Origin: an uncultured Acidobacteriota bacterium
GTDB taxonomy: Bacteria; Acidobacteriota; Thermoanaerobaculia; Multivoradales; SZUA-115
DNA: 64,000 nucleotides
Reading direction: 5' to 3'
NCBI GenBank assembly: GCA_963805975.1
Contig: CAWDVR010000003.1
Coordinates: forward strand, 32,001 to 96,000
Under the pieces are notes generated by a model. It saw nothing but the letters and a program-made list of their open reading frames with translations. It had not been told where the DNA came from and made no database searches. The position numbers were made by a program, and so were the translations under genes. Position 1 is the first letter of the stretch; the number at the start of each line of letters is the position of its first letter. Positions 1-64,000 of the stretch are shown here, one piece after another.

Positions 1-1740
1 GTCCTCGTAGGTCTTCACCCACTTCCGCGCGAGCTTCAGGGCTGCGTCGCGGTCGGGGATGGCGAGGATCGTCTGGGCAAGGAAGCGTTCCGCCTGGGTG
101 CGGCCGGGAAGCGTCGCCGCCGTGGACTGCTCCAGCACGGCGATCATCCGCTCTGCCGCCTCCTTCGGATCCCGGCCGAGCAGGGCCTCGGCCGTGCCTG
201 TGATCGCCTCGGAGTCCTCGGCCTGGAGCACCCCTTCCCGCTCCAGGATCGCCTGCACGGCCGCCCAGCCCGAGAGCACGGCCTGGGGCGACGGCGCTCG
301 GCGAAGGGAGTCGAGGATCGCCTTGATCTCCGACCGGCCGCGAGCGGAAACGTTCAGCTCCTCGAGCACCCGGAGGAGATCCGCTGTCGCATCTCCCGTT
401 CCGCCGCCCTGGTAGATTGCCTGCAATACCTTGCGCTCGGCCTCCATCTCTCTTGCTCTTGCTGTCGGCGCGCCACTCGGGTTCGGTGGGGTCTCCTCGA
501 GATCTCCGACGATGCCTGAAGGAATGCCGAGCTGCTTCTGAGCGGTATCGGCCAGAGTACGGATGGCCACCGCCAGCTCGGGGTTCGGATAGTCGCGCAG
601 CAGGTTCTCGGCCTCCAGGGCATAGGCGAGAACCTTCTCCGGTCGCTCTGCGCACTGCGCGATGGCGCTGACCTGGACCAGGCATCGAAGCCGCGTCGGG
701 GACTTCTGGAGCGTGGCGAGAAGGGCCTCGGCGCGCGACAGGAGCTCTCTCTTCGGTGCGAGGCCGGAGCTGGGCAGGAGCAGGCAGCGGCTCGACAAGG
801 CGTCGAGATACTCGAGGGCGTCGCCGAGGCGTTCGGCCGCTTGCAAGGCCTGGCCGTTCCATCGCAGGGCCTGGTCGTTCTGTTGGGCGTCGCGCTCCAG
901 GTCGCAGAGGCTGACCAGGGTCTTGGTGCACAGGCGCAAGGACTCCGGAGAGGCTCGCGGACATTCCTCGCCGCCCAGCAGGGAGAGCGCCGAGGTCAGG
1001 TGCTCCCTCGCCTCGCCGACTTTTCCCTGTTTGGCGGCCGACTTGCCGAGAAGGAGCTGCAACGCGGCCTCCAGGCTTCCGCCCAGGTCGCGGGCCAGTT
1101 CCAACGCACGCAGGCTCTGCCGGTCGGCCGCGGCGTAGTCGCCGCGGATGAAGGCCATCTCGCCCAGCGTGACCGTCGCCATCGCTTCGAGGGCTCGGCC
1201 GGCCAGCCCGGGCTGCGCCGCGGGCGGCCAATCGAGCTCGATCCCATGCAGGGACATGCCCAGCAGGTAGTCGGTCGGCTCCGGCGGGTCGGCCGGCGCA
1301 TAGACCGCCCCTCGCACCTGCCGGGCGGAGGCGAGCGCGCGGCCCAGGTCTTCCTCGGCCTGGGAGTAGGCGCCCCGGCCGTACGCCAGCTTCCCGCACT
1401 TGAGCGCGACCGTGGCCGCCGCCGTCGCGTCGTCCGGAGACAAGAGCAGGGCGAGCGCTTTTCGGATCTCGGTCTCCCCGCGAGCGAGCTCGCCCGTGGT
1501 CTCGAGCTGATCGGCGAGCAGGATGAGGAGCTGCGCCTCCTCTCTGCGGTCCCCGGCCTGCCGCGCGGCGGCGACTTCCTGCTCGATCGCGGCGAGAGGC
1601 GCACCGATGGGCCACGGTTTCGCCCGCGGAGCCCGGTCGGGCGGCGCGCTCTCGGAGCCGCACCGCGCCATGAGGAGGCCGAGAAGGAGCACCACGATGG
1701 GCCGGCCGACCGGTGCACCGCGAAGCCGACCGCTCCTCAT
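1..1740 (-). CDS. TPR-like repeat protein with N-terminal signal/membrane segment, truncated at window edge (possibly CHAT-type)
   Basis: Absent from the ORF track because it runs off the edge. ATG 1740 overlaps the caspase stop (ATGA). Translates MRSGRLRGAPVGRPIVVLLLGLLMARCG..., then helical TPR-like segments (GRGAYSQAEEDLGRAL, RGDYAAADRQSLRALELAR); frame open to position 1. Confidence 0.75.
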   Translation of the reverse strand, partial: MRSGRLRGAPVGRPIVVLLLGLLMARCGSESAPPDRAPRAKPWPIGAPLAAIEQEVAAARQAGDRREEAQLLILLADQLETTGELARGETEIRKALALLLSPDDATAAATVALKCGKLAYGRGAYSQAEEDLGRALASARQVRGAVYAPADPPEPTDYLLGMSLHGIELDWPPAAQPGLAGRALEAMATVTLGEMAFIRGDYAAADRQSLRALELARDLGGSLEAALQLLLGKSAAKQGKVGEAREHLTSALSLLGGEECPRASPESLRLCTKTLVSLCDLERDAQQNDQALRWNGQALQAAERLGDALEYLDALSSRCLLLPSSGLAPKRELLSRAEALLATLQKSPTRLRCLVQVSAIAQCAERPEKVLAYALEAENLLRDYPNPELAVAIRTLADTAQKQLGIPSGIVGDLEETPPNPSGAPTARAREMEAERKVLQAIYQGGGTGDATADLLRVLEELNVSARGRSEIKAILDSLRRAPSPQAVLSGWAAVQAILEREGVLQAEDSEAITGTAEALLGRDPKEAAERMIAVLEQSTAATLPGRTQAERFLAQTILAIPDRDAALKLARKWVKTYED

Positions 1741-3854
1741 GGCCGAGCCCTCCTTGCTTCCGTGCCCGACCCTCGTGGCTCGACGGTCAGTACGATCGCG
1801 CTCGTGCTGCTGGCGCCGGTTTCGAAGTGGGCTTCACCCTTGGCTCCCACGCCGTCCAGCAGGGCCGCCAGGGGACCCAAAGGCCCGTGCGCCCCGGTGC
1901 CCCGCGTCTCGCCCTGCGGCCAGACTCCTTCGGCCGAGACGAAGGGCCGCAGGTCGATCGGGCTTTCGGTCGCCAGGAGCCAGACGACCTCCGTCCCCAA
2001 CGGCTCCGTGATCTCGTAGAGGACCGGCAGCTCTCGAGACTTCCCCGGTGGCAGTGGGGTCGGATCGGGATGCCTTGGCTCGGGCCAGTAGAGCCCGATC
2101 CTGCCGTCGGCGGTCAGATCGAGGACGCTCAGGTGGGCTGGCAGCCGCCCGCGGTTGGTGACCCGAAGCTGGAAGAGGTCTCCGACGTTCCAGATCCTCT
2201 TTCCTTCGCCGCGGCGCTTGGTGGCGAGCGGCAGCCGGGTGATGTCGCACTCCGAGAGGGAAGGCCGCCCTCGGGGGCAGCCGGTAGCCTGCACCGGGAC
2301 CATCTCCACCTTCACGTCGAGCTCGGGTGTGCGCAGCGCGAGGCCGCGGAAGTAGCGATTGCGGGCGAGATCGAGCAGCAGGCGGGTGATCTCCCCGGGC
2401 AGGTCGTCGCTCGTAGCCGGCGTCGGGGGCAGGATGGGAACCCGCCGGTCCTCGGTGTAGACCTCGACCAGTGGCTCGGTCCCGGCCGCGGCGACGACCA
2501 CGTCCGCGCCGTCGTCGACCTCTTCGAACGTGGCCGGCTGTAGGTTCCAGCGCTCCCGCAGCCGCTCGGCCAGGCGGGGCTCGACCCCCGCCGCCAGCCG
2601 CACGCGCACCCGCGGCCCGGAGAAGCTCCATGCGGTCACGAACGCGCGGCCGCGGAGGATCTCGCGCCGCTCCCTGGCTTCGTCGAGCTCGACCCTCGCT
2701 TCGAGGAGGGAGCTCTCCTCGACCTCGCCGTGGGCAAGGAGCGTCTCCGGTTCGGCGCTCGCCGCCCCGGCCCGGTGGATCTCGATGCGCGCTCCCGTCC
2801 GGAGGCCCACGAGAGAGCCGGCGGCGAGCGTCAGGTGGCGCCCGTCCGGCTCCACGCCGCTGACGCGGACGAAGGGGTTCTGCGCGACGAAGGTCCCGGC
2901 GAAGAGCCGGACATCCACCTCGCCGTCCACCTGCGGGCGGTTCTTCACGCGCGCCGCCATCTTCCACTCGACCCGCTCGAAAAGGGTGCGGTACGTGGCG
3001 CCGGCGTCGATGGTGGAGAGCTCCTGAGCGAAAGCGTAGGAGAGCGAGCCCACGGGCCTGCCCTGCTCATCCCTCGTCTCCCAGGCCACTTCGTCGTGCG
3101 AGGCGGCGGAGAAGACCACGTAGGGCGCTTCATCCACCGGGCCGTCGCGTAGCGCGTCGCCACGTCTCCGGGCAGGCTCCCAGAAGCCGCCGGCCTCGTC
3201 GCGGCCCGAGGCCTGGGCGCGCGGGAGGCCGATCGGGGGAGCTCCGCCCCGCCACCGGGAGAAGACGGTGTCCTCCTCGCCTCGCGGCGTACCGGAGAAG
3301 CACGAGTCGAGCAGCACCACGACGTTGCCTCGTTTCCCCACTTTCTCCTGGAGCTGCCAGACCCAGAGGTTCACAGTGTCGTCGCGCAGGTGTCGTTCGC
3401 CGTGATAGCCGCCCGCGGACGTGCGCGGAGCGTCGTAGGGGACGATGGCCTCGTCGTAGCCGTCGAGCTCGTCGCCATCGTCGTCCGTCACCTGCTGGCC
3501 GTGGCCCGAGAAGGCGAGCACCACGACGTCTCCCGGCTGGGCAGAGTCGAGGAGCCGGTCACGAACTGCCTCCTCGATGCCGGTGCGGGTGGCGGCCGGA
3601 CCGGAGAGGACCGTGAGGGTCGCCAGGCCGCGCTGCTCGAGGGCTGCGCGGAGATGAGTCACATCGTTGTCGGAGTGGATCGACTGCCAGCCCGTTTCTG
3701 GGGCGTAGGAGGAGATGGCAATGAGAAGCACGTGGAGCTGCGGCTGTCTCTCCGCGATCAGGGTGCTGGCCGAAAGCTCGAACCCACCAAAGGCAAGCCC
3801 CAGACAAAGGTAGATAGGAACGCCCAAGCGGACGGATGTGCTGCTCTCGCTCAT
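1737..3854 (-). CDS. Secreted caspase-family (C14/metacaspase) protease with C-terminal DUF4384-like domain
   Basis: Catalytic dyad motifs FSGHG and LLDSCFSG; typical DGDELDGYDEAIVPYD; hydrophobic N-terminal signal; C-terminal 'VGDLFQLRVTN...PLGTEVVWLLAT' domain. Confidence 0.88.
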   Translation of the reverse strand: MSESSTSVRLGVPIYLCLGLAFGGFELSASTLIAERQPQLHVLLIAISSYAPETGWQSIHSDNDVTHLRAALEQRGLATLTVLSGPAATRTGIEEAVRDRLLDSAQPGDVVVLAFSGHGQQVTDDDGDELDGYDEAIVPYDAPRTSAGGYHGERHLRDDTVNLWVWQLQEKVGKRGNVVVLLDSCFSGTPRGEEDTVFSRWRGGAPPIGLPRAQASGRDEAGGFWEPARRRGDALRDGPVDEAPYVVFSAASHDEVAWETRDEQGRPVGSLSYAFAQELSTIDAGATYRTLFERVEWKMAARVKNRPQVDGEVDVRLFAGTFVAQNPFVRVSGVEPDGRHLTLAAGSLVGLRTGARIEIHRAGAASAEPETLLAHGEVEESSLLEARVELDEARERREILRGRAFVTAWSFSGPRVRVRLAAGVEPRLAERLRERWNLQPATFEEVDDGADVVVAAAGTEPLVEVYTEDRRVPILPPTPATSDDLPGEITRLLLDLARNRYFRGLALRTPELDVKVEMVPVQATGCPRGRPSLSECDITRLPLATKRRGEGKRIWNVGDLFQLRVTNRGRLPAHLSVLDLTADGRIGLYWPEPRHPDPTPLPPGKSRELPVLYEITEPLGTEVVWLLATESPIDLRPFVSAEGVWPQGETRGTGAHGPLGPLAALLDGVGAKGEAHFETGASSTSAIVLTVEPRGSGTEARRARP

Positions 3855-4444
3855 CGATTTCCTTTTCTGGGCCTAGGCCCCGCGAAGAACTGGTCTCTCT
3901 CGGCGTAGACCCCGGTGAATCGAATTTGTAGGAGGCAGGTCCTATACGCGAGCGATGAAGGACTGGAAGGGAGCATGGTCCGCTCCGAGTAGGCCTCCCT
4001 TGAGACCAAGCGGAGTTCGCAGACAACCCATAACAGCGGGCCATGCCCAACCTGCTCGCATGCTCCACCTGGCTTTCGAGATGGGCAACGAGGCGGAAGG
4101 CTGGTTGTTGCGCTTGAGGACCTTCCGCCCTAGTAGAGAGGGCAAGCCGCCGGTAGGGGTCTTCGTTCCTGGCCGGAAGCAAGTAGTTGTGCTCTCACCC
4201 CGCCGAAGGGCTCGATCTAGAGCCGCCAGGAGATATCCAAGTTTGACCACCGGTGGTCTCAACTACGCATGCCGAGCGCATGCCGAGCCGACCCGGAGAG
4301 ACGACACCGGCCAAGGCTGTCTTCAGAAACTACAGATTCGGTGAGGCTTACAGCGACCGATCTCGAAGCTCATCCCGGTGCCCGAGGATGTGAGGATTGT
4401 CGGGCCGGCCCGCAACGCAGCAGCTCGACCGCGCAGCAGGTTTG

Positions 4445-5257
4445 TCAGCCGCCCGCCGCCGGGAAGTGCTCTTGGAGCCACGCCTGCCAGAGAGGCTCTT
4501 CCCGCTCGGCGGTGGCGGCGGCTTGGTCGCCGTAGAAGAAGAAGCGGATCGAAAGGAAGACCTGCCCTCCCATCGGCATCGCGAAGAGATGGGCGAGGCC
4601 GGGCGCCGGCTCGTCGAGACGGAGGAGCAGCTCTTCCGGATAGGCGCTCTCGCCCACGCGCTCGACCAGCCCCGCGAGGCGTGGCGCGCCCGCGGCCGTC
4701 GTGACCCGCTGGCCTTCGGCCACGCCCGCCAAGCCGAGCGCACCGGTCAGCGCAGCCCAGGCCTCGGCCTTGGGCTCGGGAGCCATGGCCATCAGTTGCA
4801 GCGCCGAGCTGGGCAGGCCGGGGAAGTGCGTGAGGTAGAGCCGCAGGATGCGGAAGAAGCCCACCCAGCCCTCTGTGTGGCCTTCGAACTGCTTGTCCCA
4901 GTCGTCCTTGTCGGTAAACCAGCTATGGACCACCCGCACCACGCAGGTGCCGCTGGCGCGCGCCTCCACGATCCACTCGGTCGCGATCGTCGGGTCGTCC
5001 GGGCCCATGTCGTCCCGGCTGTCGGCCGAGAAGCGATGAGGCGGGTCCCAGGCCGTGATCGTCGAGACGGAGTCCATGCCGGGGCCAAAGCTGCAGATCG
5101 CGGCGCCGCCGACCCGCTCCTCGATCTGGCTCGGCACGAACCAGGACGAGATCCCCGGCCCGGTCGCGATGGCCTTCCATACCTCCTCCGGCGTGCCGGG
5201 AACCTCGACCTCAGCTTCGACAGATCGGCGTCCGGACGCATCTTTCTTCACGCTCAT
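4445..5257 (-). CDS. SRPBCC/AHSA1 (START-like) domain protein
   Basis: True start MSVKKDASGRRSVEAEVEVPGTPEEVWKAIATGPG at 5257, ATGA-coupled to the upstream regulator. Confidence 0.85.
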   Translation of the reverse strand: MSVKKDASGRRSVEAEVEVPGTPEEVWKAIATGPGISSWFVPSQIEERVGGAAICSFGPGMDSVSTITAWDPPHRFSADSRDDMGPDDPTIATEWIVEARASGTCVVRVVHSWFTDKDDWDKQFEGHTEGWVGFFRILRLYLTHFPGLPSSALQLMAMAPEPKAEAWAALTGALGLAGVAEGQRVTTAAGAPRLAGLVERVGESAYPEELLLRLDEPAPGLAHLFAMPMGGQVFLSIRFFFYGDQAAATAEREEPLWQAWLQEHFPAAGG

Positions 5258-5856
5258 GATGGCTCCTGAGTACGAGGTTCGTTGAGCAGGGGATGGGCCA
5301 CGACGACCAGGCGATGCGAGCGGCCGCCGGGGGCCGACTCGTCGTGGTAGCGCGCGGCGAGGGTGGTCACGGCCTGGGTCAGGTCGCGCGTGAAGGCGGC
5401 GCGCTCGGCCGCGGATCGGAAGCGGATCTCGGTGTCCATGGACAAGGTCGGCAGCCGCTGGCCGGCCTCGGCCGAGAGGCGCAGGAGGGCGGCGACCTCG
5501 CGCACGATGCGGGCGGCCAGAGCGATGAGGTAGCTCGCCGAGAGCCGGTCCGCACGCCGGGCCGGGTCGGCGGCGACCGGGCCCATGGCGGTGGGCGAGA
5601 CGATGTACGAGGCGGCGGTCGCCACCAGCAGGCGTTCCGTCAGGCCACCCCACTGGCGCTTCTCGGCCACCGTCACCAACCCGTGGGTCTCGAGAGCGCG
5701 CAGGTGGTAGTTGACCTTCTGGCGCGCGAGACCCAGCCGCGTGGCGAGCGTGGCGGCGGAGGCGGGCTCCGCCAATTCTGAGAGGAGACGGCTCCGGACG
5801 GGGTCGAGGGCTACCGTCGCCGCCGCTGGATCGTCGATGACTTCTACGTCGAGCAT
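5254..5856 (-). CDS. ArsR-like winged-helix transcriptional regulator
   Basis: LDPVRSRLLSELAEPASAATLATRLGLARQKVNYHLRALE helix-turn-helix; paired with SRPBCC gene. Confidence 0.88.
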   Translation of the reverse strand: MLDVEVIDDPAAATVALDPVRSRLLSELAEPASAATLATRLGLARQKVNYHLRALETHGLVTVAEKRQWGGLTERLLVATAASYIVSPTAMGPVAADPARRADRLSASYLIALAARIVREVAALLRLSAEAGQRLPTLSMDTEIRFRSAAERAAFTRDLTQAVTTLAARYHDESAPGGRSHRLVVVAHPLLNEPRTQEPS

Positions 5857-5868
5857 GGGCGCATTCCA

Positions 5869-5894
5869 CCATTGACAACATTTGTTGTCAATGG
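5869..5894. promoter_or_regulatory. Perfect palindromic operator upstream of the ArsR-like gene
   Basis: CCATTGACAACA-TT-TGTTGTCAATGG, 12-bp arms, each containing TTGACA. Confidence 0.7.
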
Positions 5895-5901
5895 CAGCCA
5901 A

Positions 5902-5976
5902 GCGAGGGTGCTCCCCTGCGAGGAGCGCAGGGCGCCCTTAGGGACCTCGAGCACCGCAGCAGGGGAGCACCCTCGC
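5902..5976. repeat. REP-like inverted repeat (18-bp arms)
   Basis: GCGAGGGTGCTCCCCTGC ... GCAGGGGAGCACCCTCGC. Confidence 0.7.
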
Positions 5977-6061
5977 GCAGGTAGCGTGGGATGATGATCC
6001 GACACCGGATCAACTAGACCTGTGGACGGAGCACTCTCGCCCTGGCAGCGTGGGCTTGGCG

Positions 6062-8227
6062 CTACAGCTTGGCGATCGCCGGGTGCTCGGGGAAGCGCTG
6101 CCTGGCCTCGGCCAGGAGCTGGTCCGCGGCGGTGGTCTCGTCCAGGGCCCGGAGGGTGCGGACCGCGCTCACGAAGACCATCGGGATGGGGTTCCTCGCC
6201 ACCAGTTGGCGCAGGAGCTCGACCGCCTCGCTCGAGCGCTCGGTCGAGGCGTAGAGCAGGGCGAGGCTCGAGGGCGCCAGGAAGTCGCCCGGGAAGAGCT
6301 CGATCTCGCGTTGGAACGCGGCCTCGGCCTCTTCCGGCTTGCCGCTTCTCGCGAGCGTGTCCCCGATCAGGAAGTAGAGGCCCCGCAGGCGGCCTTCGCC
6401 GCCGGTCTGCGCGAGCCCGGCCTCGGCCTGGCGGGCGAGAGCGAGGGCCTTGACGAGGTCGCCGCGCTGGCGGGCCACGCGCCCCTGGACGAACAGCAGG
6501 CCCGGGTCCCGGCGCAGCTTCAGGCCCTCCCCGGCCTGCCGCTCGGCCTCGTCGAGCTTGCCCTCGGCGAGCGCGGCGCGGGCGAGGAGATCGCGGGCCG
6601 CGGCGCCGTCCCAGGCGAGCGCCGGCTCGGCGTGGGCGCGGGCGTCGGCCGGGCGCCCCAGGGAGAGCAGCACTTCGCCGATCGCGAGCGCCAGGTGCGG
6701 CTCGCCGCCCGAGCGCTCGAAAGCCTGCTGGTAGGCGGCGAGCGCCTCGGTGAAGCGGCCCAGCCGCTCGTAGGCGAGCGCCAGGTTCTCCCAGGCGGCG
6801 ATCGAGTGCTCGTTTCTCGCCAGCACCTTCTGGAACGCCTCGACCGCCTTGGCGTAGCGCCGGCTCGCGTTCTCGACGAAGCCGCGCTGGAGCTCGGCGG
6901 CGAGGTCCATCTGCGTCTGCGGCGGCGGCAGCGCACCCTGGTAGGCGCTCCGCGCGCCGCCCACGTAGCCCAGGCTCTCGAGCCTTTGGCGCGACTCGAC
7001 GTCGAACGCTCCCGGCGCCCCGAAGCTCGGTGGGATCATTGCCAGCGCACTGCGCAGCGCCGCGGCGGTTTGTTTCTGCTGGGCGAGCCCCTTCTCTTCG
7101 GCAAGCAAATTCTTCTTCTGCGCCGGGTCGGCGGTGAGGTCGTAGAGCTCCGGGGCCGCGCTGTCGATGTACTGGTAGCGCCGGTCGACGAGCGACCGCA
7201 GCTCGCTCCAGCCGAAGTAGAGGCGCGTGTAATAGGTCTCGGCGTAGATCTGCCGGTCCTCGGCCTGCCGCTCCGCGATCTCGACCAGCGAGCGGCCCTG
7301 CATCTCGGGCGGCACCGGGAGGCCCGCGAGGCCGAGGAAGGTCGGCGCCAGGTCGGCGAGCTGCGCCGGGGTGGCCACCTTGGAGCCGCCGAGCCGGCCG
7401 CCGGGCAGCTTCAGGAGCAGCGGCACCTGGATGGTCGAGCGGTAGAGGAGCACGCCGTGGCCCTCCTCGCCGTGATCGCCCAGGCCGTCGCCGTGGTCGG
7501 AGGTGAGCACCACCGCGGCGCGGTCCCAGAGGCCGAGCCGTCGGAGCTCCGCCACGAGCTGGCCCACGATCTCGTCGGCCGCGGCCACCTCGCCGTCGTA
7601 GGGCAAGGGGTACTTCTTGGCGTGCTTCTCGGGCGGCTGGTAGGGAGAGTGCGGCTCGTAGATGTGGAAGAAGAGGAACAACGGCTTGCCGGCGTTGGCG
7701 CCGAGCCAGGGAAGAGCGGCGGCGAGGGTCTGCTGGCCCGAACGCTCGTAGGAGGTGAGGCTGCCGCCGGCCGTGAAGGGGATCGAGTCCTCGTAGGAGT
7801 CGAAGCCCAGGGCCATGCCCGTGGACTTGCGCAACACGAAAGACGAGACGGCGGCGCCGGTCGCGTAGCCCTGCTGCCGCAGGAGCCTGGGCAGCCAGGG
7901 AAGACGCTCGCCGATCGAGTAGCCCATGTTCGCCCGCACGCCGTGCGCGGTGGGAAGCTGGCCGGAGAGCATCGAAGCATGGGCGGGGAGCGTCATCGGC
8001 GAGTGGGTGTAGGCCGCCGCGAAGAGCACGGCCTCTTTGCGCAAGGCGTCGATCGCCGGCGTTGCGACCTTGGTGTAGCCGTAGGCGGGCAGGTGATCGG
8101 CGCGGAGCGTGTCGATCGAGATCAGGATCAGCGGCGGTTGGTCGGCCGCCGCCGGTGCGCGGGGAAGGGCCGCGAGCAACGCGCAGGAGAGAACGACGAG
8201 GTGGGAAAGGCGGCGTGGCCGGGCCAT
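6062..8227 (-). CDS. Sulfatase-like (alkaline phosphatase superfamily) hydrolase with C-terminal TPRs
   Basis: ISIDTLRADHL, TLPAHASMLSG, TSDHGDGLGDHGE motifs; LESLGYV linker; TPRs; signal peptide. Confidence 0.9.
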   Translation of the reverse strand: MARPRRLSHLVVLSCALLAALPRAPAAADQPPLILISIDTLRADHLPAYGYTKVATPAIDALRKEAVLFAAAYTHSPMTLPAHASMLSGQLPTAHGVRANMGYSIGERLPWLPRLLRQQGYATGAAVSSFVLRKSTGMALGFDSYEDSIPFTAGGSLTSYERSGQQTLAAALPWLGANAGKPLFLFFHIYEPHSPYQPPEKHAKKYPLPYDGEVAAADEIVGQLVAELRRLGLWDRAAVVLTSDHGDGLGDHGEEGHGVLLYRSTIQVPLLLKLPGGRLGGSKVATPAQLADLAPTFLGLAGLPVPPEMQGRSLVEIAERQAEDRQIYAETYYTRLYFGWSELRSLVDRRYQYIDSAAPELYDLTADPAQKKNLLAEEKGLAQQKQTAAALRSALAMIPPSFGAPGAFDVESRQRLESLGYVGGARSAYQGALPPPQTQMDLAAELQRGFVENASRRYAKAVEAFQKVLARNEHSIAAWENLALAYERLGRFTEALAAYQQAFERSGGEPHLALAIGEVLLSLGRPADARAHAEPALAWDGAAARDLLARAALAEGKLDEAERQAGEGLKLRRDPGLLFVQGRVARQRGDLVKALALARQAEAGLAQTGGEGRLRGLYFLIGDTLARSGKPEEAEAAFQREIELFPGDFLAPSSLALLYASTERSSEAVELLRQLVARNPIPMVFVSAVRTLRALDETTAADQLLAEARQRFPEHPAIAKL

Positions 8228-8260
8228 GAGACGCAGATTCTAGCGGAGAGGCCCCACGCC

Positions 8261-10099
8261 TCAGGGCAGTGCGACCACGGTGACGATGCCGCCGGCCGGC
8301 AGCCCCAGGAAGCGCCGGCGGCGGCCGTCCGGCCAGCGGATCGCGAGGCTGCCCGCACTCTTCGCGTCTCCCAGGCCGAAGAGGGCGCGGGGATCGTTCG
8401 CGGAGGAGTAGCTGCCGTCCCGGCGCACCACGCGGAGGAGCGGCTTGCCCGCCCCGGAAGAGAGCTCGAGGCGGGCGCCGATCGCGTCGGCACCGCCCGC
8501 GAGCACCGCCCGCGCCGAGAGCCAGGCGGCCTTCTGGCCCACCTGGTTCACGAGCAGGCGCGCCGGGCCGCTGTTGTTGTTCACCAGCACGTCGGTGTCG
8601 CCGTCGTTGTCCACGTCACCGAAGGCCGCGCCGCGGCCCACCTCGAGACGGGCGAACGCCTCGCCGCCCGCCGCCGTCACCTCCTCGAAGCGCCCGTCCG
8701 GCCGCTGGCGGAAGATCTGGTTGCGCTGCGCCAGCGGGTAGCGGCTGCCGGCCCGCACCTGGGCCTCGATGCGCTGGATCTCGCCGTTGGCGAGGAAGAG
8801 GTCGAGCAGGCCGTCGTTGTCGATGTCCAGCCACTGGGTGCCGAACGCCGTCGAGGCGAGGCTCCCGGCCTTGAGGCCGCTCGCGCGCGAGCCGTCGCGG
8901 AACAGGCCGCCACCCTCGGCCAGGTAGAGCGTGCCGCCCTCGCCCGAGCGGTTGGCCACCAGCAGGTCTTCGTCGCCGTCGCGGTCCACGTCACCGATCG
9001 CGATGCCCATGCTGGCCTCGGGCTGGCCGTCCTCGGAGAGGGCGGCGCCGGAGAGCAGGGCCGCCTCCTCGTAGCGGCCGTCGGGCTGCCGCAGCCACAG
9101 GAAGTTGGCGCCCCCGTCGTTGGCCACGTAGAGGTCGGTGTCGAGGTCACCGTCGAAGTCGCCCGCCACCACTCCCAGGCCGGCACCGGCTTGCGTGGTG
9201 ATGCCGGCGCGGGCCGAGAGATCCTCGAACCGGCCGGCGCCCAGGTTGCGATACAGCCGGTCGGGCTCCGGCTGGTAGGAGAGCGGGCCACAGTAGTCCG
9301 GCGCGCTCGAAGGCGAAAAGCACGGCGCGTGGCGGGCGACGCTGAAGGCCAGGTAGTTGGCGACGTACAGATCCTCGCGGCCGTCGGCGTCGGCGTCGAA
9401 GAAGGTGGCGGCGGCGCTCCAGAAGGGGTCACTCACCCCGGCCGCCTGGGTCGCGTCCGTGAAGGTGCCGTCCCCGCGGTTCACCCACAGCCGGTCGGGG
9501 CCGAAGCCGCCTACGAAGAGATCGGGAAAGCCGTCGCCCTGGACATCGCCCACCGCCACCGACATGCCGTAGCCGCCCTGGTCCAGGCCGCTCGTCTCGG
9601 TCACGTCCACGAAGCGCGGCTCGAGGCGCCCGTCGCCAAGAGCCACGAGGTCGTTGCGGTAGAGCCGGCTCCTCAACGGCCGCATGCGGGCCGGCGGCGG
9701 GAAGACGGCTTCGTCCAGGCTCTTGCCCGGCTCGAGCAGGGCGCCCTGCACCAGGAAGGCGTCCAGGTCGCCGTCGCCGTCGTAGTCGAAGAAGGCCGCG
9801 CCCGAGCCCATGTTCTCGGCGAAGTACAGCCGGCCCGTCATGCCGTTGAAGTGCTCGAAATCGATCCCCAGCTCGGTCGCGCGCTCGAGAAAGAGCGGCT
9901 GCGCGAAGGCCGGTGATGCCAGGACCGAGGCCAGCATCGTGGCCTGGAGCAGAGCACGGCGAGCTGTAGCGAGAGTCCTGCCAGTGTCATCCTGAGCGCA
10001 GCGAAGGATCTGGGTGGGTGGGCGTATCCCTGCGTTTGGGAGCACCCGCCCCCATCCAGATCCTTCGCTGCGCTCAGGATGACACTCGAGCGAGCTCAC
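8261..10099 (-). CDS. CRTAC1-family FG-GAP repeat / ASPIC-UnbV protein
   Basis: Repeated DxDGDGDxD motifs, GRGAAFGDVDNDGDTD, C-terminal ASPIC/UnbV (GSYSSANDPRALFGLG). Start chosen at GTG 10099, which overlaps the upstream TGA; start position uncertain. Confidence 0.88.
   Translation of the reverse strand: MSSLECHPERSEGSGWGRVLPNAGIRPPTQILRCAQDDTGRTLATARRALLQATMLASVLASPAFAQPLFLERATELGIDFEHFNGMTGRLYFAENMGSGAAFFDYDGDGDLDAFLVQGALLEPGKSLDEAVFPPPARMRPLRSRLYRNDLVALGDGRLEPRFVDVTETSGLDQGGYGMSVAVGDVQGDGFPDLFVGGFGPDRLWVNRGDGTFTDATQAAGVSDPFWSAAATFFDADADGREDLYVANYLAFSVARHAPCFSPSSAPDYCGPLSYQPEPDRLYRNLGAGRFEDLSARAGITTQAGAGLGVVAGDFDGDLDTDLYVANDGGANFLWLRQPDGRYEEAALLSGAALSEDGQPEASMGIAIGDVDRDGDEDLLVANRSGEGGTLYLAEGGGLFRDGSRASGLKAGSLASTAFGTQWLDIDNDGLLDLFLANGEIQRIEAQVRAGSRYPLAQRNQIFRQRPDGRFEEVTAAGGEAFARLEVGRGAAFGDVDNDGDTDVLVNNNSGPARLLVNQVGQKAAWLSARAVLAGGADAIGARLELSSGAGKPLLRVVRRDGSYSSANDPRALFGLGDAKSAGSLAIRWPDGRRRRFLGLPAGGIVTVVALP
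9983..10086. repeat. Palindromic element with 31-bp inverted arms (GTCATCCTGAGCGCAGCGAAGGATCT family)
   Basis: AGTGTCATCCTGAGCGCAGCGAAGGATCTGG ... CCAGATCCTTCGCTGCGCTCAGGATGACACT; a second single arm lies at 40555-40583. Confidence 0.9.
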
Positions 10100-11703
10100 G
10101 GGTTGGCCGGCTCCAGCCACGGCGAGCGGCAGGGCTGCTTCGCGACGTAGAGGTCGAGCCGCTTGCCGGCGCGCGCGAGGATCGGTGCCGCCGCCCCGGT
10201 GCGGGTGAGCTGCGCCACCACGGTGCGCTGCAGCTCGACGGCGTCGTCGAAGCGGCCGTTCTCCGCGAAGGCCATGGCCAGGGTCTCGCCGTGCTCGGGC
10301 ACGGGCTGGGCGGAGAAAACCTGGATCGCGAGCGTCAGGGCGCGCGCCCCGTCCCGCAGCCCGGGGTCCGAGGCGGTGGCGAGGAAGCGCGCCGCGAGAT
10401 GCGCGACCTCGCCTTCCTCCGGCAGGGCCGCCAGGCTCTCTGCGAGCGCCTGGCCTGCTTTCCTCTCGTCGCCGGTGCGGAGCAAGGCCCGGGCCCGCGC
10501 CAGGTGCAGGATCGCCGAGCTCGGCGCGAGCTTCACGGCCCGGTCGTAGGTTTCCGCGGCCTCCGCAAAGCGGCCTTCCTTGGCGAGCAGCGTGCCGTAG
10601 GCGGCCTGCACGTTGGCGAGCTCCGGGGAGAGCTCGACCGCGCGTTCCAGATGCGTCCTCGCCTCGGCCGTCGCACCCTGGCCGAGCAGGAGCTCGCCCA
10701 GCTCCGCGTGCGCGACGCCGAGCGCGGGATCGCCGGCCAGAGCCTCACGATAAGCCGCCTTGGCGCCTTCGAGGTCGCCTTGCCTGGCGAGCACGCGGCC
10801 GAGGCCCAGGAGCGCCTGCGGATTGCCGGCGTCGGCCTGGAGCGCGGCGCGGTACTCCGTCACCGCCTCGTCGAGCTTGCCGCCGACGAGTGCCCGGCTG
10901 GCCCTTTCGAGGTGGATCAAGGCACCGCGGCGTGCGCTCTCGAGCTGGCGCACCAGAGGATCGGCGAAGGAAACCGGGACGTCGCCGCGCAGCTCGAGCT
11001 GACGCTTCGCCTCCTCGGTCCTGCCAAGCTGGCGCAGAGCGAGCGCCAAGGGGTAGTGAACGGCCGAGGCGTTGGGAGCCAGCGCCAGCGCCGCCTGGAA
11101 GTGCTCGACCGCCACCTCGGCCTCCTGGCGCGCCGCCTCGATCCGCCCCAGGCCGAAGCGCGCCGCGGCCTCCGTGCCCTTGGCGCCGAGCGCCCGCCGG
11201 AACGCGGCCTCGGCCGCCGCGACGCGGTTTCTCGCCAGCTCCACCTCGCCCATGCGCACCGAGGCGGCGGCGTACGAGGCGTCGATGGCGAGAGCGCTGG
11301 CGAACGCCCCGGCCGCCGGCGCCAGCTCCCCGGCCTCCTGGCGAGTGACCCCCAGCATGTAGGGCCACCGGAAGTCCTTCGGGGCGAGGAGCGCAGCATT
11401 GGCGAAGCAGGCGCCCGCGGCGTCGTGCAGCCGGTAGAGCAGGTACACGCTGCCGGCCTCGCCGAACGCCGCGGCCAGCGCTGCGGGATCCCTCCGCTGG
11501 CCGGCGAGCGCCTGCTCGAGCCCCGCCGCCACGGCCGTCATCTGTTCGCGCACCGCGGGCTCCAGATCCTCGAGCGCCGGGTACGGCACGCTGGCGAGGG
11601 CGGTGGGCGAAGCCGCGGGATCGGTCCGGGTGGCGGCGGCCGGCGGCGAGAGGACGAGAGTGCCGAGCAGTAGAAGTGCCGAGGCTGCGTGCTTCGAATT
11701 CAT
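10096..11703 (-). CDS. Secreted tetratricopeptide repeat protein
   Basis: Signal peptide followed by many TPRs (AVHYPLALALRQLGRTEEA, LGLGRVLARQGDLEGA). Confidence 0.88.
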   Translation of the reverse strand: MNSKHAASALLLLGTLVLSPPAAATRTDPAASPTALASVPYPALEDLEPAVREQMTAVAAGLEQALAGQRRDPAALAAAFGEAGSVYLLYRLHDAAGACFANAALLAPKDFRWPYMLGVTRQEAGELAPAAGAFASALAIDASYAAASVRMGEVELARNRVAAAEAAFRRALGAKGTEAAARFGLGRIEAARQEAEVAVEHFQAALALAPNASAVHYPLALALRQLGRTEEAKRQLELRGDVPVSFADPLVRQLESARRGALIHLERASRALVGGKLDEAVTEYRAALQADAGNPQALLGLGRVLARQGDLEGAKAAYREALAGDPALGVAHAELGELLLGQGATAEARTHLERAVELSPELANVQAAYGTLLAKEGRFAEAAETYDRAVKLAPSSAILHLARARALLRTGDERKAGQALAESLAALPEEGEVAHLAARFLATASDPGLRDGARALTLAIQVFSAQPVPEHGETLAMAFAENGRFDDAVELQRTVVAQLTRTGAAAPILARAGKRLDLYVAKQPCRSPWLEPANP

Positions 11704-11728
11704 GCGGGGATGCTAGCAGGCGGGCCGC

Positions 11729-13054
11729 TCAGGCAAGTTCGCCGCGCTCCCGCCACCTTCCGCCCACCGCGGTCGAGGCGATCACCTCCTCGGCACAGCC
11801 GAAGCAGAGGGCGGCTGGGAGGGCGGCGGGGGTGGTGCCCGCGAGGGTCGGCGCGTCGAGGTCGAGGGCCACGAGGTCGGCCCAGAGGCCGGGCGCGATC
11901 TCGCCGGCGGGCAGGCCCAGGGCCCGGGCGCCGGCCTTGGTGGCGGCGGTGAGCAAAGGCACGGCGACGCTCCCGGCGCGGTCGCGGAGCACGCCGCGGC
12001 GCTCGCGCTCCAGGCGCTGCGCGTACTCGAGCCAGCGCAGCTCTTCGAGCATCGAGATGCGGGCGTTCGAGTCGCTCCCCAGGCACATCGAGCCGCCGGC
12101 CGCCGCGACCGCCGGCAGGTCCGCGACGCCGTCGCCCAGGTTGGCCTCGGTCAGCGGACAGAGGCAGACGTTGCCGCCCGCGGCGAGGAAGCGCGACATG
12201 TCCTCGGGCGCCGTATGGGTGCAGTGGACGGCGGTGAAGGCGGGCGAGAGGTCGAGGAAGTCGGCGAGGATCGCCATCGGCCGTGCGCTGTAGGCGGCCA
12301 GGCAGTCGTCGATCTCCCGTGGCTGCTCCTCGACGTGCATGTGGAACACGAGGTCCCGCCGCCGCGCCTCGGCATGGAGCTCGGCGATCTCCTCCGGTGT
12401 CGCGGCGCGCAGGCTGTGGGCCACGGCGCCGAGCGTTTGCAGCGCCGGGTCGAGCTGGCCGGCGAGGCGGTCCATCTGCTGCCAGTAGGCGTCGAGGCCG
12501 GCGGTCTCGAAACGCTTCTGGGCGGCGGCGAGCGGCTGGCCGATGCCGCCCGTGCGGTAGTAGGCCTCGAGCAGCACGAGCCGGATGCCGGCCTCGGCAG
12601 CGGCGGCCAGCACCTGCTCGTCGAGCGCGAAGTCGTGGCCCGCGGCATGGTGCAGGTAGTGGAACTCGCCCACCGCCGTGATACCGGCGGCGCGCATCTC
12701 GAGGAAGGCCTGCCGGCAAAGGCGGAAGAAGGCCGCCGGGTCGAGGCCCCCGGCGAGCGCATACATGGCCTCGCGCCAGGTCCAGAAGTCGCCGGCACCG
12801 CCGGGGAAGCTCTCGCCCAGGCCGCGCAAGCCGCGCTGGAAGGCGTGGGAGTGGGCGTTGACGAAGCCGGGCAGCAGCGCCCGCCGCGGCAGCGGCACGG
12901 TGACGGGCAGGCCGAGCGCTCCCACGGCGCGGATGCGCCCGGCCTCGTCCACCGCCACCTGCACATCAGGCACGAAGCCCTCGCCGGTCCAGGTCAGCTC
13001 GGCGGCGATCACCTGCCGCGCTTTGAAGGCGGCATCTTGCGGGTCGGTCGGCAT
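11729..13054 (-). CDS. hutF: Formimidoylglutamate deiminase (amidohydrolase)
   Basis: PGFVNAHSHAFQRGLRG, FWTWREAMY, VGEFHYLHH, CPLTEANLGDG, LGSDS motifs. Confidence 0.85.
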   Translation of the reverse strand: MPTDPQDAAFKARQVIAAELTWTGEGFVPDVQVAVDEAGRIRAVGALGLPVTVPLPRRALLPGFVNAHSHAFQRGLRGLGESFPGGAGDFWTWREAMYALAGGLDPAAFFRLCRQAFLEMRAAGITAVGEFHYLHHAAGHDFALDEQVLAAAAEAGIRLVLLEAYYRTGGIGQPLAAAQKRFETAGLDAYWQQMDRLAGQLDPALQTLGAVAHSLRAATPEEIAELHAEARRRDLVFHMHVEEQPREIDDCLAAYSARPMAILADFLDLSPAFTAVHCTHTAPEDMSRFLAAGGNVCLCPLTEANLGDGVADLPAVAAAGGSMCLGSDSNARISMLEELRWLEYAQRLERERRGVLRDRAGSVAVPLLTAATKAGARALGLPAGEIAPGLWADLVALDLDAPTLAGTTPAALPAALCFGCAEEVIASTAVGGRWRERGELA

Positions 13055-13063
13055 GAGATCTCG

Positions 13064-14230
13064 CTAGGCGGCGCGGCAGAAGCGATCGACGAGGCTGTCC
13101 ACCGCCTCGCGCGCGGCGAAGAATTCCGTCTTGGGCATCCACTCGTCGGGCTTGTGCGCCACCTCGATGGTGCCCGGCCCGAAGATGACGCAGTCGAGGC
13201 CCAGGCGGCTGAGCCAACCGGCGTCCGTGCCGTAGGAGGCGGCGACCGTTTCGTGCTGGCCGGTGAGCTCGCAGACCGCGCGGTAGACCGGCGCGTCCTC
13301 GGCGAGCAGCATCGGCGGCGTGTCGTTGAAGAGCGCCACCTCGTAGCGGCCTGCCGGCGCGACGCCGGCAACGGCCGCGCGCACGCGGGCCGCGAGCGCC
13401 TCGGAATCCATCTCGGGCAGCGGGCGCAGGCCGAGGTCCACGGTGCAGCGGTCGGGGACGACGTTGATCGCCGTTCCGCCTTCGATCCTGGCCACGTTCA
13501 GGGCCACGAACGGGGTCTCGGTGAAGTGCTCGCCGTGGCGCGGGCGCTCGCTCTCGAGCTCGCGGCGCAGGGCCGAGAGCGCCGCCACCACCTCCGCGGC
13601 CGGCTCGATGGCGTTGACGCCCAGGTGCGGATAGCCGCTGTGCGCGCTCTTGCCGTGCACGGTGACCCGCATCTTCAGGTGGCCCTTGTGCAGGCGCACG
13701 GCCTGAAGCGAGGTCGGCTCGCCGATCACGGCGTTTCGTGGCAGCAGGTGCTCGGCCGGCCAGGTGTCCACCAGTCGCCTCGCCCCCAGGCAGCCCAGCT
13801 CCTCGTCATAGGTGAGGACGAGGACGAGCGGAGCGGCCAGTGCTGTCGCCTCGCTCCCTTCGACGTTCCGCGCCGCCGCGTTGACCGCGAGCGCCAGGAA
13901 GCCCTTCATGTCCGCGGTACCGCGCCCGAGCCAGCGGTCGCCGCCGTCGGTGAGCGTGAACGGGTCGCTCTCCCAGCCCTCGCCGGCGGGCACCACGTCC
14001 ATGTGGGCCGAGAGCACGAGACCCCATCGCTCTTCCGTAGTCTCCGGCCCGAGCTCGACCACCAGGTTGGTCTTGCTGCCGTCCTCCGAGGGGTTGCGCG
14101 TGATCCGCACCCCCGGCCGATCGAGGTAGTCGCAGAGGAAGTCGACGACGGGCAGGTTCGAGAGCCGGCTGGTGGTGTCGAAGGAGACGAGGCGGGCGAA
14201 GAGATCGGGGTCGGGGAGGAGGGCGGCCAC
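13064..14230 (-). CDS. argE: Acetylornithine deacetylase-like M20 peptidase
   Basis: LSAHMDVVP, GRGTADMKGF, YDEELGCLGA, IGEPT, GPGTIEVAHKPDE. Confidence 0.8.
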   Translation of the reverse strand: MAALLPDPDLFARLVSFDTTSRLSNLPVVDFLCDYLDRPGVRITRNPSEDGSKTNLVVELGPETTEERWGLVLSAHMDVVPAGEGWESDPFTLTDGGDRWLGRGTADMKGFLALAVNAAARNVEGSEATALAAPLVLVLTYDEELGCLGARRLVDTWPAEHLLPRNAVIGEPTSLQAVRLHKGHLKMRVTVHGKSAHSGYPHLGVNAIEPAAEVVAALSALRRELESERPRHGEHFTETPFVALNVARIEGGTAINVVPDRCTVDLGLRPLPEMDSEALAARVRAAVAGVAPAGRYEVALFNDTPPMLLAEDAPVYRAVCELTGQHETVAASYGTDAGWLSRLGLDCVIFGPGTIEVAHKPDEWMPKTEFFAAREAVDSLVDRFCRAA

Positions 14231-14295
14231 GCCTGAACGATAGTGCCGCCGGCGCAGCGGTGCAACCGACCGAGGCGAGCGCCTAGAATGCCCCC

Positions 14296-15183
14296 ATGCC
14301 CACCCACCCCTTCCACGTCCTCGATGTCTTCGCCGAGGAGAAGTACGCCGGCAATCAGCTGGCCGTGTTCCTGGACGCGGGCTCGATCCCTGCCGAGACC
14401 ATGCAGAAGCTGGCGCGGGAGACGAATTTCTCGGAGACCACGTTCGTGCTCTCCGGCGAGCCCAGGGACGGCGGCTACGACGTGCGCATCTTCACCCCGT
14501 CCGCGGAGCTGCCGTTTGCAGGGCACCCGACGCTCGGCACCGCCTGGGTGATCCAGCGCGAGCTCCTGGGCGGCCTGGGCGACCGCGTGGCGCTCAACCT
14601 GAAGGTGGGGCAGATCCCGGTCACCTTCGAGCGCGAGGAGCCCGGCGAGCCCGTGCTCTGGATGCGCCAGAACCCGCCGCGTTTCGGCAAGCGGGTGCCG
14701 CACGCGGCGGCGGCCGAGGCGATCGGCCTCGACGTGGCGGACCTCGACGAGCGCCTGCCCGTGGAGGAGGTCTCGACCGGCCTCCCGGGGCTGATCGTCC
14801 CGGTGCGCAGCCTCGAGGCGCTGCAGCGGAGCCGTCCCGACTCGGCCGTCCTCCGCCGGCTGATGGCGGGCCTCCAAGCCGACATGGTGCTGCTCTTCTG
14901 CCAGGAGGCGAGGGAGGCGGGAAACCACCTCGCGGCGCGCGTCTACGCCGAGCTCTGCGGCATCCAGGAGGACCCGGCCACCGGCAGTGCCTGCGGAGAT
15001 CTCGCCGGCTACCTCGTGCAGCACCGGGTGCGCGGCGGCGAGTCGATCGACCTGCGCGTGGAGCAGGGTTACGAGATCGGCCGGCCGTCGCTGCTGCGTC
15101 TGCGGGCTCGGGCCGCGGGCGGCGAGATCGAGATCCACGTCGGCGGGCGGGTGTTCCAAACGATGCGCGGTGAGCTTTTGTAG
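14296..15183 (+). CDS. PhzF family isomerase
   Basis: DVFAEEKYAGNQLAV, NFSETTF, ELPFAGHPTLG, EDPATGSA. Confidence 0.92.
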   Translation: MPTHPFHVLDVFAEEKYAGNQLAVFLDAGSIPAETMQKLARETNFSETTFVLSGEPRDGGYDVRIFTPSAELPFAGHPTLGTAWVIQRELLGGLGDRVALNLKVGQIPVTFEREEPGEPVLWMRQNPPRFGKRVPHAAAAEAIGLDVADLDERLPVEEVSTGLPGLIVPVRSLEALQRSRPDSAVLRRLMAGLQADMVLLFCQEAREAGNHLAARVYAELCGIQEDPATGSACGDLAGYLVQHRVRGGESIDLRVEQGYEIGRPSLLRLRARAAGGEIEIHVGGRVFQTMRGELL

Positions 15184-15203
15184 GGGCGACCGGCGGTCGC
15201 CCT
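15180..15203 (+). repeat. GTAG-type REP hairpin
   Basis: GTAGGGGCGACCGGCGGTCGCCCT overlapping the TAG stop codon. Confidence 0.65.
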
Positions 15204-15209
15204 CTCCCG

Positions 15210-15776
15210 CTACCGGTGCCCGAACTTCTCCGCCATCCTGCGGTTGAATTCCGCGCTCCCTCCGCGCGGCACGGAGAGCGTCTTCCACGCGTCGCCCGCG
15301 TAGTAGCGCGCCAGGGTCACGATCTGCCCCACGTGATACGCCGTGTGCGCGAGCTGGCGGTGGATGGCGTCCATCACCCCGTGCGGCTCGCCGCGGATGG
15401 TCACCGTCCTGGCGAGATCCTCGGGTTGGAGCGCGGCGAGCGTCGCCTCCAGGTGCCCCCACCCCTTCTCCCACAGCGCCATCACCTCTTCGCGCCGGGT
15501 GCCCGGCGGGACCTCGAACTCGGAGTCGCGGTCGCGGTCCGGTTTCTCGCCGTCGCTGGTCAGGAAGTCCTGCCAGCGCGAGCGCAGATTGCCGCCCAGG
15601 TGCTTGACCAGCACGGCGAGCGAGTTGACGTCGGCGCCGAGGGCCGCGAAGAACTGCGTCTCGTCCACCTGCGCGAGCGCGCCTTCGGCGAGGCGCCGGT
15701 GCGTTGCGGCTTCGCGACGGACGCTCGCGAGAAAGGTCGTACCCAGGTCTGCGTCGGTCGTCTGAGAGTCGGTCAT
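15210..15776 (-). CDS. DUF1572 / DinB-superfamily protein
   Basis: NSLAVLVKHLGGNLRSRWQDFLTSDGEKPDRDRDSEF, HTAYHVGQIV. Confidence 0.85.
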   Translation of the reverse strand: MTDSQTTDADLGTTFLASVRREAATHRRLAEGALAQVDETQFFAALGADVNSLAVLVKHLGGNLRSRWQDFLTSDGEKPDRDRDSEFEVPPGTRREEVMALWEKGWGHLEATLAALQPEDLARTVTIRGEPHGVMDAIHRQLAHTAYHVGQIVTLARYYAGDAWKTLSVPRGGSAEFNRRMAEKFGHR

Positions 15777-15885
15777 CCAATCCTCCCCGCCAGTGCGTGG
15801 CGACAAAAGACTATCGAAAATCTCTCCAATTACCCCGCCTGCCCGCCTCGGCCCGCGAGCCCTGCGGATCTGCTATAACCGCCTC

Positions 15886-16320
15886 ATGGCGGATCGCAAG
15901 TACGGCTCGCGCGGCTACATGGACAGCGACCGAGCCGAGCCACGCCGCGAGCGTTCCGCGGTGCCCGGGGGCGTGCCGCGGGAGAAGCCGGAAGGCCCGC
16001 GCGGCCGCGGCCTGGGCGCGCCCACGGCGACGGTCTTCCGCTGCGCGGTCTGCGGCGCCAAGCAGGAGGCGCCGGCGCCCGACGCTTTCGCCGCCACCTG
16101 CTCGCCGTGCGGCACGGCCCTCCACGCCTGCAACCAGTGCCGTCACTTCGACACCTCGGTCCACAACGAGTGTCGCAAAAACGTCCCGGTGCGCATAGTA
16201 AGGAAGACGCAGCGCAACGAGTGCGTGCTCTTCGAGCCCAAGCTGGCGCAGGTGTTCGCGGCCGAGAGCGGCCGGCCGAGCGATGCCAAGTCCGCCTTCG
16301 ACGCCCTGTTCAAGTTCTAG
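15886..16320 (+). CDS. Cys-rich putative zinc-binding hypothetical protein
   Basis: CAVC, CSPC, HACNQC plus two further Cys; TGCTATAAC extended -10 just upstream (probably leaderless). Confidence 0.75.
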   Translation: MADRKYGSRGYMDSDRAEPRRERSAVPGGVPREKPEGPRGRGLGAPTATVFRCAVCGAKQEAPAPDAFAATCSPCGTALHACNQCRHFDTSVHNECRKNVPVRIVRKTQRNECVLFEPKLAQVFAAESGRPSDAKSAFDALFKF

Positions 16321-16351
16321 CCCTCGACCGACCCTGCGAGAAGGAGCCTGC

Positions 16352-18184
16352 TTGCTGCTGTCCAAGAGATCCGGATCCGTCGTTCTCGCCGCCGGCCTGC
16401 TGCTGGCCGCGGGCGCCTCTCGGCTCGCGGCCTCGGCCGCCTCGGAGGCGATCCTGCCGCCGCTTCCGCCCTGGGAGGGGAAGAGCCGCTCGCTGATGGT
16501 GGACGGTAAGGACCCCTGGGTGACGCCCAGCGAGGCCACGGGTCTTCGCGGCACGCCGACCTACGACGAGACGTTGGCCTATCTGCGGCGGCTCTCGGCC
16601 GCGGCGCCGGAGCTCTCGCTGGTCTCGCTCGGCAAGAGTCCCGAGGGCCGCGATATCTGGATGGTGATCGCCTCGGCCGAGCGCGCGAAGACGCCCGAGG
16701 CCCTCGCCGCCACGGGCAAGCCGAGCCTCCTCGCCCAGGGCGGGATCCACTCCGGCGAGATCGACGGCAAGGACGCCGGCCTCATGCTGCTGCGCGACAT
16801 GACCGTCGCCGGCAAGAAGCGCGACCTTCTCGCCAAGGCGAACCTGCTCTTCATCCCCATCCTGAACGTGGACGGTCACGAGCACGCCTCGCGCTACGGC
16901 CGCATCAACCAGCGCGGCCCGGAGGTGATGGGTTGGCGCACGACGGCGCGGAACCTCAACCTGAACCGCGACTACGGGAAGCTCGACGCGCCCGAGACCC
17001 GTGCCGTGGTGGCGGCGATCGAGCGCTACCAGCCGAGCCTCTACTTCGACCTCCACGTCACCGACGGCAGCGACTACCAGTACGACATCACCTTCGGCAA
17101 CAACGGTCCCCACGCCTACTCGCCGGCCATCGCCCGCTGGCTGGACGGCGTGCTCACCCCGGCACTCAACGCGGACCTCGCCGCGTGGGGCCACATCCCC
17201 GGTCCGCTCATCAACTTCGTCGACGCCGGCGATCCGACGAAGGGCAACTTCGTCTGGACGGCGCCGCCGCGCTTCTCGCACGGCTACGGCGACGTACGTC
17301 ATCTGCCCTCGGTGCTGGTCGAGAACCACTCGCTCAAGCCCTACGACCAGCGGGTGCTCGGCACCTACGTGCTGCTCGCCTCGGCCTTGAAGGCGCTGGG
17401 CGAGCGCGGCGGCGAGCTGGCGGCGGCCATGGCCACCGACCGCGCCCGCCGCCCGGCCGAGCTGCCCGTGGGCTGGAGGCCGCCGTCCACGCCGCCGGCC
17501 AGCATGAGCCTGCTCGCCATCGCGGCGCGCCAGGAGCCGTCGAAGGTTTCTGGCGGCAACCGCACGGTGTGGACGGGCAAGCCGGTCGAGCTCACCGTGC
17601 CGGCGGTGGCGGCGACCGAGCCCACGGCCACCGTGCCGCGAGCCCGGGCGTATTGGGTGCCGCCCACCTATCCGGAGGTGATCGAGCGCCTGCGCACCCA
17701 TGGCGTCGAGATGGAGATCACCGCCGCACCGCGGGCGATCGGGGCCGAGATGTATCGGCTCGAGGAGCCCAAGCTGGCGGCGCAGCCCTTCGAGGGCCGC
17801 GTCGGGGTCACGGCACGGCCTGTCCCTGAGCGCCGGAAGGAGACCTTCCCCGCCGGCTCGGCCCGCATCTCGACCGATCAGGTGCTCGGCGATCTCGTGG
17901 TCCTCCTGCTCGAGCCCGGCTCGCCGGACTCGTTCTTCCAGTGGGGGTTCTTCCTCGAGCCGTTGCAGCAGACCGAGTACGTCGAGGGATACGTGATGGA
18001 GCCCATGGCCGAGGCCATGCTCGCCGAGAGCCCGGCCCTCGCCCAGGAGTGGGAAAAAGCGCTGGCCGCCGATCCGGAGCTCGCCAAGAACCCGGCCGAG
18101 CGCCTGCAATGGTTCTACCGCCGCACGCCGTTCTTCGACGCGCGCTGGCGGCTCTACCCGGTCGCGCGCGAGCTCGCCCCGTAG
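16352..18184 (+). CDS. Secreted M14 zinc carboxypeptidase
   Basis: IHSGEIDG, NVDGHE, NLNRD, DLHVTDG motifs; AAGGAG RBS before TTG 16352; signal peptide. Confidence 0.88.
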   Translation: MLLSKRSGSVVLAAGLLLAAGASRLAASAASEAILPPLPPWEGKSRSLMVDGKDPWVTPSEATGLRGTPTYDETLAYLRRLSAAAPELSLVSLGKSPEGRDIWMVIASAERAKTPEALAATGKPSLLAQGGIHSGEIDGKDAGLMLLRDMTVAGKKRDLLAKANLLFIPILNVDGHEHASRYGRINQRGPEVMGWRTTARNLNLNRDYGKLDAPETRAVVAAIERYQPSLYFDLHVTDGSDYQYDITFGNNGPHAYSPAIARWLDGVLTPALNADLAAWGHIPGPLINFVDAGDPTKGNFVWTAPPRFSHGYGDVRHLPSVLVENHSLKPYDQRVLGTYVLLASALKALGERGGELAAAMATDRARRPAELPVGWRPPSTPPASMSLLAIAARQEPSKVSGGNRTVWTGKPVELTVPAVAATEPTATVPRARAYWVPPTYPEVIERLRTHGVEMEITAAPRAIGAEMYRLEEPKLAAQPFEGRVGVTARPVPERRKETFPAGSARISTDQVLGDLVVLLLEPGSPDSFFQWGFFLEPLQQTEYVEGYVMEPMAEAMLAESPALAQEWEKALAADPELAKNPAERLQWFYRRTPFFDARWRLYPVARELAP

Positions 18185-18256
18185 GCGGCGAGGCGCGGGA
18201 CCCGAGCAAAGCATTCCGCCGGCCGCTGTTACGAGCACCGGTGAAGGAGGATCGTC

Positions 18257-18847
18257 ATGTTGCAGGAGATCGCCACCCCCGTGGTCTACCCCGGCTGTAG
18301 CCGTTTGATCGAGGAGCTGGACAAGGCCGTCGCCAGCTCGACGGTGCCGGACAAGATCACCCACGCCGTGCAGGCCACGCTCCACGAGCTGCTCTCGGCC
18401 CGCCAGGTGGAGCTGCCGGAGGGCATGCGCCAGCCCGCCCCCAACACCTACGCGCGGCGCCTGGTGCACGCGAGCCCCGAGCTCGGCTACACCGTGCTCG
18501 CCATGGTGTGGGGGCCGGGCCAGGGCACGGGGCTCCACAACCACGCCGGCATGTGGTGTGTGGAAGGCGTGCTCGACGGGCTGATCGAGGTCACCCAGTA
18601 CAGCATGCACGAGCGCTCCGGCAGCCTCTACCGCTTCCAGCGCGAGGGCTGCGACAAGGCCGGCGTCGGCGAAGCCGGCCGCCTGATCCCGCCGCACGAG
18701 TACCACGTGCTGAGGAACGTCGTCGAGGGCGGCTCCTCGATCACCATCCACGTCTACGGCGGCGAGATGAGCCGCTGCAGCGTCTTCGAGCCGCGGACGG
18801 AAGGGTGGTACGAAGAGGTGACGAAGAACCTGGTGCTGACGGAATAG
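18257..18847 (+). CDS. Cysteine dioxygenase-family cupin
   Basis: YARRL, AMVWGPGQGTGLHNH, EYH, SITIHVYGG; AAGGAGG RBS. Confidence 0.85.
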   Translation: MLQEIATPVVYPGCSRLIEELDKAVASSTVPDKITHAVQATLHELLSARQVELPEGMRQPAPNTYARRLVHASPELGYTVLAMVWGPGQGTGLHNHAGMWCVEGVLDGLIEVTQYSMHERSGSLYRFQREGCDKAGVGEAGRLIPPHEYHVLRNVVEGGSSITIHVYGGEMSRCSVFEPRTEGWYEEVTKNLVLTE

Positions 18848-18995
18848 GCGATCCAGCACGGCGCTCGAGACGGGCGCAGAACGCGACAAGAGAAGGACGA
18901 TGAGCCCCGGTGCAGAGCGGCGGCGGGAGGAACCCTACCGCGGAGGCATCGAGTCGAGCGGGGCTCCGGGACCGTAGCCGTCGGCTCGACGGACA

Positions 18996-20213
18996 TCACC
19001 CCGCGTACATCCGCACCGAGTACCCCACGTCGTCCGCCATCTGGAGGGTCGCCGCGAGGTCGGGGTGGCGGAGGACCAGGAAACCGTCCGAGACCAGGGT
19101 CTGGCGCCAGTCGCGGCGGCGGGCGCCTACCGGCAGCAGGTTGTCCCAGGCGATCCAGGCGCCGTAGGCGCGGGCGATGCGATCCAGGCCCACGATCTTG
19201 CGGATCGTGCCCTGGCCCTGGGCGCGCTTGTAGACGTTGGCCACGTTGTAGCGGCGGCGGACGTCCTCGCTCATGCGCTTGTGGCAGACCGCCTCGGCCC
19301 AGCCGCGGAAGATGTCGATGTCGCAGGCGAAGTTCATCTGGTCCACCTGGTGGGCGCCCGGGGGGCGTGCCCCGATCTCGCCAAAGACCACCTCGCCGTC
19401 GGCTTTCCGGTACCACTCCATGTGCGTGAAGCCGGACTCGAAGCCCATCGCCTTGAGCACCGCGCGGCCCATCTCGATGCCGCCCGCGAGCTCCGGCTGG
19501 TCCGGGTTGCGCAGCGCCACCACCTGCGGGCTGATCCACTCGTTGCTCCTCGCCACGAGGGGCCGCGGCCGATACCAGGCGACGTTGTAGTAGGCGGGCT
19601 CGCCGTCGATCGAGACGGTGTCGAAGGTGTACTCCTCGCCGTCGACGAACTCCTCGACGCTCACCTCCGGCACGTGGTGCATGCGGGAGAGGGCGGCGTG
19701 GAGCTCGCCGGTATCGTGCACGCGATAGGTGTCGGCCGAGCCGGCGCCGGCGATGGGTTTGAGGATCAGGGGGAAGCCGATCCGCTCCGCCGCTTCCCAG
19801 CAGGCGGCGGCCGAGGTGGCGGCCACGTGGCGGGGGGTGCGGATGCCCGCCGCGTCCAGGATCTGTTTCATTCGCTCTTTGTTACGGAAGGCGAAGGCCT
19901 GCTCGGGAGTCAGGCCCGGCACGCCCAGGGCCTGGCGCAGGCGCGCCGCGAGCTCCACGCCCGGCTCCCACAGACACTCGACACGGTCGGGCGCGCGGCC
20001 TCCCAGCCAGCCGCGCACGGCGTCGATCACCCCCTGCTCGTCCCACAGGTTGCGCACCTGGAGGTAGGCGGAGACGGCCGACCGCGCGGGCTCGGGGATG
20101 GCGCCGGCGGGCTGGTCGCCCACTCCCAGGACCTCGGCACCGACCTCGGCCAGACCGCGAGTGAAGTGGGGCATGTCGCCGGGATAGCCGGGGGAGATCA
20201 GCAGAACCTTCAT
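18996..20213 (-). CDS. ATP-grasp domain protein
   Basis: FRNKERMK, FPLILKPIAGAGS, VEEFVDGEEY, HMEWY, EIGARPPG. Confidence 0.88.
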   Translation of the reverse strand: MKVLLISPGYPGDMPHFTRGLAEVGAEVLGVGDQPAGAIPEPARSAVSAYLQVRNLWDEQGVIDAVRGWLGGRAPDRVECLWEPGVELAARLRQALGVPGLTPEQAFAFRNKERMKQILDAAGIRTPRHVAATSAAACWEAAERIGFPLILKPIAGAGSADTYRVHDTGELHAALSRMHHVPEVSVEEFVDGEEYTFDTVSIDGEPAYYNVAWYRPRPLVARSNEWISPQVVALRNPDQPELAGGIEMGRAVLKAMGFESGFTHMEWYRKADGEVVFGEIGARPPGAHQVDQMNFACDIDIFRGWAEAVCHKRMSEDVRRRYNVANVYKRAQGQGTIRKIVGLDRIARAYGAWIAWDNLLPVGARRRDWRQTLVSDGFLVLRHPDLAATLQMADDVGYSVRMYAG

Positions 20214-20395
20214 AGCGTCCTCGCGGGGGGGCGGCCGTCGTCCAAAAGAGAGTGCTGAAGCGCCCGGGATTATATGGCTCGCGGATCGCTCAGCCCTTTC
20301 AGGGTGGCGTCCCTACCCTGAAAAGGGCCGGGGGACCAGCGTTGAGACCTCTTGCCAGGCCCCAAGTCGCGGAAAGCCTGGCGAAGGATCCAGGA

Positions 20396-20411
20396 TGGTA
20401 TTTAATTTGCA
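20396..20411 (+). promoter_or_regulatory. Putative sigma54 (-24/-12) promoter of the guanidine operon
   Basis: TGGTATTTAATTTGCA, with GG-N10-GC spacing exact. Confidence 0.65.
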
Positions 20412-20420
20412 GCTAGTCAC

Positions 20421-20490
20421 GACTCTAGATTCCCGCGTACTGTGAGAGATATAAACAGCATTCAGACACCCTGGGAGAACTTCTTGGGAG
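20421..20490 (+). ncRNA. Possible degenerate ykkC/guanidine-I-like riboswitch remnant
   Basis: Ordered landmarks CTAGATTCCCG, GAGAG and ACAC-N3-GGGA-N9-GGGAG in the leader of guanidine genes; several core nucleotides deviate. Confidence 0.3.
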
Positions 20491-20589
20491 AGGGCAGAAG
20501 TGCTACGTATTAGTGCGCACATGCGGTGATATGCATTCGGGGTCGGCTATGAAACTAAGACCCGCCGGCCCACGCCTAAGGAGATCTTC

Positions 20590-21648
20590 ATGATCAAGGC
20601 ACGCGCGATCGCTCTCTCGTTCCTGCTCGCGGTGGTGAGCGCCGGCTGCTCCCGGCAGGAGCAGGCGACCCATACCGCCGCTCCCACGCCGGCCGGACCG
20701 GCGCTCAAGATCGCCTACAGCGACTGGCCCGGCTGGGTGGCCTGGGAGGTCGCGGCCCGCAAGGGCTGGTTTGCCGAGGCCGGGGTCGCGGTCGAGCTGG
20801 TCTGGTTCGAGTACGGCCCGTCGCTCGACGCCTTTGCCGCCGGCACGGTGGACGCGGTGTCGACCACCAACGGGGACGCGATGGTCCTCGGCGCCGCAGG
20901 CAAGGCCTCCAAGGCCATCGTGATCAACGACTACAGCAACGGCAACGACATGGTGATCGGCCGCCCCGGCATCGGCTCGGTGGCGGAGCTCAAGGGCAAG
21001 AAGATCGGGGTCGAGCTCAACCTGGTGGATCACCTGCTGCTGCTCAAGGCCCTCGAAGCGAACGGCCTCTCGGAATCCGACGTCACCCTGGTCAACATGC
21101 CCACCAACGACACGCCGCAGGCCCTGGCCGCGGGCGGGGTCGACGCCATCGCCGCCTGGAACCCGGTGGCCTCCCAGACCCTGCAGCAGGTGGCGGGGTC
21201 GAAGGCACTGTTCACCAGCCGAGAGGTGCCGGGCCTGATCTACGACGCACTGTTCGTCGACCCCGCGAGCCTCGGAGCGCGGCGGGAGGACTGGGCCAAG
21301 GTGGCCAAGGTCTGGTTCCGCTGCGTCGAGCACATCACCAATCCGGCCACCCAGACCGACGCGGTGGCGATCATGGCGGCGCGCGTGGGCATCACGCCCG
21401 AGCGCTACCAGCAGTTCCTGGCCGGCACCCACCTGCTCGACCTCGCGGGCAACCTCTCGGTGCTGGCCCCGGGCACCGGGCTGTCGTCGGTCCTGGGCTC
21501 GAGCGACATCGTCAACCGCTTCAACGTGGAGAAGAAGGTCTACGCCAAGCTCCAGGAGCCGGCGGCCTTCTTCGAGCCCGCTCTGGTCGAGGCCATGGCG
21601 GCCGAGCTCGGGGTCGAGCGCGTGGCCTCGAACCGGTTGGCTCCGTAG
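20590..21648 (+). CDS. ABC transporter substrate-binding lipoprotein (NMT1/TauA-like, guanidine-type)
   Basis: Lipobox VVSAGC; YSDWPGWVAW, INDYSNGND motifs; AAGGAG RBS. Confidence 0.9.
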   Translation: MIKARAIALSFLLAVVSAGCSRQEQATHTAAPTPAGPALKIAYSDWPGWVAWEVAARKGWFAEAGVAVELVWFEYGPSLDAFAAGTVDAVSTTNGDAMVLGAAGKASKAIVINDYSNGNDMVIGRPGIGSVAELKGKKIGVELNLVDHLLLLKALEANGLSESDVTLVNMPTNDTPQALAAGGVDAIAAWNPVASQTLQQVAGSKALFTSREVPGLIYDALFVDPASLGARREDWAKVAKVWFRCVEHITNPATQTDAVAIMAARVGITPERYQQFLAGTHLLDLAGNLSVLAPGTGLSSVLGSSDIVNRFNVEKKVYAKLQEPAAFFEPALVEAMAAELGVERVASNRLAP

Positions 21649-21688
21649 GCAGCGCCCAACAGCAGAGAGCAGAGAAGGGAGAGTTTCC

Positions 21689-22777
21689 GTGGCTCAGACC
21701 ACCGCATGGTTCGCAATCCGCCGGGAGCTGCCTCCGCACCGGGCGGCGGTGCCGCTCCTGGGCGGCCTGCTGTTGCCGCTGGTCCTCTGGTCGGTGGTCT
21801 CCTACGTGCCTTTCCTGTGGCATCCCTACTTCAAAGTGGTGAGCCCCGGGGGCTCGACGGAGCTCACTGCCGGCATGCGCGTCACGCCGGAGCAGCTCGC
21901 AGCCGAGAACGCGCGTCTCGGGGCGGCGGGCCAGCCGACCGTGCACGGGGTGCGCGCCAACCCGATCTTTCTGCCGGCGCCGCACGAGGCGCTCCGTGCC
22001 GTCTTCACGGCCTTCGCCACCGAGCCCTTGCGGCCGGGCGACCCGTGGCTCCACGAGAGCCTCCTGCACTCGATCCAGATCATCGTCTGGGGCTTCCTGC
22101 TCTCGGCCCTCTTCGGAGTGCCCCTCGGCATCCTCTGCGGCACCTTCGCCTTCTTCTCGCGCGCCGCCGAGCCGTTCACCGACTTCATCCGCTACATGCC
22201 GGCGCCCGCCTTCGGCGCGCTGGCGGTGGCGGTGCTCGGCATCCACGACGCGCCCAAGGTCGCCATCATCTTCATCGGCACCTTCTTCCAGATGGTGCTG
22301 GTGATCGCCAACACCACGCGGCAGCTCGACGTGTCGCTGGTCGAGGCGGCGCAGACCCTGGGGGCCAACCGCAAGCAGCTCCTGTCCCGGGTGGTGATCC
22401 CCGGCATCCTGCCCAACCTCTACAACGATCTGCGCATCCTGCTCGGCTGGGCGTGGACCTACCTGATCGTGGCCGAGCTGATCGGCGCGAGCTCGGGCAT
22501 CAGCTACTTCATCAACCAGCAGGGCAAGTACCGGAACTACGACAACGTCTTCGCCGGCATCATCATCATCGGCCTGGTCGGCCTGCTCACCGATCAGTTG
22601 CTCTCCCTGGCGTCGCGCTTCCTGTTCCCGTGGCAGCCGGCGGCCAACGGTTCCCTGGTGCGCAAGGTGGTGCACGCGGCGACCGCCCTCGCCAGGCATC
22701 TCAAGGGCCGGCGCCGCCAGCGCCCCGCCGTCGCCAGGCCGATGGCGCCGGTCGCCGACATGCGGCGGGGGAGGTAG
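21689..22777 (+). CDS. ABC transporter permease
   Basis: DFIRYMPAPAFG, EAA motif (LVEAAQTLGA), GWAWTYLIVAELIG. Confidence 0.92.
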   Translation: MAQTTAWFAIRRELPPHRAAVPLLGGLLLPLVLWSVVSYVPFLWHPYFKVVSPGGSTELTAGMRVTPEQLAAENARLGAAGQPTVHGVRANPIFLPAPHEALRAVFTAFATEPLRPGDPWLHESLLHSIQIIVWGFLLSALFGVPLGILCGTFAFFSRAAEPFTDFIRYMPAPAFGALAVAVLGIHDAPKVAIIFIGTFFQMVLVIANTTRQLDVSLVEAAQTLGANRKQLLSRVVIPGILPNLYNDLRILLGWAWTYLIVAELIGASSGISYFINQQGKYRNYDNVFAGIIIIGLVGLLTDQLLSLASRFLFPWQPAANGSLVRKVVHAATALARHLKGRRRQRPAVARPMAPVADMRRGR

Positions 22778-22780
22778 CAG

Positions 22781-23689
<909 letters not shown>

Positions 23690-23738
23690 AATCACCCGGT
23701 TCCGCGCACCACCCCACTGCCTCTCAGGGGAGAAGCGA

Positions 23739-24905
23739 ATGAGTGACCAGACGCCTGCTCCACCGTTCGACTCGACCCTCGGCCGCCTGGCAGCGCAGAA
23801 AGAAGGCACGATCCCCGAGGAGCGTGGCCACGCGCGCGCTCGCCGCGGCGTCGAGCTGGGGCTGCCGGCGGCTGCCTCGGTCACCGACCCGATGATCAGT
23901 TGCTTCTCGCGCGCCGAGCTGCCGCACTTCGCGGGGATCAACACTCTCTTGAAGCTGCCCTATCTCGAAGACGTGCGCCAGGTGGGGAACTACGACATCG
24001 CCTTCCTCGGCATCCCCTTCGACACCGGCACCACCTACCGGCCGGGCACCCGTTTCGGGCCGCAGGGCATGCGCCGGGTGTCGGCGCTCTACACGACGTA
24101 CTTCTACGAGGTGGGCGTGGACCTGGTGGAGTCGGTCGCGATGTGCGACCTGGGGGACGTCTTCGTCATCCCGGCCAACCTCGAGAAGAGCTTCGACCAG
24201 GTGAGCCGCGCCGTGTCGCACGTCTTCTCGAGCGGCTGCTTCCCCTTCCTCATGGGCGGCGACCACTCGCTCGGCTACCCGAACGTGCGCGGCATCGCGC
24301 CGCACATCGACGGCAACATCGGCATCATCCACATCGACCGCCACATCGACCTGCAAGAGAAGGACATGGACGAGCGGATGCACACCACGCCGTGGTTCCA
24401 TGCCACCAACATCCCCAACGCGCCGCCCTCGAACCTGGTGCAGATCGGCATCGGCGGCTGGCAGGTGCCGCGCGCCGGTGTCAAGGAAGCGATGAAGCGC
24501 GGCACCAACATCCTGACCATGGACGACGTCGAGCGGCTCGGCATCGAGAAGACGGCCGAGATCGCGCTCGAGGCGGCGTGGAAGAACGCCAAGGCGGTCT
24601 ACCTCTCCTTCGATATCGACAGCGTGGACTGCGGCTTCGTGCCCGGCACCGGCTGGCCGGAGCCGGGCGGGTTCCTGCCGCGCGAGGTGCTGAAGCTCCT
24701 CAAGCTGGTGGCGCAGGAGGGCATCGTGGCGATGGAGGTGGTGGAGGTGGCGCCGGCCTACGACATCAGCGACATCACCTCGCTGCTCGGCGTGCGCGCC
24801 ATGCTCGATGTGCTGGCGGTGCTGGTGGACAGCGGCCAGCTCCCGAGGAAGGACCGGCTGGCCAACATCCGGCCGGCGGGGATCGACGCCTGGAGCGGCT
24901 ACTGA
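23739..24905 (+). CDS. gdmH: Ni-dependent guanidine hydrolase (ureohydrolase family)
   Basis: FSRAELPHFAGINT, GTTYRPGTRFGPQG, GGDHS, DRHID, ERMHTTPWFHATN, GGWQVPR, SFDIDS, PGTGWPEPGG closely match Synechocystis GdmH as recalled; ABC importer and hypA neighbours. Confidence 0.85.
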   Translation: MSDQTPAPPFDSTLGRLAAQKEGTIPEERGHARARRGVELGLPAAASVTDPMISCFSRAELPHFAGINTLLKLPYLEDVRQVGNYDIAFLGIPFDTGTTYRPGTRFGPQGMRRVSALYTTYFYEVGVDLVESVAMCDLGDVFVIPANLEKSFDQVSRAVSHVFSSGCFPFLMGGDHSLGYPNVRGIAPHIDGNIGIIHIDRHIDLQEKDMDERMHTTPWFHATNIPNAPPSNLVQIGIGGWQVPRAGVKEAMKRGTNILTMDDVERLGIEKTAEIALEAAWKNAKAVYLSFDIDSVDCGFVPGTGWPEPGGFLPREVLKLLKLVAQEGIVAMEVVEVAPAYDISDITSLLGVRAMLDVLAVLVDSGQLPRKDRLANIRPAGIDAWSGY

Positions 24906-24986
24906 GAGACTTGCCGCGCCAGGGCGCTTCCTCCAAGCTGCCGGATTTCCACGGATTTCTGGACCCATTTTCTTGAACTTCGTCCG

Positions 24987-25352
24987 GTGCACGAGCTGTC
25001 GATAGCGCTCGCCGTGGTGGAGACGGTGAGCGAGCGATTGCTCGGCGAAACCCCCGACGGGAAAGGCCCGCCGCGGGTCGAGAGCGTGACGCTCGCCGTG
25101 GGCGCGCTCTCGGGTGTCGATTGCGGCGCGCTGCGCTTCGCCTTTCCCGAGGCCACGGCCGGAACGGCGCTCGCCGGCGCGGCGCTCGAGATCGAGGAGA
25201 TCGGCGTCGTGGCCTTCTGCCCGAGCTGTGAGCAAGAGCAGGCGATCCCCAACGTGCGGCGCCTGCGCTGCCCGGTCTGCCGCACCCCCACGCCGCGCAT
25301 CGTGAGGGGACGAGAGCTCGAGGTCCTGCGGCTGGCGGTGGAGGAAGGGTAA
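24987..25352 (+). CDS. hypA: HypA-family nickel metallochaperone (GhaA-like)
   Basis: MHELSIA N-terminus; CPSC and CPVC; GRELEV. Confidence 0.9.
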   Translation: MHELSIALAVVETVSERLLGETPDGKGPPRVESVTLAVGALSGVDCGALRFAFPEATAGTALAGAALEIEEIGVVAFCPSCEQEQAIPNVRRLRCPVCRTPTPRIVRGRELEVLRLAVEEG

Positions 25353-25370
25353 GGGGTAGGGAAAGAAGAG

Positions 25371-25473
25371 TGGATTCCCGCTTGCGCGGGAATGACGAGT
25401 CACGGCGCTCGCCTGCCGGGCTCTTGGCGTTACCGAACTGGGGCTCCGTCATTCCCGCGCAAGCGGGAATCCA
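25371..25473. repeat. Inverted pair of ATTCCC-N8-GGGAAT (dRS3/REP-like) repeats
   Basis: TGGATTCCCGCTTGCGCGGGAATGACG (25371-25397) and its exact reverse complement (25447-25473). Confidence 0.88.
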
Positions 25474-27118
25474 TCTCTGCCGCCGCCCGCACGTCCTCGT
25501 CCGAGTCGCGGGTGAGGATCTCAAGGATCTCCTCCGAGGTGGCTGGATGTGCTGCCACGGCAGTGCGGATGGTGGCGACGGGGTCTCGGGCGAGCGTGAT
25601 CAGGACGGCGGCGGAGAGGTCCGAGCGCTTCACCACCGCCCAGCGCACGGCGGGTGAGATGTCCTGCGCGAGGGCCGCGAGCACGTCCTCGACGGCCGCT
25701 TCGTGGATGGCCACGGCCGTCCGGGTCTGGGGGTCAGCGTCGCTCGCGAGCAGAGCCAGCAGCGCGGCGGGGCAGGCGGAATGCCGGGCGGCGAGACGGC
25801 GGCCCCAGGGGCCGAGGGCCGCGAGCCGCTCGAGGTCCGACGCAGAGAGGTGGGGATCGGCCGCCGCGGGCTCGTAGCCATCCATCTCCCGCGCGCTGCC
25901 CGCGCTCAGCAACAGTTCCAGCACCGGTCCGGGCAGCCGCGGGTTTCGTGCCGCGGCCTGGCGGACGAGGAGATCGGCGTCGGCTGCCAGCCGGGCGAGG
26001 TCCTCCGTGCTCGTCGCCGGGTGCCGTGCGGCCAACAGCCGCCCCCAGGCGCCGGAGCGCGCGAGCCGGGAGAGCTCGGAGCCGGCTAGGCCGGGGTCCG
26101 GCTCTCCCAGGGTCGAGAGTGTCTCGCTCGCTCCCGCTCGGCGCAGCAGCTCGCGGTGCGCCGCCGGGAAGCTCGGGTGCGCGGCGGCCGCTTCCCGCAC
26201 CCGTCCGGCCCCGTGCTCGGCGAGGCGTGCGAGCAGCTCGGCAGGGGCAGCGGAGTGGCGGGCGATGGCGGAGAGCCTCTCGCTGTCGTCCTCGTCCGCG
26301 GCCAGCAGCAGGAGCGCCGCAGCGGGAGCCCCTGGATTGCCGAGCACGGCCTGCTGTACGGAGAGGTCGTCGTCCTCCGCGAGCCGGAGGAGCGCCGCCG
26401 GGCAGGCGGTGTTGGTGGCCAGTGCGGCGCGAGTGGCCGCATCGACGTCCCTGGCGAGGCGTGTGACCTCTTCCTCCGTGAGGTCCGGCAGGCCGGCCGC
26501 GAGCCGGCGCGCCAACGGCCCGAGGCTCGAGAGCGCGGCTCGTTCGCCAGGGGACAACGATCGGGAAGCGGCTCCGACCGTCACTAGGTCCGGAGCGGCG
26601 CCGGCGGCTAGCAGGAGCGCCAGCGCCGCGGCCGAGACCGGGCTCGAAGGAGCGCGCACCAGCGCCGCCTGGCGTACAGCCACTTCCGCGTCAGCCAGCA
26701 GACCGGCAAGGATCTCGGAAGGCAGAGCCGGGTGGGCCGCGAGGTCGGCGCGCAGGCTGGCGCTGGGGTGCCCCGCCAAGGAAATCAGGGTAGCGGGCGG
26801 CGTCGCCGGATGGCGAGCCGCGAGCCGCTGGCCCCACGCGCCGCCCTCGGCAAGCCGCGCCAGCACCTCCGGCGGCAGCGTGGGGTCGGGCGGCGCGAAG
26901 GAAGAGAGGTCCGCGCTCGACCCCGCGCGCCGCAGCAGGGCCAGCTCCTCGGCAGGGAATTCCGGATCAGCTGCCGCACGGCGCCGCACCCAGAGCTTGT
27001 CGTCGAGGGCGAGGCGAAGGAGCGCATCGACCGGAGCCTCGAGGTCCCGCGCCGCCTCGAGGCACGGCGCTGGCGCCACGCTGGCTGCGAATCGGTAAGG
27101 CTGCTGGCGCTCGCTCAT
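25430..27118 (-). CDS. Leucine-rich-variant/HEAT-like repeat protein
   Basis: Start MSERQQPY at 27118; repeated VRxAAAxHPxxP / LxxLAxD units. Confidence 0.8.
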   Translation of the reverse strand: MSERQQPYRFAASVAPAPCLEAARDLEAPVDALLRLALDDKLWVRRRAAADPEFPAEELALLRRAGSSADLSSFAPPDPTLPPEVLARLAEGGAWGQRLAARHPATPPATLISLAGHPSASLRADLAAHPALPSEILAGLLADAEVAVRQAALVRAPSSPVSAAALALLLAAGAAPDLVTVGAASRSLSPGERAALSSLGPLARRLAAGLPDLTEEEVTRLARDVDAATRAALATNTACPAALLRLAEDDDLSVQQAVLGNPGAPAAALLLLAADEDDSERLSAIARHSAAPAELLARLAEHGAGRVREAAAAHPSFPAAHRELLRRAGASETLSTLGEPDPGLAGSELSRLARSGAWGRLLAARHPATSTEDLARLAADADLLVRQAAARNPRLPGPVLELLLSAGSAREMDGYEPAAADPHLSASDLERLAALGPWGRRLAARHSACPAALLALLASDADPQTRTAVAIHEAAVEDVLAALAQDISPAVRWAVVKRSDLSAAVLITLARDPVATIRTAVAAHPATSEEILEILTRDSDEDVRAAAEMDSRLRGNDGAPVR

Positions 27119-27129
27119 CGCCCGCGAGT

Positions 27130-28206
27130 CTAGCCGGCCGCCCGGATCTCGCAGGGAGCTGGCGACCGAGCTTCGCTCGCTACAGAGCGCCTCACGCCCC
27201 GGCTGAGGAATCGATCGAGGTCCGGGATGAACACCGTGCCGGCTTCGAGCTGGAAGACGCCGCGGACCAGCGAGCGGTCGAGCAGGCGGCCGGTGGCGTT
27301 GACCTGGTTGGGCAGCGGCAGGCTCTCGACCCGCACCTCGGGCCGCACCGGGAAGCCCAGCTTGAGCGGCACGCGCGCGCCGCGGGCCACCAGCAGCCGG
27401 CTCTCGCCCTCGAAGAACGAGGGCCCGGCGCCCATGCGCAGCGAGAGGTCGATCACCGGCACCACCTCGTCGCGGAAGGGAGCCAGCCCCAGCAGGTAGG
27501 GTGGCGCGCCCGGCACCCGCAGCAGCGGCTGCGGGCGCACGATCTCCTGCACCTGGGAGAGCGACAGGCCGAAGAGCACTGGCGCCTCGCCTCCCGGCGA
27601 GGTGGAGAAGAGCAGCAGCCGGCGAGGTCCGGCGGCGGCCGACTGGGGTGCCCCGCTTCCCCGAGATGGGGTTCCGTCGGGCACGGTCCCGGGAGCGGAG
27701 GATTCCGGCACCTCCCAGGGCTCGGCGGGGGAAGCATCTCCTCCGGGGACGAGCCGCTCGGCGGCGAGAACCAGGGCGAGGCGGCCGGAGAGCCGGGCCA
27801 CGGCTTCGAGCGGCGAGCCCGCGGCGCGGGTGACGAGCCGCGGCAGGGCCAGCAGGTTCGCGGCGCCCACCTCCTCGGTGCGCTCGACCCGCTCCACCAT
27901 CAGCCCGAAGGGCCCGCGCCGCCCGTCGAGCAGCACCACGGGGCCGAACCGATCGCGTGCCGGGAGCGGCGAGCCGACGAGCGCTGCCAGCCGGTAGACC
28001 GGGACGCCGCTGCCGTTGTCTCCCGCGCCGCCCGTGCGCAGGCGGCCCGCGAGCATCCCACCGGTGTCGCCCTCCGCCGCGGGCAGCATCCCCTCGCCAC
28101 GCTCGAGCCCGAGGACGCGTGCCATGGGCAGGCAGTAGGTCTCGCCCCCGGCCTGGCAGGCGAGAAGTGCTACCGGCCCGCCGCTCGGCCCGGACGACGG
28201 GCTCAA
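27130..28206 (-). CDS. cheW: Tandem CheW-domain protein
   Basis: TTG start overlapping the CheA stop; two CheW domains (YCLPMARV...FGLMVERV; FGLSLSQVQEIV...VPGAPPYLLGLAPFRDEVVPVIDL). Confidence 0.8.
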   Translation of the reverse strand: MSPSSGPSGGPVALLACQAGGETYCLPMARVLGLERGEGMLPAAEGDTGGMLAGRLRTGGAGDNGSGVPVYRLAALVGSPLPARDRFGPVVLLDGRRGPFGLMVERVERTEEVGAANLLALPRLVTRAAGSPLEAVARLSGRLALVLAAERLVPGGDASPAEPWEVPESSAPGTVPDGTPSRGSGAPQSAAAGPRRLLLFSTSPGGEAPVLFGLSLSQVQEIVRPQPLLRVPGAPPYLLGLAPFRDEVVPVIDLSLRMGAGPSFFEGESRLLVARGARVPLKLGFPVRPEVRVESLPLPNQVNATGRLLDRSLVRGVFQLEAGTVFIPDLDRFLSRGVRRSVASEARSPAPCEIRAAG

Positions 28207-31049
28207 GGCGCCGGCTCTCCGTCGAGCGGCGCCGGTAGATGGGCGCCGGCCCTGGGCGGTACACCGGGCACGGCCGGTGCGGCCACGGCGCGGGCGCCGA
28301 GGCGGCGAAGGATGGCGAGCAGGGCCTCGTCCTGGAAGGGTTTGACCACGTAGTCCGCCACCCCGAGCTCGAAGGCGCGCTGGCGGTGCTTGTCGCCGGC
28401 CCGCGAGGTGAGCATCACGACCGGGATGCCGGCCAGCGCCGGCTGGCCCTTGAGCGTCGCCACCAGCTCGTAGCCGTCCATGCGCGGCATCTCGATGTCG
28501 AGCAGCAGGACGTCCGGCGGCTGGCTCGCGTGCTGGAGGATCTCGAGCGCCTCGACGCCGTCGCGGGCGGTGGTCGGGCGGATGCCCGCGCCGCGCAGCA
28601 GGGCGGAGAGCACCCGGCGCACGGAGAGCGAGTCGTCGACGATCATCACCTCGAGCGCCCGCGCGCCGCGGCGGCGGGGCTGGAGCGCCGCCGCCCGGCT
28701 GCGGGCGGCGACCCGCACGGCATCGCGGGCCTTGCGCTCCACCAGCTCGGCGGGGGCGAGGATCAGCACCACGCTGCCGTCGCCCATGAGCGTGGCGCCG
28801 GTCAGGCCGGGCACGCGCTTGAGGTGCGGGCCCAGGCCCTTGACCACCACCTCGCGGGCCTCGAGCAGGGTCTCGACCACCAGCGCGTACTTGCGGCCAC
28901 CGAGCCGGACCACGAGCACCGGCAAATGCACGTCGCCGGCCGCCACGGCCGGGGCGTCCGTCCCACCCAGGGCCTCGGCGAGATGGATCACGGGCAGCAC
29001 CTCGTCGCCGGCCCGCAGCACGGGCTCCTGGCCCACGCTCTCGAGGTCGCGGCGGTCGGCGCGGAGGATCTGCGTCACCACGGCGAGCGGCACGGCATAG
29101 CGCCGGCCGCCGGCCGCCACCATCAGCACCTTGAGGATCGCCAGGCTGACCGGCAGGCGGATCGAGACCCGGGTGCCTGCGCCGGGCGTGGACTGGAGGG
29201 CGACCGAGCCTTTCATCCGCTCGACCGTGGTCTTGACCACGTCGAGGCCGACGCCGCGGCCGGAGACCTCGCTGACCTCGCCGGCGGTCGAGAAGCCGGG
29301 CAGGAAGAGGAGCTCGCTCACCTCGTCGGGGCCGAGGCCCGCGGCTTCCTGCGGTCCGACGTAGCCCTGGGCCACCGCCGCCTCGCGGATCGAGTCGGTA
29401 TCGAGCCCGGCGCCGTCGTCCTCGACGGTCAGCACCACCTCGGTGCCCTCGTGGGTGGCGGCGAGCCGCAACCGCCCGCGCTCCGGCTTGCCTGCGGCGC
29501 GGCGCAGCGCCGGCGGCTCGAGGCCGTGATCGACGGCATTCCGCATCAGGTGGAGCAGCGGGTCGGCGATCTCTTCGAGCACCGTCTTGTCGAGTTCGAC
29601 GTGGCTGCCTTCGATGAGCAGCTCGGCCGACTTGCCCTGCTGCTGCGCGGTCACGCGCACGGCACGTTCGAGGCGGGCGGCGAGGGTGCCCAGGGGCACC
29701 ATGCGCAGGCGCAGGAGGCCGTCCTGCACCTCGCTGGTCAGGCGCGAGAGGCGGGCCAGATAGCCGTCGAAGTCGCCGATGGTGCCGGTGAGCTCGCCGG
29801 AGAGGGCGGCGATGTCGCTGCCGGTCTCCCCCAGCTCGCGGGTGATCAGGTGGAGCTCGGTGTAGCGGTCGAGCTCCAGCTCGTCGAAGCCGGTGGTTCC
29901 CTTGCCGTTCGTGCCCTGGTGCGCCGCGTCGTAGCGGGCACCGCCGGCCGCGGCGCCCAGGGCGCGGAAGCCGCCGCCCCATGGCTTCCCGCCACCTAGG
30001 GCCGCGGCCTCGTAGCCGGTCTCGAGCCGCCCCGAGATGCGGCGCAGCCGCGCCACCGAGAGGTCGAGCTCGCCCACCTCGCGAGTCAAGGTGCCGAAGT
30101 GCTGCTCGAAGGTCGAGCGGTTCACCACCAGCTCGGAGACCAGGCGCACCAGCTCTTCGAGGCGGTCCCAGGGAACGCGCAGCGGAGCAACGCGCAGGGG
30201 AGCGGTCCGCGCCGCGGGAGCCGCCGTGCCGTTCGAGCGCGTCTCCTCCGAAAGCTCCCTGTAGCTCGGCGGCTCTGGCAGCGGGCGCTCGGTGGCCTCG
30301 TCGCCCAGCCGCTCGCGATAGCGCCGGTAGATCCCGCCGGTGGCCGCCGACTCGAGGTCGCCGCCGGTCGCCACCAGGTCGGAGAGCTCGTCGGCCGTCG
30401 CGTAGAGCAGGCCGAGGTCGGCTGGGGAGACCGGTGTGTCGGCCTCGACCAGCAGATCGAGCAGGTCTTCCATGCGGTGCGCCAGCCGGGAGACGGCGCC
30501 AAAGCCCACCAGCGCCGCGGTGCCTTTGAGCGTGTGGACGCTCCGGCGGATCTCGGCCAGCGGCGGCCGGAGCGCGGGCGCGGCCGCGAGCGCGGCAAGC
30601 GCCGTGGCCACCACCGACAGGTGGTCCTGGGCCTCGTCGAGGAAGGACTCGGCGAGCTCCGGCGAGACCTCCGCCAGCGACAGGCCGAGGGCGGGCCCGG
30701 GAGCGAGCTCGGGGGCTGGCCGGCGCTCGCTGACGACGCCGTCGAGATAGCTCTCGATCTCGGCGACGGCGGCGAGGAGCGCGGCCTCGAGCTCGCGGCC
30801 TGGCGCCAGAGCGCCGCTCCCCAGGGCCTCGAGCTGCGCCTCGAGCCGGCCGGCCATACCGCCCAGGGCGGGCAGCCCCACCATCGAGGCGGCGCCCTTG
30901 ATGCTGTGCGCCAGGCGGTGCGCCTCGGCGACGGATTTACCGCTCGCTGGGGCGCCGCGCGCCGCTTCGATGCCGGCGGTGATCGCCGGCAGGTAGCTCT
31001 TCGCCTCTTCGACGAAGCCGGCCAGGAGCTCCGGATCGATCTCGTGCAT
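28203..31049 (-). CDS. cheA: Hybrid CheA-REC kinase (ChpA-like) with two Hpt domains
   Basis: AHSIKGAA and VHTLKGTA Hpt sites; LLHLMRNAVDHG, GFST...SGRGVGLDVV; CheW and C-terminal receiver domains. Confidence 0.95.
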   Translation of the reverse strand: MHEIDPELLAGFVEEAKSYLPAITAGIEAARGAPASGKSVAEAHRLAHSIKGAASMVGLPALGGMAGRLEAQLEALGSGALAPGRELEAALLAAVAEIESYLDGVVSERRPAPELAPGPALGLSLAEVSPELAESFLDEAQDHLSVVATALAALAAAPALRPPLAEIRRSVHTLKGTAALVGFGAVSRLAHRMEDLLDLLVEADTPVSPADLGLLYATADELSDLVATGGDLESAATGGIYRRYRERLGDEATERPLPEPPSYRELSEETRSNGTAAPAARTAPLRVAPLRVPWDRLEELVRLVSELVVNRSTFEQHFGTLTREVGELDLSVARLRRISGRLETGYEAAALGGGKPWGGGFRALGAAAGGARYDAAHQGTNGKGTTGFDELELDRYTELHLITRELGETGSDIAALSGELTGTIGDFDGYLARLSRLTSEVQDGLLRLRMVPLGTLAARLERAVRVTAQQQGKSAELLIEGSHVELDKTVLEEIADPLLHLMRNAVDHGLEPPALRRAAGKPERGRLRLAATHEGTEVVLTVEDDGAGLDTDSIREAAVAQGYVGPQEAAGLGPDEVSELLFLPGFSTAGEVSEVSGRGVGLDVVKTTVERMKGSVALQSTPGAGTRVSIRLPVSLAILKVLMVAAGGRRYAVPLAVVTQILRADRRDLESVGQEPVLRAGDEVLPVIHLAEALGGTDAPAVAAGDVHLPVLVVRLGGRKYALVVETLLEAREVVVKGLGPHLKRVPGLTGATLMGDGSVVLILAPAELVERKARDAVRVAARSRAAALQPRRRGARALEVMIVDDSLSVRRVLSALLRGAGIRPTTARDGVEALEILQHASQPPDVLLLDIEMPRMDGYELVATLKGQPALAGIPVVMLTSRAGDKHRQRAFELGVADYVVKPFQDEALLAILRRLGARAVAAPAVPGVPPRAGAHLPAPLDGEPAP

Positions 31050-31058
31050 GCCGCCCTC

Positions 31059-32978
31059 CTATGCCGCGCGTTCCGGCAGCCGCAGCCGGTCGGCCAGCGA
31101 GCGCTCCGGCAGGCGGAAGCGGTCCATGGACTCGCGCAGGTCGTCGGCGAGCCCGGCCAGGTTGCGGATCGAGACCGCGGCCTGCTTGGTGCCGGCGGCG
31201 GTGCGCTGGGTGCCCTGGGAGATGTCGTTCATCGCCCGCGCCACACCCTCGGAGCCGCGCGCCTGCTGCTTGGCGGCGAGCGAGATCGACTGGATGATCT
31301 CCGCCAGCCGGTTGGACACGCTCTGGATTGCGCCCAGCGCCTGGCCGGCCTCGTTGGCGAGCGAGGAGCCGCCCACCACCTCGCGCGTGGTCGCCTCCAT
31401 GGCGGCCACCGCCTCGGTGGTCTCGCTCTGGATCGACTTGATCAGCGTGCCGATGCGCTTGGTGGCCTCGGCCGAGCGCTCGGCCAGCCGCTCCACTTCC
31501 TCGGCCACCACTGCGAAGCCGCGGCCGGCCTCGCCGGCCATGGCCGCCTGGATCGAGGCGTTCAAGGCCAGGATGCTGGTGCGGTCGGCGATGTCGCCGA
31601 TCAACTGTACGATCTCGCCGACCTCCTGCGAGCTCTCGCCCAGCCGCTTGATGCGCTTGGCGGTCTCCTGCACCTGCTGGCGGATCGAGCTCATACCTTC
31701 GATGGTCTTCGACACCGCCTCGGCGCCCTGCTTGGCGGTGGCGAGCGCCTGGTCGGCCACGCTCGCGGCCTGCACCGAGCTCTCCGACACCTGGGCCACG
31801 GAGACGGCGAGCTCGTCGACCGCCGCCGAGGTGCCGGCGAGCTCGGAGGACTGCCGCTCGCTGCCCTCGGCCAGGTGCTGGGCGGTGGACTGGATCTGGT
31901 TGGCGGCCGAGCTCACCTGGAACGTGGTGTCGCGGGCGGTGGAGATGATGCGCCGCAGCTCGGAGATCATCAGGTTGAAGGAGTCGGCGATGGCGCCGGT
32001 CACGTCGGCCGTCACCTCGGCCTCGCGGGTGAGGTCGCCGTCGGCGACGCCCGACACCTCGTCGAGCAGCTTCACGATCGAGCCCTGGATGCTGTCGCGC
32101 TCCTCGCGCGACTGGATCAGCGACAGGGTGTTGTCGAGCATGGCGTTGAGCGAGCGCGAGGTGACGCCCAGCTCGTCTCTGCCCAGCACCTCGGCGCGGG
32201 CCCCGAAGTCGCCGATGCCGATGCGGGTGAAGGTCTGGCTGATCGAGTTCACCTGCCGCAGCACCAGGCGGGCGAGGTAGAAGGCCGCGGCCAGCGCCAG
32301 GATGGTGAGCAGGATGCCGGTGATGCCGATGTTGCGGCGCACGGCGGCGAGCACCGTCTCGGTGGAGGCGAAGGCGCTCTGGGCGCTGGTGTTCGAGAGG
32401 TCGGCGAACTTCTTGTTGACCGCCACCAGGTCGGCGAACCCGCGCTCGATCTCGCTGCTGCGGTCGGCGAGATCGGCGCGGCCGATCACCTGGCCGGCGA
32501 GCAGCCGCTGGCGCAGCGGCGCGAGCTGGGCATAGGCGCCGTCGATGCGATCGAGGTAGGTCTGCTCGTCCTTCTGCAGGCTCGACTGGCCGAGGCGCGC
32601 CAGGGCGGCGGTGAACTCGGGGCTCACCGTCGTCTTCCATTCCGTCTTGTACTTCTCGTGCAGCTTGACCATGCCCTCTTCCTCGCGCCGCACCAGGGCC
32701 TCGAGCGTGCCCCGCTCGCTCGCCGAGAGGTCGGCCCGGGTGAGCTGGTCGAGCGCGCCGGTCAGCTTCTCGCGGTGCAGGTTGGCCTCGTCGAGGTCCA
32801 TGATCGGCAGCAGCATGAACCCGTAGAGGTTGTCGAACTCGTACTTGAGGACGTCGATGCCGTCGCGCTTGATGGCGCCGGCGCCGGTGAGCGCCACGCC
32901 GGCGATCAGGATCACGGCGAGCGGCGTGAGCACGGCGATCAGGGTGAACTTGCCAAAGAGCTTCAGGTTGCGAAACAC
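31059..32978 (-). CDS. Methyl-accepting chemotaxis protein, PilJ-like
   Basis: Two TM segments, periplasmic helical sensor, HAMP domains, ILALNASIQAAMAGEAGRGFAVVAEEV. Confidence 0.93.
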   Translation of the reverse strand: MFRNLKLFGKFTLIAVLTPLAVILIAGVALTGAGAIKRDGIDVLKYEFDNLYGFMLLPIMDLDEANLHREKLTGALDQLTRADLSASERGTLEALVRREEEGMVKLHEKYKTEWKTTVSPEFTAALARLGQSSLQKDEQTYLDRIDGAYAQLAPLRQRLLAGQVIGRADLADRSSEIERGFADLVAVNKKFADLSNTSAQSAFASTETVLAAVRRNIGITGILLTILALAAAFYLARLVLRQVNSISQTFTRIGIGDFGARAEVLGRDELGVTSRSLNAMLDNTLSLIQSREERDSIQGSIVKLLDEVSGVADGDLTREAEVTADVTGAIADSFNLMISELRRIISTARDTTFQVSSAANQIQSTAQHLAEGSERQSSELAGTSAAVDELAVSVAQVSESSVQAASVADQALATAKQGAEAVSKTIEGMSSIRQQVQETAKRIKRLGESSQEVGEIVQLIGDIADRTSILALNASIQAAMAGEAGRGFAVVAEEVERLAERSAEATKRIGTLIKSIQSETTEAVAAMEATTREVVGGSSLANEAGQALGAIQSVSNRLAEIIQSISLAAKQQARGSEGVARAMNDISQGTQRTAAGTKQAAVSIRNLAGLADDLRESMDRFRLPERSLADRLRLPERAA

Positions 32979-33069
32979 GGACGTCTCCTTTCAGGCGAAG
33001 GAACGAGGACGATGGTGGCGCCGCGGCCCGGCGGCTGCACGACGCACGAGCTGCCGGCGCAAGCCCGCA

Positions 33070-33696
33070 TCACGCGGCCTCCACGGCGCCCAGCGCATCA
33101 GCGGCCAGCAGGCGCGCGACGTCGAGCACGGCGACCACTTCGCCGCCCTGCTCGACGACGCCGGTGAGATAGATCGACGCGGGGTCGTCCAGCAGCGCCG
33201 CGGCGCGCACCACGCGCGAAGCCGCGAAGCTCGCCAGGCCCGCCACCTGGTCCACCACCAGGCCGGTGTAGGGCTCGGGGCCCGCGCCGCGCACCACCAG
33301 CAGGCGCCCCATGGCGGGGCCCTCGGCGGCGGCGCCCAGGAAGAGGGCGAGGTCGACCACCGACAGGATCTCGCCGCGCAGATTGATGACGCCGAGCACC
33401 CAGGGCGGCAGGTGGGGTACCGGAGTGACGGGCGGCACCGACCCGACCTCGATCACGGCGCCGATCGGCACCGCGTAGCGGGCGCGGCCGAGCGAGAACA
33501 CGATGTAGCGCTCGAGGGCGGGCTCTTCCGGCGCCGGCGGCGGCCATCCGCCCGCGTCGGCCCCCGCGTCGATTCCTGGGCCGGCGCCGCGGGCCTTGCC
33601 GGGCTCCGCCACGGGGTGGCTCGCCACCTCGGCGTCGAGCGCGCCCAGGAGATCGGCCAGCGCGTCGGCCGAAGAGCCGTGATCGTCGTCGTTCAT
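33070..33696 (-). CDS. cheW: CheW coupling protein
   Basis: VTPVPHLPPWVLGVINLRGEILSVVDL; GGAGGGAG RBS before ATG 33696. Confidence 0.9.
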   Translation of the reverse strand: MNDDDHGSSADALADLLGALDAEVASHPVAEPGKARGAGPGIDAGADAGGWPPPAPEEPALERYIVFSLGRARYAVPIGAVIEVGSVPPVTPVPHLPPWVLGVINLRGEILSVVDLALFLGAAAEGPAMGRLLVVRGAGPEPYTGLVVDQVAGLASFAASRVVRAAALLDDPASIYLTGVVEQGGEVVAVLDVARLLAADALGAVEAA

Positions 33697-33724
33697 CGGG
33701 TGTCTCCCTCCTCCGGCCTCGCGG

Positions 33725-34090
33725 CTACAGGTAGCGGGCCGCGGCGGCGCGCAGCTCGTCATCCGAGAACGGCTTCGTCAGGTACTCGTCGGCACCCTGC
33801 TTCAGGCCCCAGAAGCGGTCGCTGTCCTGTGTCTTGCTGGTGACCAGCACGATCTTGATGTCCTGGGTGTCGGGAGCGGTCTTCAACTGGCGGCAGACCT
33901 GGAAGCCGTTTTTCTTCGGCAGCACCACGTCCAGGAAGATCAGGTCCGGCCGCCCGCTGGCCGCTTTCTCGAGCGCTTCCTCGCCATCGGCGGCGGTCAG
34001 CAGGCGGTAGCCGCGGGGGGCGAGCGCCTGGGTCATGAGCTTCAGGTCGGTCGGGCTGTCGTCGACTAAGAGGATGGTCTGGCCGGGCAT
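33725..34090 (-). CDS. Single-domain response regulator, PilH-like
   Basis: LLVDDS, FLDVVLP, VTSKTQDSDRFWGLKQGADEYLTKP. Confidence 0.9.
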   Translation of the reverse strand: MPGQTILLVDDSPTDLKLMTQALAPRGYRLLTAADGEEALEKAASGRPDLIFLDVVLPKKNGFQVCRQLKTAPDTQDIKIVLVTSKTQDSDRFWGLKQGADEYLTKPFSDDELRAAAARYL

Positions 34091-34111
34091 CGAGCTCTCC
34101 TTCAGAATCCT

Positions 34112-35002
34112 TCAGAAAGGGATGCGGTCGATCGTGAGCGCCAGGTCGCGGAGGAAGACGCCGTAGCTCTCCCGCCACTCGCCCGCGGCGGTGGCCGACC
34201 GCAGCCGGCGGCCGGAGAGGTCGAGGAAGGTCTCGAAGACCAGGCCCATGGCGCGGGCGATCTCCTGGAAGGAGCGGCTGCGCTCGGCCTCGTCGGTGGC
34301 CCACAGGCGATAGAAGCTGGCGGCGTTGGCCGTGGAGAGCCGGTTGGCCTGGGCGGTCAGCACGCGGGCCATCGGGTGCTTGCCGACGGCGCTCTGGAGC
34401 ACCGGCGCCAGGGCGGCGCTCGAAGCCTCGTCCCCCCGGCCCCCGGCGCTCTCGGTGAAGGCGACCGCCTGGTTGATCATGTCGGCCAGCATCTCGAGGG
34501 CGACGAGCGGCCGCTTCCTCCCCTTTTCCGCCAGCCGCGACATGCCCTGCTCGAGCCGCGACAGCAGGAGCATCAGCTCGCCTTCGAGCGCCTCGTCGCT
34601 CTGCTGCTCCGGCCAGGCGAGCTCGTCGTTGGCGATCGGCAGGGTCGGCCCGAGGTCGGCGGCCATCAGCCAGGCGCTCTCCGCGCGGTCGCGCACGCTC
34701 TCGTCCATCTGGCGGGCCGCTTCGAGGAGCAGGTGGCGCCAGCCGGTGCGGATGCTGTGCGCCGGCGAGCGCACGCGGTCGGTGATGTGGAACGTGCCGT
34801 CCTGCCAGGTGAGGAGCTGGAACGCCGCCTCCTCGCCCTGGAGCGGGCCCAGGAGGGCGTGGACGATCTCACCCTCTTGCAGGTAGAGGACACCTTCCTC
34901 GCCGCGGCGCCGCACCACCAGGCCCACCGAGCGCCGTTCCGTACAGAGGAGTTGCACGACGCTCGAGATCTCGAAGTCCTTGATGTCGCCCTCAACCGCC
35001 AT
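34112..35002 (-). CDS. DUF4388 (PATAN-like) domain protein
   Basis: MAVEGDIKDFEISSVVQLL...GVLYLQEGEIVHA...GEEAAFQLLTWQDGTF...LLLEAARQMDE. Confidence 0.85.
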   Translation of the reverse strand: MAVEGDIKDFEISSVVQLLCTERRSVGLVVRRRGEEGVLYLQEGEIVHALLGPLQGEEAAFQLLTWQDGTFHITDRVRSPAHSIRTGWRHLLLEAARQMDESVRDRAESAWLMAADLGPTLPIANDELAWPEQQSDEALEGELMLLLSRLEQGMSRLAEKGRKRPLVALEMLADMINQAVAFTESAGGRGDEASSAALAPVLQSAVGKHPMARVLTAQANRLSTANAASFYRLWATDEAERSRSFQEIARAMGLVFETFLDLSGRRLRSATAAGEWRESYGVFLRDLALTIDRIPF

Positions 35003-36023
35003 GCGCTTCTCGCGGGCAGTGCTGCTCCACCGCTTTCACCAGATGGGCAGGGTCGAAGGGCTTGGTGATGTAGTCGGTGGCGCCGGCCAGGCGGCCGCGC
35101 ACCTTGTCGAAGAAGCCGTCCCGGCCCGAGAGCATCACCACCGGCACGCCGCGGGTCGCGGCGTTGGCGCGCACCAGCTTGCAGAGCTGGTAGCCGTCCA
35201 TGTGCGGCATCGAGACGTCGAGCAGGATCAGGTCCGGCACCGCGTCGTCGAGCTTGGCGAGAGCCTGGAGCGCGTTGCCGGCCACCAGCACCTCGTGGCC
35301 CTGGCGCTCGAGGGCGACGCCGACGATCTTGAGCACCGTCGGGCTGTCGTCCACCACCAGGATGGTGCGTCGCGGCTGGCCTGGAGCGGCCGGCCGGCGC
35401 AGGTAGGCGGCGGCGCGGACGGCCGCCTCCTGGCGGCGGGCGAGCTCCTCGATCGCCGCCGAGAGCCTGCCGTCCTCGGGCTTGAGCTGGCGTGCCACCC
35501 GCAGCCGGGTCAGGCCTTCGTAGGTCCGCCGCAGGTTGAGATAGCCGAGGGCGATCGCCAGGTGCACCTCGAAGGTGACGGCGTCGCCGGAGAGCCCCTC
35601 CAGCCGTTCGAGGGCGCCCTTCAGGATGTCGCCGTCCGCCTCGGTGTTGGCGAGCAGGGAGTCGAGGTCGTCGAGCCGCACCACCGCCCGGCACTGCGGG
35701 CACTTCGCGACCTCGACCAGCGACTCGCCGTGACAGAACGGGCAGCGCCAGTGCTTACGTTTCTGGGCGCTGCCGGCCCGCACCCGCTCGAGCCAGCTCC
35801 GGGTGCGCTCGTCGGCCGGGTTGACGGCCAGCGCCTTCTCGAGAAAGGAAACTGTCTCGCCGCGGTGCGTCGCCACCGAGGCGAGCCACAGCCAGGCCAG
35901 CTCTTCGTTCGGTGCCAGCTCGGCCGCCGCCAGCAGCTTCTCTCTCGCCGTCGCCTTGTCCCCCTGCTTGGCGGCGGCGATCCCCGTCTTGAGCAGATCC
36001 CGTTGTCGATTCACAGCCAGCAT
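34992..36023 (-). CDS. PilG-like response regulator with N-terminal TPR and Zn-ribbon
   Basis: TPR (NEELAWLWLA), CPFC..CPQC, receiver with MLSGRDGFFDKVRGRLAGATDYITKPF. Confidence 0.88.
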   Translation of the reverse strand: MLAVNRQRDLLKTGIAAAKQGDKATAREKLLAAAELAPNEELAWLWLASVATHRGETVSFLEKALAVNPADERTRSWLERVRAGSAQKRKHWRCPFCHGESLVEVAKCPQCRAVVRLDDLDSLLANTEADGDILKGALERLEGLSGDAVTFEVHLAIALGYLNLRRTYEGLTRLRVARQLKPEDGRLSAAIEELARRQEAAVRAAAYLRRPAAPGQPRRTILVVDDSPTVLKIVGVALERQGHEVLVAGNALQALAKLDDAVPDLILLDVSMPHMDGYQLCKLVRANAATRGVPVVMLSGRDGFFDKVRGRLAGATDYITKPFDPAHLVKAVEQHCPREAHGG

Positions 36024-36051
36024 GCTCGCGCCTCTCTCTCAGTGTCCCGGC

Positions 36052-36207
36052 TCAGGTGCGGACGAACTTGTCGATCCCTTCCTCGCGCCACACCCGCAGG
36101 GTCATCTGGTCCTTGGGGTCGATGGGCACGCCGATGGCGTTGACCGGTACGTTGTGGTTCCTCTGGATCTCGATCCAGGTGCGCTTGATGGCGGGGTCCA
36201 ATGGCAT
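36052..36207 (-). CDS. Unannotated 51-aa protein
   Basis: MPLDPAIKRTWIEIQRNHNVPVNAIGVPIDPKDQMTLRVWREEGIDKFVRT; GAGGGA RBS; strongly G/C-ending codons; fills the gap between the M16 and PilG-like genes. Confidence 0.8.
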   Translation of the reverse strand: MPLDPAIKRTWIEIQRNHNVPVNAIGVPIDPKDQMTLRVWREEGIDKFVRT

Positions 36208-36225
36208 GGTGATCCCTCGGGAGAT

Positions 36226-37527
36226 TTAGGAGACAGCTTCGAGCCGGGCATCGGCCAGAAGGTCGTGGAACGAGCCGGCGCCGGCGTCCAGGCGGCCTTC
36301 GTCGGCCACCACGGCGAGCGCCGCGCGCTCGAGGCTCGGGGCGAGCCAGGTTTCGGCCAGCTCTACCAGGTGCCGGCGCCGGACCTGGGAGAGGGCGGTC
36401 ACCACCTCCTCGTCCGGCAGCGGCCGGCCGAAGTAGAGCTCCTGGGTGGCGAGGCGGCTCATGCGGGTCGCCGAGCTCTCGGCGGCGATCAGGTGCTGGT
36501 TGGTGAGCGCGGTGACCGCGCGCGCCAGCTCTTCGTCGTCGACCGGCTCGTCGCCGCTCGCCAGCCGGGCGAGCTCGGCGGCGACCAGCCGCAGCACCGC
36601 CGGCAGGTTCTCCGGCGTGGTCGAGCCCTCGAGCAGCAGGACGCCACCCTGGGCGTAGGCCTGGTAGGAGCTGCCGATGGCGTAGACCAGCCCGCGCTCC
36701 TCGCGCACGCGCCGGAAGAGGCGCGAGCTGATGCCGCCGCCCAGCAGGCGGTCGAGCACGTGCAGGCGGTAGCGCTCGGGGGCGGTGAAGGCGAAGGCCG
36801 GCAGGGCGAGCGCGAAGTAGGCCTGCGAGATCGGCGCGTGGTGAACCACCGTGCCGCCGCGATGCGGGGCCGGCTGCGGGCGGCGCGGCGCGCTCTCGCC
36901 CAGGAGGCGCCAGAACGCGTCCCGGCTCTGGGCCACGAAGTCGGCGTGGTCGAGGTGGCCGGCGGCGGCGATCAGGGTACGGGCCGGGGTGTAATGGCGG
37001 GCCGCGAAGTAGATGGCGTCCTCGCGCGTCAGGCCGCGCACCGTCTCCGGCGAGCCGGCGATCGGCCGGCCCATCGGGTGCCCGCTCCAGGCGAGCTGCT
37101 TGACCAGATCCTCGGCGAAGTGCGGGGGCGAGTCGCGGCGCGCCTCGAGCTCGCAGGCGATGGTCTCCTTCTGCCGCTCGACGGCCGTCTCCGGAAAGGT
37201 GGAGCTCAGGAGCACGTCACCCAGGAGGTCGAGCGCGTGGTAGCGGTAGTCGTCGAGCACGTGGGCCGTCAGGCAGGTGTAGTCGCGGGTGACGAAGCCG
37301 CCGACCTGGCCCCCGGCACCGTCCATCAGCCGCGCGATCGCCAGCGCATCCCGGCTCGCCGTGCCCTGGAAGAGCAGGTGCTCGACCAGGTGGGCGATGC
37401 CGGAGGTGCCGCTCTCCTCGTCGGCCGGGCCGGCGTCGACCAGGACGCCGATCGAGATGGACCGCGAGCGTGGCATGGCCTCGGTGATCACCCGGATGCC
37501 GTTGTCGAGGACCGTTTTCTCGATCAA
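36226..37527 (-). CDS. M16B (pitrilysin/processing-peptidase-like) zinc metallopeptidase, cytoplasmic
   Basis: GIAHLVEHLLFQGT (HxxEH), glycine-rich LGGGISSRLF...REERGLVYAI; no signal peptide. Confidence 0.92.
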   Translation of the reverse strand: MIEKTVLDNGIRVITEAMPRSRSISIGVLVDAGPADEESGTSGIAHLVEHLLFQGTASRDALAIARLMDGAGGQVGGFVTRDYTCLTAHVLDDYRYHALDLLGDVLLSSTFPETAVERQKETIACELEARRDSPPHFAEDLVKQLAWSGHPMGRPIAGSPETVRGLTREDAIYFAARHYTPARTLIAAAGHLDHADFVAQSRDAFWRLLGESAPRRPQPAPHRGGTVVHHAPISQAYFALALPAFAFTAPERYRLHVLDRLLGGGISSRLFRRVREERGLVYAIGSSYQAYAQGGVLLLEGSTTPENLPAVLRLVAAELARLASGDEPVDDEELARAVTALTNQHLIAAESSATRMSRLATQELYFGRPLPDEEVVTALSQVRRRHLVELAETWLAPSLERAALAVVADEGRLDAGAGSFHDLLADARLEAVS

Positions 37528-37573
37528 GAGTCAAACTCCCGCTGTCGCGAGCAGTTGGCGTCGATCAAGACAC

Positions 37574-37596
37574 TCTAGTATGTTAAAAATACTAGA
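37574..37596. promoter_or_regulatory. AT-rich palindrome in the predicted leader of the M16/chemosensory operon
   Basis: TCTAGTAT-N7-ATACTAGA. Confidence 0.45.
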
Positions 37597-37652
37597 AATG
37601 TCGTGATACGAGCCGGTGCACTTCAGGCGTAGCTAGAAACAAGGCAAGACTC

Positions 37653-37668
37653 AGCAAGAGGCATACCA
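37653..37668 (-). promoter_or_regulatory. Putative sigma54 promoter for the M16/chemosensory operon
   Basis: Minus strand reads TGGTATGCCTCTTGCT (GG-N10-GC, TTGCT). Confidence 0.65.
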
Positions 37669-37740
37669 GTGAAGGGGACCGGGAAGGTTCGCTCTTTGCG
37701 CCCATTCTTGGCCACGCGTTGAAACGAATTCGTGTCACGT

Positions 37741-37776
37741 TGTCTGAGATTCAGACACACTGTCTGCTTTTAGGAG
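37741..37776. promoter_or_regulatory. Candidate tandem enhancer (UAS) for an NtrC-family activator
   Basis: Perfect TGTCTGA-GAT-TCAGACA plus a weaker GTCTGCTTTTAGGAG 20 bp away. Confidence 0.5.
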
Positions 37777-37782
37777 GACTGA

Positions 37783-39087
37783 TTGAGCCGAAGGAAACTT
37801 CTCTCGACTGCTGCGATCTGTGGGTTGGGGATCGGCCTGCTGGCGGCCCGGCGGCGCAACGCGCAGCTCGCACGCGAGAACCTCGCCCTGGAGAAGCGCC
37901 AGCGGGAAACCGACGAGGAAGTGCGGCTCCGGCAGGCGATCAGCAATGCGGCGCGCGAGTGGCAGCTCACCTTCGACGCCGTCGAGTCCGTGCTGCTGGT
38001 GATGGACGGCGAGGGTCGTGTGCGGCGCATGAACCGTGCCGCGAGCCTTCTCGCCGGCCGGCCCTACCGCGAGCTCCTCGGCCTCGAGGTGGGGGCGATC
38101 GGCGCCGGCGAGCCGTGGGCGACGGCCGCCGCCCTGGCGGCGGAGGTGGCGCAGGACCGGGCCTCGCGCACGCTTTCCGCCGTCGACCCGGCCGCCGGCA
38201 CCACGTGGGATTTGTCAGCTACGGTCTCTGGGTCGGCCACCGTTTCGGGGTCTGCCACGGTCTCGGGATCGGGTACGCGGGCTTCGGGTGCAGGGCACGG
38301 GGGGGCCGACCTGGACCACGTGATCCTGGTGGCGCGCGACGTCACCGGCCTGGTGCGCCTCCAGGAGTCGCTGCACAAGAGCGAGGTGATGTCGGCCATG
38401 GGCTCACTGGTGGCCGGTGTGGCCCACGAGGTCCGCAATCCCCTGTTCGGCATCTCGGCGGCGCTCGACGCTTTCGAGAGCCGCTTCGGCGACCGCGAGG
38501 ACTACGGCCGCTATCTCTACGTGCTGCGCAGCCAGCTCACCCGCCTCAACCGGCTGATGACCCAGCTCCTCGACTACGGCAAGCCGCCGCGGCTCGAGGT
38601 CGGCGCCGAGAGCCTCGCCGAGGTGCTGGCGGAGGCGATCGTCAACTGCTCGTCGCTCGCCGGCCAGCAACAGGTGGAGATCCAGCCGCGGCTCGCCGCC
38701 GATCTGCCGCCGGTGCCGATGGACCGCCAGCGCATGCTGCAGGTGCTCCAGAACCTGCTCGAGAACGCTATCCAGCACAGCCCGGCGCCCGGCGTGGTGG
38801 AGGTGGAAGGTGGGGTCGAGAACGGGACGGAGGCTCCCGCCCTGGTGTTCGCCATCCGCGACTCCGGCCCCGGCTTTCGGCCGGAAGACCTGCCCAAGGT
38901 CTTCGATCCCTTCTTCACCCGCCGCCGGGACGGGACCGGTCTCGGGCTCTCGATCGTCCATCGCATCGTCGAGCAGCACGGCGGAGCGATCCGGGCCGGC
39001 AACCGCGACGGCGGCGGCGGCGAGCTGCTGCTGCGCCTGCCGCTCGCCGAGCCTGGCACACCGGCCCTGCCGGCGAGCGGGCGATGA
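37783..39087 (+). CDS. PAS-domain sensor histidine kinase (NtrB-like)
   Basis: AGGAGG RBS; VAHEVRNPL H-box, NLLENAIQH, DSGPG, FDPFFT, GTGLGL. Confidence 0.93.
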   Translation: MSRRKLLSTAAICGLGIGLLAARRRNAQLARENLALEKRQRETDEEVRLRQAISNAAREWQLTFDAVESVLLVMDGEGRVRRMNRAASLLAGRPYRELLGLEVGAIGAGEPWATAAALAAEVAQDRASRTLSAVDPAAGTTWDLSATVSGSATVSGSATVSGSGTRASGAGHGGADLDHVILVARDVTGLVRLQESLHKSEVMSAMGSLVAGVAHEVRNPLFGISAALDAFESRFGDREDYGRYLYVLRSQLTRLNRLMTQLLDYGKPPRLEVGAESLAEVLAEAIVNCSSLAGQQQVEIQPRLAADLPPVPMDRQRMLQVLQNLLENAIQHSPAPGVVEVEGGVENGTEAPALVFAIRDSGPGFRPEDLPKVFDPFFTRRRDGTGLGLSIVHRIVEQHGGAIRAGNRDGGGGELLLRLPLAEPGTPALPASGR

Positions 39088-40442
39088 GAGCCCGCATCCT
39101 CCTGGTCGACGACCAGGACGCGATCCGCTTCGGCATCCGCGGCTATCTCGAGGCCAAGGGCTACGAGGTGGCGGAAGCCGCTACGCAACGCGAGGCCCTC
39201 GAGAAGCTGGCGGCGCAGCCGTTCGCGGCCGCGGTGGTCGATCACCACCTGCCGGACGGCAATGCCCTCGAGCTCCTGGCCGCCTTGAAGGAGGCCCACC
39301 TGCGGCTGCCGGTGGTGATCCTCACCGCCTACGGCTCGATCGACCTCGCGGTGGCGGCGATCCGCGAGGGTGCCGAGCACTTCCTGACCAAGCCGGTCGA
39401 GCTCTCGGCACTCGAGGTGCTTCTCGAGCGGGTGCTCGAGAACCAGCGCAACCGGCAGAAGACGCTCGCCGGGCGGGCCGGCGGCTTGCGGCGCCCGCTC
39501 GACCCGTTCGTGGGCACGAGCCGCGGCATCCGTGAGCTCAGGGCCCAGGCCGCCAAGGTGGTGGACAGCGAGAGCCCCCTCCTGATCCAGGGCGAGACCG
39601 GTTCGGGAAAGGGCGTGCTCGCCGCCTGGCTCCATGCCCATGGCCCGCGGGCGGACGAGGCCTTCGTGGACCTGAACTGCGCCGGCCTGTCCCGGGAGCT
39701 GCTGGAGAGCGAGCTCTTCGGCCACGTCAAGGGCGCTTTCACCGGCGCCGCGTTCCACAAGGCGGGCCTGTTCGAGGCCGCGCACCGCGGCTCGGTCTTC
39801 CTGGACGAGATCGGCGACCTCGAGCTCGGCGTCCAACCCAAGCTGCTCAAGGTGCTGGAGGAGAAGCGGTTCCGCCGGCTGGGCGACGTCAAGGACCGCA
39901 GCGTCGACATCCGGCTGATCTCGGCGACGCACTGGGACCTCTTCGCCCAGGTCGAGCAGCGGACCTTCCGCGGCGATCTCTACTACCGGCTGGCGGCGAT
40001 CCCGCTGGCGATCCCGCCGCTGCGCGAGAGGCTCGAAGACCTGCCGCAGCTCGTGGCCGACATCCTCGAGCGGCTGCGCCTGGAGCTGGGGAGGGGGGAG
40101 GTGGAGCTGACCGCCGAGGCCATGAAGGCGCTCGCGACCTACCGCTGGCCGGGCAACCTGCGCGAGCTGCGCAACGTGCTCGAGAGGGCCATCCTGCTGG
40201 CCGAGGGCGAGGTGGTAGACGCCGGCGACCTCCGCTTCGCGCAAGTCGCGACGGCGACCGAGGGGTTCGACACCCGCCTCACCCTGGAGCAGATGGAGCG
40301 GCGGCTCATCGAGCGGGTGCTCACCGAGGAAGGGGGCCGCGTGGCCCGTGCCGCCGAGCGCCTGGACGTGCCTCGCAGCACTCTCTACCAGAAGCTCAAA
40401 CGTTTCGGGATCGGCTTTCCAGAATCTGGACAGTCGTCCTGA
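39084..40442 (+). CDS. Sigma54-dependent response regulator (REC-AAA+-Fis HTH)
   Basis: Start MRARILLVDD, ATGA-coupled to the kinase; GETGSGK, ESELFGHVKGAFTGA, FLDEIG, WPGNLRELRN, HTH. Confidence 0.95.
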   Translation: MRARILLVDDQDAIRFGIRGYLEAKGYEVAEAATQREALEKLAAQPFAAAVVDHHLPDGNALELLAALKEAHLRLPVVILTAYGSIDLAVAAIREGAEHFLTKPVELSALEVLLERVLENQRNRQKTLAGRAGGLRRPLDPFVGTSRGIRELRAQAAKVVDSESPLLIQGETGSGKGVLAAWLHAHGPRADEAFVDLNCAGLSRELLESELFGHVKGAFTGAAFHKAGLFEAAHRGSVFLDEIGDLELGVQPKLLKVLEEKRFRRLGDVKDRSVDIRLISATHWDLFAQVEQRTFRGDLYYRLAAIPLAIPPLRERLEDLPQLVADILERLRLELGRGEVELTAEAMKALATYRWPGNLRELRNVLERAILLAEGEVVDAGDLRFAQVATATEGFDTRLTLEQMERRLIERVLTEEGGRVARAAERLDVPRSTLYQKLKRFGIGFPESGQSS

Positions 40443-40450
40443 TTCGAGAC
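40417..40450. promoter_or_regulatory. Second candidate tandem enhancer
   Basis: TTCCAGAATCTGGAC and GTCCTGATTCGAGAC, centres 19 bp apart. Confidence 0.45.
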
Positions 40451-40583
40451 GGGTGCCTGACGCCTCGGGGTGTCTCTCGTGCGGTGCTCGAGGTCCCTTC
40501 GGGCGACCTGCGCTCCGCGCGAGAGACATCCCGAGGCGTCAGGCACCCCGTGACTGTCCTCCTGAGCGCAGCGAAGGATCTGG
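40451..40583. repeat. Composite palindromic repeat
   Basis: GGGTGCCTGACGCCTCGGGGTGTCTCTCG ... CGAGAGACATCCCGAGGCGTCAGGCACCC (40451-40548), then one arm of the CCTGAGCGCAGCGAAGGATCT element. Confidence 0.8.
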
Positions 40584-40627
40584 CGGGCCAGGGGCCCCTG
40601 GCTGCCTGACGGGTCACGTTCTAACCA

Positions 40628-40643
40628 TGGCACGTGGCTTGCG
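40628..40643 (+). promoter_or_regulatory. Sigma54 promoter
   Basis: TGGCACGTGGCTTGCG, matching TGGCACG-N4-TTGC. Confidence 0.75.
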
Positions 40644-40678
40644 GGTCTATGATGCCGGTGCTCCTACCCGGCCAACCC

Positions 40679-41053
40679 ATGCCACGGCTTCTCGTCGTCG
40701 ATGACGAGATCCCGATCCTCTTCGCTCTGCGCGACTTTTTTTCCGCCCGCGGGTATGCCGTGGACTCGGCCGGCGAGCGCTCCACGGCTGAAGAGCTGCT
40801 CGTGGCGCGGCCTTACGAGCTGATGATCGTCGACCTCCGGCTGTCGGCCGCCGAGGCCACCGAGGGCCTCGACCTGGTGGCTTTCGCCCGCCATCGGCGG
40901 CCGGCCATGCGCATCCTGGTGCTGACCGCCTACGGCTCGCCCGAGGCCGAGGCGCGGGCCCTGGGGCTCGGGGCCGACGCCATGCTCGGCAAGCCCATGC
41001 CCCTGCCGGAGCTGGCGGATCTGGCCGACCGCCTGGTGAGCGAAGCGGCCTGA
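40679..41053 (+). CDS. Single-domain response regulator
   Basis: LLVVDDE, IVDLRL, LTAYG, KP. Confidence 0.88.
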   Translation: MPRLLVVDDEIPILFALRDFFSARGYAVDSAGERSTAEELLVARPYELMIVDLRLSAAEATEGLDLVAFARHRRPAMRILVLTAYGSPEAEARALGLGADAMLGKPMPLPELADLADRLVSEAA

Positions 41054-41106
41054 GCGCGAACAAACTCCCCGCGGCCTCCGTCTCCTCTCGGGAGGAGACA
41101 ATACTC

Positions 41107-42414
41107 ATGCGGCCCCTGTCCTTCTACCGGATTCTCAGCGTCCTCGCCGTCCTGGCGCTCTTCGTCCTCCTGGCGGCGCCCACCGGCCCTCTCCAGCGCA
41201 AGACCAAACATGTCGAGAGGACGGCAGCCGGCGGCCGGCCGGTGATCCTCCGCGCCGAGTCCGCCGAGGTGACCGTGCGGCCCGGGACCGGAACCGAGGT
41301 CAAGGTGACGGCCGACCTCTCCATCGCCTCGCGCGACGAGAAGTGGGTGGCGGCGATGGAGCAGGGCTTCGACGTGGCTCTCCGCGAGACGGCGGCCGGC
41401 CTGGAGATCGAGCCCACCCGCCCGGACGAGGTGGGCGCGCGAGATCTCGGTCTCTTCCGGATCCAGATCCACGAGTCCTACGGCCTGAAGCTCCTGCTCG
41501 AGGTGCCGAAAGGCACCCGCCTCGAGATCGACAACCGCTATGGAGACGTCGCGGTGGCGGGCGTCGAAGGGGCGCTCGAGGTGGCCCTCACCTCCGGCGA
41601 CCTCACCGCCTCGAACGTGCGCGGTGGCACCGAGATCGACAATCGCTACGGAGACGTGGACCTTTCCGACCTCGAAGGCGACCTGGTGCTCGAGGCGGGC
41701 AGCGGCAACGTCACCGTCGCGGGGCTCTCCGGCGGGGCGAGGCTGCGCAACCAGTACGGCTCCGTATCGCTCTCCCGCGTCACGGGCCCCATCGAAGCCT
41801 CGGTCGAGAGCGGCAAGGTCGAGATCCGCGGCGCGGGCGCCGCCGTCTCCGTCAAGGACACCTACGGCGGCGTGACCATCGAGGACGCGAAGGGCGACGT
41901 CACGGTCACCACGCAGTCGAGCCCGATCCTTCTCGCGCGGATCGGAGGCAAGGCGAAGATCCACGGCGAGTACGGCTCGGTCGAGATCTCCGAGGTGGCC
42001 GGGCCGGTCGAGGTGGCGAGCGGCAGCGGCACGGTCAAGGTCGCGGGCGCCGCGGGCGAGGTCTCGATCCGCAACCAGTACGCCGGTGTCTCGGTGGAGG
42101 GGGTGGGAGGAGCGGTGACGATCTCCAACGAGAGCGGGGAGGTGGTGGTGACCGGGCTCGCGGGCCACGCTCTCGCCGCGCGCCACCAGATCGAGACCCG
42201 CTACGGCTCGATCGCCTTCGAGTGGCCGGCCGCCGCACCGGCGCCGGCCTTCAAGCTCGAGTCGACCTACGGAGAGCTCGAGAGCGACTTCCCCGGCACG
42301 CGCACCGAGCACGGCGAAACCGACGTCCTCGAGTCCGCTGCCTTGGAGGCGGGCTCGGCCGCGATGCTCGATCTGTCGGCCGTTAGCGGTGGTATACGGC
42401 TGAGGAAAGAGTAG
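41107..42414 (+). CDS. DUF4097-family beta-strand repeat (putative adhesin) protein
   Basis: Signal peptide; repeated IxNxYGxVxx / xxSGxVxV units. Confidence 0.85.
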   Translation: MRPLSFYRILSVLAVLALFVLLAAPTGPLQRKTKHVERTAAGGRPVILRAESAEVTVRPGTGTEVKVTADLSIASRDEKWVAAMEQGFDVALRETAAGLEIEPTRPDEVGARDLGLFRIQIHESYGLKLLLEVPKGTRLEIDNRYGDVAVAGVEGALEVALTSGDLTASNVRGGTEIDNRYGDVDLSDLEGDLVLEAGSGNVTVAGLSGGARLRNQYGSVSLSRVTGPIEASVESGKVEIRGAGAAVSVKDTYGGVTIEDAKGDVTVTTQSSPILLARIGGKAKIHGEYGSVEISEVAGPVEVASGSGTVKVAGAAGEVSIRNQYAGVSVEGVGGAVTISNESGEVVVTGLAGHALAARHQIETRYGSIAFEWPAAAPAPAFKLESTYGELESDFPGTRTEHGETDVLESAALEAGSAAMLDLSAVSGGIRLRKE

Positions 42415-42418
42415 GAGG

Positions 42419-42805
42419 ATGGAGACCAGGGACCCGGGCGCCGCCGCTCTTCTCCCCACCGTCTCCCGCATCTGCCTCGCCCTGCCCGAGGCCGTGTGCG
42501 AGCGCACGGGCAGCCATGCCACCTACCGGGTCCGCAAGAAGGTCTTCGTCTACTTCCTCGACAACCATCACGGCGACGGCATCGTGGCCGTCGCCTGCAA
42601 GACGGCGATGGGCGAGAACGAAGAGATGGCGAGGCGGGAGCCGGAGCGGTTCTATCTTCCGGCCTATATCGGGGTGAGGGGCTGGGTGGCCCTGCGGTTG
42701 GACCGTGGCGAAGTGGACTGGCCGGAGGTCGAAGCGCTCGCCACCGCGAGCTACTGCCAGGCGGCGCCCAAGAAGCTGGCGGCGTTGGTGGCGGCTCGAA
42801 GTTGA
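42419..42805 (+). CDS. MmcQ/YjbR family DNA-binding protein
   Basis: CLALPEA, YRVRKKVF, PAYIGVRGWVALRLD, SY motif. Confidence 0.85.
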   Translation: METRDPGAAALLPTVSRICLALPEAVCERTGSHATYRVRKKVFVYFLDNHHGDGIVAVACKTAMGENEEMARREPERFYLPAYIGVRGWVALRLDRGEVDWPEVEALATASYCQAAPKKLAALVAARS

Positions 42806-42820
42806 CGGCGTTCGTCCTCC

Positions 42821-43669
42821 CTACCCCTTCAAATTCCGGGCGAGGAACTCGAGCGTCTTCCTCCACGCGTCTTTGGCCGCGTCTTCCTTGTAGCGGGTGC
42901 CGGAGGGGTTGGCGAAGGCATGGTTGGCGCCTTCGTAGACGTGGATCTCGACCTTCTTGCCCAGGTTCTTCATGGCGGCCTCGAACTCGCGCACCGAGGC
43001 CACGGGGATGCCCTGGTCCTCACTGCCGAACAGGCCGAGCACCGGCATGGCGAGCGGCTTGAGCTTCTCGGGATCGGTGACCAGCCGGCCGTAGTAGATG
43101 ACCGCGGCGTCGATCTGGTCCGGCAGCAGGAGCGCGGTGGCGAGCGCCCAGCCGCCGCCGAAGCACCAGCCGATGACACCGATCTTCTTGGCGCCGTTCT
43201 TCTCGAGAAAGGCGTACGCCTGCCGCAGGTTGTCTTGGACCTTCTCACTGCGCTCGCCGGCCGCGGCCGTGAGCTTGCGGGCAGCCTCGGAGTCGGCGGC
43301 CTTCTGGCCTTCGTAGAGATCGACGGCGAGGGCCGTGTAGCCCTCACCCGCGAGCTGGCGGGCCACGGACTCGACGTTCTCGTTCAAGCCCCACCACTCG
43401 TGGATGACGATCACGGCCGGGGCGCCGGCCGCCGCCTCCTTGGGCTTGGCCAGGTAGCCCTCGATGGCCTTACCGTCGATCGTGGCGTAGGCCACGCGGC
43501 TCCCTTCCACCGGGGTGGCGGGCTCGGCCGCCGCGGCGGGGCTCGCCGCCGGGGTGTCCCCGGCGTGCTCGTGGGCCATCTGGGCGGCATAGCCTTGGTC
43601 GGAGCCGGCGGCGGCTGCGGGCAGGGCCAGAAAGACCATCAGACTCGAAAGAAGGATACGGTGGGTCAT
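42821..43669 (-). CDS. Secreted dienelactone hydrolase family protein
   Basis: IHEWWGLN, GWCFGG, YEGANHAFAN; signal peptide. Confidence 0.9.
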   Translation of the reverse strand: MTHRILLSSLMVFLALPAAAAGSDQGYAAQMAHEHAGDTPAASPAAAAEPATPVEGSRVAYATIDGKAIEGYLAKPKEAAAGAPAVIVIHEWWGLNENVESVARQLAGEGYTALAVDLYEGQKAADSEAARKLTAAAGERSEKVQDNLRQAYAFLEKNGAKKIGVIGWCFGGGWALATALLLPDQIDAAVIYYGRLVTDPEKLKPLAMPVLGLFGSEDQGIPVASVREFEAAMKNLGKKVEIHVYEGANHAFANPSGTRYKEDAAKDAWRKTLEFLARNLKG

Positions 43670-43697
43670 CGGCGGGCTCCCCTGGGATAGCGCGGAA

Positions 43698-43832
43698 GGA
43701 CGCAAGTCGTGCGCCCCTGCCGCGGATCGTGGTCGGATCGGGCGCATCGCGACGCGCCCCCCACGGCAGGATAAACTATCGGTTCACCGCAGAGGCCCGG
43801 CGTCTCGTGGCAGGGGCGCACGGCGTGCGCCC
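43698..43832. repeat. Divergent pair of GCAG/GTAG-type REP hairpins
   Basis: GCAGGGGCGCACGACTTGCGTCC (minus, 43698-43720) and GCAGGGGCGCACGGCGTGCGCCC (plus, 43810-43832). Confidence 0.6.
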
Positions 43833-43894
43833 TTCCGGCCCCCGAAAGACCAGCCCGCGGCCCGTGAGGCGACCCAGAGAGAGCGAGCGACAGT

Positions 43895-45694
<1,800 letters not shown>

Positions 45695-45696
45695 CC

Positions 45697-46422
45697 GTGG
45701 AAGCATCTGCCGCGACGCGGGAGCCCTCCTCCGCCGTCGATCTCGCCCTGCTGGCGGAGTTCCCCCTCTTCGCCGAGCTGCCGGCCGCGGACCTGGCGCG
45801 GCTGGTGCAGCTCTTCCGCCGCCGCCAGCTCGCTCCCGGTGCGGTGCTCATCGCCGCGGAGCAGCCCGGCGAGGCGATCTACGTGCTGTACTCGGGAACG
45901 GTCAAGATCGTCGCCGAGATGGCGGACGGCAAGCAGGTGATCCTCGCCTTCCTGGGCGTCGGCGACACGGTGGGGGAGATGTCGCTCCTGGACAGCGCCG
46001 GCCGTTCGGCGACGGTGGTGGCGCTCGAGCCCTGCACCGTGCTCGCCATGGACCGCGCGGCCTTCAACTCCTGCCTCTCGACCATGCCGCGGATGACGTA
46101 CAACCTGGTCCGGCTCCTGTCCTCGCGCCTGCGCCTGGCCAACGCCCAGATCCAGTCGCTCTCGACCCTCGACGTCGCCGGCCGGCTGGCGCGCCAGCTC
46201 CTCGCCTTCGCCGAGCGTCACGGGCGGCCGGTGGCCGGCGAGCCGGGCGTGTCGATCGGCCTGCGCCTCACCCAGACCGACCTGGCCGAGCTGGTCGGCG
46301 CATCGCGCGAGCGCGTCAACCAGGTGATGGGCGACTTGAAGACGCGCGGTCTCCTCTCCACCGATTCGGCCCACCGCGTCCACGTCCACGACCTCGCCGG
46401 CCTGCGGGCGCTGGTGGGATAG
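45697..46422 (+). CDS. Crp/Fnr family transcriptional regulator
   Basis: VGEMSLLDSAGRSATV cNMP pocket; LTQTDLAELVGASRERVN HTH. Confidence 0.9.
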   Translation: MEASAATREPSSAVDLALLAEFPLFAELPAADLARLVQLFRRRQLAPGAVLIAAEQPGEAIYVLYSGTVKIVAEMADGKQVILAFLGVGDTVGEMSLLDSAGRSATVVALEPCTVLAMDRAAFNSCLSTMPRMTYNLVRLLSSRLRLANAQIQSLSTLDVAGRLARQLLAFAERHGRPVAGEPGVSIGLRLTQTDLAELVGASRERVNQVMGDLKTRGLLSTDSAHRVHVHDLAGLRALVG

Positions 46423-46432
46423 GGAGGAAGCC

Positions 46433-47104
46433 ATGAGTGCCACCGAGCCGACCCGCCGCCGCGTCCACCGCTACGAAGGCGAGAGCGTGACCGTGCTCTA
46501 CGAGCTCAAGCGCTGCATTCACGCCGGTGCCTGCGCCGGCGGCCTTCCCGAGGTGTTCCGGCCGCGCGAGACGCCGTGGATCCGGCCGGACGCGGCGGGC
46601 GAGGGAGCGCTCCTCGCCACCGTCCTGGCCTGCCCGACCGGCGCGCTCAGGGCCGAGCGCCGAGATGGTACTCCGATCGAGCTGGCGCCGGCCGAGAACG
46701 TGGTCGAGCTCTGCCCGGACGGCCCTTTCTACGCCCGCGGCAACCTCGAGATCCTGGACGCGGACGGCGCGCTGATCACGGCCGAGACCCGGGTCGCCCT
46801 CTGCCGCTGCGGCGCCTCGGCCACCAAGCCTTTCTGCGACGGTGCGCACGCCAAGGTCGAGTTCACCGAGCCCGGCGTGCCGCAGGCGGTGACGCTGCGC
46901 GACGACCCGGCCCTGGCCGAGACGCGGGTGCTGCGCATCACCGTGCGGCCGAACGGCCCGCTGCTCCTCGAAGGCCCGGTCAAGATCCTCGCCGCGGACG
47001 GCTCGGTCTGCGCCCAAGGGACCCGCGGCGCCCTCTGCCGCTGCGGCCTCTCGGGCAAGAAGCCGCTCTGCGACGGCAGCCACAAGGAGCGGTTCGTGGC
47101 GTAG
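46433..47104 (+). CDS. CDGSH iron-sulfur protein with N-terminal divergent 4Fe-4S domain
   Basis: CIHAGAC...CPTGAL; CRCGASATKPFCDGAH; CRCGLSGKKPLCDGSH. Confidence 0.92.
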   Translation: MSATEPTRRRVHRYEGESVTVLYELKRCIHAGACAGGLPEVFRPRETPWIRPDAAGEGALLATVLACPTGALRAERRDGTPIELAPAENVVELCPDGPFYARGNLEILDADGALITAETRVALCRCGASATKPFCDGAHAKVEFTEPGVPQAVTLRDDPALAETRVLRITVRPNGPLLLEGPVKILAADGSVCAQGTRGALCRCGLSGKKPLCDGSHKERFVA

Positions 47105-47113
47105 GGAGAAACC

Positions 47114-48772
<1,659 letters not shown>

Positions 48773-48849
48773 GGTATCTCCGTGGAAAGTTGCTGCCGGC
48801 GCGGCACCGGGCCGCGGCTGGGGAGGGGGATTCTCCCACGACCTCGGCT

Positions 48850-49268
48850 TCAGGAGGCAGTCTTGAAGTTGAAGCGACCCTGAGACTCCTGCTTGAGCTG
48901 TTTGAGGCTGAGCATCATGTCGTTGGCCAGTTGCCCCTTCCAGATGAAGAGGACGCCCTTGTCGGTCTTGCCGGTCTGAGGATCGAGGACCAGGGTGTCG
49001 CCGAAGCGGTTCTCGCCGATCGATTCGCAGAGCTGGGCTCGACCTGGAGCAGCTTCGATCGAGCGGCCTGGCCGGGGCCGGTTGGTGCCAGGTTTCTTCC
49101 TGAAGGCGTGGCAGGCTGCACCGCCGGGCTCCGAGGCAGCCCGCGCGTGGCGGTGATCGCGGCGGCGACATGAGAAACGGGCGAGCGCTTGTCTGGACTG
49201 CCCCGCGCCAATGTTGCCTGGATCACCCGCGCCACGTGCGGCGCCGTCTTCTTCGGACCTCCCTGCAT
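48850..49268 (-). pseudogene. Possible frameshifted or internally deleted hypothetical gene
   Basis: AGGAG RBS and ATG 49268 ([17 protein letters not shown]...); a protein-like C-terminus ([27 protein letters not shown]...) lies in another frame. Confidence 0.35.
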
Positions 49269-49339
49269 CGGAATCGTCTCCTGCCCCTTCGTTCCAACGC
49301 CAGATTTCACCACGAAACTGATGTGCTACCATCTGATGC

Positions 49340-49582
49340 GTGCGCACCACCCTGGACATCGCGGACGATGTACTGATGGCGGTCAAGGAACGGGCACGCC
49401 GTGAGCGGCGAAGCGCGGGCGAGATTCTCTCGGACATCGCCCGCGAGGGGCTGACGCACAGGACTCGGGCTGCCACGGTCTCCCAAACCTCCGGCTTCTT
49501 CGGGTTCGAGCCGCTGCCACCGCGCGGTGCGGCGGTCTCCAACGCCTGGATCGACAAGCTCCGCGAAGAAGACGCCGAGTGA
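49340..49582 (+). CDS. vapB: VapB-type antitoxin (RHH)
   Basis: MRTTLDIADDVL; overlaps the PIN gene. Confidence 0.85.
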   Translation: MRTTLDIADDVLMAVKERARRERRSAGEILSDIAREGLTHRTRAATVSQTSGFFGFEPLPPRGAAVSNAWIDKLREEDAE

Positions 49583-50010
49583 TGCGCGCCCTCCTCGACG
49601 TCAATGTCCTCCTGGCGCTGCTCGATGCCGACCATGTGGACCACGCGAGAGCGCGGGAGTGGATCTCCCGCGAGATCCGATACGGCTGGGCGTCCTGCGC
49701 TCTGACGCAGAACGGCTTCGTCCGGGTCATCAGTCAAGCCCGCTATCCGAGCCCGGTCTCTCCTTTCGAGGCGGTGGAACGGCTGCGCCGGGCGACCGGC
49801 ACCGAGCACCACGAGTTCTGGTCCTGCTCCGTCAGCCTGCTCGAGAGCAAGCGCGTGAACGCCAGCCACGTCCACGGGCCCCGCCAGGTCACAGATGTCT
49901 ATCTGCTGGCTCTTGCCGTCGAAAAGGGCGGCAGGTTTGTGACCTTCGATGCTTCTATCCCTCGGTCGGCCGCTCCCGGCGCCGCCCCGCAGCAGCTCGT
50001 CGTGCTGTAG
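49579..50010 (+). CDS. vapC: VapC PIN-domain ribonuclease toxin
   Basis: LLDVNVLLAL, TQNGFVR, VTDVYLLALA, FVTFD. Confidence 0.9.
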   Translation: MMRALLDVNVLLALLDADHVDHARAREWISREIRYGWASCALTQNGFVRVISQARYPSPVSPFEAVERLRRATGTEHHEFWSCSVSLLESKRVNASHVHGPRQVTDVYLLALAVEKGGRFVTFDASIPRSAAPGAAPQQLVVL

Positions 50011-50017
50011 GCCGGCA

Positions 50018-50515
50018 TCACAGCACCCACTCGAAGTACACCAGCGGTACGCTGCGGTAGGTCACGCGGCCGACTTCCCGGAACCCGCACTGGGCGTAGA
50101 AGCCGCCGGCCCCCGCCGCGTGGTCGTAGGCGTCGAGCCGGATGGCGTCGCCGGGCCAGGCTCTCGCGACTGCGAGCGCCTCGTCCAGCAGGCGCCGGCC
50201 GATGCCCTGCCGCTGGAGCGCAGGCTCCACGGCCATGTCGAGGAGGTAGAGCGGCTTTCGCACGGCGGTGAAATAGGCCGGGTCGATGGCCCAAGGCTTC
50301 TTGGTGACCAGGCGCAGCTTGCCGACGATGCGCGAGCCGTCGCGGGCCACGAGCACGCGCGAGGCCTCGAGCGAGCGCACCACTCGTTCCTCCGCGGGCG
50401 AAGAGGACCAGTGCCCTCGGCCGTGCTCACGGGTCAGGCGCTCGGAGGCGGCAGTCTGCAGCGCTACTAGAGCCGCGGCATCGGCGGCCTTGGCCTGCCC
50501 GAAGGTCAGCTCCAT
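50018..50515 (-). CDS. GNAT N-acetyltransferase
   Basis: MAVEPALQRQGIGRRLL, AGGFYAQCGF. Confidence 0.9.
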   Translation of the reverse strand: MELTFGQAKAADAAALVALQTAASERLTREHGRGHWSSSPAEERVVRSLEASRVLVARDGSRIVGKLRLVTKKPWAIDPAYFTAVRKPLYLLDMAVEPALQRQGIGRRLLDEALAVARAWPGDAIRLDAYDHAAGAGGFYAQCGFREVGRVTYRSVPLVYFEWVL

Positions 50516-50579
50516 GGATGCATGGTAGCAATCCGGCGGCGGGCCGGGCGCTCACGCCACCGTGTTATAACCGCCGGCC

Positions 50580-52592
50580 GTGCGCACCAAGCCCCGCCTT
50601 GCCGCCGCGGCCCGCCGCAACCGGCGCCCACTGCTGCCTGTTCTCCTCGCCGTGGCGGCGTTCGCGGCGATCCTCTGGTTCGCCTGGGGGCGGCTCCGGC
50701 GGCCGGCCGAGTTGCCGGCGCCGAAGCCCGTGGCCACCATCGCCGGCGCTGCGGTCGTGGGCCGGCCGGTGATCTTCCTGGGTCTCGACGGCGCGGACTG
50801 GGAGCTGCTCGACGCCTACGCCTCGTCGGGAGCCATGCCGGCGCTCGCGGGGCTCCTGGCCGAGGGCCGCGCGGGCGTCCTCACCTCGTTCGAGCCGCCG
50901 CTCTCGCCCCTCCTGTGGACGACGATGATGACCGGCGTCTCGCCCATCGAGCACGGCATCCTGGACTTCACCCGCTTCGATCCCGCGAGCGGTGCCCGCG
51001 AGCCCATCGGCAGCGAGGATCGCCGGGTGCCGGCGCTGTGGAACATGGCCACCGCGGCGGGCAAGAGCGTGGCCGTCTTCGGTCTCTGGGCCACCTGGCC
51101 GGCCGAGCCGGTGCGCGGCCTGCTGGTCTCGGACCGCCTGGTCTCGGCCGCGACCACCGCCGCGCCGCCGCCCGGCGCCGTCTATCCGCCCGCGCGGGAG
51201 GCCTGGGCGCGCGAGACTCTGGCCGGGGTCGAGCGCGGTCTCGACCGTGCGGCGCTCACCACCTACCTGCCGTGGCTGGGCGAGGCCGATTTCCAGGCAG
51301 CCTTGGCCGAGCCGGAGCCGCTGGCCCAGCCGGTCTCGGGCCTGCGGCGCATCCTGCTCGAGACGCGGGCGGTGCACCGCATGGCCATGGACTGGCTGGC
51401 GAAGGAAGACACGGACCTCGCGGTGGTCTACTTCCAGGGCACGGACCTGGTGGGCCACCTCTTCGCGCCCTTCGCACCGCCCCGCCAGGCCTCGGTTCGC
51501 GAGGAGGACTTCGTGCGCTTCCAGGCGGTGCCCGAGCTGTACTTCCGCGAGATCGACCGCTACCTGGCCGAGTACCGCGACCTGGCACGCGAGAAAGGCG
51601 CCGTGCTGGTGATCGCCTCCGACCACGGCTTCCAGTGGCGGGAAGGGCGACCCCGGGCGCTTCAGAGCACGGCGGCGGCCACGGCCGGCAAATGGCACCG
51701 GCGCGAAGGCGTGTCGCTGGTCTGGGGGCCTGGGATCGAGCCCGGCCCACGCGAGGAGGCCGGCGTCGAGCGTCTGTGCGCCACCCTCGCCGCGCTGGCC
51801 GGGCTGCCGCCGGGAGCCGGGCTCTACGGGCCGCCGCTTCCCGGGGTCGAGCCCACCGGTGCCGCCGAGGTCGACTACCGGCTCGCCTGGCGGCCGGCGG
51901 AGAGACCGGCGCCGCGCGGCGCGACAGAGCTCGACGAGGCCGCGTTGGCCCGGCTCCAGGCCCTGGGCTACATCGGCGCCGGCGAGACCACGCCGGCGGC
52001 GGCCTCGGCTGCCGCGGACGCGAGCCGCACTCCCGGCTCCTTCAACAACGAGGGCCTGGTGCTCCGCGGCCGCCGGGAGCCGGAGCGGGCAGAGCAGGCC
52101 TTCGAGCGCGCCCTGGCGCTCGATCCGGCCTATGCCTCCGCGATGTGGAACCTCTCCGATCTGCTCTTCTCGGCAGGACGGGACCGCGAGCGCGCCGACT
52201 CTCTGCTGCTCGCCGCGGTGACGGCCGGCCTGCCGCAGGGCGCCGAGCACGTGGTGGGCCGCGCCCGCGGCTGGCGCGCGCTCGGCGCCGGCGAGCGCGG
52301 CACGGCGCTCCTCGACCAGGCGCTCGCGGCGCAGCCCAACGACCCCGTCCTGCGGCTGTGGCGCGGGCGCTACCGGCTCGAATTGCCGGACTGCCCCGGC
52401 GCGCTCGCCGACTTCGTGCAGGTGGCGGCCCTGGCACCGGACGATCCCATGACCCAGGCCTCCCTGGGCCTGGCGCGCGCCTGCCTCGGCGATGCGGCCG
52501 GCGCCAAGGCGGCGCTGGTGCGCTCGCTGCTGCTCGATCCCGACCAGCCCGAGGTGCGGGAGTTCCTGGGGTCGATCGGCGATTCGCCGTAG
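50580..52592 (+). CDS. Alkaline-phosphatase-superfamily (NPP-type) protein with TPRs, membrane anchored
   Basis: GLDGADW, SPLLWTTMMTG, HGILDF, SDHGF, LQALGYI, TPRs. Confidence 0.88.
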   Translation: MRTKPRLAAAARRNRRPLLPVLLAVAAFAAILWFAWGRLRRPAELPAPKPVATIAGAAVVGRPVIFLGLDGADWELLDAYASSGAMPALAGLLAEGRAGVLTSFEPPLSPLLWTTMMTGVSPIEHGILDFTRFDPASGAREPIGSEDRRVPALWNMATAAGKSVAVFGLWATWPAEPVRGLLVSDRLVSAATTAAPPPGAVYPPAREAWARETLAGVERGLDRAALTTYLPWLGEADFQAALAEPEPLAQPVSGLRRILLETRAVHRMAMDWLAKEDTDLAVVYFQGTDLVGHLFAPFAPPRQASVREEDFVRFQAVPELYFREIDRYLAEYRDLAREKGAVLVIASDHGFQWREGRPRALQSTAAATAGKWHRREGVSLVWGPGIEPGPREEAGVERLCATLAALAGLPPGAGLYGPPLPGVEPTGAAEVDYRLAWRPAERPAPRGATELDEAALARLQALGYIGAGETTPAAASAAADASRTPGSFNNEGLVLRGRREPERAEQAFERALALDPAYASAMWNLSDLLFSAGRDRERADSLLLAAVTAGLPQGAEHVVGRARGWRALGAGERGTALLDQALAAQPNDPVLRLWRGRYRLELPDCPGALADFVQVAALAPDDPMTQASLGLARACLGDAAGAKAALVRSLLLDPDQPEVREFLGSIGDSP

Positions 52593-52614
52593 GGGCAGGC
52601 CTTGTGCCTGCCCT
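52589..52614 (+). repeat. GTAG-type REP hairpin
   Basis: GTAGGGGCAGGCCTTGTGCCTGCCCT overlapping the TAG stop codon. Confidence 0.65.
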
Positions 52615-52673
52615 GCCTTCCAGTCGCCGTAGTACACTGCCGGCAGTTACAGCGCTGTCCCTTGGAGGAGCCT

Positions 52674-55484
52674 ATGAGGCCTGTTCGCGAGTCGTTTCTC
52701 GTCTCGTTGTTGCTGGCAGTGTGCGCGATTCCGGCGCTCGCCCAGACCACCGGCGGCATCGTCGGCCGGGTGACCGACGAGCAGCAGGGCCTGCTGCCCG
52801 GGGTCACCGTCGAGGCCTCGAGCCCGGCGCTGCAGGGCACCCGCGTCACCACCACCGACGCCACCGGCACCTACCGGCTCACCCTGCTCCCTCCCGGCAG
52901 CTACGAGGTCAGCGTCAGCCTCGAGGGATTCGCGACCGCCCGGCAGGAAACCGTCGCGGTGGCGCTCGACCGGGAGACCACGCTCAACGTGGAGCTCAGG
53001 CCCGCGGCGAGCGAGGAGATCACGGTCACCGGCACCGTGCCGGTGATCGACACCAACTCGACCGCGCTCGGCACCAACCTCGACACCCTGGCCATCGAGA
53101 CCCTGCCCACCGCCCGCAACTACGCCGCGCTGGTGCAGATCGCGCCCGGTACCTCCTCCGACGCCAACCCCGAGAACCGCGGCCAGACGACGATCACCGT
53201 CTACGGCTCGACCGGCGCCGAGAACGTCTATTTCATCGACGGGGTCAACACCACCGGCGTCGAGTACGGCTTCCAGGGCAAGGAGCTGAACTTCGAGTTC
53301 ATCGAGGCGCTCGACGTCAAGACCGGCGGCTACGAGGCGGAGTTCGGCAAGTCGACCGGCGGCATCATCAACGTCATCACCAAGTCCGGCGGCAACGACT
53401 TTCACGGCGACGTCTTCGGCTATTACGACGGTGACTCGGTGCAGCGCAACTCCGAGGACGTGGTCTCGACCGGCGGCACGGTCGAGGGCTTCACCCGCGA
53501 GGACTACGGCTTCGACGTGGGCGGCTACGTGCTCCGCGACAAGCTGTGGTTCTTCGCCGCCTACGACCTGGTGAGCCACTCGACCGACAGCCGCCTGCCC
53601 GCCGGCCCGCGCGCCGGCGAGATCGCCACCTCGGAGAGCGACCGCGACCTCGGCGCCCTGAAGCTCACCTACAACCTCGCCCAGGGCCAGTCGCTCATCG
53701 GCTCCTTCTTCCAGGACCCGCGCGAGGACACCGGCGCCATCAACGACGCCAACCACTCGCTGAACGGCGACCCCCTGACCTACACCGGCCGGCAGGACTT
53801 CGGCGGCAAGGACTTCGCCCTGCGCTACGAGGGCATCTTCGGCTCGCGCTGGGTGGTCTCGGCGCAGGCGGCGCGCCACGAGGAGGAGAACTCGGTCGCC
53901 CCGGCGACCGGCGCCGGCGACGTGGTGCAGTTCCGCGACGTAGCGGGCAACTTCTTCCAGACCGGCGGCTTCGGTCTGATCCAGACCAAGGAGTTCCAGC
54001 GCGACTTCTACGGCGCCTCGGCCACCCACTACCTCGCCGGCCACGAGATCAAGCTGGGCGTCGAGCTCGAGGACCAGGACGCCACCGTCACCAAGCGCAT
54101 GTCCGGCGGCCAGCAGGTGGACGTGTTCGCGAACGAGGCCAACCCGGCGCGCCCGGTCTACCGCCATTTCTACTGGACGACGCCGGACGCCACGATCGGC
54201 AACGCGCCGGTCTCGGCGCTGGTGGCCTCGCCGTCGCACGAGAACACCACCGTCTTCCTCCAGGACAAGTGGGCGATCCGCCCCGGCTTCACGCTCTCCT
54301 ACGGCGTGCGCTGGGACCGCCAGCAGATCTTCGACGCCTCGGGTACCCAGCAGATCGACTTGAAGGACGACTACGCGCCGCGCCTGGGCTTCATCTGGGA
54401 CCCGGCGGCAAACGGCAGCTCCAGGGTCTTCGGCTCCTACGGGCGCTTCTACGAGCAGCTCCCGATGGACCTCGTGATCCGCTCCTACTCCTACGAGCGG
54501 CAGCCGCGCATCTTCAACTTCGATCCCTCTTCGACCACGCCCGATCCCCAGGCGGAGGCCGACATCGGCACCGAGTCGGCCATCCTGGGCGGCCTCTCGA
54601 CCCCTGCCGACCCGGACCTCGAGAGCCAGTACATCACCGAGGCCCTCCTCGGCTACGAGCGTCAGGTGCTGCCGGACCTCGCGGTCGGCGTCAAGGGCAT
54701 CTTCCGCGAGTACGGCCAGGTGATCGAGGACTTCCTCTGTGCCGACGACGGCACCTACTGCATCGGCAACCCCGGCGAGGGCCTGATGAGCCGCGTCTTC
54801 ACGCTCGACTACTCGCGAACTCTCCCGGCACCCAAGGCGAAGCGGGAGTTCAAGGGCGTCGAGCTCACCGCCAACAAGCGGTTCTCGAAGAGCTGGCAGG
54901 GGCTCGCGTCCTACGTCTACTCGAAGCTCGAGGGCAACTTCGACGGCCTGTACGCGCCGTTCACCAACGTCGGCGCCGACCCCAACATCACCGCCGCCTA
55001 CGACTACTTCGACTTCTTCACCAACGGCAGCGACCTCTCGCGCACCACCAACACCGGCCCGCTGTCGAACGACCGCCACCATCAGCTCAAGGTCTCGGGC
55101 GTGTACCTGACGCCGTTCAAGCTCTCGATCGGCGCCGCCGCCTACTACAAGAGCGGCACGCCCTTCACTCGCTACGGCTTCTCGGACGCCTACGGCCGCT
55201 ACGAGTTCTTCCTCTCGAAGCGCGGCGGCGAAGGCCGCATGCCGTCGATCTACGAGGCCGACGTTCACCTCGGCTATCCGCTCTCGATCGGTCCCACCAA
55301 GGTGAACCTGCTGCTCGACGTCTTCAACCTCCTGGACGCCCAGCGCGCCATCCTCCTCGACCAGCGCTACGGCTTCCAGGAGGCGGACAACTCCTCACCC
55401 ACCCCCGTCAACCCCGGCTACAAGAAGCCGGTCCTCCGCACACCACCGACCACGGTGCGGCTGGGGGTCAGGGTGAGCTGGTAG
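52674..55484 (+). CDS. TonB-dependent receptor (Oar-like, N-terminal carboxypeptidase-regulatory domain)
   Basis: GGAGGAG RBS; GRVTDEQQGLLPGVTV; AEFGKSTGGIINVITKSGGN plug; C-terminal RLGVRVSW. Confidence 0.95.
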   Translation: MRPVRESFLVSLLLAVCAIPALAQTTGGIVGRVTDEQQGLLPGVTVEASSPALQGTRVTTTDATGTYRLTLLPPGSYEVSVSLEGFATARQETVAVALDRETTLNVELRPAASEEITVTGTVPVIDTNSTALGTNLDTLAIETLPTARNYAALVQIAPGTSSDANPENRGQTTITVYGSTGAENVYFIDGVNTTGVEYGFQGKELNFEFIEALDVKTGGYEAEFGKSTGGIINVITKSGGNDFHGDVFGYYDGDSVQRNSEDVVSTGGTVEGFTREDYGFDVGGYVLRDKLWFFAAYDLVSHSTDSRLPAGPRAGEIATSESDRDLGALKLTYNLAQGQSLIGSFFQDPREDTGAINDANHSLNGDPLTYTGRQDFGGKDFALRYEGIFGSRWVVSAQAARHEEENSVAPATGAGDVVQFRDVAGNFFQTGGFGLIQTKEFQRDFYGASATHYLAGHEIKLGVELEDQDATVTKRMSGGQQVDVFANEANPARPVYRHFYWTTPDATIGNAPVSALVASPSHENTTVFLQDKWAIRPGFTLSYGVRWDRQQIFDASGTQQIDLKDDYAPRLGFIWDPAANGSSRVFGSYGRFYEQLPMDLVIRSYSYERQPRIFNFDPSSTTPDPQAEADIGTESAILGGLSTPADPDLESQYITEALLGYERQVLPDLAVGVKGIFREYGQVIEDFLCADDGTYCIGNPGEGLMSRVFTLDYSRTLPAPKAKREFKGVELTANKRFSKSWQGLASYVYSKLEGNFDGLYAPFTNVGADPNITAAYDYFDFFTNGSDLSRTTNTGPLSNDRHHQLKVSGVYLTPFKLSIGAAAYYKSGTPFTRYGFSDAYGRYEFFLSKRGGEGRMPSIYEADVHLGYPLSIGPTKVNLLLDVFNLLDAQRAILLDQRYGFQEADNSSPTPVNPGYKKPVLRTPPTTVRLGVRVSW

Positions 55485-55553
55485 GGGAGTAATGCTGGTA
55501 AAGGAGACCATCCCGACGTGCGAGACGAGGCTCCAGCGGCGTGACTGGACCCA

Positions 55554-55964
55554 TCAACCCTGAGGACGCGCCAGCCTGACCTGGATCCCGACATCGAGAG
55601 TCTGCCATGCGCGGTCGGCGGTGAGAGCGGGCAGATCCAGCCTCTGAGCCAGCGCCAGGCAGGCGCGATCCCCAAGAGATAGGCCGAGGGCGCGGGTCCG
55701 CGGGCGGAGATCGGCGGCCGCCGCCGCAGCGTCCTCGTCGAAGGGGACGATCTGGAGGAGCACCCCCAGGACTCCGCGCTCGAGAAGCTCGTCCGTGATC
55801 TGGTCGCCCGAGACGCCGAGGTCGACGAACTTGGTGAGCATCTCGCTCCAGTTGACGGCGCTGATCCAGGTTCCACTCGCCAAGGCGCTGGACACGATCT
55901 CCGCTCCAGGCTCGTCCTTGAGAAACACGATAAGCGCCGACGCATCGAGGACGCATTCACTCAT
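55554..55964 (-). CDS. vapC: VapC PIN-domain toxin
   Basis: VLDASAL, SAVNWSE, GLSLGDRACLALA, LTADRAW. Confidence 0.9.
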   Translation of the reverse strand: MSECVLDASALIVFLKDEPGAEIVSSALASGTWISAVNWSEMLTKFVDLGVSGDQITDELLERGVLGVLLQIVPFDEDAAAAAADLRPRTRALGLSLGDRACLALAQRLDLPALTADRAWQTLDVGIQVRLARPQG

Positions 55965-56220
55965 GCCGCGCTTCCTCACGCCGCTCCGCGATCAGCTCAT
56001 CCGCCAGGGAACGACCGGGAGCGATGTCTCGCCAGAGGCCGCGAGCACTGTCGGCCACGTCGCGGGCAGTGCTGAGCCGGAGCACTCCAGACGACTCAAC
56101 TGTCAGCAGGAAGCGATGACCCTCGCGCAGATCGAGGTGCTTTCGCACGCTGGCCGGTAGCACGAGGCGTCCTCGAGCGGCAAGCTCGATCGCGTGGGCT
56201 TTTCTGGTTACGTGGGACAT
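55957..56220 (-). CDS. AbrB/MazE-type antitoxin
   Basis: GRLVLPASVRKHLDLREG; SLADELIAERREEA. Confidence 0.88.
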   Translation of the reverse strand: MSHVTRKAHAIELAARGRLVLPASVRKHLDLREGHRFLLTVESSGVLRLSTARDVADSARGLWRDIAPGRSLADELIAERREEARHE

Positions 56221-56292
56221 GGCAATAGATTGCCACAGGCGCGAGCAGTGGGCAAGTCAACGGGAGGCGTCCCAGCCTACTAAGATCCATGA

Positions 56293-57462
56293 ATGTGCAC
56301 CGAGGCGGTCGCCCAGTTCCCCGGCCTCTACATCCATGTCCCGTTCTGCTCCGCCATCTGCCCGTACTGCGACTTCGCAGTGGTCAAGGGCAGTGAAGGG
56401 CGGCGACGGAGCTTCGTCGAGACGCTGCTGGCGGAGATCGATCTCGCGACGGGGGAGGCGCGGCCTTTCGACACGATCTACTTCGGGGGTGGGACGCCTT
56501 CGCTCCTGGCCGAGGACGAGCTGGCGCGGATCCTCGGCGCGGCGCGTACGAAGCTGGGCGCTCTCGACGACGCGTGGACCTTCCTGGAGGCCAACCCGGA
56601 GGACGTTTCAACTTCCTCGCTCGCCGCCTGGCGGCGGTTGGGGGTGCGCACGCTTTCGCTGGGCGTGCAGTCCTTCGACGAGGACGAGCTGCGCTTCCTG
56701 GGCCGCAGGCACTCGGGTCAGGAAGCGCGGCGCGCCGTGGAGCTGGCCCTGGATGCCGGCTTCGAGACGGTCTCGGTGGACCTGATCTACGGGCTGCCGG
56801 GCCAGGAGCGTGGCACGTGGCGGCGCAATCTCGAGACGGCCATCACCCTGGCCCCGCAGCACCTCTCCTGCTATCAGCTCACCATCCACGAGGGGACGCC
56901 GTTCGGCCGCAGGCTCGACCGCGGCCTGCTCCGCGAGAGCCCGGAGCCGGAGCAGGCGGAGCTCTTCGTCCTGACTCACGAGCTGCTGGCGGGCGCGGGC
57001 TACCCGGCCTATGAGGTGTCCAACTTCGCAGCCGGTGTAGCGCACCGTTCCCGGCACAATGCCAAGTACTGGGACCACGTTCCCTACCTCGGCCTCGGTC
57101 CTTCGGCACATTCCTTCGACGGCCGCCGCCGCTTCTGGACCGAACGGAACCTCAGCCGCTACAGCGCCCTTGTCCATCAGGGCGTGCTGCCGGTGGCCGG
57201 CGAGGAGACTCTCTCTGCGACGCAGCTCGCGCTCGAGGCGCTGATGCTGGGGATGCGGACCACGGCGGGCGTGGACCTCGTGGCCTACCACCGCCGGTTC
57301 GGCTTCGATCTCGAAACCGTCAACGGCGAGCTGCTCTCGCAGCTCGCCGCTCAGGGCCTTGCAGCAGTGGAGGAGCGCCGCCTGGCGCTCACCACCCGCG
57401 GTTTGGCGATCGCCGATGCCCTCACGGCCCGGCTGGAACTCGGGCCGGTGGCGCCTTCCTAA
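56293..57462 (+). CDS. hemW: Radical SAM heme chaperone HemW
   Basis: LYIHVPFCSAICPYCDF, YFGGGTPS, YEVSNF, HNAKYW, YLGLGPSAHS. Confidence 0.92.
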   Translation: MCTEAVAQFPGLYIHVPFCSAICPYCDFAVVKGSEGRRRSFVETLLAEIDLATGEARPFDTIYFGGGTPSLLAEDELARILGAARTKLGALDDAWTFLEANPEDVSTSSLAAWRRLGVRTLSLGVQSFDEDELRFLGRRHSGQEARRAVELALDAGFETVSVDLIYGLPGQERGTWRRNLETAITLAPQHLSCYQLTIHEGTPFGRRLDRGLLRESPEPEQAELFVLTHELLAGAGYPAYEVSNFAAGVAHRSRHNAKYWDHVPYLGLGPSAHSFDGRRRFWTERNLSRYSALVHQGVLPVAGEETLSATQLALEALMLGMRTTAGVDLVAYHRRFGFDLETVNGELLSQLAAQGLAAVEERRLALTTRGLAIADALTARLELGPVAPS

Positions 57463-58376
57463 CCTCGCAACCGCACCTCGACCGGGCTGTCGAGCACGAT
57501 GTCGAGCACGGTGCCGGCCGGGATGCTCACCTCCTGCCCCTCGGTGCGGGAGGCGACGGCGGTACCGATGGCGGCGCCCACGATGGCGCCGAGCACGGTG
57601 TTGCGGTCGCGGTCCTTCTTGCTCGCCGTGGCGCGCCCCAGCACCGCGCCGCCGGCCGCGGAGCCGCCGATGGTCGCCGCGTCCCGGCCGGTCTCGTTCT
57701 TGCCGACCGTGGCGAAGTTGGCGGCAATCGGCGCCGAGCCGCCGGCCGGCAGCACGAGCTCGCTGAAGTCGAGCCCGAGCCGTGCCCGGCCGCCGATCTT
57801 CTTGAGCGAGACGGCCTCGGTCACCGTGCCGCGGATCTTCGAGCCGGCGGGGATGGCGACCTCGCCCCCGACCACGACGTCGTGCGTGACGCGTGCGGCG
57901 AAACGGTCGCCAGGGCTGCTCACCGCGCTCGACACGCCGTCCAGGAACTCGATCTCGAGGCCGGTTCCGGCCGGCACGTTGGCGTAGCGGGGCTCCGCGA
58001 TCCGTGGCGCGGGCTCTTCATGCCGGGGCTCGGGGCGCGGTTCGGGGACCCGCGGTTCGGGTTGGGGAGCCCGCGGCGCGGGCGCCGGAGCGGGCCTCGG
58101 AGCCTGCGCCAGGCGCTCGGCGGCGAGCGCTCGCTCGCGGGCGTCCAGCTCGCGCTCGCGAGCTTCGATTTCGGCCGCTCGCTGCGCTGCCTCTTCCTTG
58201 GCGGCGATCTCCTTCTCTCGCTGTTCGAGATTCGCCTCGCGCTCGGCGAGCGCCTTGGGGTCGAGCTCGGACGAGGCTTGTTGGCTGGTATCACGGCCGG
58301 TGCAGGCACCGACCGCGAAAAGCGACAGGATCAGGGCGGTTGCAAGACTTCGCTGGAGGTCCAGGTTGGTTTTCAT
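57459..58376 (-). CDS. Lipoprotein with coiled coil, Pro-rich linker and TrbI/VirB10-like beta domain with glycine zipper
   Basis: Lipobox FAVGAC; VPAGT...IPAGS...GAIVGAAIGT...IPAGT. Confidence 0.75.
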   Translation of the reverse strand: MKTNLDLQRSLATALILSLFAVGACTGRDTSQQASSELDPKALAEREANLEQREKEIAAKEEAAQRAAEIEARERELDARERALAAERLAQAPRPAPAPAPRAPQPEPRVPEPRPEPRHEEPAPRIAEPRYANVPAGTGLEIEFLDGVSSAVSSPGDRFAARVTHDVVVGGEVAIPAGSKIRGTVTEAVSLKKIGGRARLGLDFSELVLPAGGSAPIAANFATVGKNETGRDAATIGGSAAGGAVLGRATASKKDRDRNTVLGAIVGAAIGTAVASRTEGQEVSIPAGTVLDIVLDSPVEVRLRG

Positions 58377-58441
58377 GATGGTTCTCCTCTCGATACCCTC
58401 TCTTAGGCAAGGTTGATGCCACTCCAGCAACGCTCGGTCCC

Positions 58442-59668
58442 TCAGCCGCGGAGCCACGTGAGCCAGAGCACTCCCAGGGAGAGCGTCAGGAGGGTGATCG
58501 GCACGCCTGCCTTGAGGTACTCGACGAACCCCAGGCGTACGTGGCGGCTGGCGGCGATCTCGGCCACGATCAGGTTGGCCACCGAGCCCAGGAGCGTGAG
58601 GTTGCCGGCGAACGTGGTCGCCATCGCCAGCGTGAGCCAGGCGGTCTCGGTGTCCGGGAAGGCGTCCATCACCGAGCGGAAGAGCATCAGGGCAGGGACG
58701 TTCGACACCAGGTTGGAGAGCACCACGGCCACACCCGTCAGAGCCGGGATGCCCTGCTGCGCCACGGGCCGGGCGATCGCGAACAGGCGGTCGGCGAAGC
58801 CCGCGGTCTCGACCGCGTGAGTGACGACGAAGAGGCCGGCGAAAAACACCAGCAGCGAGATGTCGATCTCGCGGAACACGCGGCCCGGCTTCAGGCGCCG
58901 GGTCACCAGCAGCAGTGCGGCGGCGGCCATCGCGGCCAGAGGGATGGGCACGCCGGCGAAGAGAGCCACCAGCATCAGCAGGGCCGCCGCCAACCCCTTG
59001 CCGAGGAGCGCGCGGTGCACTCGCGTTTCGAGGGCCACCGCGGGCAGCGGCTCGGCCTCGAGCTCGCGCCGGTAGACGAGCACGATCACCGCCCAAACCA
59101 CGGCCAGCCCGACCAGGGCCAGGGGCGCCAGCACGGCGCTGAAGGTCGCGAACGGAATGCCGGACTCGAGCCCGATCAGCATGTTCTGCGGGTTGCCGAC
59201 GATGGTGGCCACCGAGCCGACGTTGGCGGCGGTGACCAGCGCCACCAGGTAGGGGATCGGGTTCCGGCGCAGGGTGGCGGTGACCTCGAGCACCAGCGGC
59301 GCCAGCACGAGGACGATGGTGTCGTTGAGGAAGACCGCGGCGAGCCCGCCGGATACGGCGACGATCAGCGCCAGGAGCCGCCGCGGCGTGGTGGCGCGGC
59401 GCAAGACCGCAGCGGTCACCAGAGGCAGAAAGCCCGCCAGGCGCAGGTTGCCGTTCAGGATCATCATCGCGAGCAGCAAGGTGAGGGTGCCGAGGTCGAT
59501 GGCGTCGAAGGCCTGCTCCAGCGAAACGGTGCCGACGAGAACGAGCAGGGTGGCACCCACCAGGGCGATGGTCGCCCGGTTCATCCGCAGGCGCGGATAG
59601 CGGCCCACCGCGACACCGATCAGGGTCACGGCGATCAGGAGGAGCTCGAGCCAGGAGCGGAGCGGCAT
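58442..59668 (-). CDS. ArsB/NhaD-superfamily anion permease
   Basis: Start MPLRSWLE; FLNDT, ANVGSVATIVGNPQN, SNLVSNVPA, AGNLTLLGSVANLIV. Confidence 0.9.
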   Translation of the reverse strand: MPLRSWLELLLIAVTLIGVAVGRYPRLRMNRATIALVGATLLVLVGTVSLEQAFDAIDLGTLTLLLAMMILNGNLRLAGFLPLVTAAVLRRATTPRRLLALIVAVSGGLAAVFLNDTIVLVLAPLVLEVTATLRRNPIPYLVALVTAANVGSVATIVGNPQNMLIGLESGIPFATFSAVLAPLALVGLAVVWAVIVLVYRRELEAEPLPAVALETRVHRALLGKGLAAALLMLVALFAGVPIPLAAMAAAALLLVTRRLKPGRVFREIDISLLVFFAGLFVVTHAVETAGFADRLFAIARPVAQQGIPALTGVAVVLSNLVSNVPALMLFRSVMDAFPDTETAWLTLAMATTFAGNLTLLGSVANLIVAEIAASRHVRLGFVEYLKAGVPITLLTLSLGVLWLTWLRG

Positions 59669-59755
59669 GGCTTGGCCGCCATGCCTGCCATGGGTGGGGC
59701 TGCTATCATCCCGGCTCTCGAGAAACGAGACTCGATCACCGCGAAAGGAGCTGTC

Positions 59756-60367
59756 ATGAAGACCGGGATCACATATCTGCGGGGGCTCACCGCCGCCGCT
59801 TTCTGCTCTCTGTTGGCCATCGGTGCCATGGCCCAGACGCCGCCAGCCCAACCAGCGGCCGCCGCCGCGCCGCAGGCAGCGCCAGCCCCTGCGCCGCGGC
59901 CCAGCCCCATGGCCATGGCGCGGGTCACTTTGGGCGACGCCTACGTGCGCGTGGTCTACAGCCGGCCGTCGATCAAGGGCCGCGCCAACATCTTTGGCAC
60001 CAAGGATGCGCAGGCTCTGGTTCCCTACGGCGAGGTGTGGCGCACGGGCGCCAACGAGGCCACGGAGCTGACCACCACCAGGGACATCCTGGTGGGCGGC
60101 AAGAAGCTCCCGGCCGGCACCTACTCGGTGTTCACCGTGCCGGGTACCGACAAGTGGCAGATTCACTTCAACTCCGGGCTCGGCCTGTGGGGCAACCGCG
60201 GCTATGACGCGGCCAACAACGTGCTCAGCGTGGAGGCCAAGCCGGCGGCGCTCACCGACGAGGTGGAGACCTTCACCATCGAGCTCCCGGGCAAGGACAG
60301 CGCGGCCGAGCTCGTGCTGAAGTGGGTCAAGACCGAGGTCCGGGTACCGGTCGCGCTCGCCGGCTAG
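59756..60367 (+). CDS. DUF2911 domain secreted protein
   Basis: PRPSP, VVYSRP, LVPYGEVWRTGANEAT, LPAGTYS. Confidence 0.9.
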   Translation: MKTGITYLRGLTAAAFCSLLAIGAMAQTPPAQPAAAAAPQAAPAPAPRPSPMAMARVTLGDAYVRVVYSRPSIKGRANIFGTKDAQALVPYGEVWRTGANEATELTTTRDILVGGKKLPAGTYSVFTVPGTDKWQIHFNSGLGLWGNRGYDAANNVLSVEAKPAALTDEVETFTIELPGKDSAAELVLKWVKTEVRVPVALAG

Positions 60368-60402
60368 CCGCGCGAAATTCGAGCAAGCCGGCGGCGCCAT
60401 CG

Positions 60403-61719
60403 ATGCTCTCCCGCCCGCGCCGCCGGCTCTACGCCCTCCTCACTCTCTCCCTCTCTCTCTCGGCCGGCCTGGTCCTGGCGGAGCTGGCCGTGCGCCGTCT
60501 CGAGCGCCGGCACGCGATCGGAGAAGAGCGGCGCTCGCGCTACGAGGAATCCTACGAAGCGGGGGCCTTCCGCCGGGGAGAGCCGGGCGAGGCCGGCTTT
60601 CTCGTTCCCGGCTTCTCCGGCCTGGTCACCGACGAGCTGGGCCGGCCCGTGGAGTGGATCCACAACTCGTTGGGCTTTCGCAGCCGCCGGGAGTACGCGC
60701 GGCAACGGCCGGCGGGGGTGCTCCGCATCCTCGCTCTGGGGGACTCCTTCGTCGTCGGGCACCGACTCGGCCAGGAGGACACGGTCGGGGCCCGTCTCGA
60801 GGCCTGGCTCCGCGACGGCGGAGGCTTCCCGGGAGCCGAAGTCCTGATCGCCGGCATCGAGGAGCCGGCGGCCGGCCTGAGGTACCTCGAGCAGTACGGT
60901 TTCGCCTTCGATCCGCAGGTCGTGATGCTGGGCCTCACGCTCGGCAACGACGTCGCCCAGGTCTATTTCAACCTGGGTCCGAAGGGCCGGTACCGGCTGG
61001 AGCATCCTGCCGGTGGCTGGACGCTGGCGCTCAACCCGGACGCGGACCGGGAGGCGAGCCTACGGTCGGTCGAGGAGCCGCGACTGCCACCAGAAGCGCT
61101 TCGTGGCCCCGGCCCTGGCCCGTCCCAGGTGCCGGCTCTCGGCCCCCCGTCGGGCCTCGAGTCGCGCCTGCACGTCGTGCGCTTCCTGCGGCAGGTCGCG
61201 GCCGACCGCCGGGACCGTGCCACGGCGTACCCCATCCTCTCGATCTGGAACCAGTACCGAGAGCCCAGGCTCTTCGACGGCAACGGCCTGGGCCTCTACC
61301 TGGAGCCGGCGACACCGGAGATCGAGCACGCCTACGAGCTGCTGTTCGCGCTGCTCGCCGCCTACGACGATCTGTGCAAGGCGCGCGGGATCCGTTTCGT
61401 TCTCGCCGTCCATGCCCAGCGCTACCAGCTCCAGCCTCCGGACTGGCAGGCGACGATCGTCGGCTACGGGCTCGATCCACGGCGTTTCGATCTGATGGCT
61501 CCCAACCGGCGCATCGAACGCTTCTGCCGCGAGCGGGGCATGGCCTGTCTCGACCCCACGGCGGCGATGGGCGAGCGCTTCGCCCGGGAAGGCCGCTCGT
61601 TTTTCATGCCGCGTGGCGACATGCACTGGAACCGGGGAGGCAGCCGGGCTTTCTTCGAGCTCACTCGGGACGAGCTGGGAGCGGTGCTCGCACCTCTGCA
61701 TGCGGCCGGCCGGCGCTAG
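60403..61719 (+). CDS. SGNH/GDSL-family hydrolase, membrane anchored
   Basis: NSLGFR, LGDSFVVG, GND, DMHWN. Confidence 0.85.
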   Translation: MLSRPRRRLYALLTLSLSLSAGLVLAELAVRRLERRHAIGEERRSRYEESYEAGAFRRGEPGEAGFLVPGFSGLVTDELGRPVEWIHNSLGFRSRREYARQRPAGVLRILALGDSFVVGHRLGQEDTVGARLEAWLRDGGGFPGAEVLIAGIEEPAAGLRYLEQYGFAFDPQVVMLGLTLGNDVAQVYFNLGPKGRYRLEHPAGGWTLALNPDADREASLRSVEEPRLPPEALRGPGPGPSQVPALGPPSGLESRLHVVRFLRQVAADRRDRATAYPILSIWNQYREPRLFDGNGLGLYLEPATPEIEHAYELLFALLAAYDDLCKARGIRFVLAVHAQRYQLQPPDWQATIVGYGLDPRRFDLMAPNRRIERFCRERGMACLDPTAAMGERFAREGRSFFMPRGDMHWNRGGSRAFFELTRDELGAVLAPLHAAGRR

Positions 61720-62387
61720 CCCGTGCCGCCGCGCGCGAAGCGCTCCCAGCCGGCCTCGGCCTCGGGGCCGGTCGCCGGCTCGTGCTCGGGGCACTCCATG
61801 CGCAGGTCGCGGTTGCCGAACGGCAGGTTCACGTAGGAACAGTGGTGGGGCTGCCGGGGATCGTCGTGCGCGTAGGGGCGGAAGAACCGGCAAGTCGAGC
61901 ACATGCGGGCCACCGGGATCTCGCCCTGCTGCTGCAGCTCGCGGATCAGCCGCTGCAGCAGGCGCAGCAGCAGCCCCTGCTCCTCCTCGCTCAGGCCCTC
62001 GATCACCGCGGCCAGGAAATCGGGCCAGGTGGCCACGCGGGCAGCCTCCGCCCGCCCCGACTCGGTCAGGCTGAGGGAGAGCCGCCGCGCGTCCTGGAGC
62101 GGGCGCTCCTTGACGAGCATGCCCTTGCGCTCGAGCACTCCCACCGCCTCGGACGCCGTCGAGGCGCGCACGCCGAGCGCGTCGGCGACCTCGTTCAAGG
62201 TCGCCCCGGACCGCCGCTCCAGGTGGGCCAGCACCTGGCCCTGGGTCGGCGTCAGATCCTGGGCGAAGCCCTGGTGCCAGGCGCGGCTGCGCAGCACCAT
62301 GCCGATCTTCGCCAGGCCGATCGCCACCCGGGCGCCGGTAGAAGGCGTCCAAGGCGAAGGGGGCGACAGGGCTCCCGGATCACTCAC
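61716..62387 (-). CDS. MarR-family regulator with C-terminal Cys/His cluster
   Basis: LTPTQGQVL, DARRLSLSLTESG; CSTC...HHC...CPEH. Confidence 0.88.
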   Translation of the reverse strand: MSDPGALSPPSPWTPSTGARVAIGLAKIGMVLRSRAWHQGFAQDLTPTQGQVLAHLERRSGATLNEVADALGVRASTASEAVGVLERKGMLVKERPLQDARRLSLSLTESGRAEAARVATWPDFLAAVIEGLSEEEQGLLLRLLQRLIRELQQQGEIPVARMCSTCRFFRPYAHDDPRQPHHCSYVNLPFGNRDLRMECPEHEPATGPEAEAGWERFARGGTG

Positions 62388-62699
62388 CTTGGCTCTCCAG
62401 ATGGTGCGAGTAAACGATTTCAGGCTCCAATTGCATCCTCTGATACTTTCCAGCGGATTCTATTCCGAGTGAAAGTCTTCGGCTGATATTATTTTTAGAG
62501 AGTATTTCGAAAGGTGTCTGTCTACATTCTATCTACATTCTCTCTGAATGCGCTCGATCTCTCCTGTCACACCCGGCGCCGGCCGGACACTTCCTTTGGT
62601 AGTAATCGACCGTTTCTCGGGTTCCAAGTTTTGGCTGGGTCGGACGCTGGCGGTCAGCGTCTCGGTGTCGCCTCGGATCGAGGCGTAAGGAGGTCGTTC

Positions 62700-63254
62700 A
62701 TGAAGCGCTGGTCGGTACTTTGTCTCGTGGCCCTGCTGGCGGCGTTGCCCGTCACGGCCTCGACTTTCCTCGCGATGTCGCGCGCGGAGCTGATCCACGA
62801 CTCGACGGCCGTGGTGCAAGGCAAGGTCGTCGAAGTACGCTCGTTCTGGGACGAGGCCGGGCGCATCATCGTCTCCGAGGCGGTGATCCAGGTAGAAGAA
62901 GCGGTGCTCGGCGACCCCGGCTCTCAGGTGCGCGTGAAGACCTGGGGCGGCACGGTGGACGGCTACACCGTCGAGGCCCACGGCTTCCCGAAGTTCAAGG
63001 CTAACGAACGCGTCTTCCTCTTCCTGGAGCGCGAGCACGAGGGCGTGGCCAAGGTGGCCGGCTACCAGCAGGGGCACTTCCGGCTGGTGATGGACCGCTC
63101 GGGCTTCGAGTGGGCGGTGCCGGTAGTCGACGAGGGCGCCCGCTTCCTCACCCCCGACGGCAGCCAGGGGCCGCCGGCCAAGGCAATGCTGCTCGACGAG
63201 CTCAAGGGCTCGGTCCGTGACGAGGCCCGGCGCGTCGGCCGGCTCGAGTACTAA
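62700..63254 (+). CDS. Secreted hypothetical protein (OB-like domain usually found N-terminal to bacterial matrixins)
   Basis: AAGGAGG RBS; signal peptide; VVQGKV..SFW...GGTVDG...GFPKF..ERVFLFL. Confidence 0.8.
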   Translation: MKRWSVLCLVALLAALPVTASTFLAMSRAELIHDSTAVVQGKVVEVRSFWDEAGRIIVSEAVIQVEEAVLGDPGSQVRVKTWGGTVDGYTVEAHGFPKFKANERVFLFLEREHEGVAKVAGYQQGHFRLVMDRSGFEWAVPVVDEGARFLTPDGSQGPPAKAMLLDELKGSVRDEARRVGRLEY

Positions 63255-63275
63255 CCCAGGAGGGGGCTTACGATC

Positions 63276-63890
63276 ATGAAAAACTGGAAGATTCGCTCGT
63301 TGCTCGCCATCGCCGTCCTGGCGGTCCTGGTCGCCGGCAGTGCCTTCGGCTATGCCCTGCTCTCACCGCGCCGCACCTGGGACAGCCCGCCCAACGTCAT
63401 CGTCGACAACCGCGGCAACTCCTCGATCACCGACGGTGACCTCGGCCGCACCCGTACCCGCAACGCCATCCTCGCCTGGAACGGCGCCGGCACCGGCACC
63501 CGCCTGTCGGCCACCGTCGGCTCGATCTCCGGCTTCTCGCTGGGCGACGGCCGTCCGATGCTTAACTTCCAGGACCCGACCGGCGCCTGCGGCGGCTCCT
63601 GCCTGGCCGCCACCTTCACCGGCTACTACACCCGGCGTCCGAACGGCACCTACCGCATCTACGACGCCGACATCGTCACCAACCGCGCCTACCAGTGGGC
63701 GTCGCTGGGCGAGAGCTGCTCGAACGAGTTCTACACCGAGGCGATCCATACCCACGAGGTAGGCCACCTGCTCGGGCTCGGCCACTCGGGCGTCGGCGGC
63801 GCCACGATGTACCCCTCGGTCTCCGCCTGCAACAACGGCCCGGCGTCGCTCGAGAACGACGACCGCGCGGGCATCCAGGACCTGTACTAG
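63276..63890 (+). CDS. Secreted matrixin (M10) metalloprotease
   Basis: HEVGHLLGLGH zinc motif, Met-turn ATMYP, signal peptide. Confidence 0.92.
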   Translation: MKNWKIRSLLAIAVLAVLVAGSAFGYALLSPRRTWDSPPNVIVDNRGNSSITDGDLGRTRTRNAILAWNGAGTGTRLSATVGSISGFSLGDGRPMLNFQDPTGACGGSCLAATFTGYYTRRPNGTYRIYDADIVTNRAYQWASLGESCSNEFYTEAIHTHEVGHLLGLGHSGVGGATMYPSVSACNNGPASLENDDRAGIQDLY

Positions 63891-63906
63891 CTCGCCGTCC
63901 AGTTCA

Positions 63907-63926
63907 GGGGGCTCGCCCGAGCCCCC
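63907..63926 (+). terminator. GC hairpin after matrixin
   Basis: GGGGGCTCG-CC-CGAGCCCCC; no strong U tract. Confidence 0.45.
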
Positions 63927-64000
63927 GTCTCCTCCATACCTCTACATCGACCGCCGGTAGCGCCCGAAGGCCCGGGTGGCGAGGGCGCCGCAGGCGAGGG

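What the first reader, a model, noticed from the sequence alone, without database searches (positions are those of the whole stretch)
25430..37668. Chemosensory operon headed by an M16 protease and a micro-protein: candidate proteolysis-coupled Pil/Chp-like pathway
Seen: ten same-strand genes, with overlaps or gaps of at most about 90 bp, behind one sigma54-type promoter. Order: M16 peptidase (HxxEH intact, cytoplasmic), 51-aa ORF, TPR/Zn-ribbon PilG-like, DUF4388, PilH-like, CheW, PilJ-like MCP, two-Hpt CheA-REC, CheW-CheW, helical-repeat protein. There is no CheR, CheB or CheD. Known: the MCP tip (LNASIQAAMAGEAG) and the PilG/PilH signatures mark the type IV pilus class of chemosensory systems, which I do not know to include a processing peptidase. 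Inference: the peptidase and the small protein are dedicated components, for example a protease/substrate or protease/adaptor pair providing adaptation or turnover in place of methylation.
Basis: partly seen in the sequence, partly recalled or inferred. Interest (0 to 1): 0.8.

Follow-up and report, generated by a model that had tools for sequence, protein, structure and literature searches.

The report
Pilus-steering operon with peptidase–miniprotein module
A chemotaxis-like operon of the kind that likely steers pilus-based movement starts with a zinc peptidase of its own lineage and an unnamed 51-residue protein, a pair kept in such operons in several bacterial phyla; the small protein is likely a regulator of the pathway and the peptidase likely degrades it, a link not found in the papers searched.

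Summary
Observation confirmed: ten same-strand genes (largest gap 91 bp) behind a sigma54-type motif; the genome has no CheR, CheB or FliG match and five PilT-family genes. The refuting test fails: this M16 belongs to one clade (72 sequences, apart from 39 other M16B) that sits in Tfp-type chemosensory clusters of Acidobacteriota, Chloroflexota, Desulfobacterota and Planctomycetota, directly before the 51-aa gene in 59 of 81 loci and through two gene orders. Zinc ligands are invariant (61 of 61). The 51-aa protein is a real, conserved family, predicted to fold, with no Pfam or PDB match. The link is one-sided: in 602 sampled genomes all 4 with the peptidase carry the small gene, but 3 more carry the small gene in the cluster without it. 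'In place of methylation' is not supported: CheR sits beside the pair in 14 loci, CheR and CheB together in several, and related clusters lack both systems. Best reading: the mini-protein is a pathway accessory that the peptidase likely degrades (0.45). Binding and cleavage are untested; the complex predictor was unavailable. This scan noted the same module twice before in other genomes.

The parts
37654..37668 (-). sigma54-type -24/-12 motif (TGG-N9-TGC), 141 bp upstream of the M16 start
   Evidence: 40 matches genome-wide; kept in L003; RpoN present; function inferred
36226..37527 (-). M16B zinc peptidase of a chemosensory-linked clade; H46, E49, H50, E126 and R275/Y282 intact; cytoplasmic
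   Evidence: 3HDI: TM 0.90, rmsd 1.6 A
36052..36207 (-). 51-aa conserved mini-protein (invariant W11, Q15, PVNAIG 21-26, D33, T36, W40, D46); predicted three-helix fold; no family assigned
34992..36023 (-). PilG/PatA-position response regulator: TPR-like N-terminus, two CxxC motifs, C-terminal REC
34112..35002 (-). DUF4388 protein
33725..34090 (-). single-domain REC (PilH/PixH position)
33070..33696 (-). CheW (PilI position)
31059..32978 (-). two-TM chemoreceptor (PilJ position), signalling region of 40H-like length; only MCP hit in the genome
28203..31049 (-). CheA: two Hpt, long dimerisation segment, HATPase, CheW, C-terminal REC, no P2 hit
27130..28206 (-). tandem CheW-CheW protein (ChpC position); start codon uncertain
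25430..27118 (-). LRV (leucine-rich repeat variant) helical-repeat protein; local add-on, seen only in the same-genus locus

Best explanation
This is a chemosensory operon of the Pil-Chp/Tax type, likely steering type IV pili, that carries a two-gene accessory module: a 51-residue mini-protein that likely acts on the signalling pathway, and a dedicated M16B peptidase that likely captures and degrades that mini-protein and so sets its level. Shown: gene content, intact catalytic residues, one peptidase clade tied to these clusters, conservation of the small gene, and its survival after clean loss of the peptidase. Inferred: the receptor-CheW-CheA core phosphorylates the two REC proteins, which bias pilus activity (from Pil-Chp and Tax1); the peptidase works as a BHP-like homodimeric chamber; the mini-protein is the only product of the cluster small enough for such a chamber; its own target (a REC protein, the kinase, the receptor or the pilus motor) is not identified. 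The module is optional and independent of methylation.
For: Linkage: M16 directly upstream of the small gene in 59 of 81 loci, 54 of 74 with at least 2 kb upstream; core che genes in 62 of 69 loci with at least 3 kb downstream. The pair stays together while moving from the head of the cluster (Acidobacteriota, Chloroflexota) to between CheA/CheW-CheW and PilH/MCP (Desulfobacterota). Reverse search: in 301 genomes of the window's phylum only G000 and G089 have the clade peptidase (484 bits, 56%; next best 285 bits, 38%) and only these two have the small gene; in metagenomes 6 of 7 clade members have small gene plus che genes, the seventh is cut by its contig end, and 0 of 73 other M16 loci have the small gene. 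One clade, SH-like support 100. Activity likely: H46, E49, H50, E126, R275 in 61 of 61, Y282 in 60 of 61; closest solved structure is the homodimeric BHP. Twenty residues are fixed in the clade and rare in the outgroup, which fits a changed specificity. Chambers of such enzymes limit substrate size (BHP about 10,000 cubic A; PreP up to 65, IDE under 80 residues; PMC12731061 section 4); the next smallest product here has 121 residues. Asymmetry: no genome examined had the clade peptidase without a small gene, whereas 3 of 5 small-gene genomes in a second 301-genome sample have it in the che cluster with no clade peptidase, two with the peptidase missing from its usual slot (L245, L247; also L057). 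The small gene is tandemly doubled or tripled in 7 of 81 loci and in some genomes stands apart behind a PAS-sigma54 activator (L026, L041, L042, L077), as a separately dosed factor would. One record fuses it to a PilH-like REC (P0211).
Against: No binding or cleavage evidence: no complex was predicted and no RNA data were found. The small protein is predicted to be compactly folded (pLDDT 93.9) and is more conserved than the peptidase (mean identity 0.69 vs 0.50), which fits a stable binding partner at least as well as a substrate. Sequence co-divergence is weak and unspecific: small vs M16 given MCP, partial rho 0.27 (permutation p 0.019, kin not independent), but 51-column windows of PilH also track M16 slightly better than MCP. 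One same-family genome (G319, 95% complete) has the small gene with no CheW, no clade M16 and no related MCP, so it is not strictly a chemosensory part. In three genomes the peptidase stays in the cluster with no small gene beside it (G301, G308, G314). Most related clusters lack both genes (10 of 10 fetched from genomes without the module). Fusions are single records and mixed (REC, periplasmic-binding receptor, Smr, FHA). The size argument is not strict: FusC degrades ferredoxin and MPP trims large proteins.
Confidence: 0.45

Rival explanations
1. The 51-aa protein is a stable, uncleaved partner of the peptidase (inhibitor, activator or adaptor) that also docks on the chemosensory complex; the peptidase's substrate is something else, such as an unstructured tail of CheW, CheA or the PilG-like protein.
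For: Confident compact fold and very high conservation of the small protein; strict adjacency in 59 of 81 loci; clade-specific residues also in the C-terminal part of the first domain (D203, W206 in 72 of 72), which could form a docking surface (not mapped on a structure here); several CheW proteins have long N-terminal extensions (L045).
Against: The small gene persists intact in clusters whose genomes gave no clade peptidase, so it is not only a peptidase subunit; the R/Y pair marks a closed-chamber enzyme, whereas MPP, which trims large proteins, lacks it (PMC12731061 section 3).
Confidence: 0.25
2. Both genes serve the pilus-control pathway but separately: the small protein binds a signalling or motor component, and the peptidase clears or generates other short peptides (for example released prepilin leader peptides or imported signal peptides).
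For: Peptidase kept in the cluster with the small gene elsewhere (G301, G308, G314); small gene kept without the peptidase; M16 presequence peptidases clear released leader peptides; five PilT-family genes in the genome.
Against: The two genes move as one block between two gene orders, and no genome examined had the clade peptidase without a small gene; receptor sensor domains differ among these clusters (for example dCache in L065), which argues against one shared peptide signal.
Confidence: 0.17
3. The pair replaces CheR/CheB methylation as the adaptation system.
For: This genome has no CheR or CheB match and its MCP has no match to the methylation consensus.
Against: All four combinations occur: pair with CheR (14 loci) and CheB (4, plus G089), pair without, no pair with CheR/CheB (L220, L227, L228, L230), no pair and no CheR/CheB (L221-L226). 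The consensus motif is as rare with CheR (mean 0.36 per MCP, n 14) as without (0.31, n 35), so it does not discriminate.
Confidence: 0.05
4. Hitch-hiking: peptidase and small gene form an unrelated unit that was captured once in an ancestral cluster and is being lost.
For: Frequent loss of the peptidase; solo small genes in 7 of 81 loci; one genome with the small gene and no CheW; rarity (4 of 602 genomes with the peptidase).
Against: Retention inside the cluster across four phyla at about 50% peptidase identity, through reordering and an inversion (L028); all 7 small genes in the two 301-genome samples lie in che clusters; no clade peptidase with enough flanking DNA was found away from che genes.
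Confidence: 0.06
5. RiPP-like system: the 51-aa protein is a precursor and the M16 its maturase, as PqqA/PqqF or subtilosin/AlbEF.
For: Small gene next to an M16; M16 enzymes do process such precursors.
Against: No modifying enzyme or exporter recurs in the 81 loci; the protein is conserved over its whole length and predicted folded, with no leader/core split; the PqqF model scores 32.7 against a cut-off of 320.
Confidence: 0.03

Closest known systems
Pseudomonas aeruginosa Pil-Chp (pilG pilH pilI pilJ pilK chpA chpB chpC)
   Same: Two REC proteins, CheW, one MCP, multi-Hpt CheA with C-terminal REC, further CheW; components as listed in PMC12632253 (passages); CheR and CheB, where present in relatives, sit after the MCP and after CheA, the PilK and ChpB positions (gene order recalled).
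   Different: Only two Hpt domains; PilG-position protein has TPR-like and CxxC parts; separate DUF4388 protein; no CheR/CheB in this genome; peptidase and mini-protein absent from Pil-Chp as reviewed (the word 'protease' does not occur in that review).
Cyanobacterial Tax1/Pix and Tax3/Pil systems (PixG PatA-type, PixH, CheW, PixJ, PixL, CheW)
   Same: Same component set, no methylation enzymes (PMC11181946); long CheA dimerisation segment as reported for Tfp CheAs of Chloroflexota and Cyanobacteria (PMC10542144); DUF4388 is discussed with PATAN regulators (search listing; relation otherwise recalled).
   Different: DUF4388 is a separate protein here, not fused to the REC; the receptor is a two-TM periplasmic sensor, not a photoreceptor; no peptidase or mini-protein described.
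Bacillus halodurans BHP (PDB 3HDI), homodimeric M16B peptidase, and its housekeeping relatives
   Same: Best sequence and fold match (E 1.4e-59; TM 0.90, rmsd 1.6 A); HxxEH, distal Glu and R/Y pair on one chain.
   Different: Separate clade at 30-40% identity with 20 clade-fixed and 9 lost positions; fixed genomic link to che genes; the window's genome gave no housekeeping-type hit near that score (next M16 hits under 30% identity over full length).
M16 enzymes with a dedicated small substrate: PqqF/PqqA, AlbF-AlbE/subtilosin precursor, FusC/ferredoxin
   Same: An M16 committed to one small polypeptide (PMC12731061 sections 4 and 9).
   Different: Those serve biosynthesis or nutrient uptake; here the context is signalling, with no modifying enzymes or transporter.

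Membership tests
Tfp-class chemosensory system | CheA with several Hpt domains, C-terminal REC, no P2 | tested here: met
   two Hpt with His (48, 172), REC 801-914, no P2 hit; typical of Tfp but also of ACF
Tfp-class chemosensory system | Two CheY-like regulators ahead of CheW-MCP-CheA | tested here: met
   34992-36023 and 33725-34090; feature as stated in PMC11181946
Tfp-class chemosensory system | 40H-class receptor | tested here: inconclusive
   by length only: 319 residues match 319 positions of the CtpM model, and 328 match 301 of the PRK15041 model, about four heptads more; class labels of those receptors are recalled; no class HMM run
Tfp-class chemosensory system | Placement of CheA in the Tfp class by the Wuichet-Zhulin class models | not testable with these tools
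   class HMMs not available; the paper could not be fetched
Tfp-class chemosensory system | Host has type IV pili as likely output | tested here: met
   five PilT-family genes over cut-off; no FliG match; other pilus genes not searched
Tfp-class chemosensory system | Controls pilus motility | not testable with these tools
   needs mutants
M16B homodimeric peptidase (BHP type) | HxxEH plus distal Glu | tested here: met
   H46, E49, H50, E126 in 61 of 61
M16B homodimeric peptidase (BHP type) | R/Y pair on the same chain; two-domain chain of about 420 residues; no partner M16 gene alongside | tested here: met
   R275 61 of 61, Y282 60 of 61; fold match to 3HDI; no second M16 gene recurs beside it (one locus, L073, has an extra fragment)
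M16B homodimeric peptidase (BHP type) | Homodimer formation and peptidase activity | not tested
   no complex model obtained; needs assay
RiPP precursor + M16 maturase (PqqA/PqqF, SboA/AlbEF) | Recurrent modifying enzymes or exporter in the neighbourhood | tested here: not met
   recurring families in 81 loci are che genes, CheR, CheB, ParA-like and local neighbours
Known small-protein or chemotaxis accessory family (for the 51-aa protein) | Sequence or fold match to a described family | tested here: inconclusive
   no Pfam or NCBIfam hit; no PDB sequence hit under E 0.029; Foldseek none, best VIA Z 2.5; Atlas best 0.79; short models match poorly, so absence proves little

The most novel reading that the evidence does not exclude
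A previously undescribed layer of control in pilus-type chemosensory systems: a new 51-residue mini-protein family tunes the phosphorelay or the pilus motor, and a dedicated M16B chamber protease destroys it, giving ATP-independent regulated proteolysis as a timer or gain control, conserved across four or more phyla.
Probability: 0.4. Interest if true: 0.85.

Novelty: new variant of a known kind. Interest (0 to 1): 0.66.

Why it matters
Chemosensory systems are among the best catalogued signalling pathways, so two unrecognised, conserved accessory genes are a real gap; the 51-codon gene is short enough to be missed by gene callers. Physiological substrates of bacterial M16 peptidases are poorly defined (PMC12731061 section 9); here the genome context names a candidate substrate and a pathway, which makes the question directly testable. 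Cultured carriers exist (Desulfobulbus, Desulfoluna, Desulfonema magnum), and natural gene-loss variants give ready comparisons.

Tried and rejected
Fold and sequence searches for the mini-protein gave nothing clear. Methylation-motif counts do not separate clusters with and without CheR. Mirror-tree test: weak and not specific. A shared sigma54 promoter is not general: 3 of 56 M16 upstream regions and 1 of 81 small-gene upstream regions match the strict pattern; a looser pattern found it before 3 of 9 solo or head copies. The IQ-TREE run did not finish; the tree cited is FastTree with SH-like support only, built from hits spanning at least 330 residues, leaving out metagenome hits under 200 bits. 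Wuichet and Zhulin 2010 could not be fetched with the id I recalled; its auxiliary-gene tables, and supplements of all papers, were not seen and could mention these genes. Literature searches for a peptidase M16 linked to chemosensory clusters listed nothing on it; most subscription papers are not covered. Rejected: methylation replacement, RiPP reading, and the LRV gene as a core part.
Full report
Observation. The ten genes, their order and spacing are as described. The sigma54-type motif at 37668-37654 is rare in the genome (40 matches) and is kept in the same-genus locus L003; RpoN is present, and a histidine kinase plus sigma54 activator pair is transcribed divergently at 37783-40442, a plausible but untested activator. 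This is the only MCP and the only full CheA found in the genome. CheR, CheB and FliG have no match, PilT-family genes have five (genome 96% complete). The nearest named relative is a Thermoanaerobaculia (Acidobacteriota) genome at 71-95% identity over most genes, which one search places in the same genus.

Class of the system. Two REC proteins, CheW, MCP, a two-Hpt CheA with C-terminal REC and no P2, and further CheW domains match the Pil-Chp and cyanobacterial Tax systems as described in passages of PMC12632253, PMC11181946 and PMC10542144. The formal class assignment could not be run; multi-Hpt CheA-REC also occurs in the ACF class. I treat it as Tfp-type, with pilus control inferred.

The 51-aa gene is real. 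It has 139 homologous clusters, none with a name or Pfam domain, 13 invariant positions in 59 aligned sequences, fixed length, ribosome-binding words and third-position-biased divergence. A profile search of 1.84 billion representatives returned 87 hits, mostly stand-alone proteins of 50-70 residues; about a dozen of the weakest match only short stretches and are likely chance, one being a WD40 protein. The model is confident (pLDDT 93.9; helices 5-16, 34-42, 45-48) and has no clear structural match.

Neighbourhoods, starting from the small gene. A scan of GTDB genomes gave 198 matches, of which the best 80 were returned, so this set leans to close relatives; with L002 that makes 81 loci. The M16 ortholog (41-56% identity, 83% in L003) lies in 61, directly upstream on the same strand in 59 (in L028 it is inverted, in L073 a PilG-like gene lies between; L080 has a cut-off M16 that was not counted). 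Core che genes lie in 65 of 81, and in 62 of 69 with at least 3 kb downstream. All 8 M16 loci without core che genes end within 1.9 kb of the small gene, and one of them (G089) proved to hold the full cluster. Carriers of the pair include Acidobacteriota, Chloroflexota, Desulfobacterota and Planctomycetota; a record labelled Verrucomicrobiia has the small gene without the peptidase; two records labelled Clostridia group with Acidobacteriota sequences in the tree and may be mislabelled. Two gene orders occur, with the pair at the head or between CheA/CheW-CheW and PilH/MCP.

Neighbourhoods, starting from the peptidase. In 301 genomes of the window's phylum only G000 and G089 carry a close ortholog (484 bits; the next best is 285 bits at 38%) and only these two carry the small gene (one search used a single sequence and may miss divergent copies). 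In 301 genomes of the phylum of G301, 2 carry the clade peptidase, both with the small gene. A FastTree of 111 sequences separates the 72 cluster-type M16s from 39 others with SH-like support 100.

The peptidase looks active and specialised. H46, E49, H50, E126 and R275 are invariant in 61 sequences and Y282 in 60. Sequence and fold are closest to the homodimeric BHP, 3HDI. Twenty positions are fixed in the clade and rare outside, nine the reverse. According to sections 3, 4 and 9 of PMC12731061 the R/Y pair is shared by nearly all M16 enzymes except MPP and the bc1 core proteins, chamber volume limits substrate size, and physiological substrates of prokaryotic M16s are poorly defined.

Methylation. 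The pair is not a substitute. CheR lies in the same cluster in 14 of 61 M16 loci and CheB in 4, an undercount because loci stop at 10 kb (L050 dropped as a separate opposite-strand cluster); G089 has M16, small gene, CheR and CheB in one run. Of ten related clusters fetched from genomes without the module, four have CheR and CheB and six have neither. The methylation motif does not sort the clusters.

Asymmetry. The small gene can do without the peptidase. Of ten genomes checked whose small-gene locus lacked M16, two had the clade enzyme elsewhere (G301, G314) and eight gave none (completeness not given, some are small assemblies). Three of five small-gene genomes in the second sample have it inside the cluster with no clade peptidase, one on a 2.8-Mb contig, and two same-order relatives show the same within the 16-20 kb fetched (L240, L241). 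Seven of 81 loci hold a solo copy; of five such genomes checked, three have the clade peptidase in a che cluster elsewhere. G319 has the small gene and no CheW. The reverse case, clade peptidase with no small gene in the genome, was not met, although in G301, G308 and G314 the two are not adjacent. This pattern fits a mini-protein with its own job and a peptidase whose job depends on it.

Mechanism. Most likely the mini-protein is an accessory regulator of the pathway and the peptidase degrades it (0.45). A stable-partner role (0.25) and separate roles (0.17) remain open; methylation replacement (0.05), hitch-hiking (0.06) and a RiPP (0.03) are unlikely. No direct evidence of contact was obtained: no complex model, weak and unspecific co-divergence, and single, mixed fusion records, one to a PilH-like REC.

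Novelty. Seven searches of the held literature for this link listed no description; I saw search listings for these and passages or sections of five papers, no supplements. Two earlier notes of this scan report the same module in other genomes; my reading was recorded before I saw them, and they are not independent support. Verdict: a new variant of a known kind of system, with a new mini-protein family and a dedicated peptidase clade; interest 0.66.

Noticed in passing
window 25371-25473: A perfect 27-bp inverted repeat with 49 nt between the arms, REP-like, between the convergent hypA-like gene and the LRV gene; one arm encodes the LRV protein's last residues. It could act as a two-way terminator. 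Only these two copies in the window.
   Followed up: partly
window 37783-40442 (+): Divergent PAS-like histidine kinase and NtrC-type sigma54 activator facing the sigma54 motif of the operon; a similar kinase lies near the cluster in L003 and L034.
   Followed up: partly
L026, L041, L042, L077: The small gene follows a PAS-PAS-sigma54 activator gene in Desulfobacterota, with a sigma54-like motif in L026 and L077, also in L040.
   Followed up: partly
L005-L009, L012, L013, L017, L038, L063, L069, L116, L117: A ParA-like ATPase between PilH and CheW in Chloroflexota versions of the cluster.
   Followed up: no
P0136, P0179, P0188, P0210, P0211: The mini-domain fused to Smr, FHA, a protein that looks like a lytic transglycosylase by eye (no Pfam hit), a membrane periplasmic-binding receptor, and a PilH-like REC; mostly single records.
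   Followed up: partly
P0135, P0140, P0151, P0170, P0183: Divergent members carry a C-terminal tail ending in a YRG motif, reminiscent of DUF4278 (recalled; no Pfam hit).
   Followed up: no
L028:8140-9420: In one Blastocatellia genome the M16 gene is inverted, divergent from the small gene, yet stays beside it; relatives have about 500 bp between the two genes, so a promoter may lie there.
   Followed up: no
window 21689-25352: ABC-type permease and ATPase, an agmatinase/arginase-like ORF and a HypA-family gene (HypA, the rest by reading), convergent on the operon: probably a nickel-dependent guanidine or agmatine utilisation unit.
   Followed up: no
L016, L053: Records labelled 'uncultured Clostridia' whose M16 groups closely with Acidobacteriota sequences; possible mislabelled bins.
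   Followed up: no

Follow-up and report, generated by a model that had tools for sequence, protein, structure and literature searches.

What is a gene of 51 codons doing between an M16 peptidase and the PilG-like regulator of a chemosensory operon? We take up this question for a stretch of 64,000 nucleotides from an uncultured Acidobacteriota bacterium, which we call the window and to which all coordinates refer. The small gene (the mini-gene) and its product (the mini-protein) lie among the following features.

27130..28200, minus strand: tandem CheW-CheW protein (start approximate)
28203..31049, minus strand: CheA with two Hpt domains and a C-terminal receiver
31059..32978, minus strand: transmembrane methyl-accepting chemoreceptor (HAMP and MCP signal domains)
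33070..33762, minus strand: CheW
33725..34090, minus strand: single-domain receiver (PilH/CheY-like)
34112..35002, minus strand: DUF4388 protein
34992..36023, minus strand: response regulator with TPR, Cys-pair region and receiver (PilG/PatA-like position)
36052..36207, minus strand: 51-aa mini-protein gene of an undescribed family, with a predicted helix-hairpin-helix-helix fold
36213..36218, minus strand: Shine-Dalgarno-like GAGGGA, 5 nt before the mini-gene ATG
36226..37527, minus strand: dedicated M16B (BHP-like) zinc peptidase, 433 aa, TTG start, no N-terminal extension
37654..37668, minus strand: predicted sigma-54 -24/-12 promoter, 127 nt upstream of the M16 start
37783..39087, plus strand: divergent sensor histidine kinase, candidate activator of the operon
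39084..40442, plus strand: NtrC-type sigma-54 activator (receiver-AAA+-Fis HTH)

Conservation of the mini-gene

The 51-aa peptide is encoded by the minus strand, from 36207 to 36052; the plus-strand translation of the same interval differs. The gap from the M16 stop to the mini-gene ATG is 18 nt, that from the mini-gene stop to the next gene is 28 nt, and the GC content at third codon positions is 0.94, compared with 0.92–0.97 in three neighbouring genes. An earlier, sequence-only reading of this DNA had pointed to the ribosome-binding site GAGGGA, the G/C-ending codons and the 18-nt spacing, all of which are reproduced here. It had also called the ORF hidden, which it is not: public gene callers do have it, the exact protein is already present in a protein collection, and an annotated homolog exists (hypothetical protein Despr_2337 of Desulfobulbus propionicus, WP_015725015.1). 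The homolog search proposed at that time finds 139 homologs from the single sequence and, with a profile, 1,276 homologous clusters at E ≤ 0.01 out of 1,326 candidates, every name among the matches listed being "hypothetical". Clustering at 50% leaves 86 representatives; some of the weakest matches among them are false positives from WD40 and repeat proteins. The same reading had recognised no domain in the peptide, and neither Pfam nor NCBIfam gives a match to it.

The host genome carries a single copy. Across genomic copies the length from the aligned start is strikingly constant: 51 aa in 85/97, 52–55 aa in 11/97 and 65 aa in the last one. The start is ATG in 94 of 98 copies, and an RBS-like word precedes 92 of 97. 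Column identity at codon positions 1, 2 and 3 is 0.82, 0.91 and 0.52 respectively. The median dN/dS, for which a value below 1 had been set as a check beforehand, is 0.24, and none of the 123 unsaturated pairs (out of 4,753, the pairs being non-independent) reaches 1. By homology, start signals and substitution pattern, the 51-aa ORF is a genuine, conserved gene under purifying selection.

Predicted structure of the mini-protein and its fusions

AlphaFold2 predicts helices at residues 5–16, 34–42 and 45–48 around a short hairpin (pLDDT 95, pTM 0.74). W11, Q15, P21, V22, G26, I29, W40 and G44 are kept in 93–98% of 59 distant representatives, and conservation goes down to 71% at N23 and A24. The near-invariant residues look like a folding core, not like a leader followed by a core peptide. 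The best PDB profile match has an E-value of 0.049, Foldseek gives no match at E ≤ 0.001, and structure comparison yields a best Z of 2.4 for VIA and a best value of 0.79 for Atlas, neither of which is meaningful; the absence of a fold match does not by itself establish a new fold. The mini-protein has a mass of 5,995 Da and, by rule of thumb, a volume of about 7,250 cubic angstroms, and we find in it no signal peptide and no hydrophobic stretch.

The domain also occurs in larger proteins, each fusion being one protein sequence seen at the protein level. It is fused to a membrane-anchored periplasmic binding protein (P0133), and joined with an Smr domain (P0235), an FHA domain (P0281), a weakly SLT-like protein (P0286) and a helical region of no assigned family (P0273). 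Six further proteins (P0136, P0137, P0237, P0249, P0269 and P0284) combine it with a low-complexity linker ending in Tyr-Arg-Gly, one of them (P0249) with a weak DUF4278 match (E 0.021). A single sequence, P0132, joins it to a receiver, and this fusion is probably a lost stop codon. Taken together, these architectures suggest that the mini-domain is a portable binding module.

The peptidase subfamily

The neighbouring enzyme carries the M16 domains PF00675 and PF05193. H46, E49, H50 and E126, which make up the HxxEH motif and the downstream Glu zinc ligand, are present in 61/61 subfamily members. Alignment to BHP places the substrate-binding Arg/Tyr pair of M16 enzymes, the RY pair, at R275 (61/61) and Y282 (60/61). 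The best PDB sequence match is 3HDI (E 1.4e-59 over residues 1–398), and the predicted structure (pLDDT 94), a two-domain clamshell half of about 430 aa, superposes on it with TM 0.90 and rmsd 1.7. The protein starts at BHP residue 1 and therefore has no export signal.

Members of the subfamily score at least 350 bits and generic orthologs at most 286 bits, and two genomes (G100 and G015) carry a subfamily and a generic M16 together. Thirty positions are conserved in a family-specific manner. Gly76 is found in 59/61 members, at a position where 63/63 generic relatives have Asn or Asp. Specifically, the substrate-binding strand begins with Gly-Gly (34), Gly-Ala (25) or Ser-Gly (2) in the subfamily (n = 61) and with Asn-Ala (52) or Asp-Ala (11) in the generic set (n = 63), so the Asn/Asp-Ala signature of generic BHP/YmxG proteins is missing from the subfamily. 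The generic Asn at position 76 presumably has a catalytic role, and a literature search found no text on the role of that Asn in M16 enzymes. Judged by these residues, the peptidase is a distinct M16B subfamily with an intact predicted zinc site, in which the Gly76 substitution could mean weak peptidase activity.

We also considered, and dropped, a substrate-assisted catalysis in which Asn23 of the mini-protein replaces the missing Asn76. Position 23 is Asn in 71% and Asp in 19% of 59 distant homologs, it sits in the predicted hairpin turn, and the G008 peptidase has Gly76 beside Asp23-variant mini-genes. Individual loci depart from the usual peptidase arrangement: the gene is divergently oriented at L026, its ORF is shortened to 373 aa at L050, and L070 has extra M16 fragments upstream, with M16 and the mini-gene separated by a regulator gene.

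The chemosensory operon and its host

The DUF4388 protein is of the PatA N-terminal type. CheA runs in the order two Hpt domains, dimerisation, HATPase, CheW and receiver, with no P2 match. Multiple Hpt domains, a C-terminal receiver and the lack of P2 are given in PMC10782961 as traits of the Tfp class and also of the ACF class. The host genome has five PilT-family matches over the cut-off, and FliG_C was not found in it (96% complete). By architecture and host genes the operon is a Tfp-like chemosensory system, with CheA traits that fit ACF too. Its output is probably type IV pilus behaviour, because five PilT-family genes and no FliG were found in the genome and the CheA matches the Tfp class.

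The idea that the mini-gene and peptidase substitute for CheR/CheB adaptation was rejected: at L044 and L061 the module stands alongside CheR and CheB, and several operons without the module have no CheR/CheB either. Directly after the CheW-CheW gene lies a gene for a leucine-rich-repeat-variant (LRV) protein of about 567 aa (25430–27133, minus strand); it is matched in L002 only among the best 80 of 207 mini-gene loci and is thus no general part of the operon. Beyond it, the plus strand from 21689 to 25352 encodes in a row the permease and ATPase of an ABC transporter, an enzyme of the arginase family (PF00491) and HypA, a cluster reminiscent of those of nickel-dependent guanidine hydrolases.

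Distribution and gene neighbourhood

A genome scan confirmed 207 mini-gene loci, the best 80 of which were used for context. These 80 come from Acidobacteriota, Desulfobacterota, Chloroflexota and Planctomycetota, with a few other labels. M16 and chemosensory genes, whose co-occurrence had been singled out for checking by the earlier reading, are both present at 58 of the 80; ten have chemosensory genes only, four have M16 only (on short or truncated contigs) and eight have neither. The nearest recognised upstream gene is M16 at 61 of the 80. The downstream gene varies by lineage: an RR-TPR regulator at 33, PilH at 23, MCP at nine, REC-DUF4388-REC at three, and another gene or the contig end at 12. 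The neighbours that recur over the 80 loci are chemosensory genes, ParA, CheR/CheB and sigma-54 activators; no conserved radical-SAM enzyme, RRE, exporter or second M16 subunit was found among the 25 selected representatives scanned with Pfam. The module is rare, the mini-gene being present in 2/201, 4/151 and 1/201 sampled genomes with the three centre genomes included, and of 82 pattern matches in viral contigs none was confirmed.

Several lineages arrange the genes in their own way. Tandem mini-gene copies occur at L008, L011, L013, L023, L060, L066 and L077, and also in G008 and G009. A Chloroflexota variant (L064, L077, L196; genome G008) carries Asp23 and has two or three mini-gene copies in each genome; its adjoining M16 is more divergent (44%) and its MCP is in pieces. 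Operons of the Chloroflexota type have a ParA-family ATPase inserted between PilH and CheW (L004–L008, L011, L012, L016, L036, L060, L066). At five loci from Desulfobacteraceae/Desulfatirhabdium (L024, L039, L040, L057, L073) the mini-gene comes right after a PAS-PAS sigma-54 activator, and at four of these five it is detached from the chemosensory operon. Short tandem heptamer repeats lie in the intergenic DNA just past the mini-gene stop at L015 and L083. A lone copy at L038 (genome G007, 10001–10198) is extended by 14 aa at the C terminus and has a sigma-54-type site of its own, and neither the peptidase subfamily nor PilH or MCP orthologs were found in that genome.

Pairing of mini-gene and peptidase

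The association differs according to the gene from which it is viewed. From the peptidase side, 80 metagenome loci include 11 subfamily M16 genes, and all eight that can be tested have the mini-gene; at the other three the contig breaks off within M16 or shortly past it. Among the 553 genomes of three whole-genome samples, the subfamily occurs in three non-centre genomes, small counts from unbiased samples, and the mini-gene adjoins it in all three. Overall, the mini-gene adjoins 11/11 testable subfamily genes, and it stands beside 0 of 79 generic M16 loci (69 metagenome and 10 genome). Three other genomes (G011, G013, G015) have the peptidase without an adjacent mini-gene and the mini-gene elsewhere; they are not independent support, because it was the mini-gene that led to them.

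Viewed from the mini-gene, 18 loci lack a local M16, and 15 of them were checked genome-wide. Six have a subfamily member elsewhere and nine have none, these nine being draft assemblies of unstated completeness, and four of the nine hold a generic BHP-like paralog as a possible substitute. L055 and L065 are compact MCP-mini-PilH-CheW-CheA clusters without a peptidase, and they differ from each other by 10 synonymous and 5 non-synonymous codons. Mini-protein length and motifs are unchanged in genomes without the subfamily peptidase; therefore the 51 residues need not reflect the limit of a peptidase chamber.

The two genes are also absent together. Counting as related any operon whose MCP scores at least 350 bits, we find seven operons in six genomes (G112 twice, G228, G275, G285, G328, G353) without both genes and with no remnant of either; the junctions are closed in five such operons of the class Desulfobacteria. 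Within the class of G011 the module is present in 3 of 8 genomes with a related operon. For the class of G008 an MCP search of 201 genomes gave no match, not even to G008, where the MCP is in pieces, and that sample is therefore uninformative on module-less operons.

Finally, the two proteins diverge together. The partial rank correlation between mini-protein and M16, given MCP, PilH or CheA, is 0.36–0.49 (32–53 loci), and those between mini-protein and MCP, PilH or CheA given M16 are 0.10, 0.03 and -0.02; all were computed without a control for composition bias, and composition or linkage could also produce them. Adjacency alone would yield both co-divergence and joint loss, the evidence for pairing being wholly genomic. 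From the joint absences, the 11/11 adjacency and the peptidase-less mini-genes we infer an optional pair with a one-way dependence: the pathway apparently can do without the pair, the peptidase seems to depend on the mini-protein, and the mini-gene can evidently persist where the peptidase is missing. A functional tie of the mini-gene to M16 and to the chemosensory operon, one part of what the sequence-only reading had proposed, has good support from gene order, joint loss and co-divergence.

Transcription

A scan of 35900–37900, which covers the DNA just past the mini-gene stop, found no sigma-70 promoter and no intrinsic terminator. The predicted sigma-54 site upstream of M16 recurs in the same place at L002 with one change, next to a histidine kinase 80% and an NtrC-type activator 88% identical to those of the window, and the host genome encodes RpoN. 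The -24/-12 motif has a chance rate of about 0.01 per 400 nt in the host genome, and the window holds six such motifs (at 1032, 20396, 23368, 37654, 40628 and 58407) against 1.16 expected, with 0 of 100 shuffles reaching six. More widely, it lies upstream of 4/68 subfamily M16 genes, many of which are operon-internal, 4/40 non-adjacent mini-genes and 0/74 generic M16 genes, and it occurs in 1.4% of random windows. Because the pattern was written after some of those sites had been seen, the enrichment is post hoc. Upstream of operons headed by REC-DUF4388-REC the motif is found in 0 of 7 newly fetched regions and 1 of 6 earlier loci. Five mini-genes lie directly downstream of a gene for a PAS-type sigma-54 activator. 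A stable hairpin (z ≤ -2, by a crude shuffle) follows the stop in 32/96 mini-gene copies and in 3/55 controls.

Two details concern the divergent regulatory genes themselves. The motif at 40628–40642 (plus strand) precedes a small receiver gene just past the NtrC gene, and the histidine kinase (37783–39087, plus strand) has, between its PAS-like and kinase regions, three tandem copies of a six-residue unit.

Interpretation

The reading that we prefer, at a little under even chances, is that the mini-protein is a folded signalling modulator of a Tfp-like pathway and that its level is set by the dedicated M16B peptidase. In this view the mini-gene and the M16B gene make up a two-gene module that Tfp-like chemosensory operons may carry or lack. 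The mini-protein, a predicted compact folded binding domain, is likely a modulator of the pathway; the peptidase probably engulfs and degrades it, and the duration of its effect would then depend on the peptidase. Both products would be cytoplasmic, judging from the lack of a signal peptide or hydrophobic stretch. RBS words, tandem copies and downstream hairpins suggest that many hosts produce more mini-protein than peptidase or pathway components would require one-to-one, in short an excess, and transcription at this locus may be sigma-54-driven from the divergent histidine kinase/NtrC pair. By its estimated volume the mini-protein would fit a BHP-sized chamber. PMC12731061 gives that chamber as roughly 10,000 cubic angstroms and IDE as a peptidase for substrates below 80 residues with a chamber of about 16,000 cubic angstroms. 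Several points count against this reading: a stable mini-protein fold may resist cleavage, the fusions of the mini-domain to large proteins are not enclosable whole, and the mini-gene of G007 (L038) stands in a genome in which no peptidase, PilH or MCP ortholog was found. The asymmetry of the pairing favours an effector with a dedicated protease over an obligate subunit or a precursor.

Alternatively, the mini-protein might be a stable partner of the peptidase (an inhibitor, an activator or an array-docking adaptor), the real substrates being other peptides or protein termini. We regard this as possible and rather doubtful. It would give the same adjacency, joint loss and co-divergence, a compact W/W/P-cored fold as modelled would suit a binding module, and the 30 family-specific peptidase positions, many of them aromatic or acidic (W147, D203, W206, Y237, Y365), might provide a docking site; the fusions to FHA, Smr, periplasmic-binding and SLT-like proteins are as expected of a portable tag. 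However, a pure subunit should be useless without its enzyme, yet the mini-gene is kept under apparent selection in peptidase-less clusters, and the extra copies listed above (L008, L011, L013, L023, L060, L066, L077, G008 and G009) suggest excess rather than a 1:1 ratio. Those same clusters raise the case that the two proteins make no contact, the mini-protein binding a core chemosensory or pilus component and the peptidase having a separate job, so that the genes are mere neighbours. Compact clusters do keep the mini-gene without a peptidase (L054, L055, L065, L076), the two genes lie apart in G011, G013 and G015, and the mini-protein is once naturally fused to a receiver (P0132). That fusion, however, resembles a lost stop codon; a subfamily peptidase without a mini-gene is never seen from the peptidase side (11/11), and the adjacency to M16 outlasts rearrangements that change all other neighbours. 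We therefore judge separate jobs to be unlikely.

The other part of the earlier proposal was an analogy with precursors of the PqqF and AlbE/F kind: the M16 enzyme would trim the mini-protein to a short active peptide, RiPP-like or an internal signal, as in PqqA/PqqF or subtilosin/AlbE-F. Small size, multiple or dispersed copies and a dedicated M16 with a seemingly intact zinc site next door would all fit, and M16B enzymes have precedent in peptide maturation according to PMC12731061. Folding-core conservation and the domain fusions nevertheless disfavour a precursor of the PqqA/subtilosin type. Conservation extends over the whole chain, from W11 to G44, with no split into leader and core; no modifying enzyme is found, nor an RRE, exporter or second M16 subunit, among the annotated recurring neighbours; an export signal is absent; and the mini-gene is kept where the peptidase is missing. 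This part of the proposal has thus become quite improbable. More improbable still is that the mini-protein is a decoy for receiver partners, mimicking the beta4-alpha4 face of a PilH-type receiver. MAFFT laid the family on the C-terminal half of receivers, and hhalign gave the same register of 21–24 columns for PilH- and PilG-type receivers, but with E 0.12–0.14 and a probability of 0.5% the match is not significant. Shuffled profiles often score as high (43 of 150 with columns shuffled, 29 of 100 with blocks shuffled), and an M16 profile outscores the receiver profile against the mini-protein, by chance.

Returning to the folded modulator removed by its own peptidase, we can picture a more specific and more doubtful form of it, a proteolytic timer. 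A 51-aa effector of new fold, its synthesis switched on in sigma-54-dependent bursts, would bias the pathway until the peptidase clears it, and the mini-domain fused to FHA, Smr or membrane-anchored sensors would be a portable tag to the circuit. If true, the timer would be a layer of chemosensory control separate from methylation, and it would provide a bacterial M16B enzyme with a defined, co-encoded regulatory substrate.

Beyond the timer, the locus matters in three respects. Little is settled about what prokaryotic M16 peptidases cleave physiologically (PMC12731061), and the module offers a candidate cognate substrate or partner for one of them. It points to an unrecognised accessory component of chemosensory systems in four little-studied phyla. 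It also adds a highly conserved mini-protein family with no fold match, of a length below many gene-calling cut-offs. Cultured carriers of the mini-gene exist in Desulfobulbus, Desulfoluna and Desulfonema.

Comparison with known systems

A search of largely open-access literature, supplements aside, found no published description of the mini-protein family or of the pairing. The closest systems each share one aspect of the module. Tfp-class systems (Pseudomonas Pil-Chp and the cyanobacterial PatA-CheY-CheW-MCP-CheA type) likewise have a multi-Hpt CheA with a C-terminal receiver, and the two receiver regulators, DUF4388, CheW and MCP of the window operon extend the likeness; we know of no peptidase or mini-protein component in such systems, and the search found none. 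PqqA/PqqF and the subtilosin precursor with AlbE-AlbF also place a small gene beside an M16 gene, with multiple copies in some genomes. Here, in contrast, the chain is predicted to be folded and is conserved over its whole length, the M16 is single, the context is signalling and modifying enzymes were not found.

Bacteroides MdpA is likewise a cytoplasmic bacterial M16 with a regulatory role; it is a heterodimer acting on metabolic enzymes and on Cur, and its abstract mentions neither a co-encoded mini-protein nor a chemosensory link (PMC13081976). The nearest relative of the enzyme itself is BHP/YmxG (BH2405, PDB 3HDI), a homodimeric M16B "peptidasome" encoded, like the window enzyme, by a single gene. 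The HxxEH...E positions 46, 50 and 126 are common to the two (H46/H50/E126 in the BHP numbering of PMC12731061), and the table in that review lists no function or substrate for BHP. The window peptidase differs from BHP in belonging to a separate subfamily, in having Gly76 and in having a dedicated mini-gene and operon. Against these systems, the undescribed mini-protein family is best seen as part of a peptidase module that is accessory to a known class of signalling system, with a plausible mechanism.
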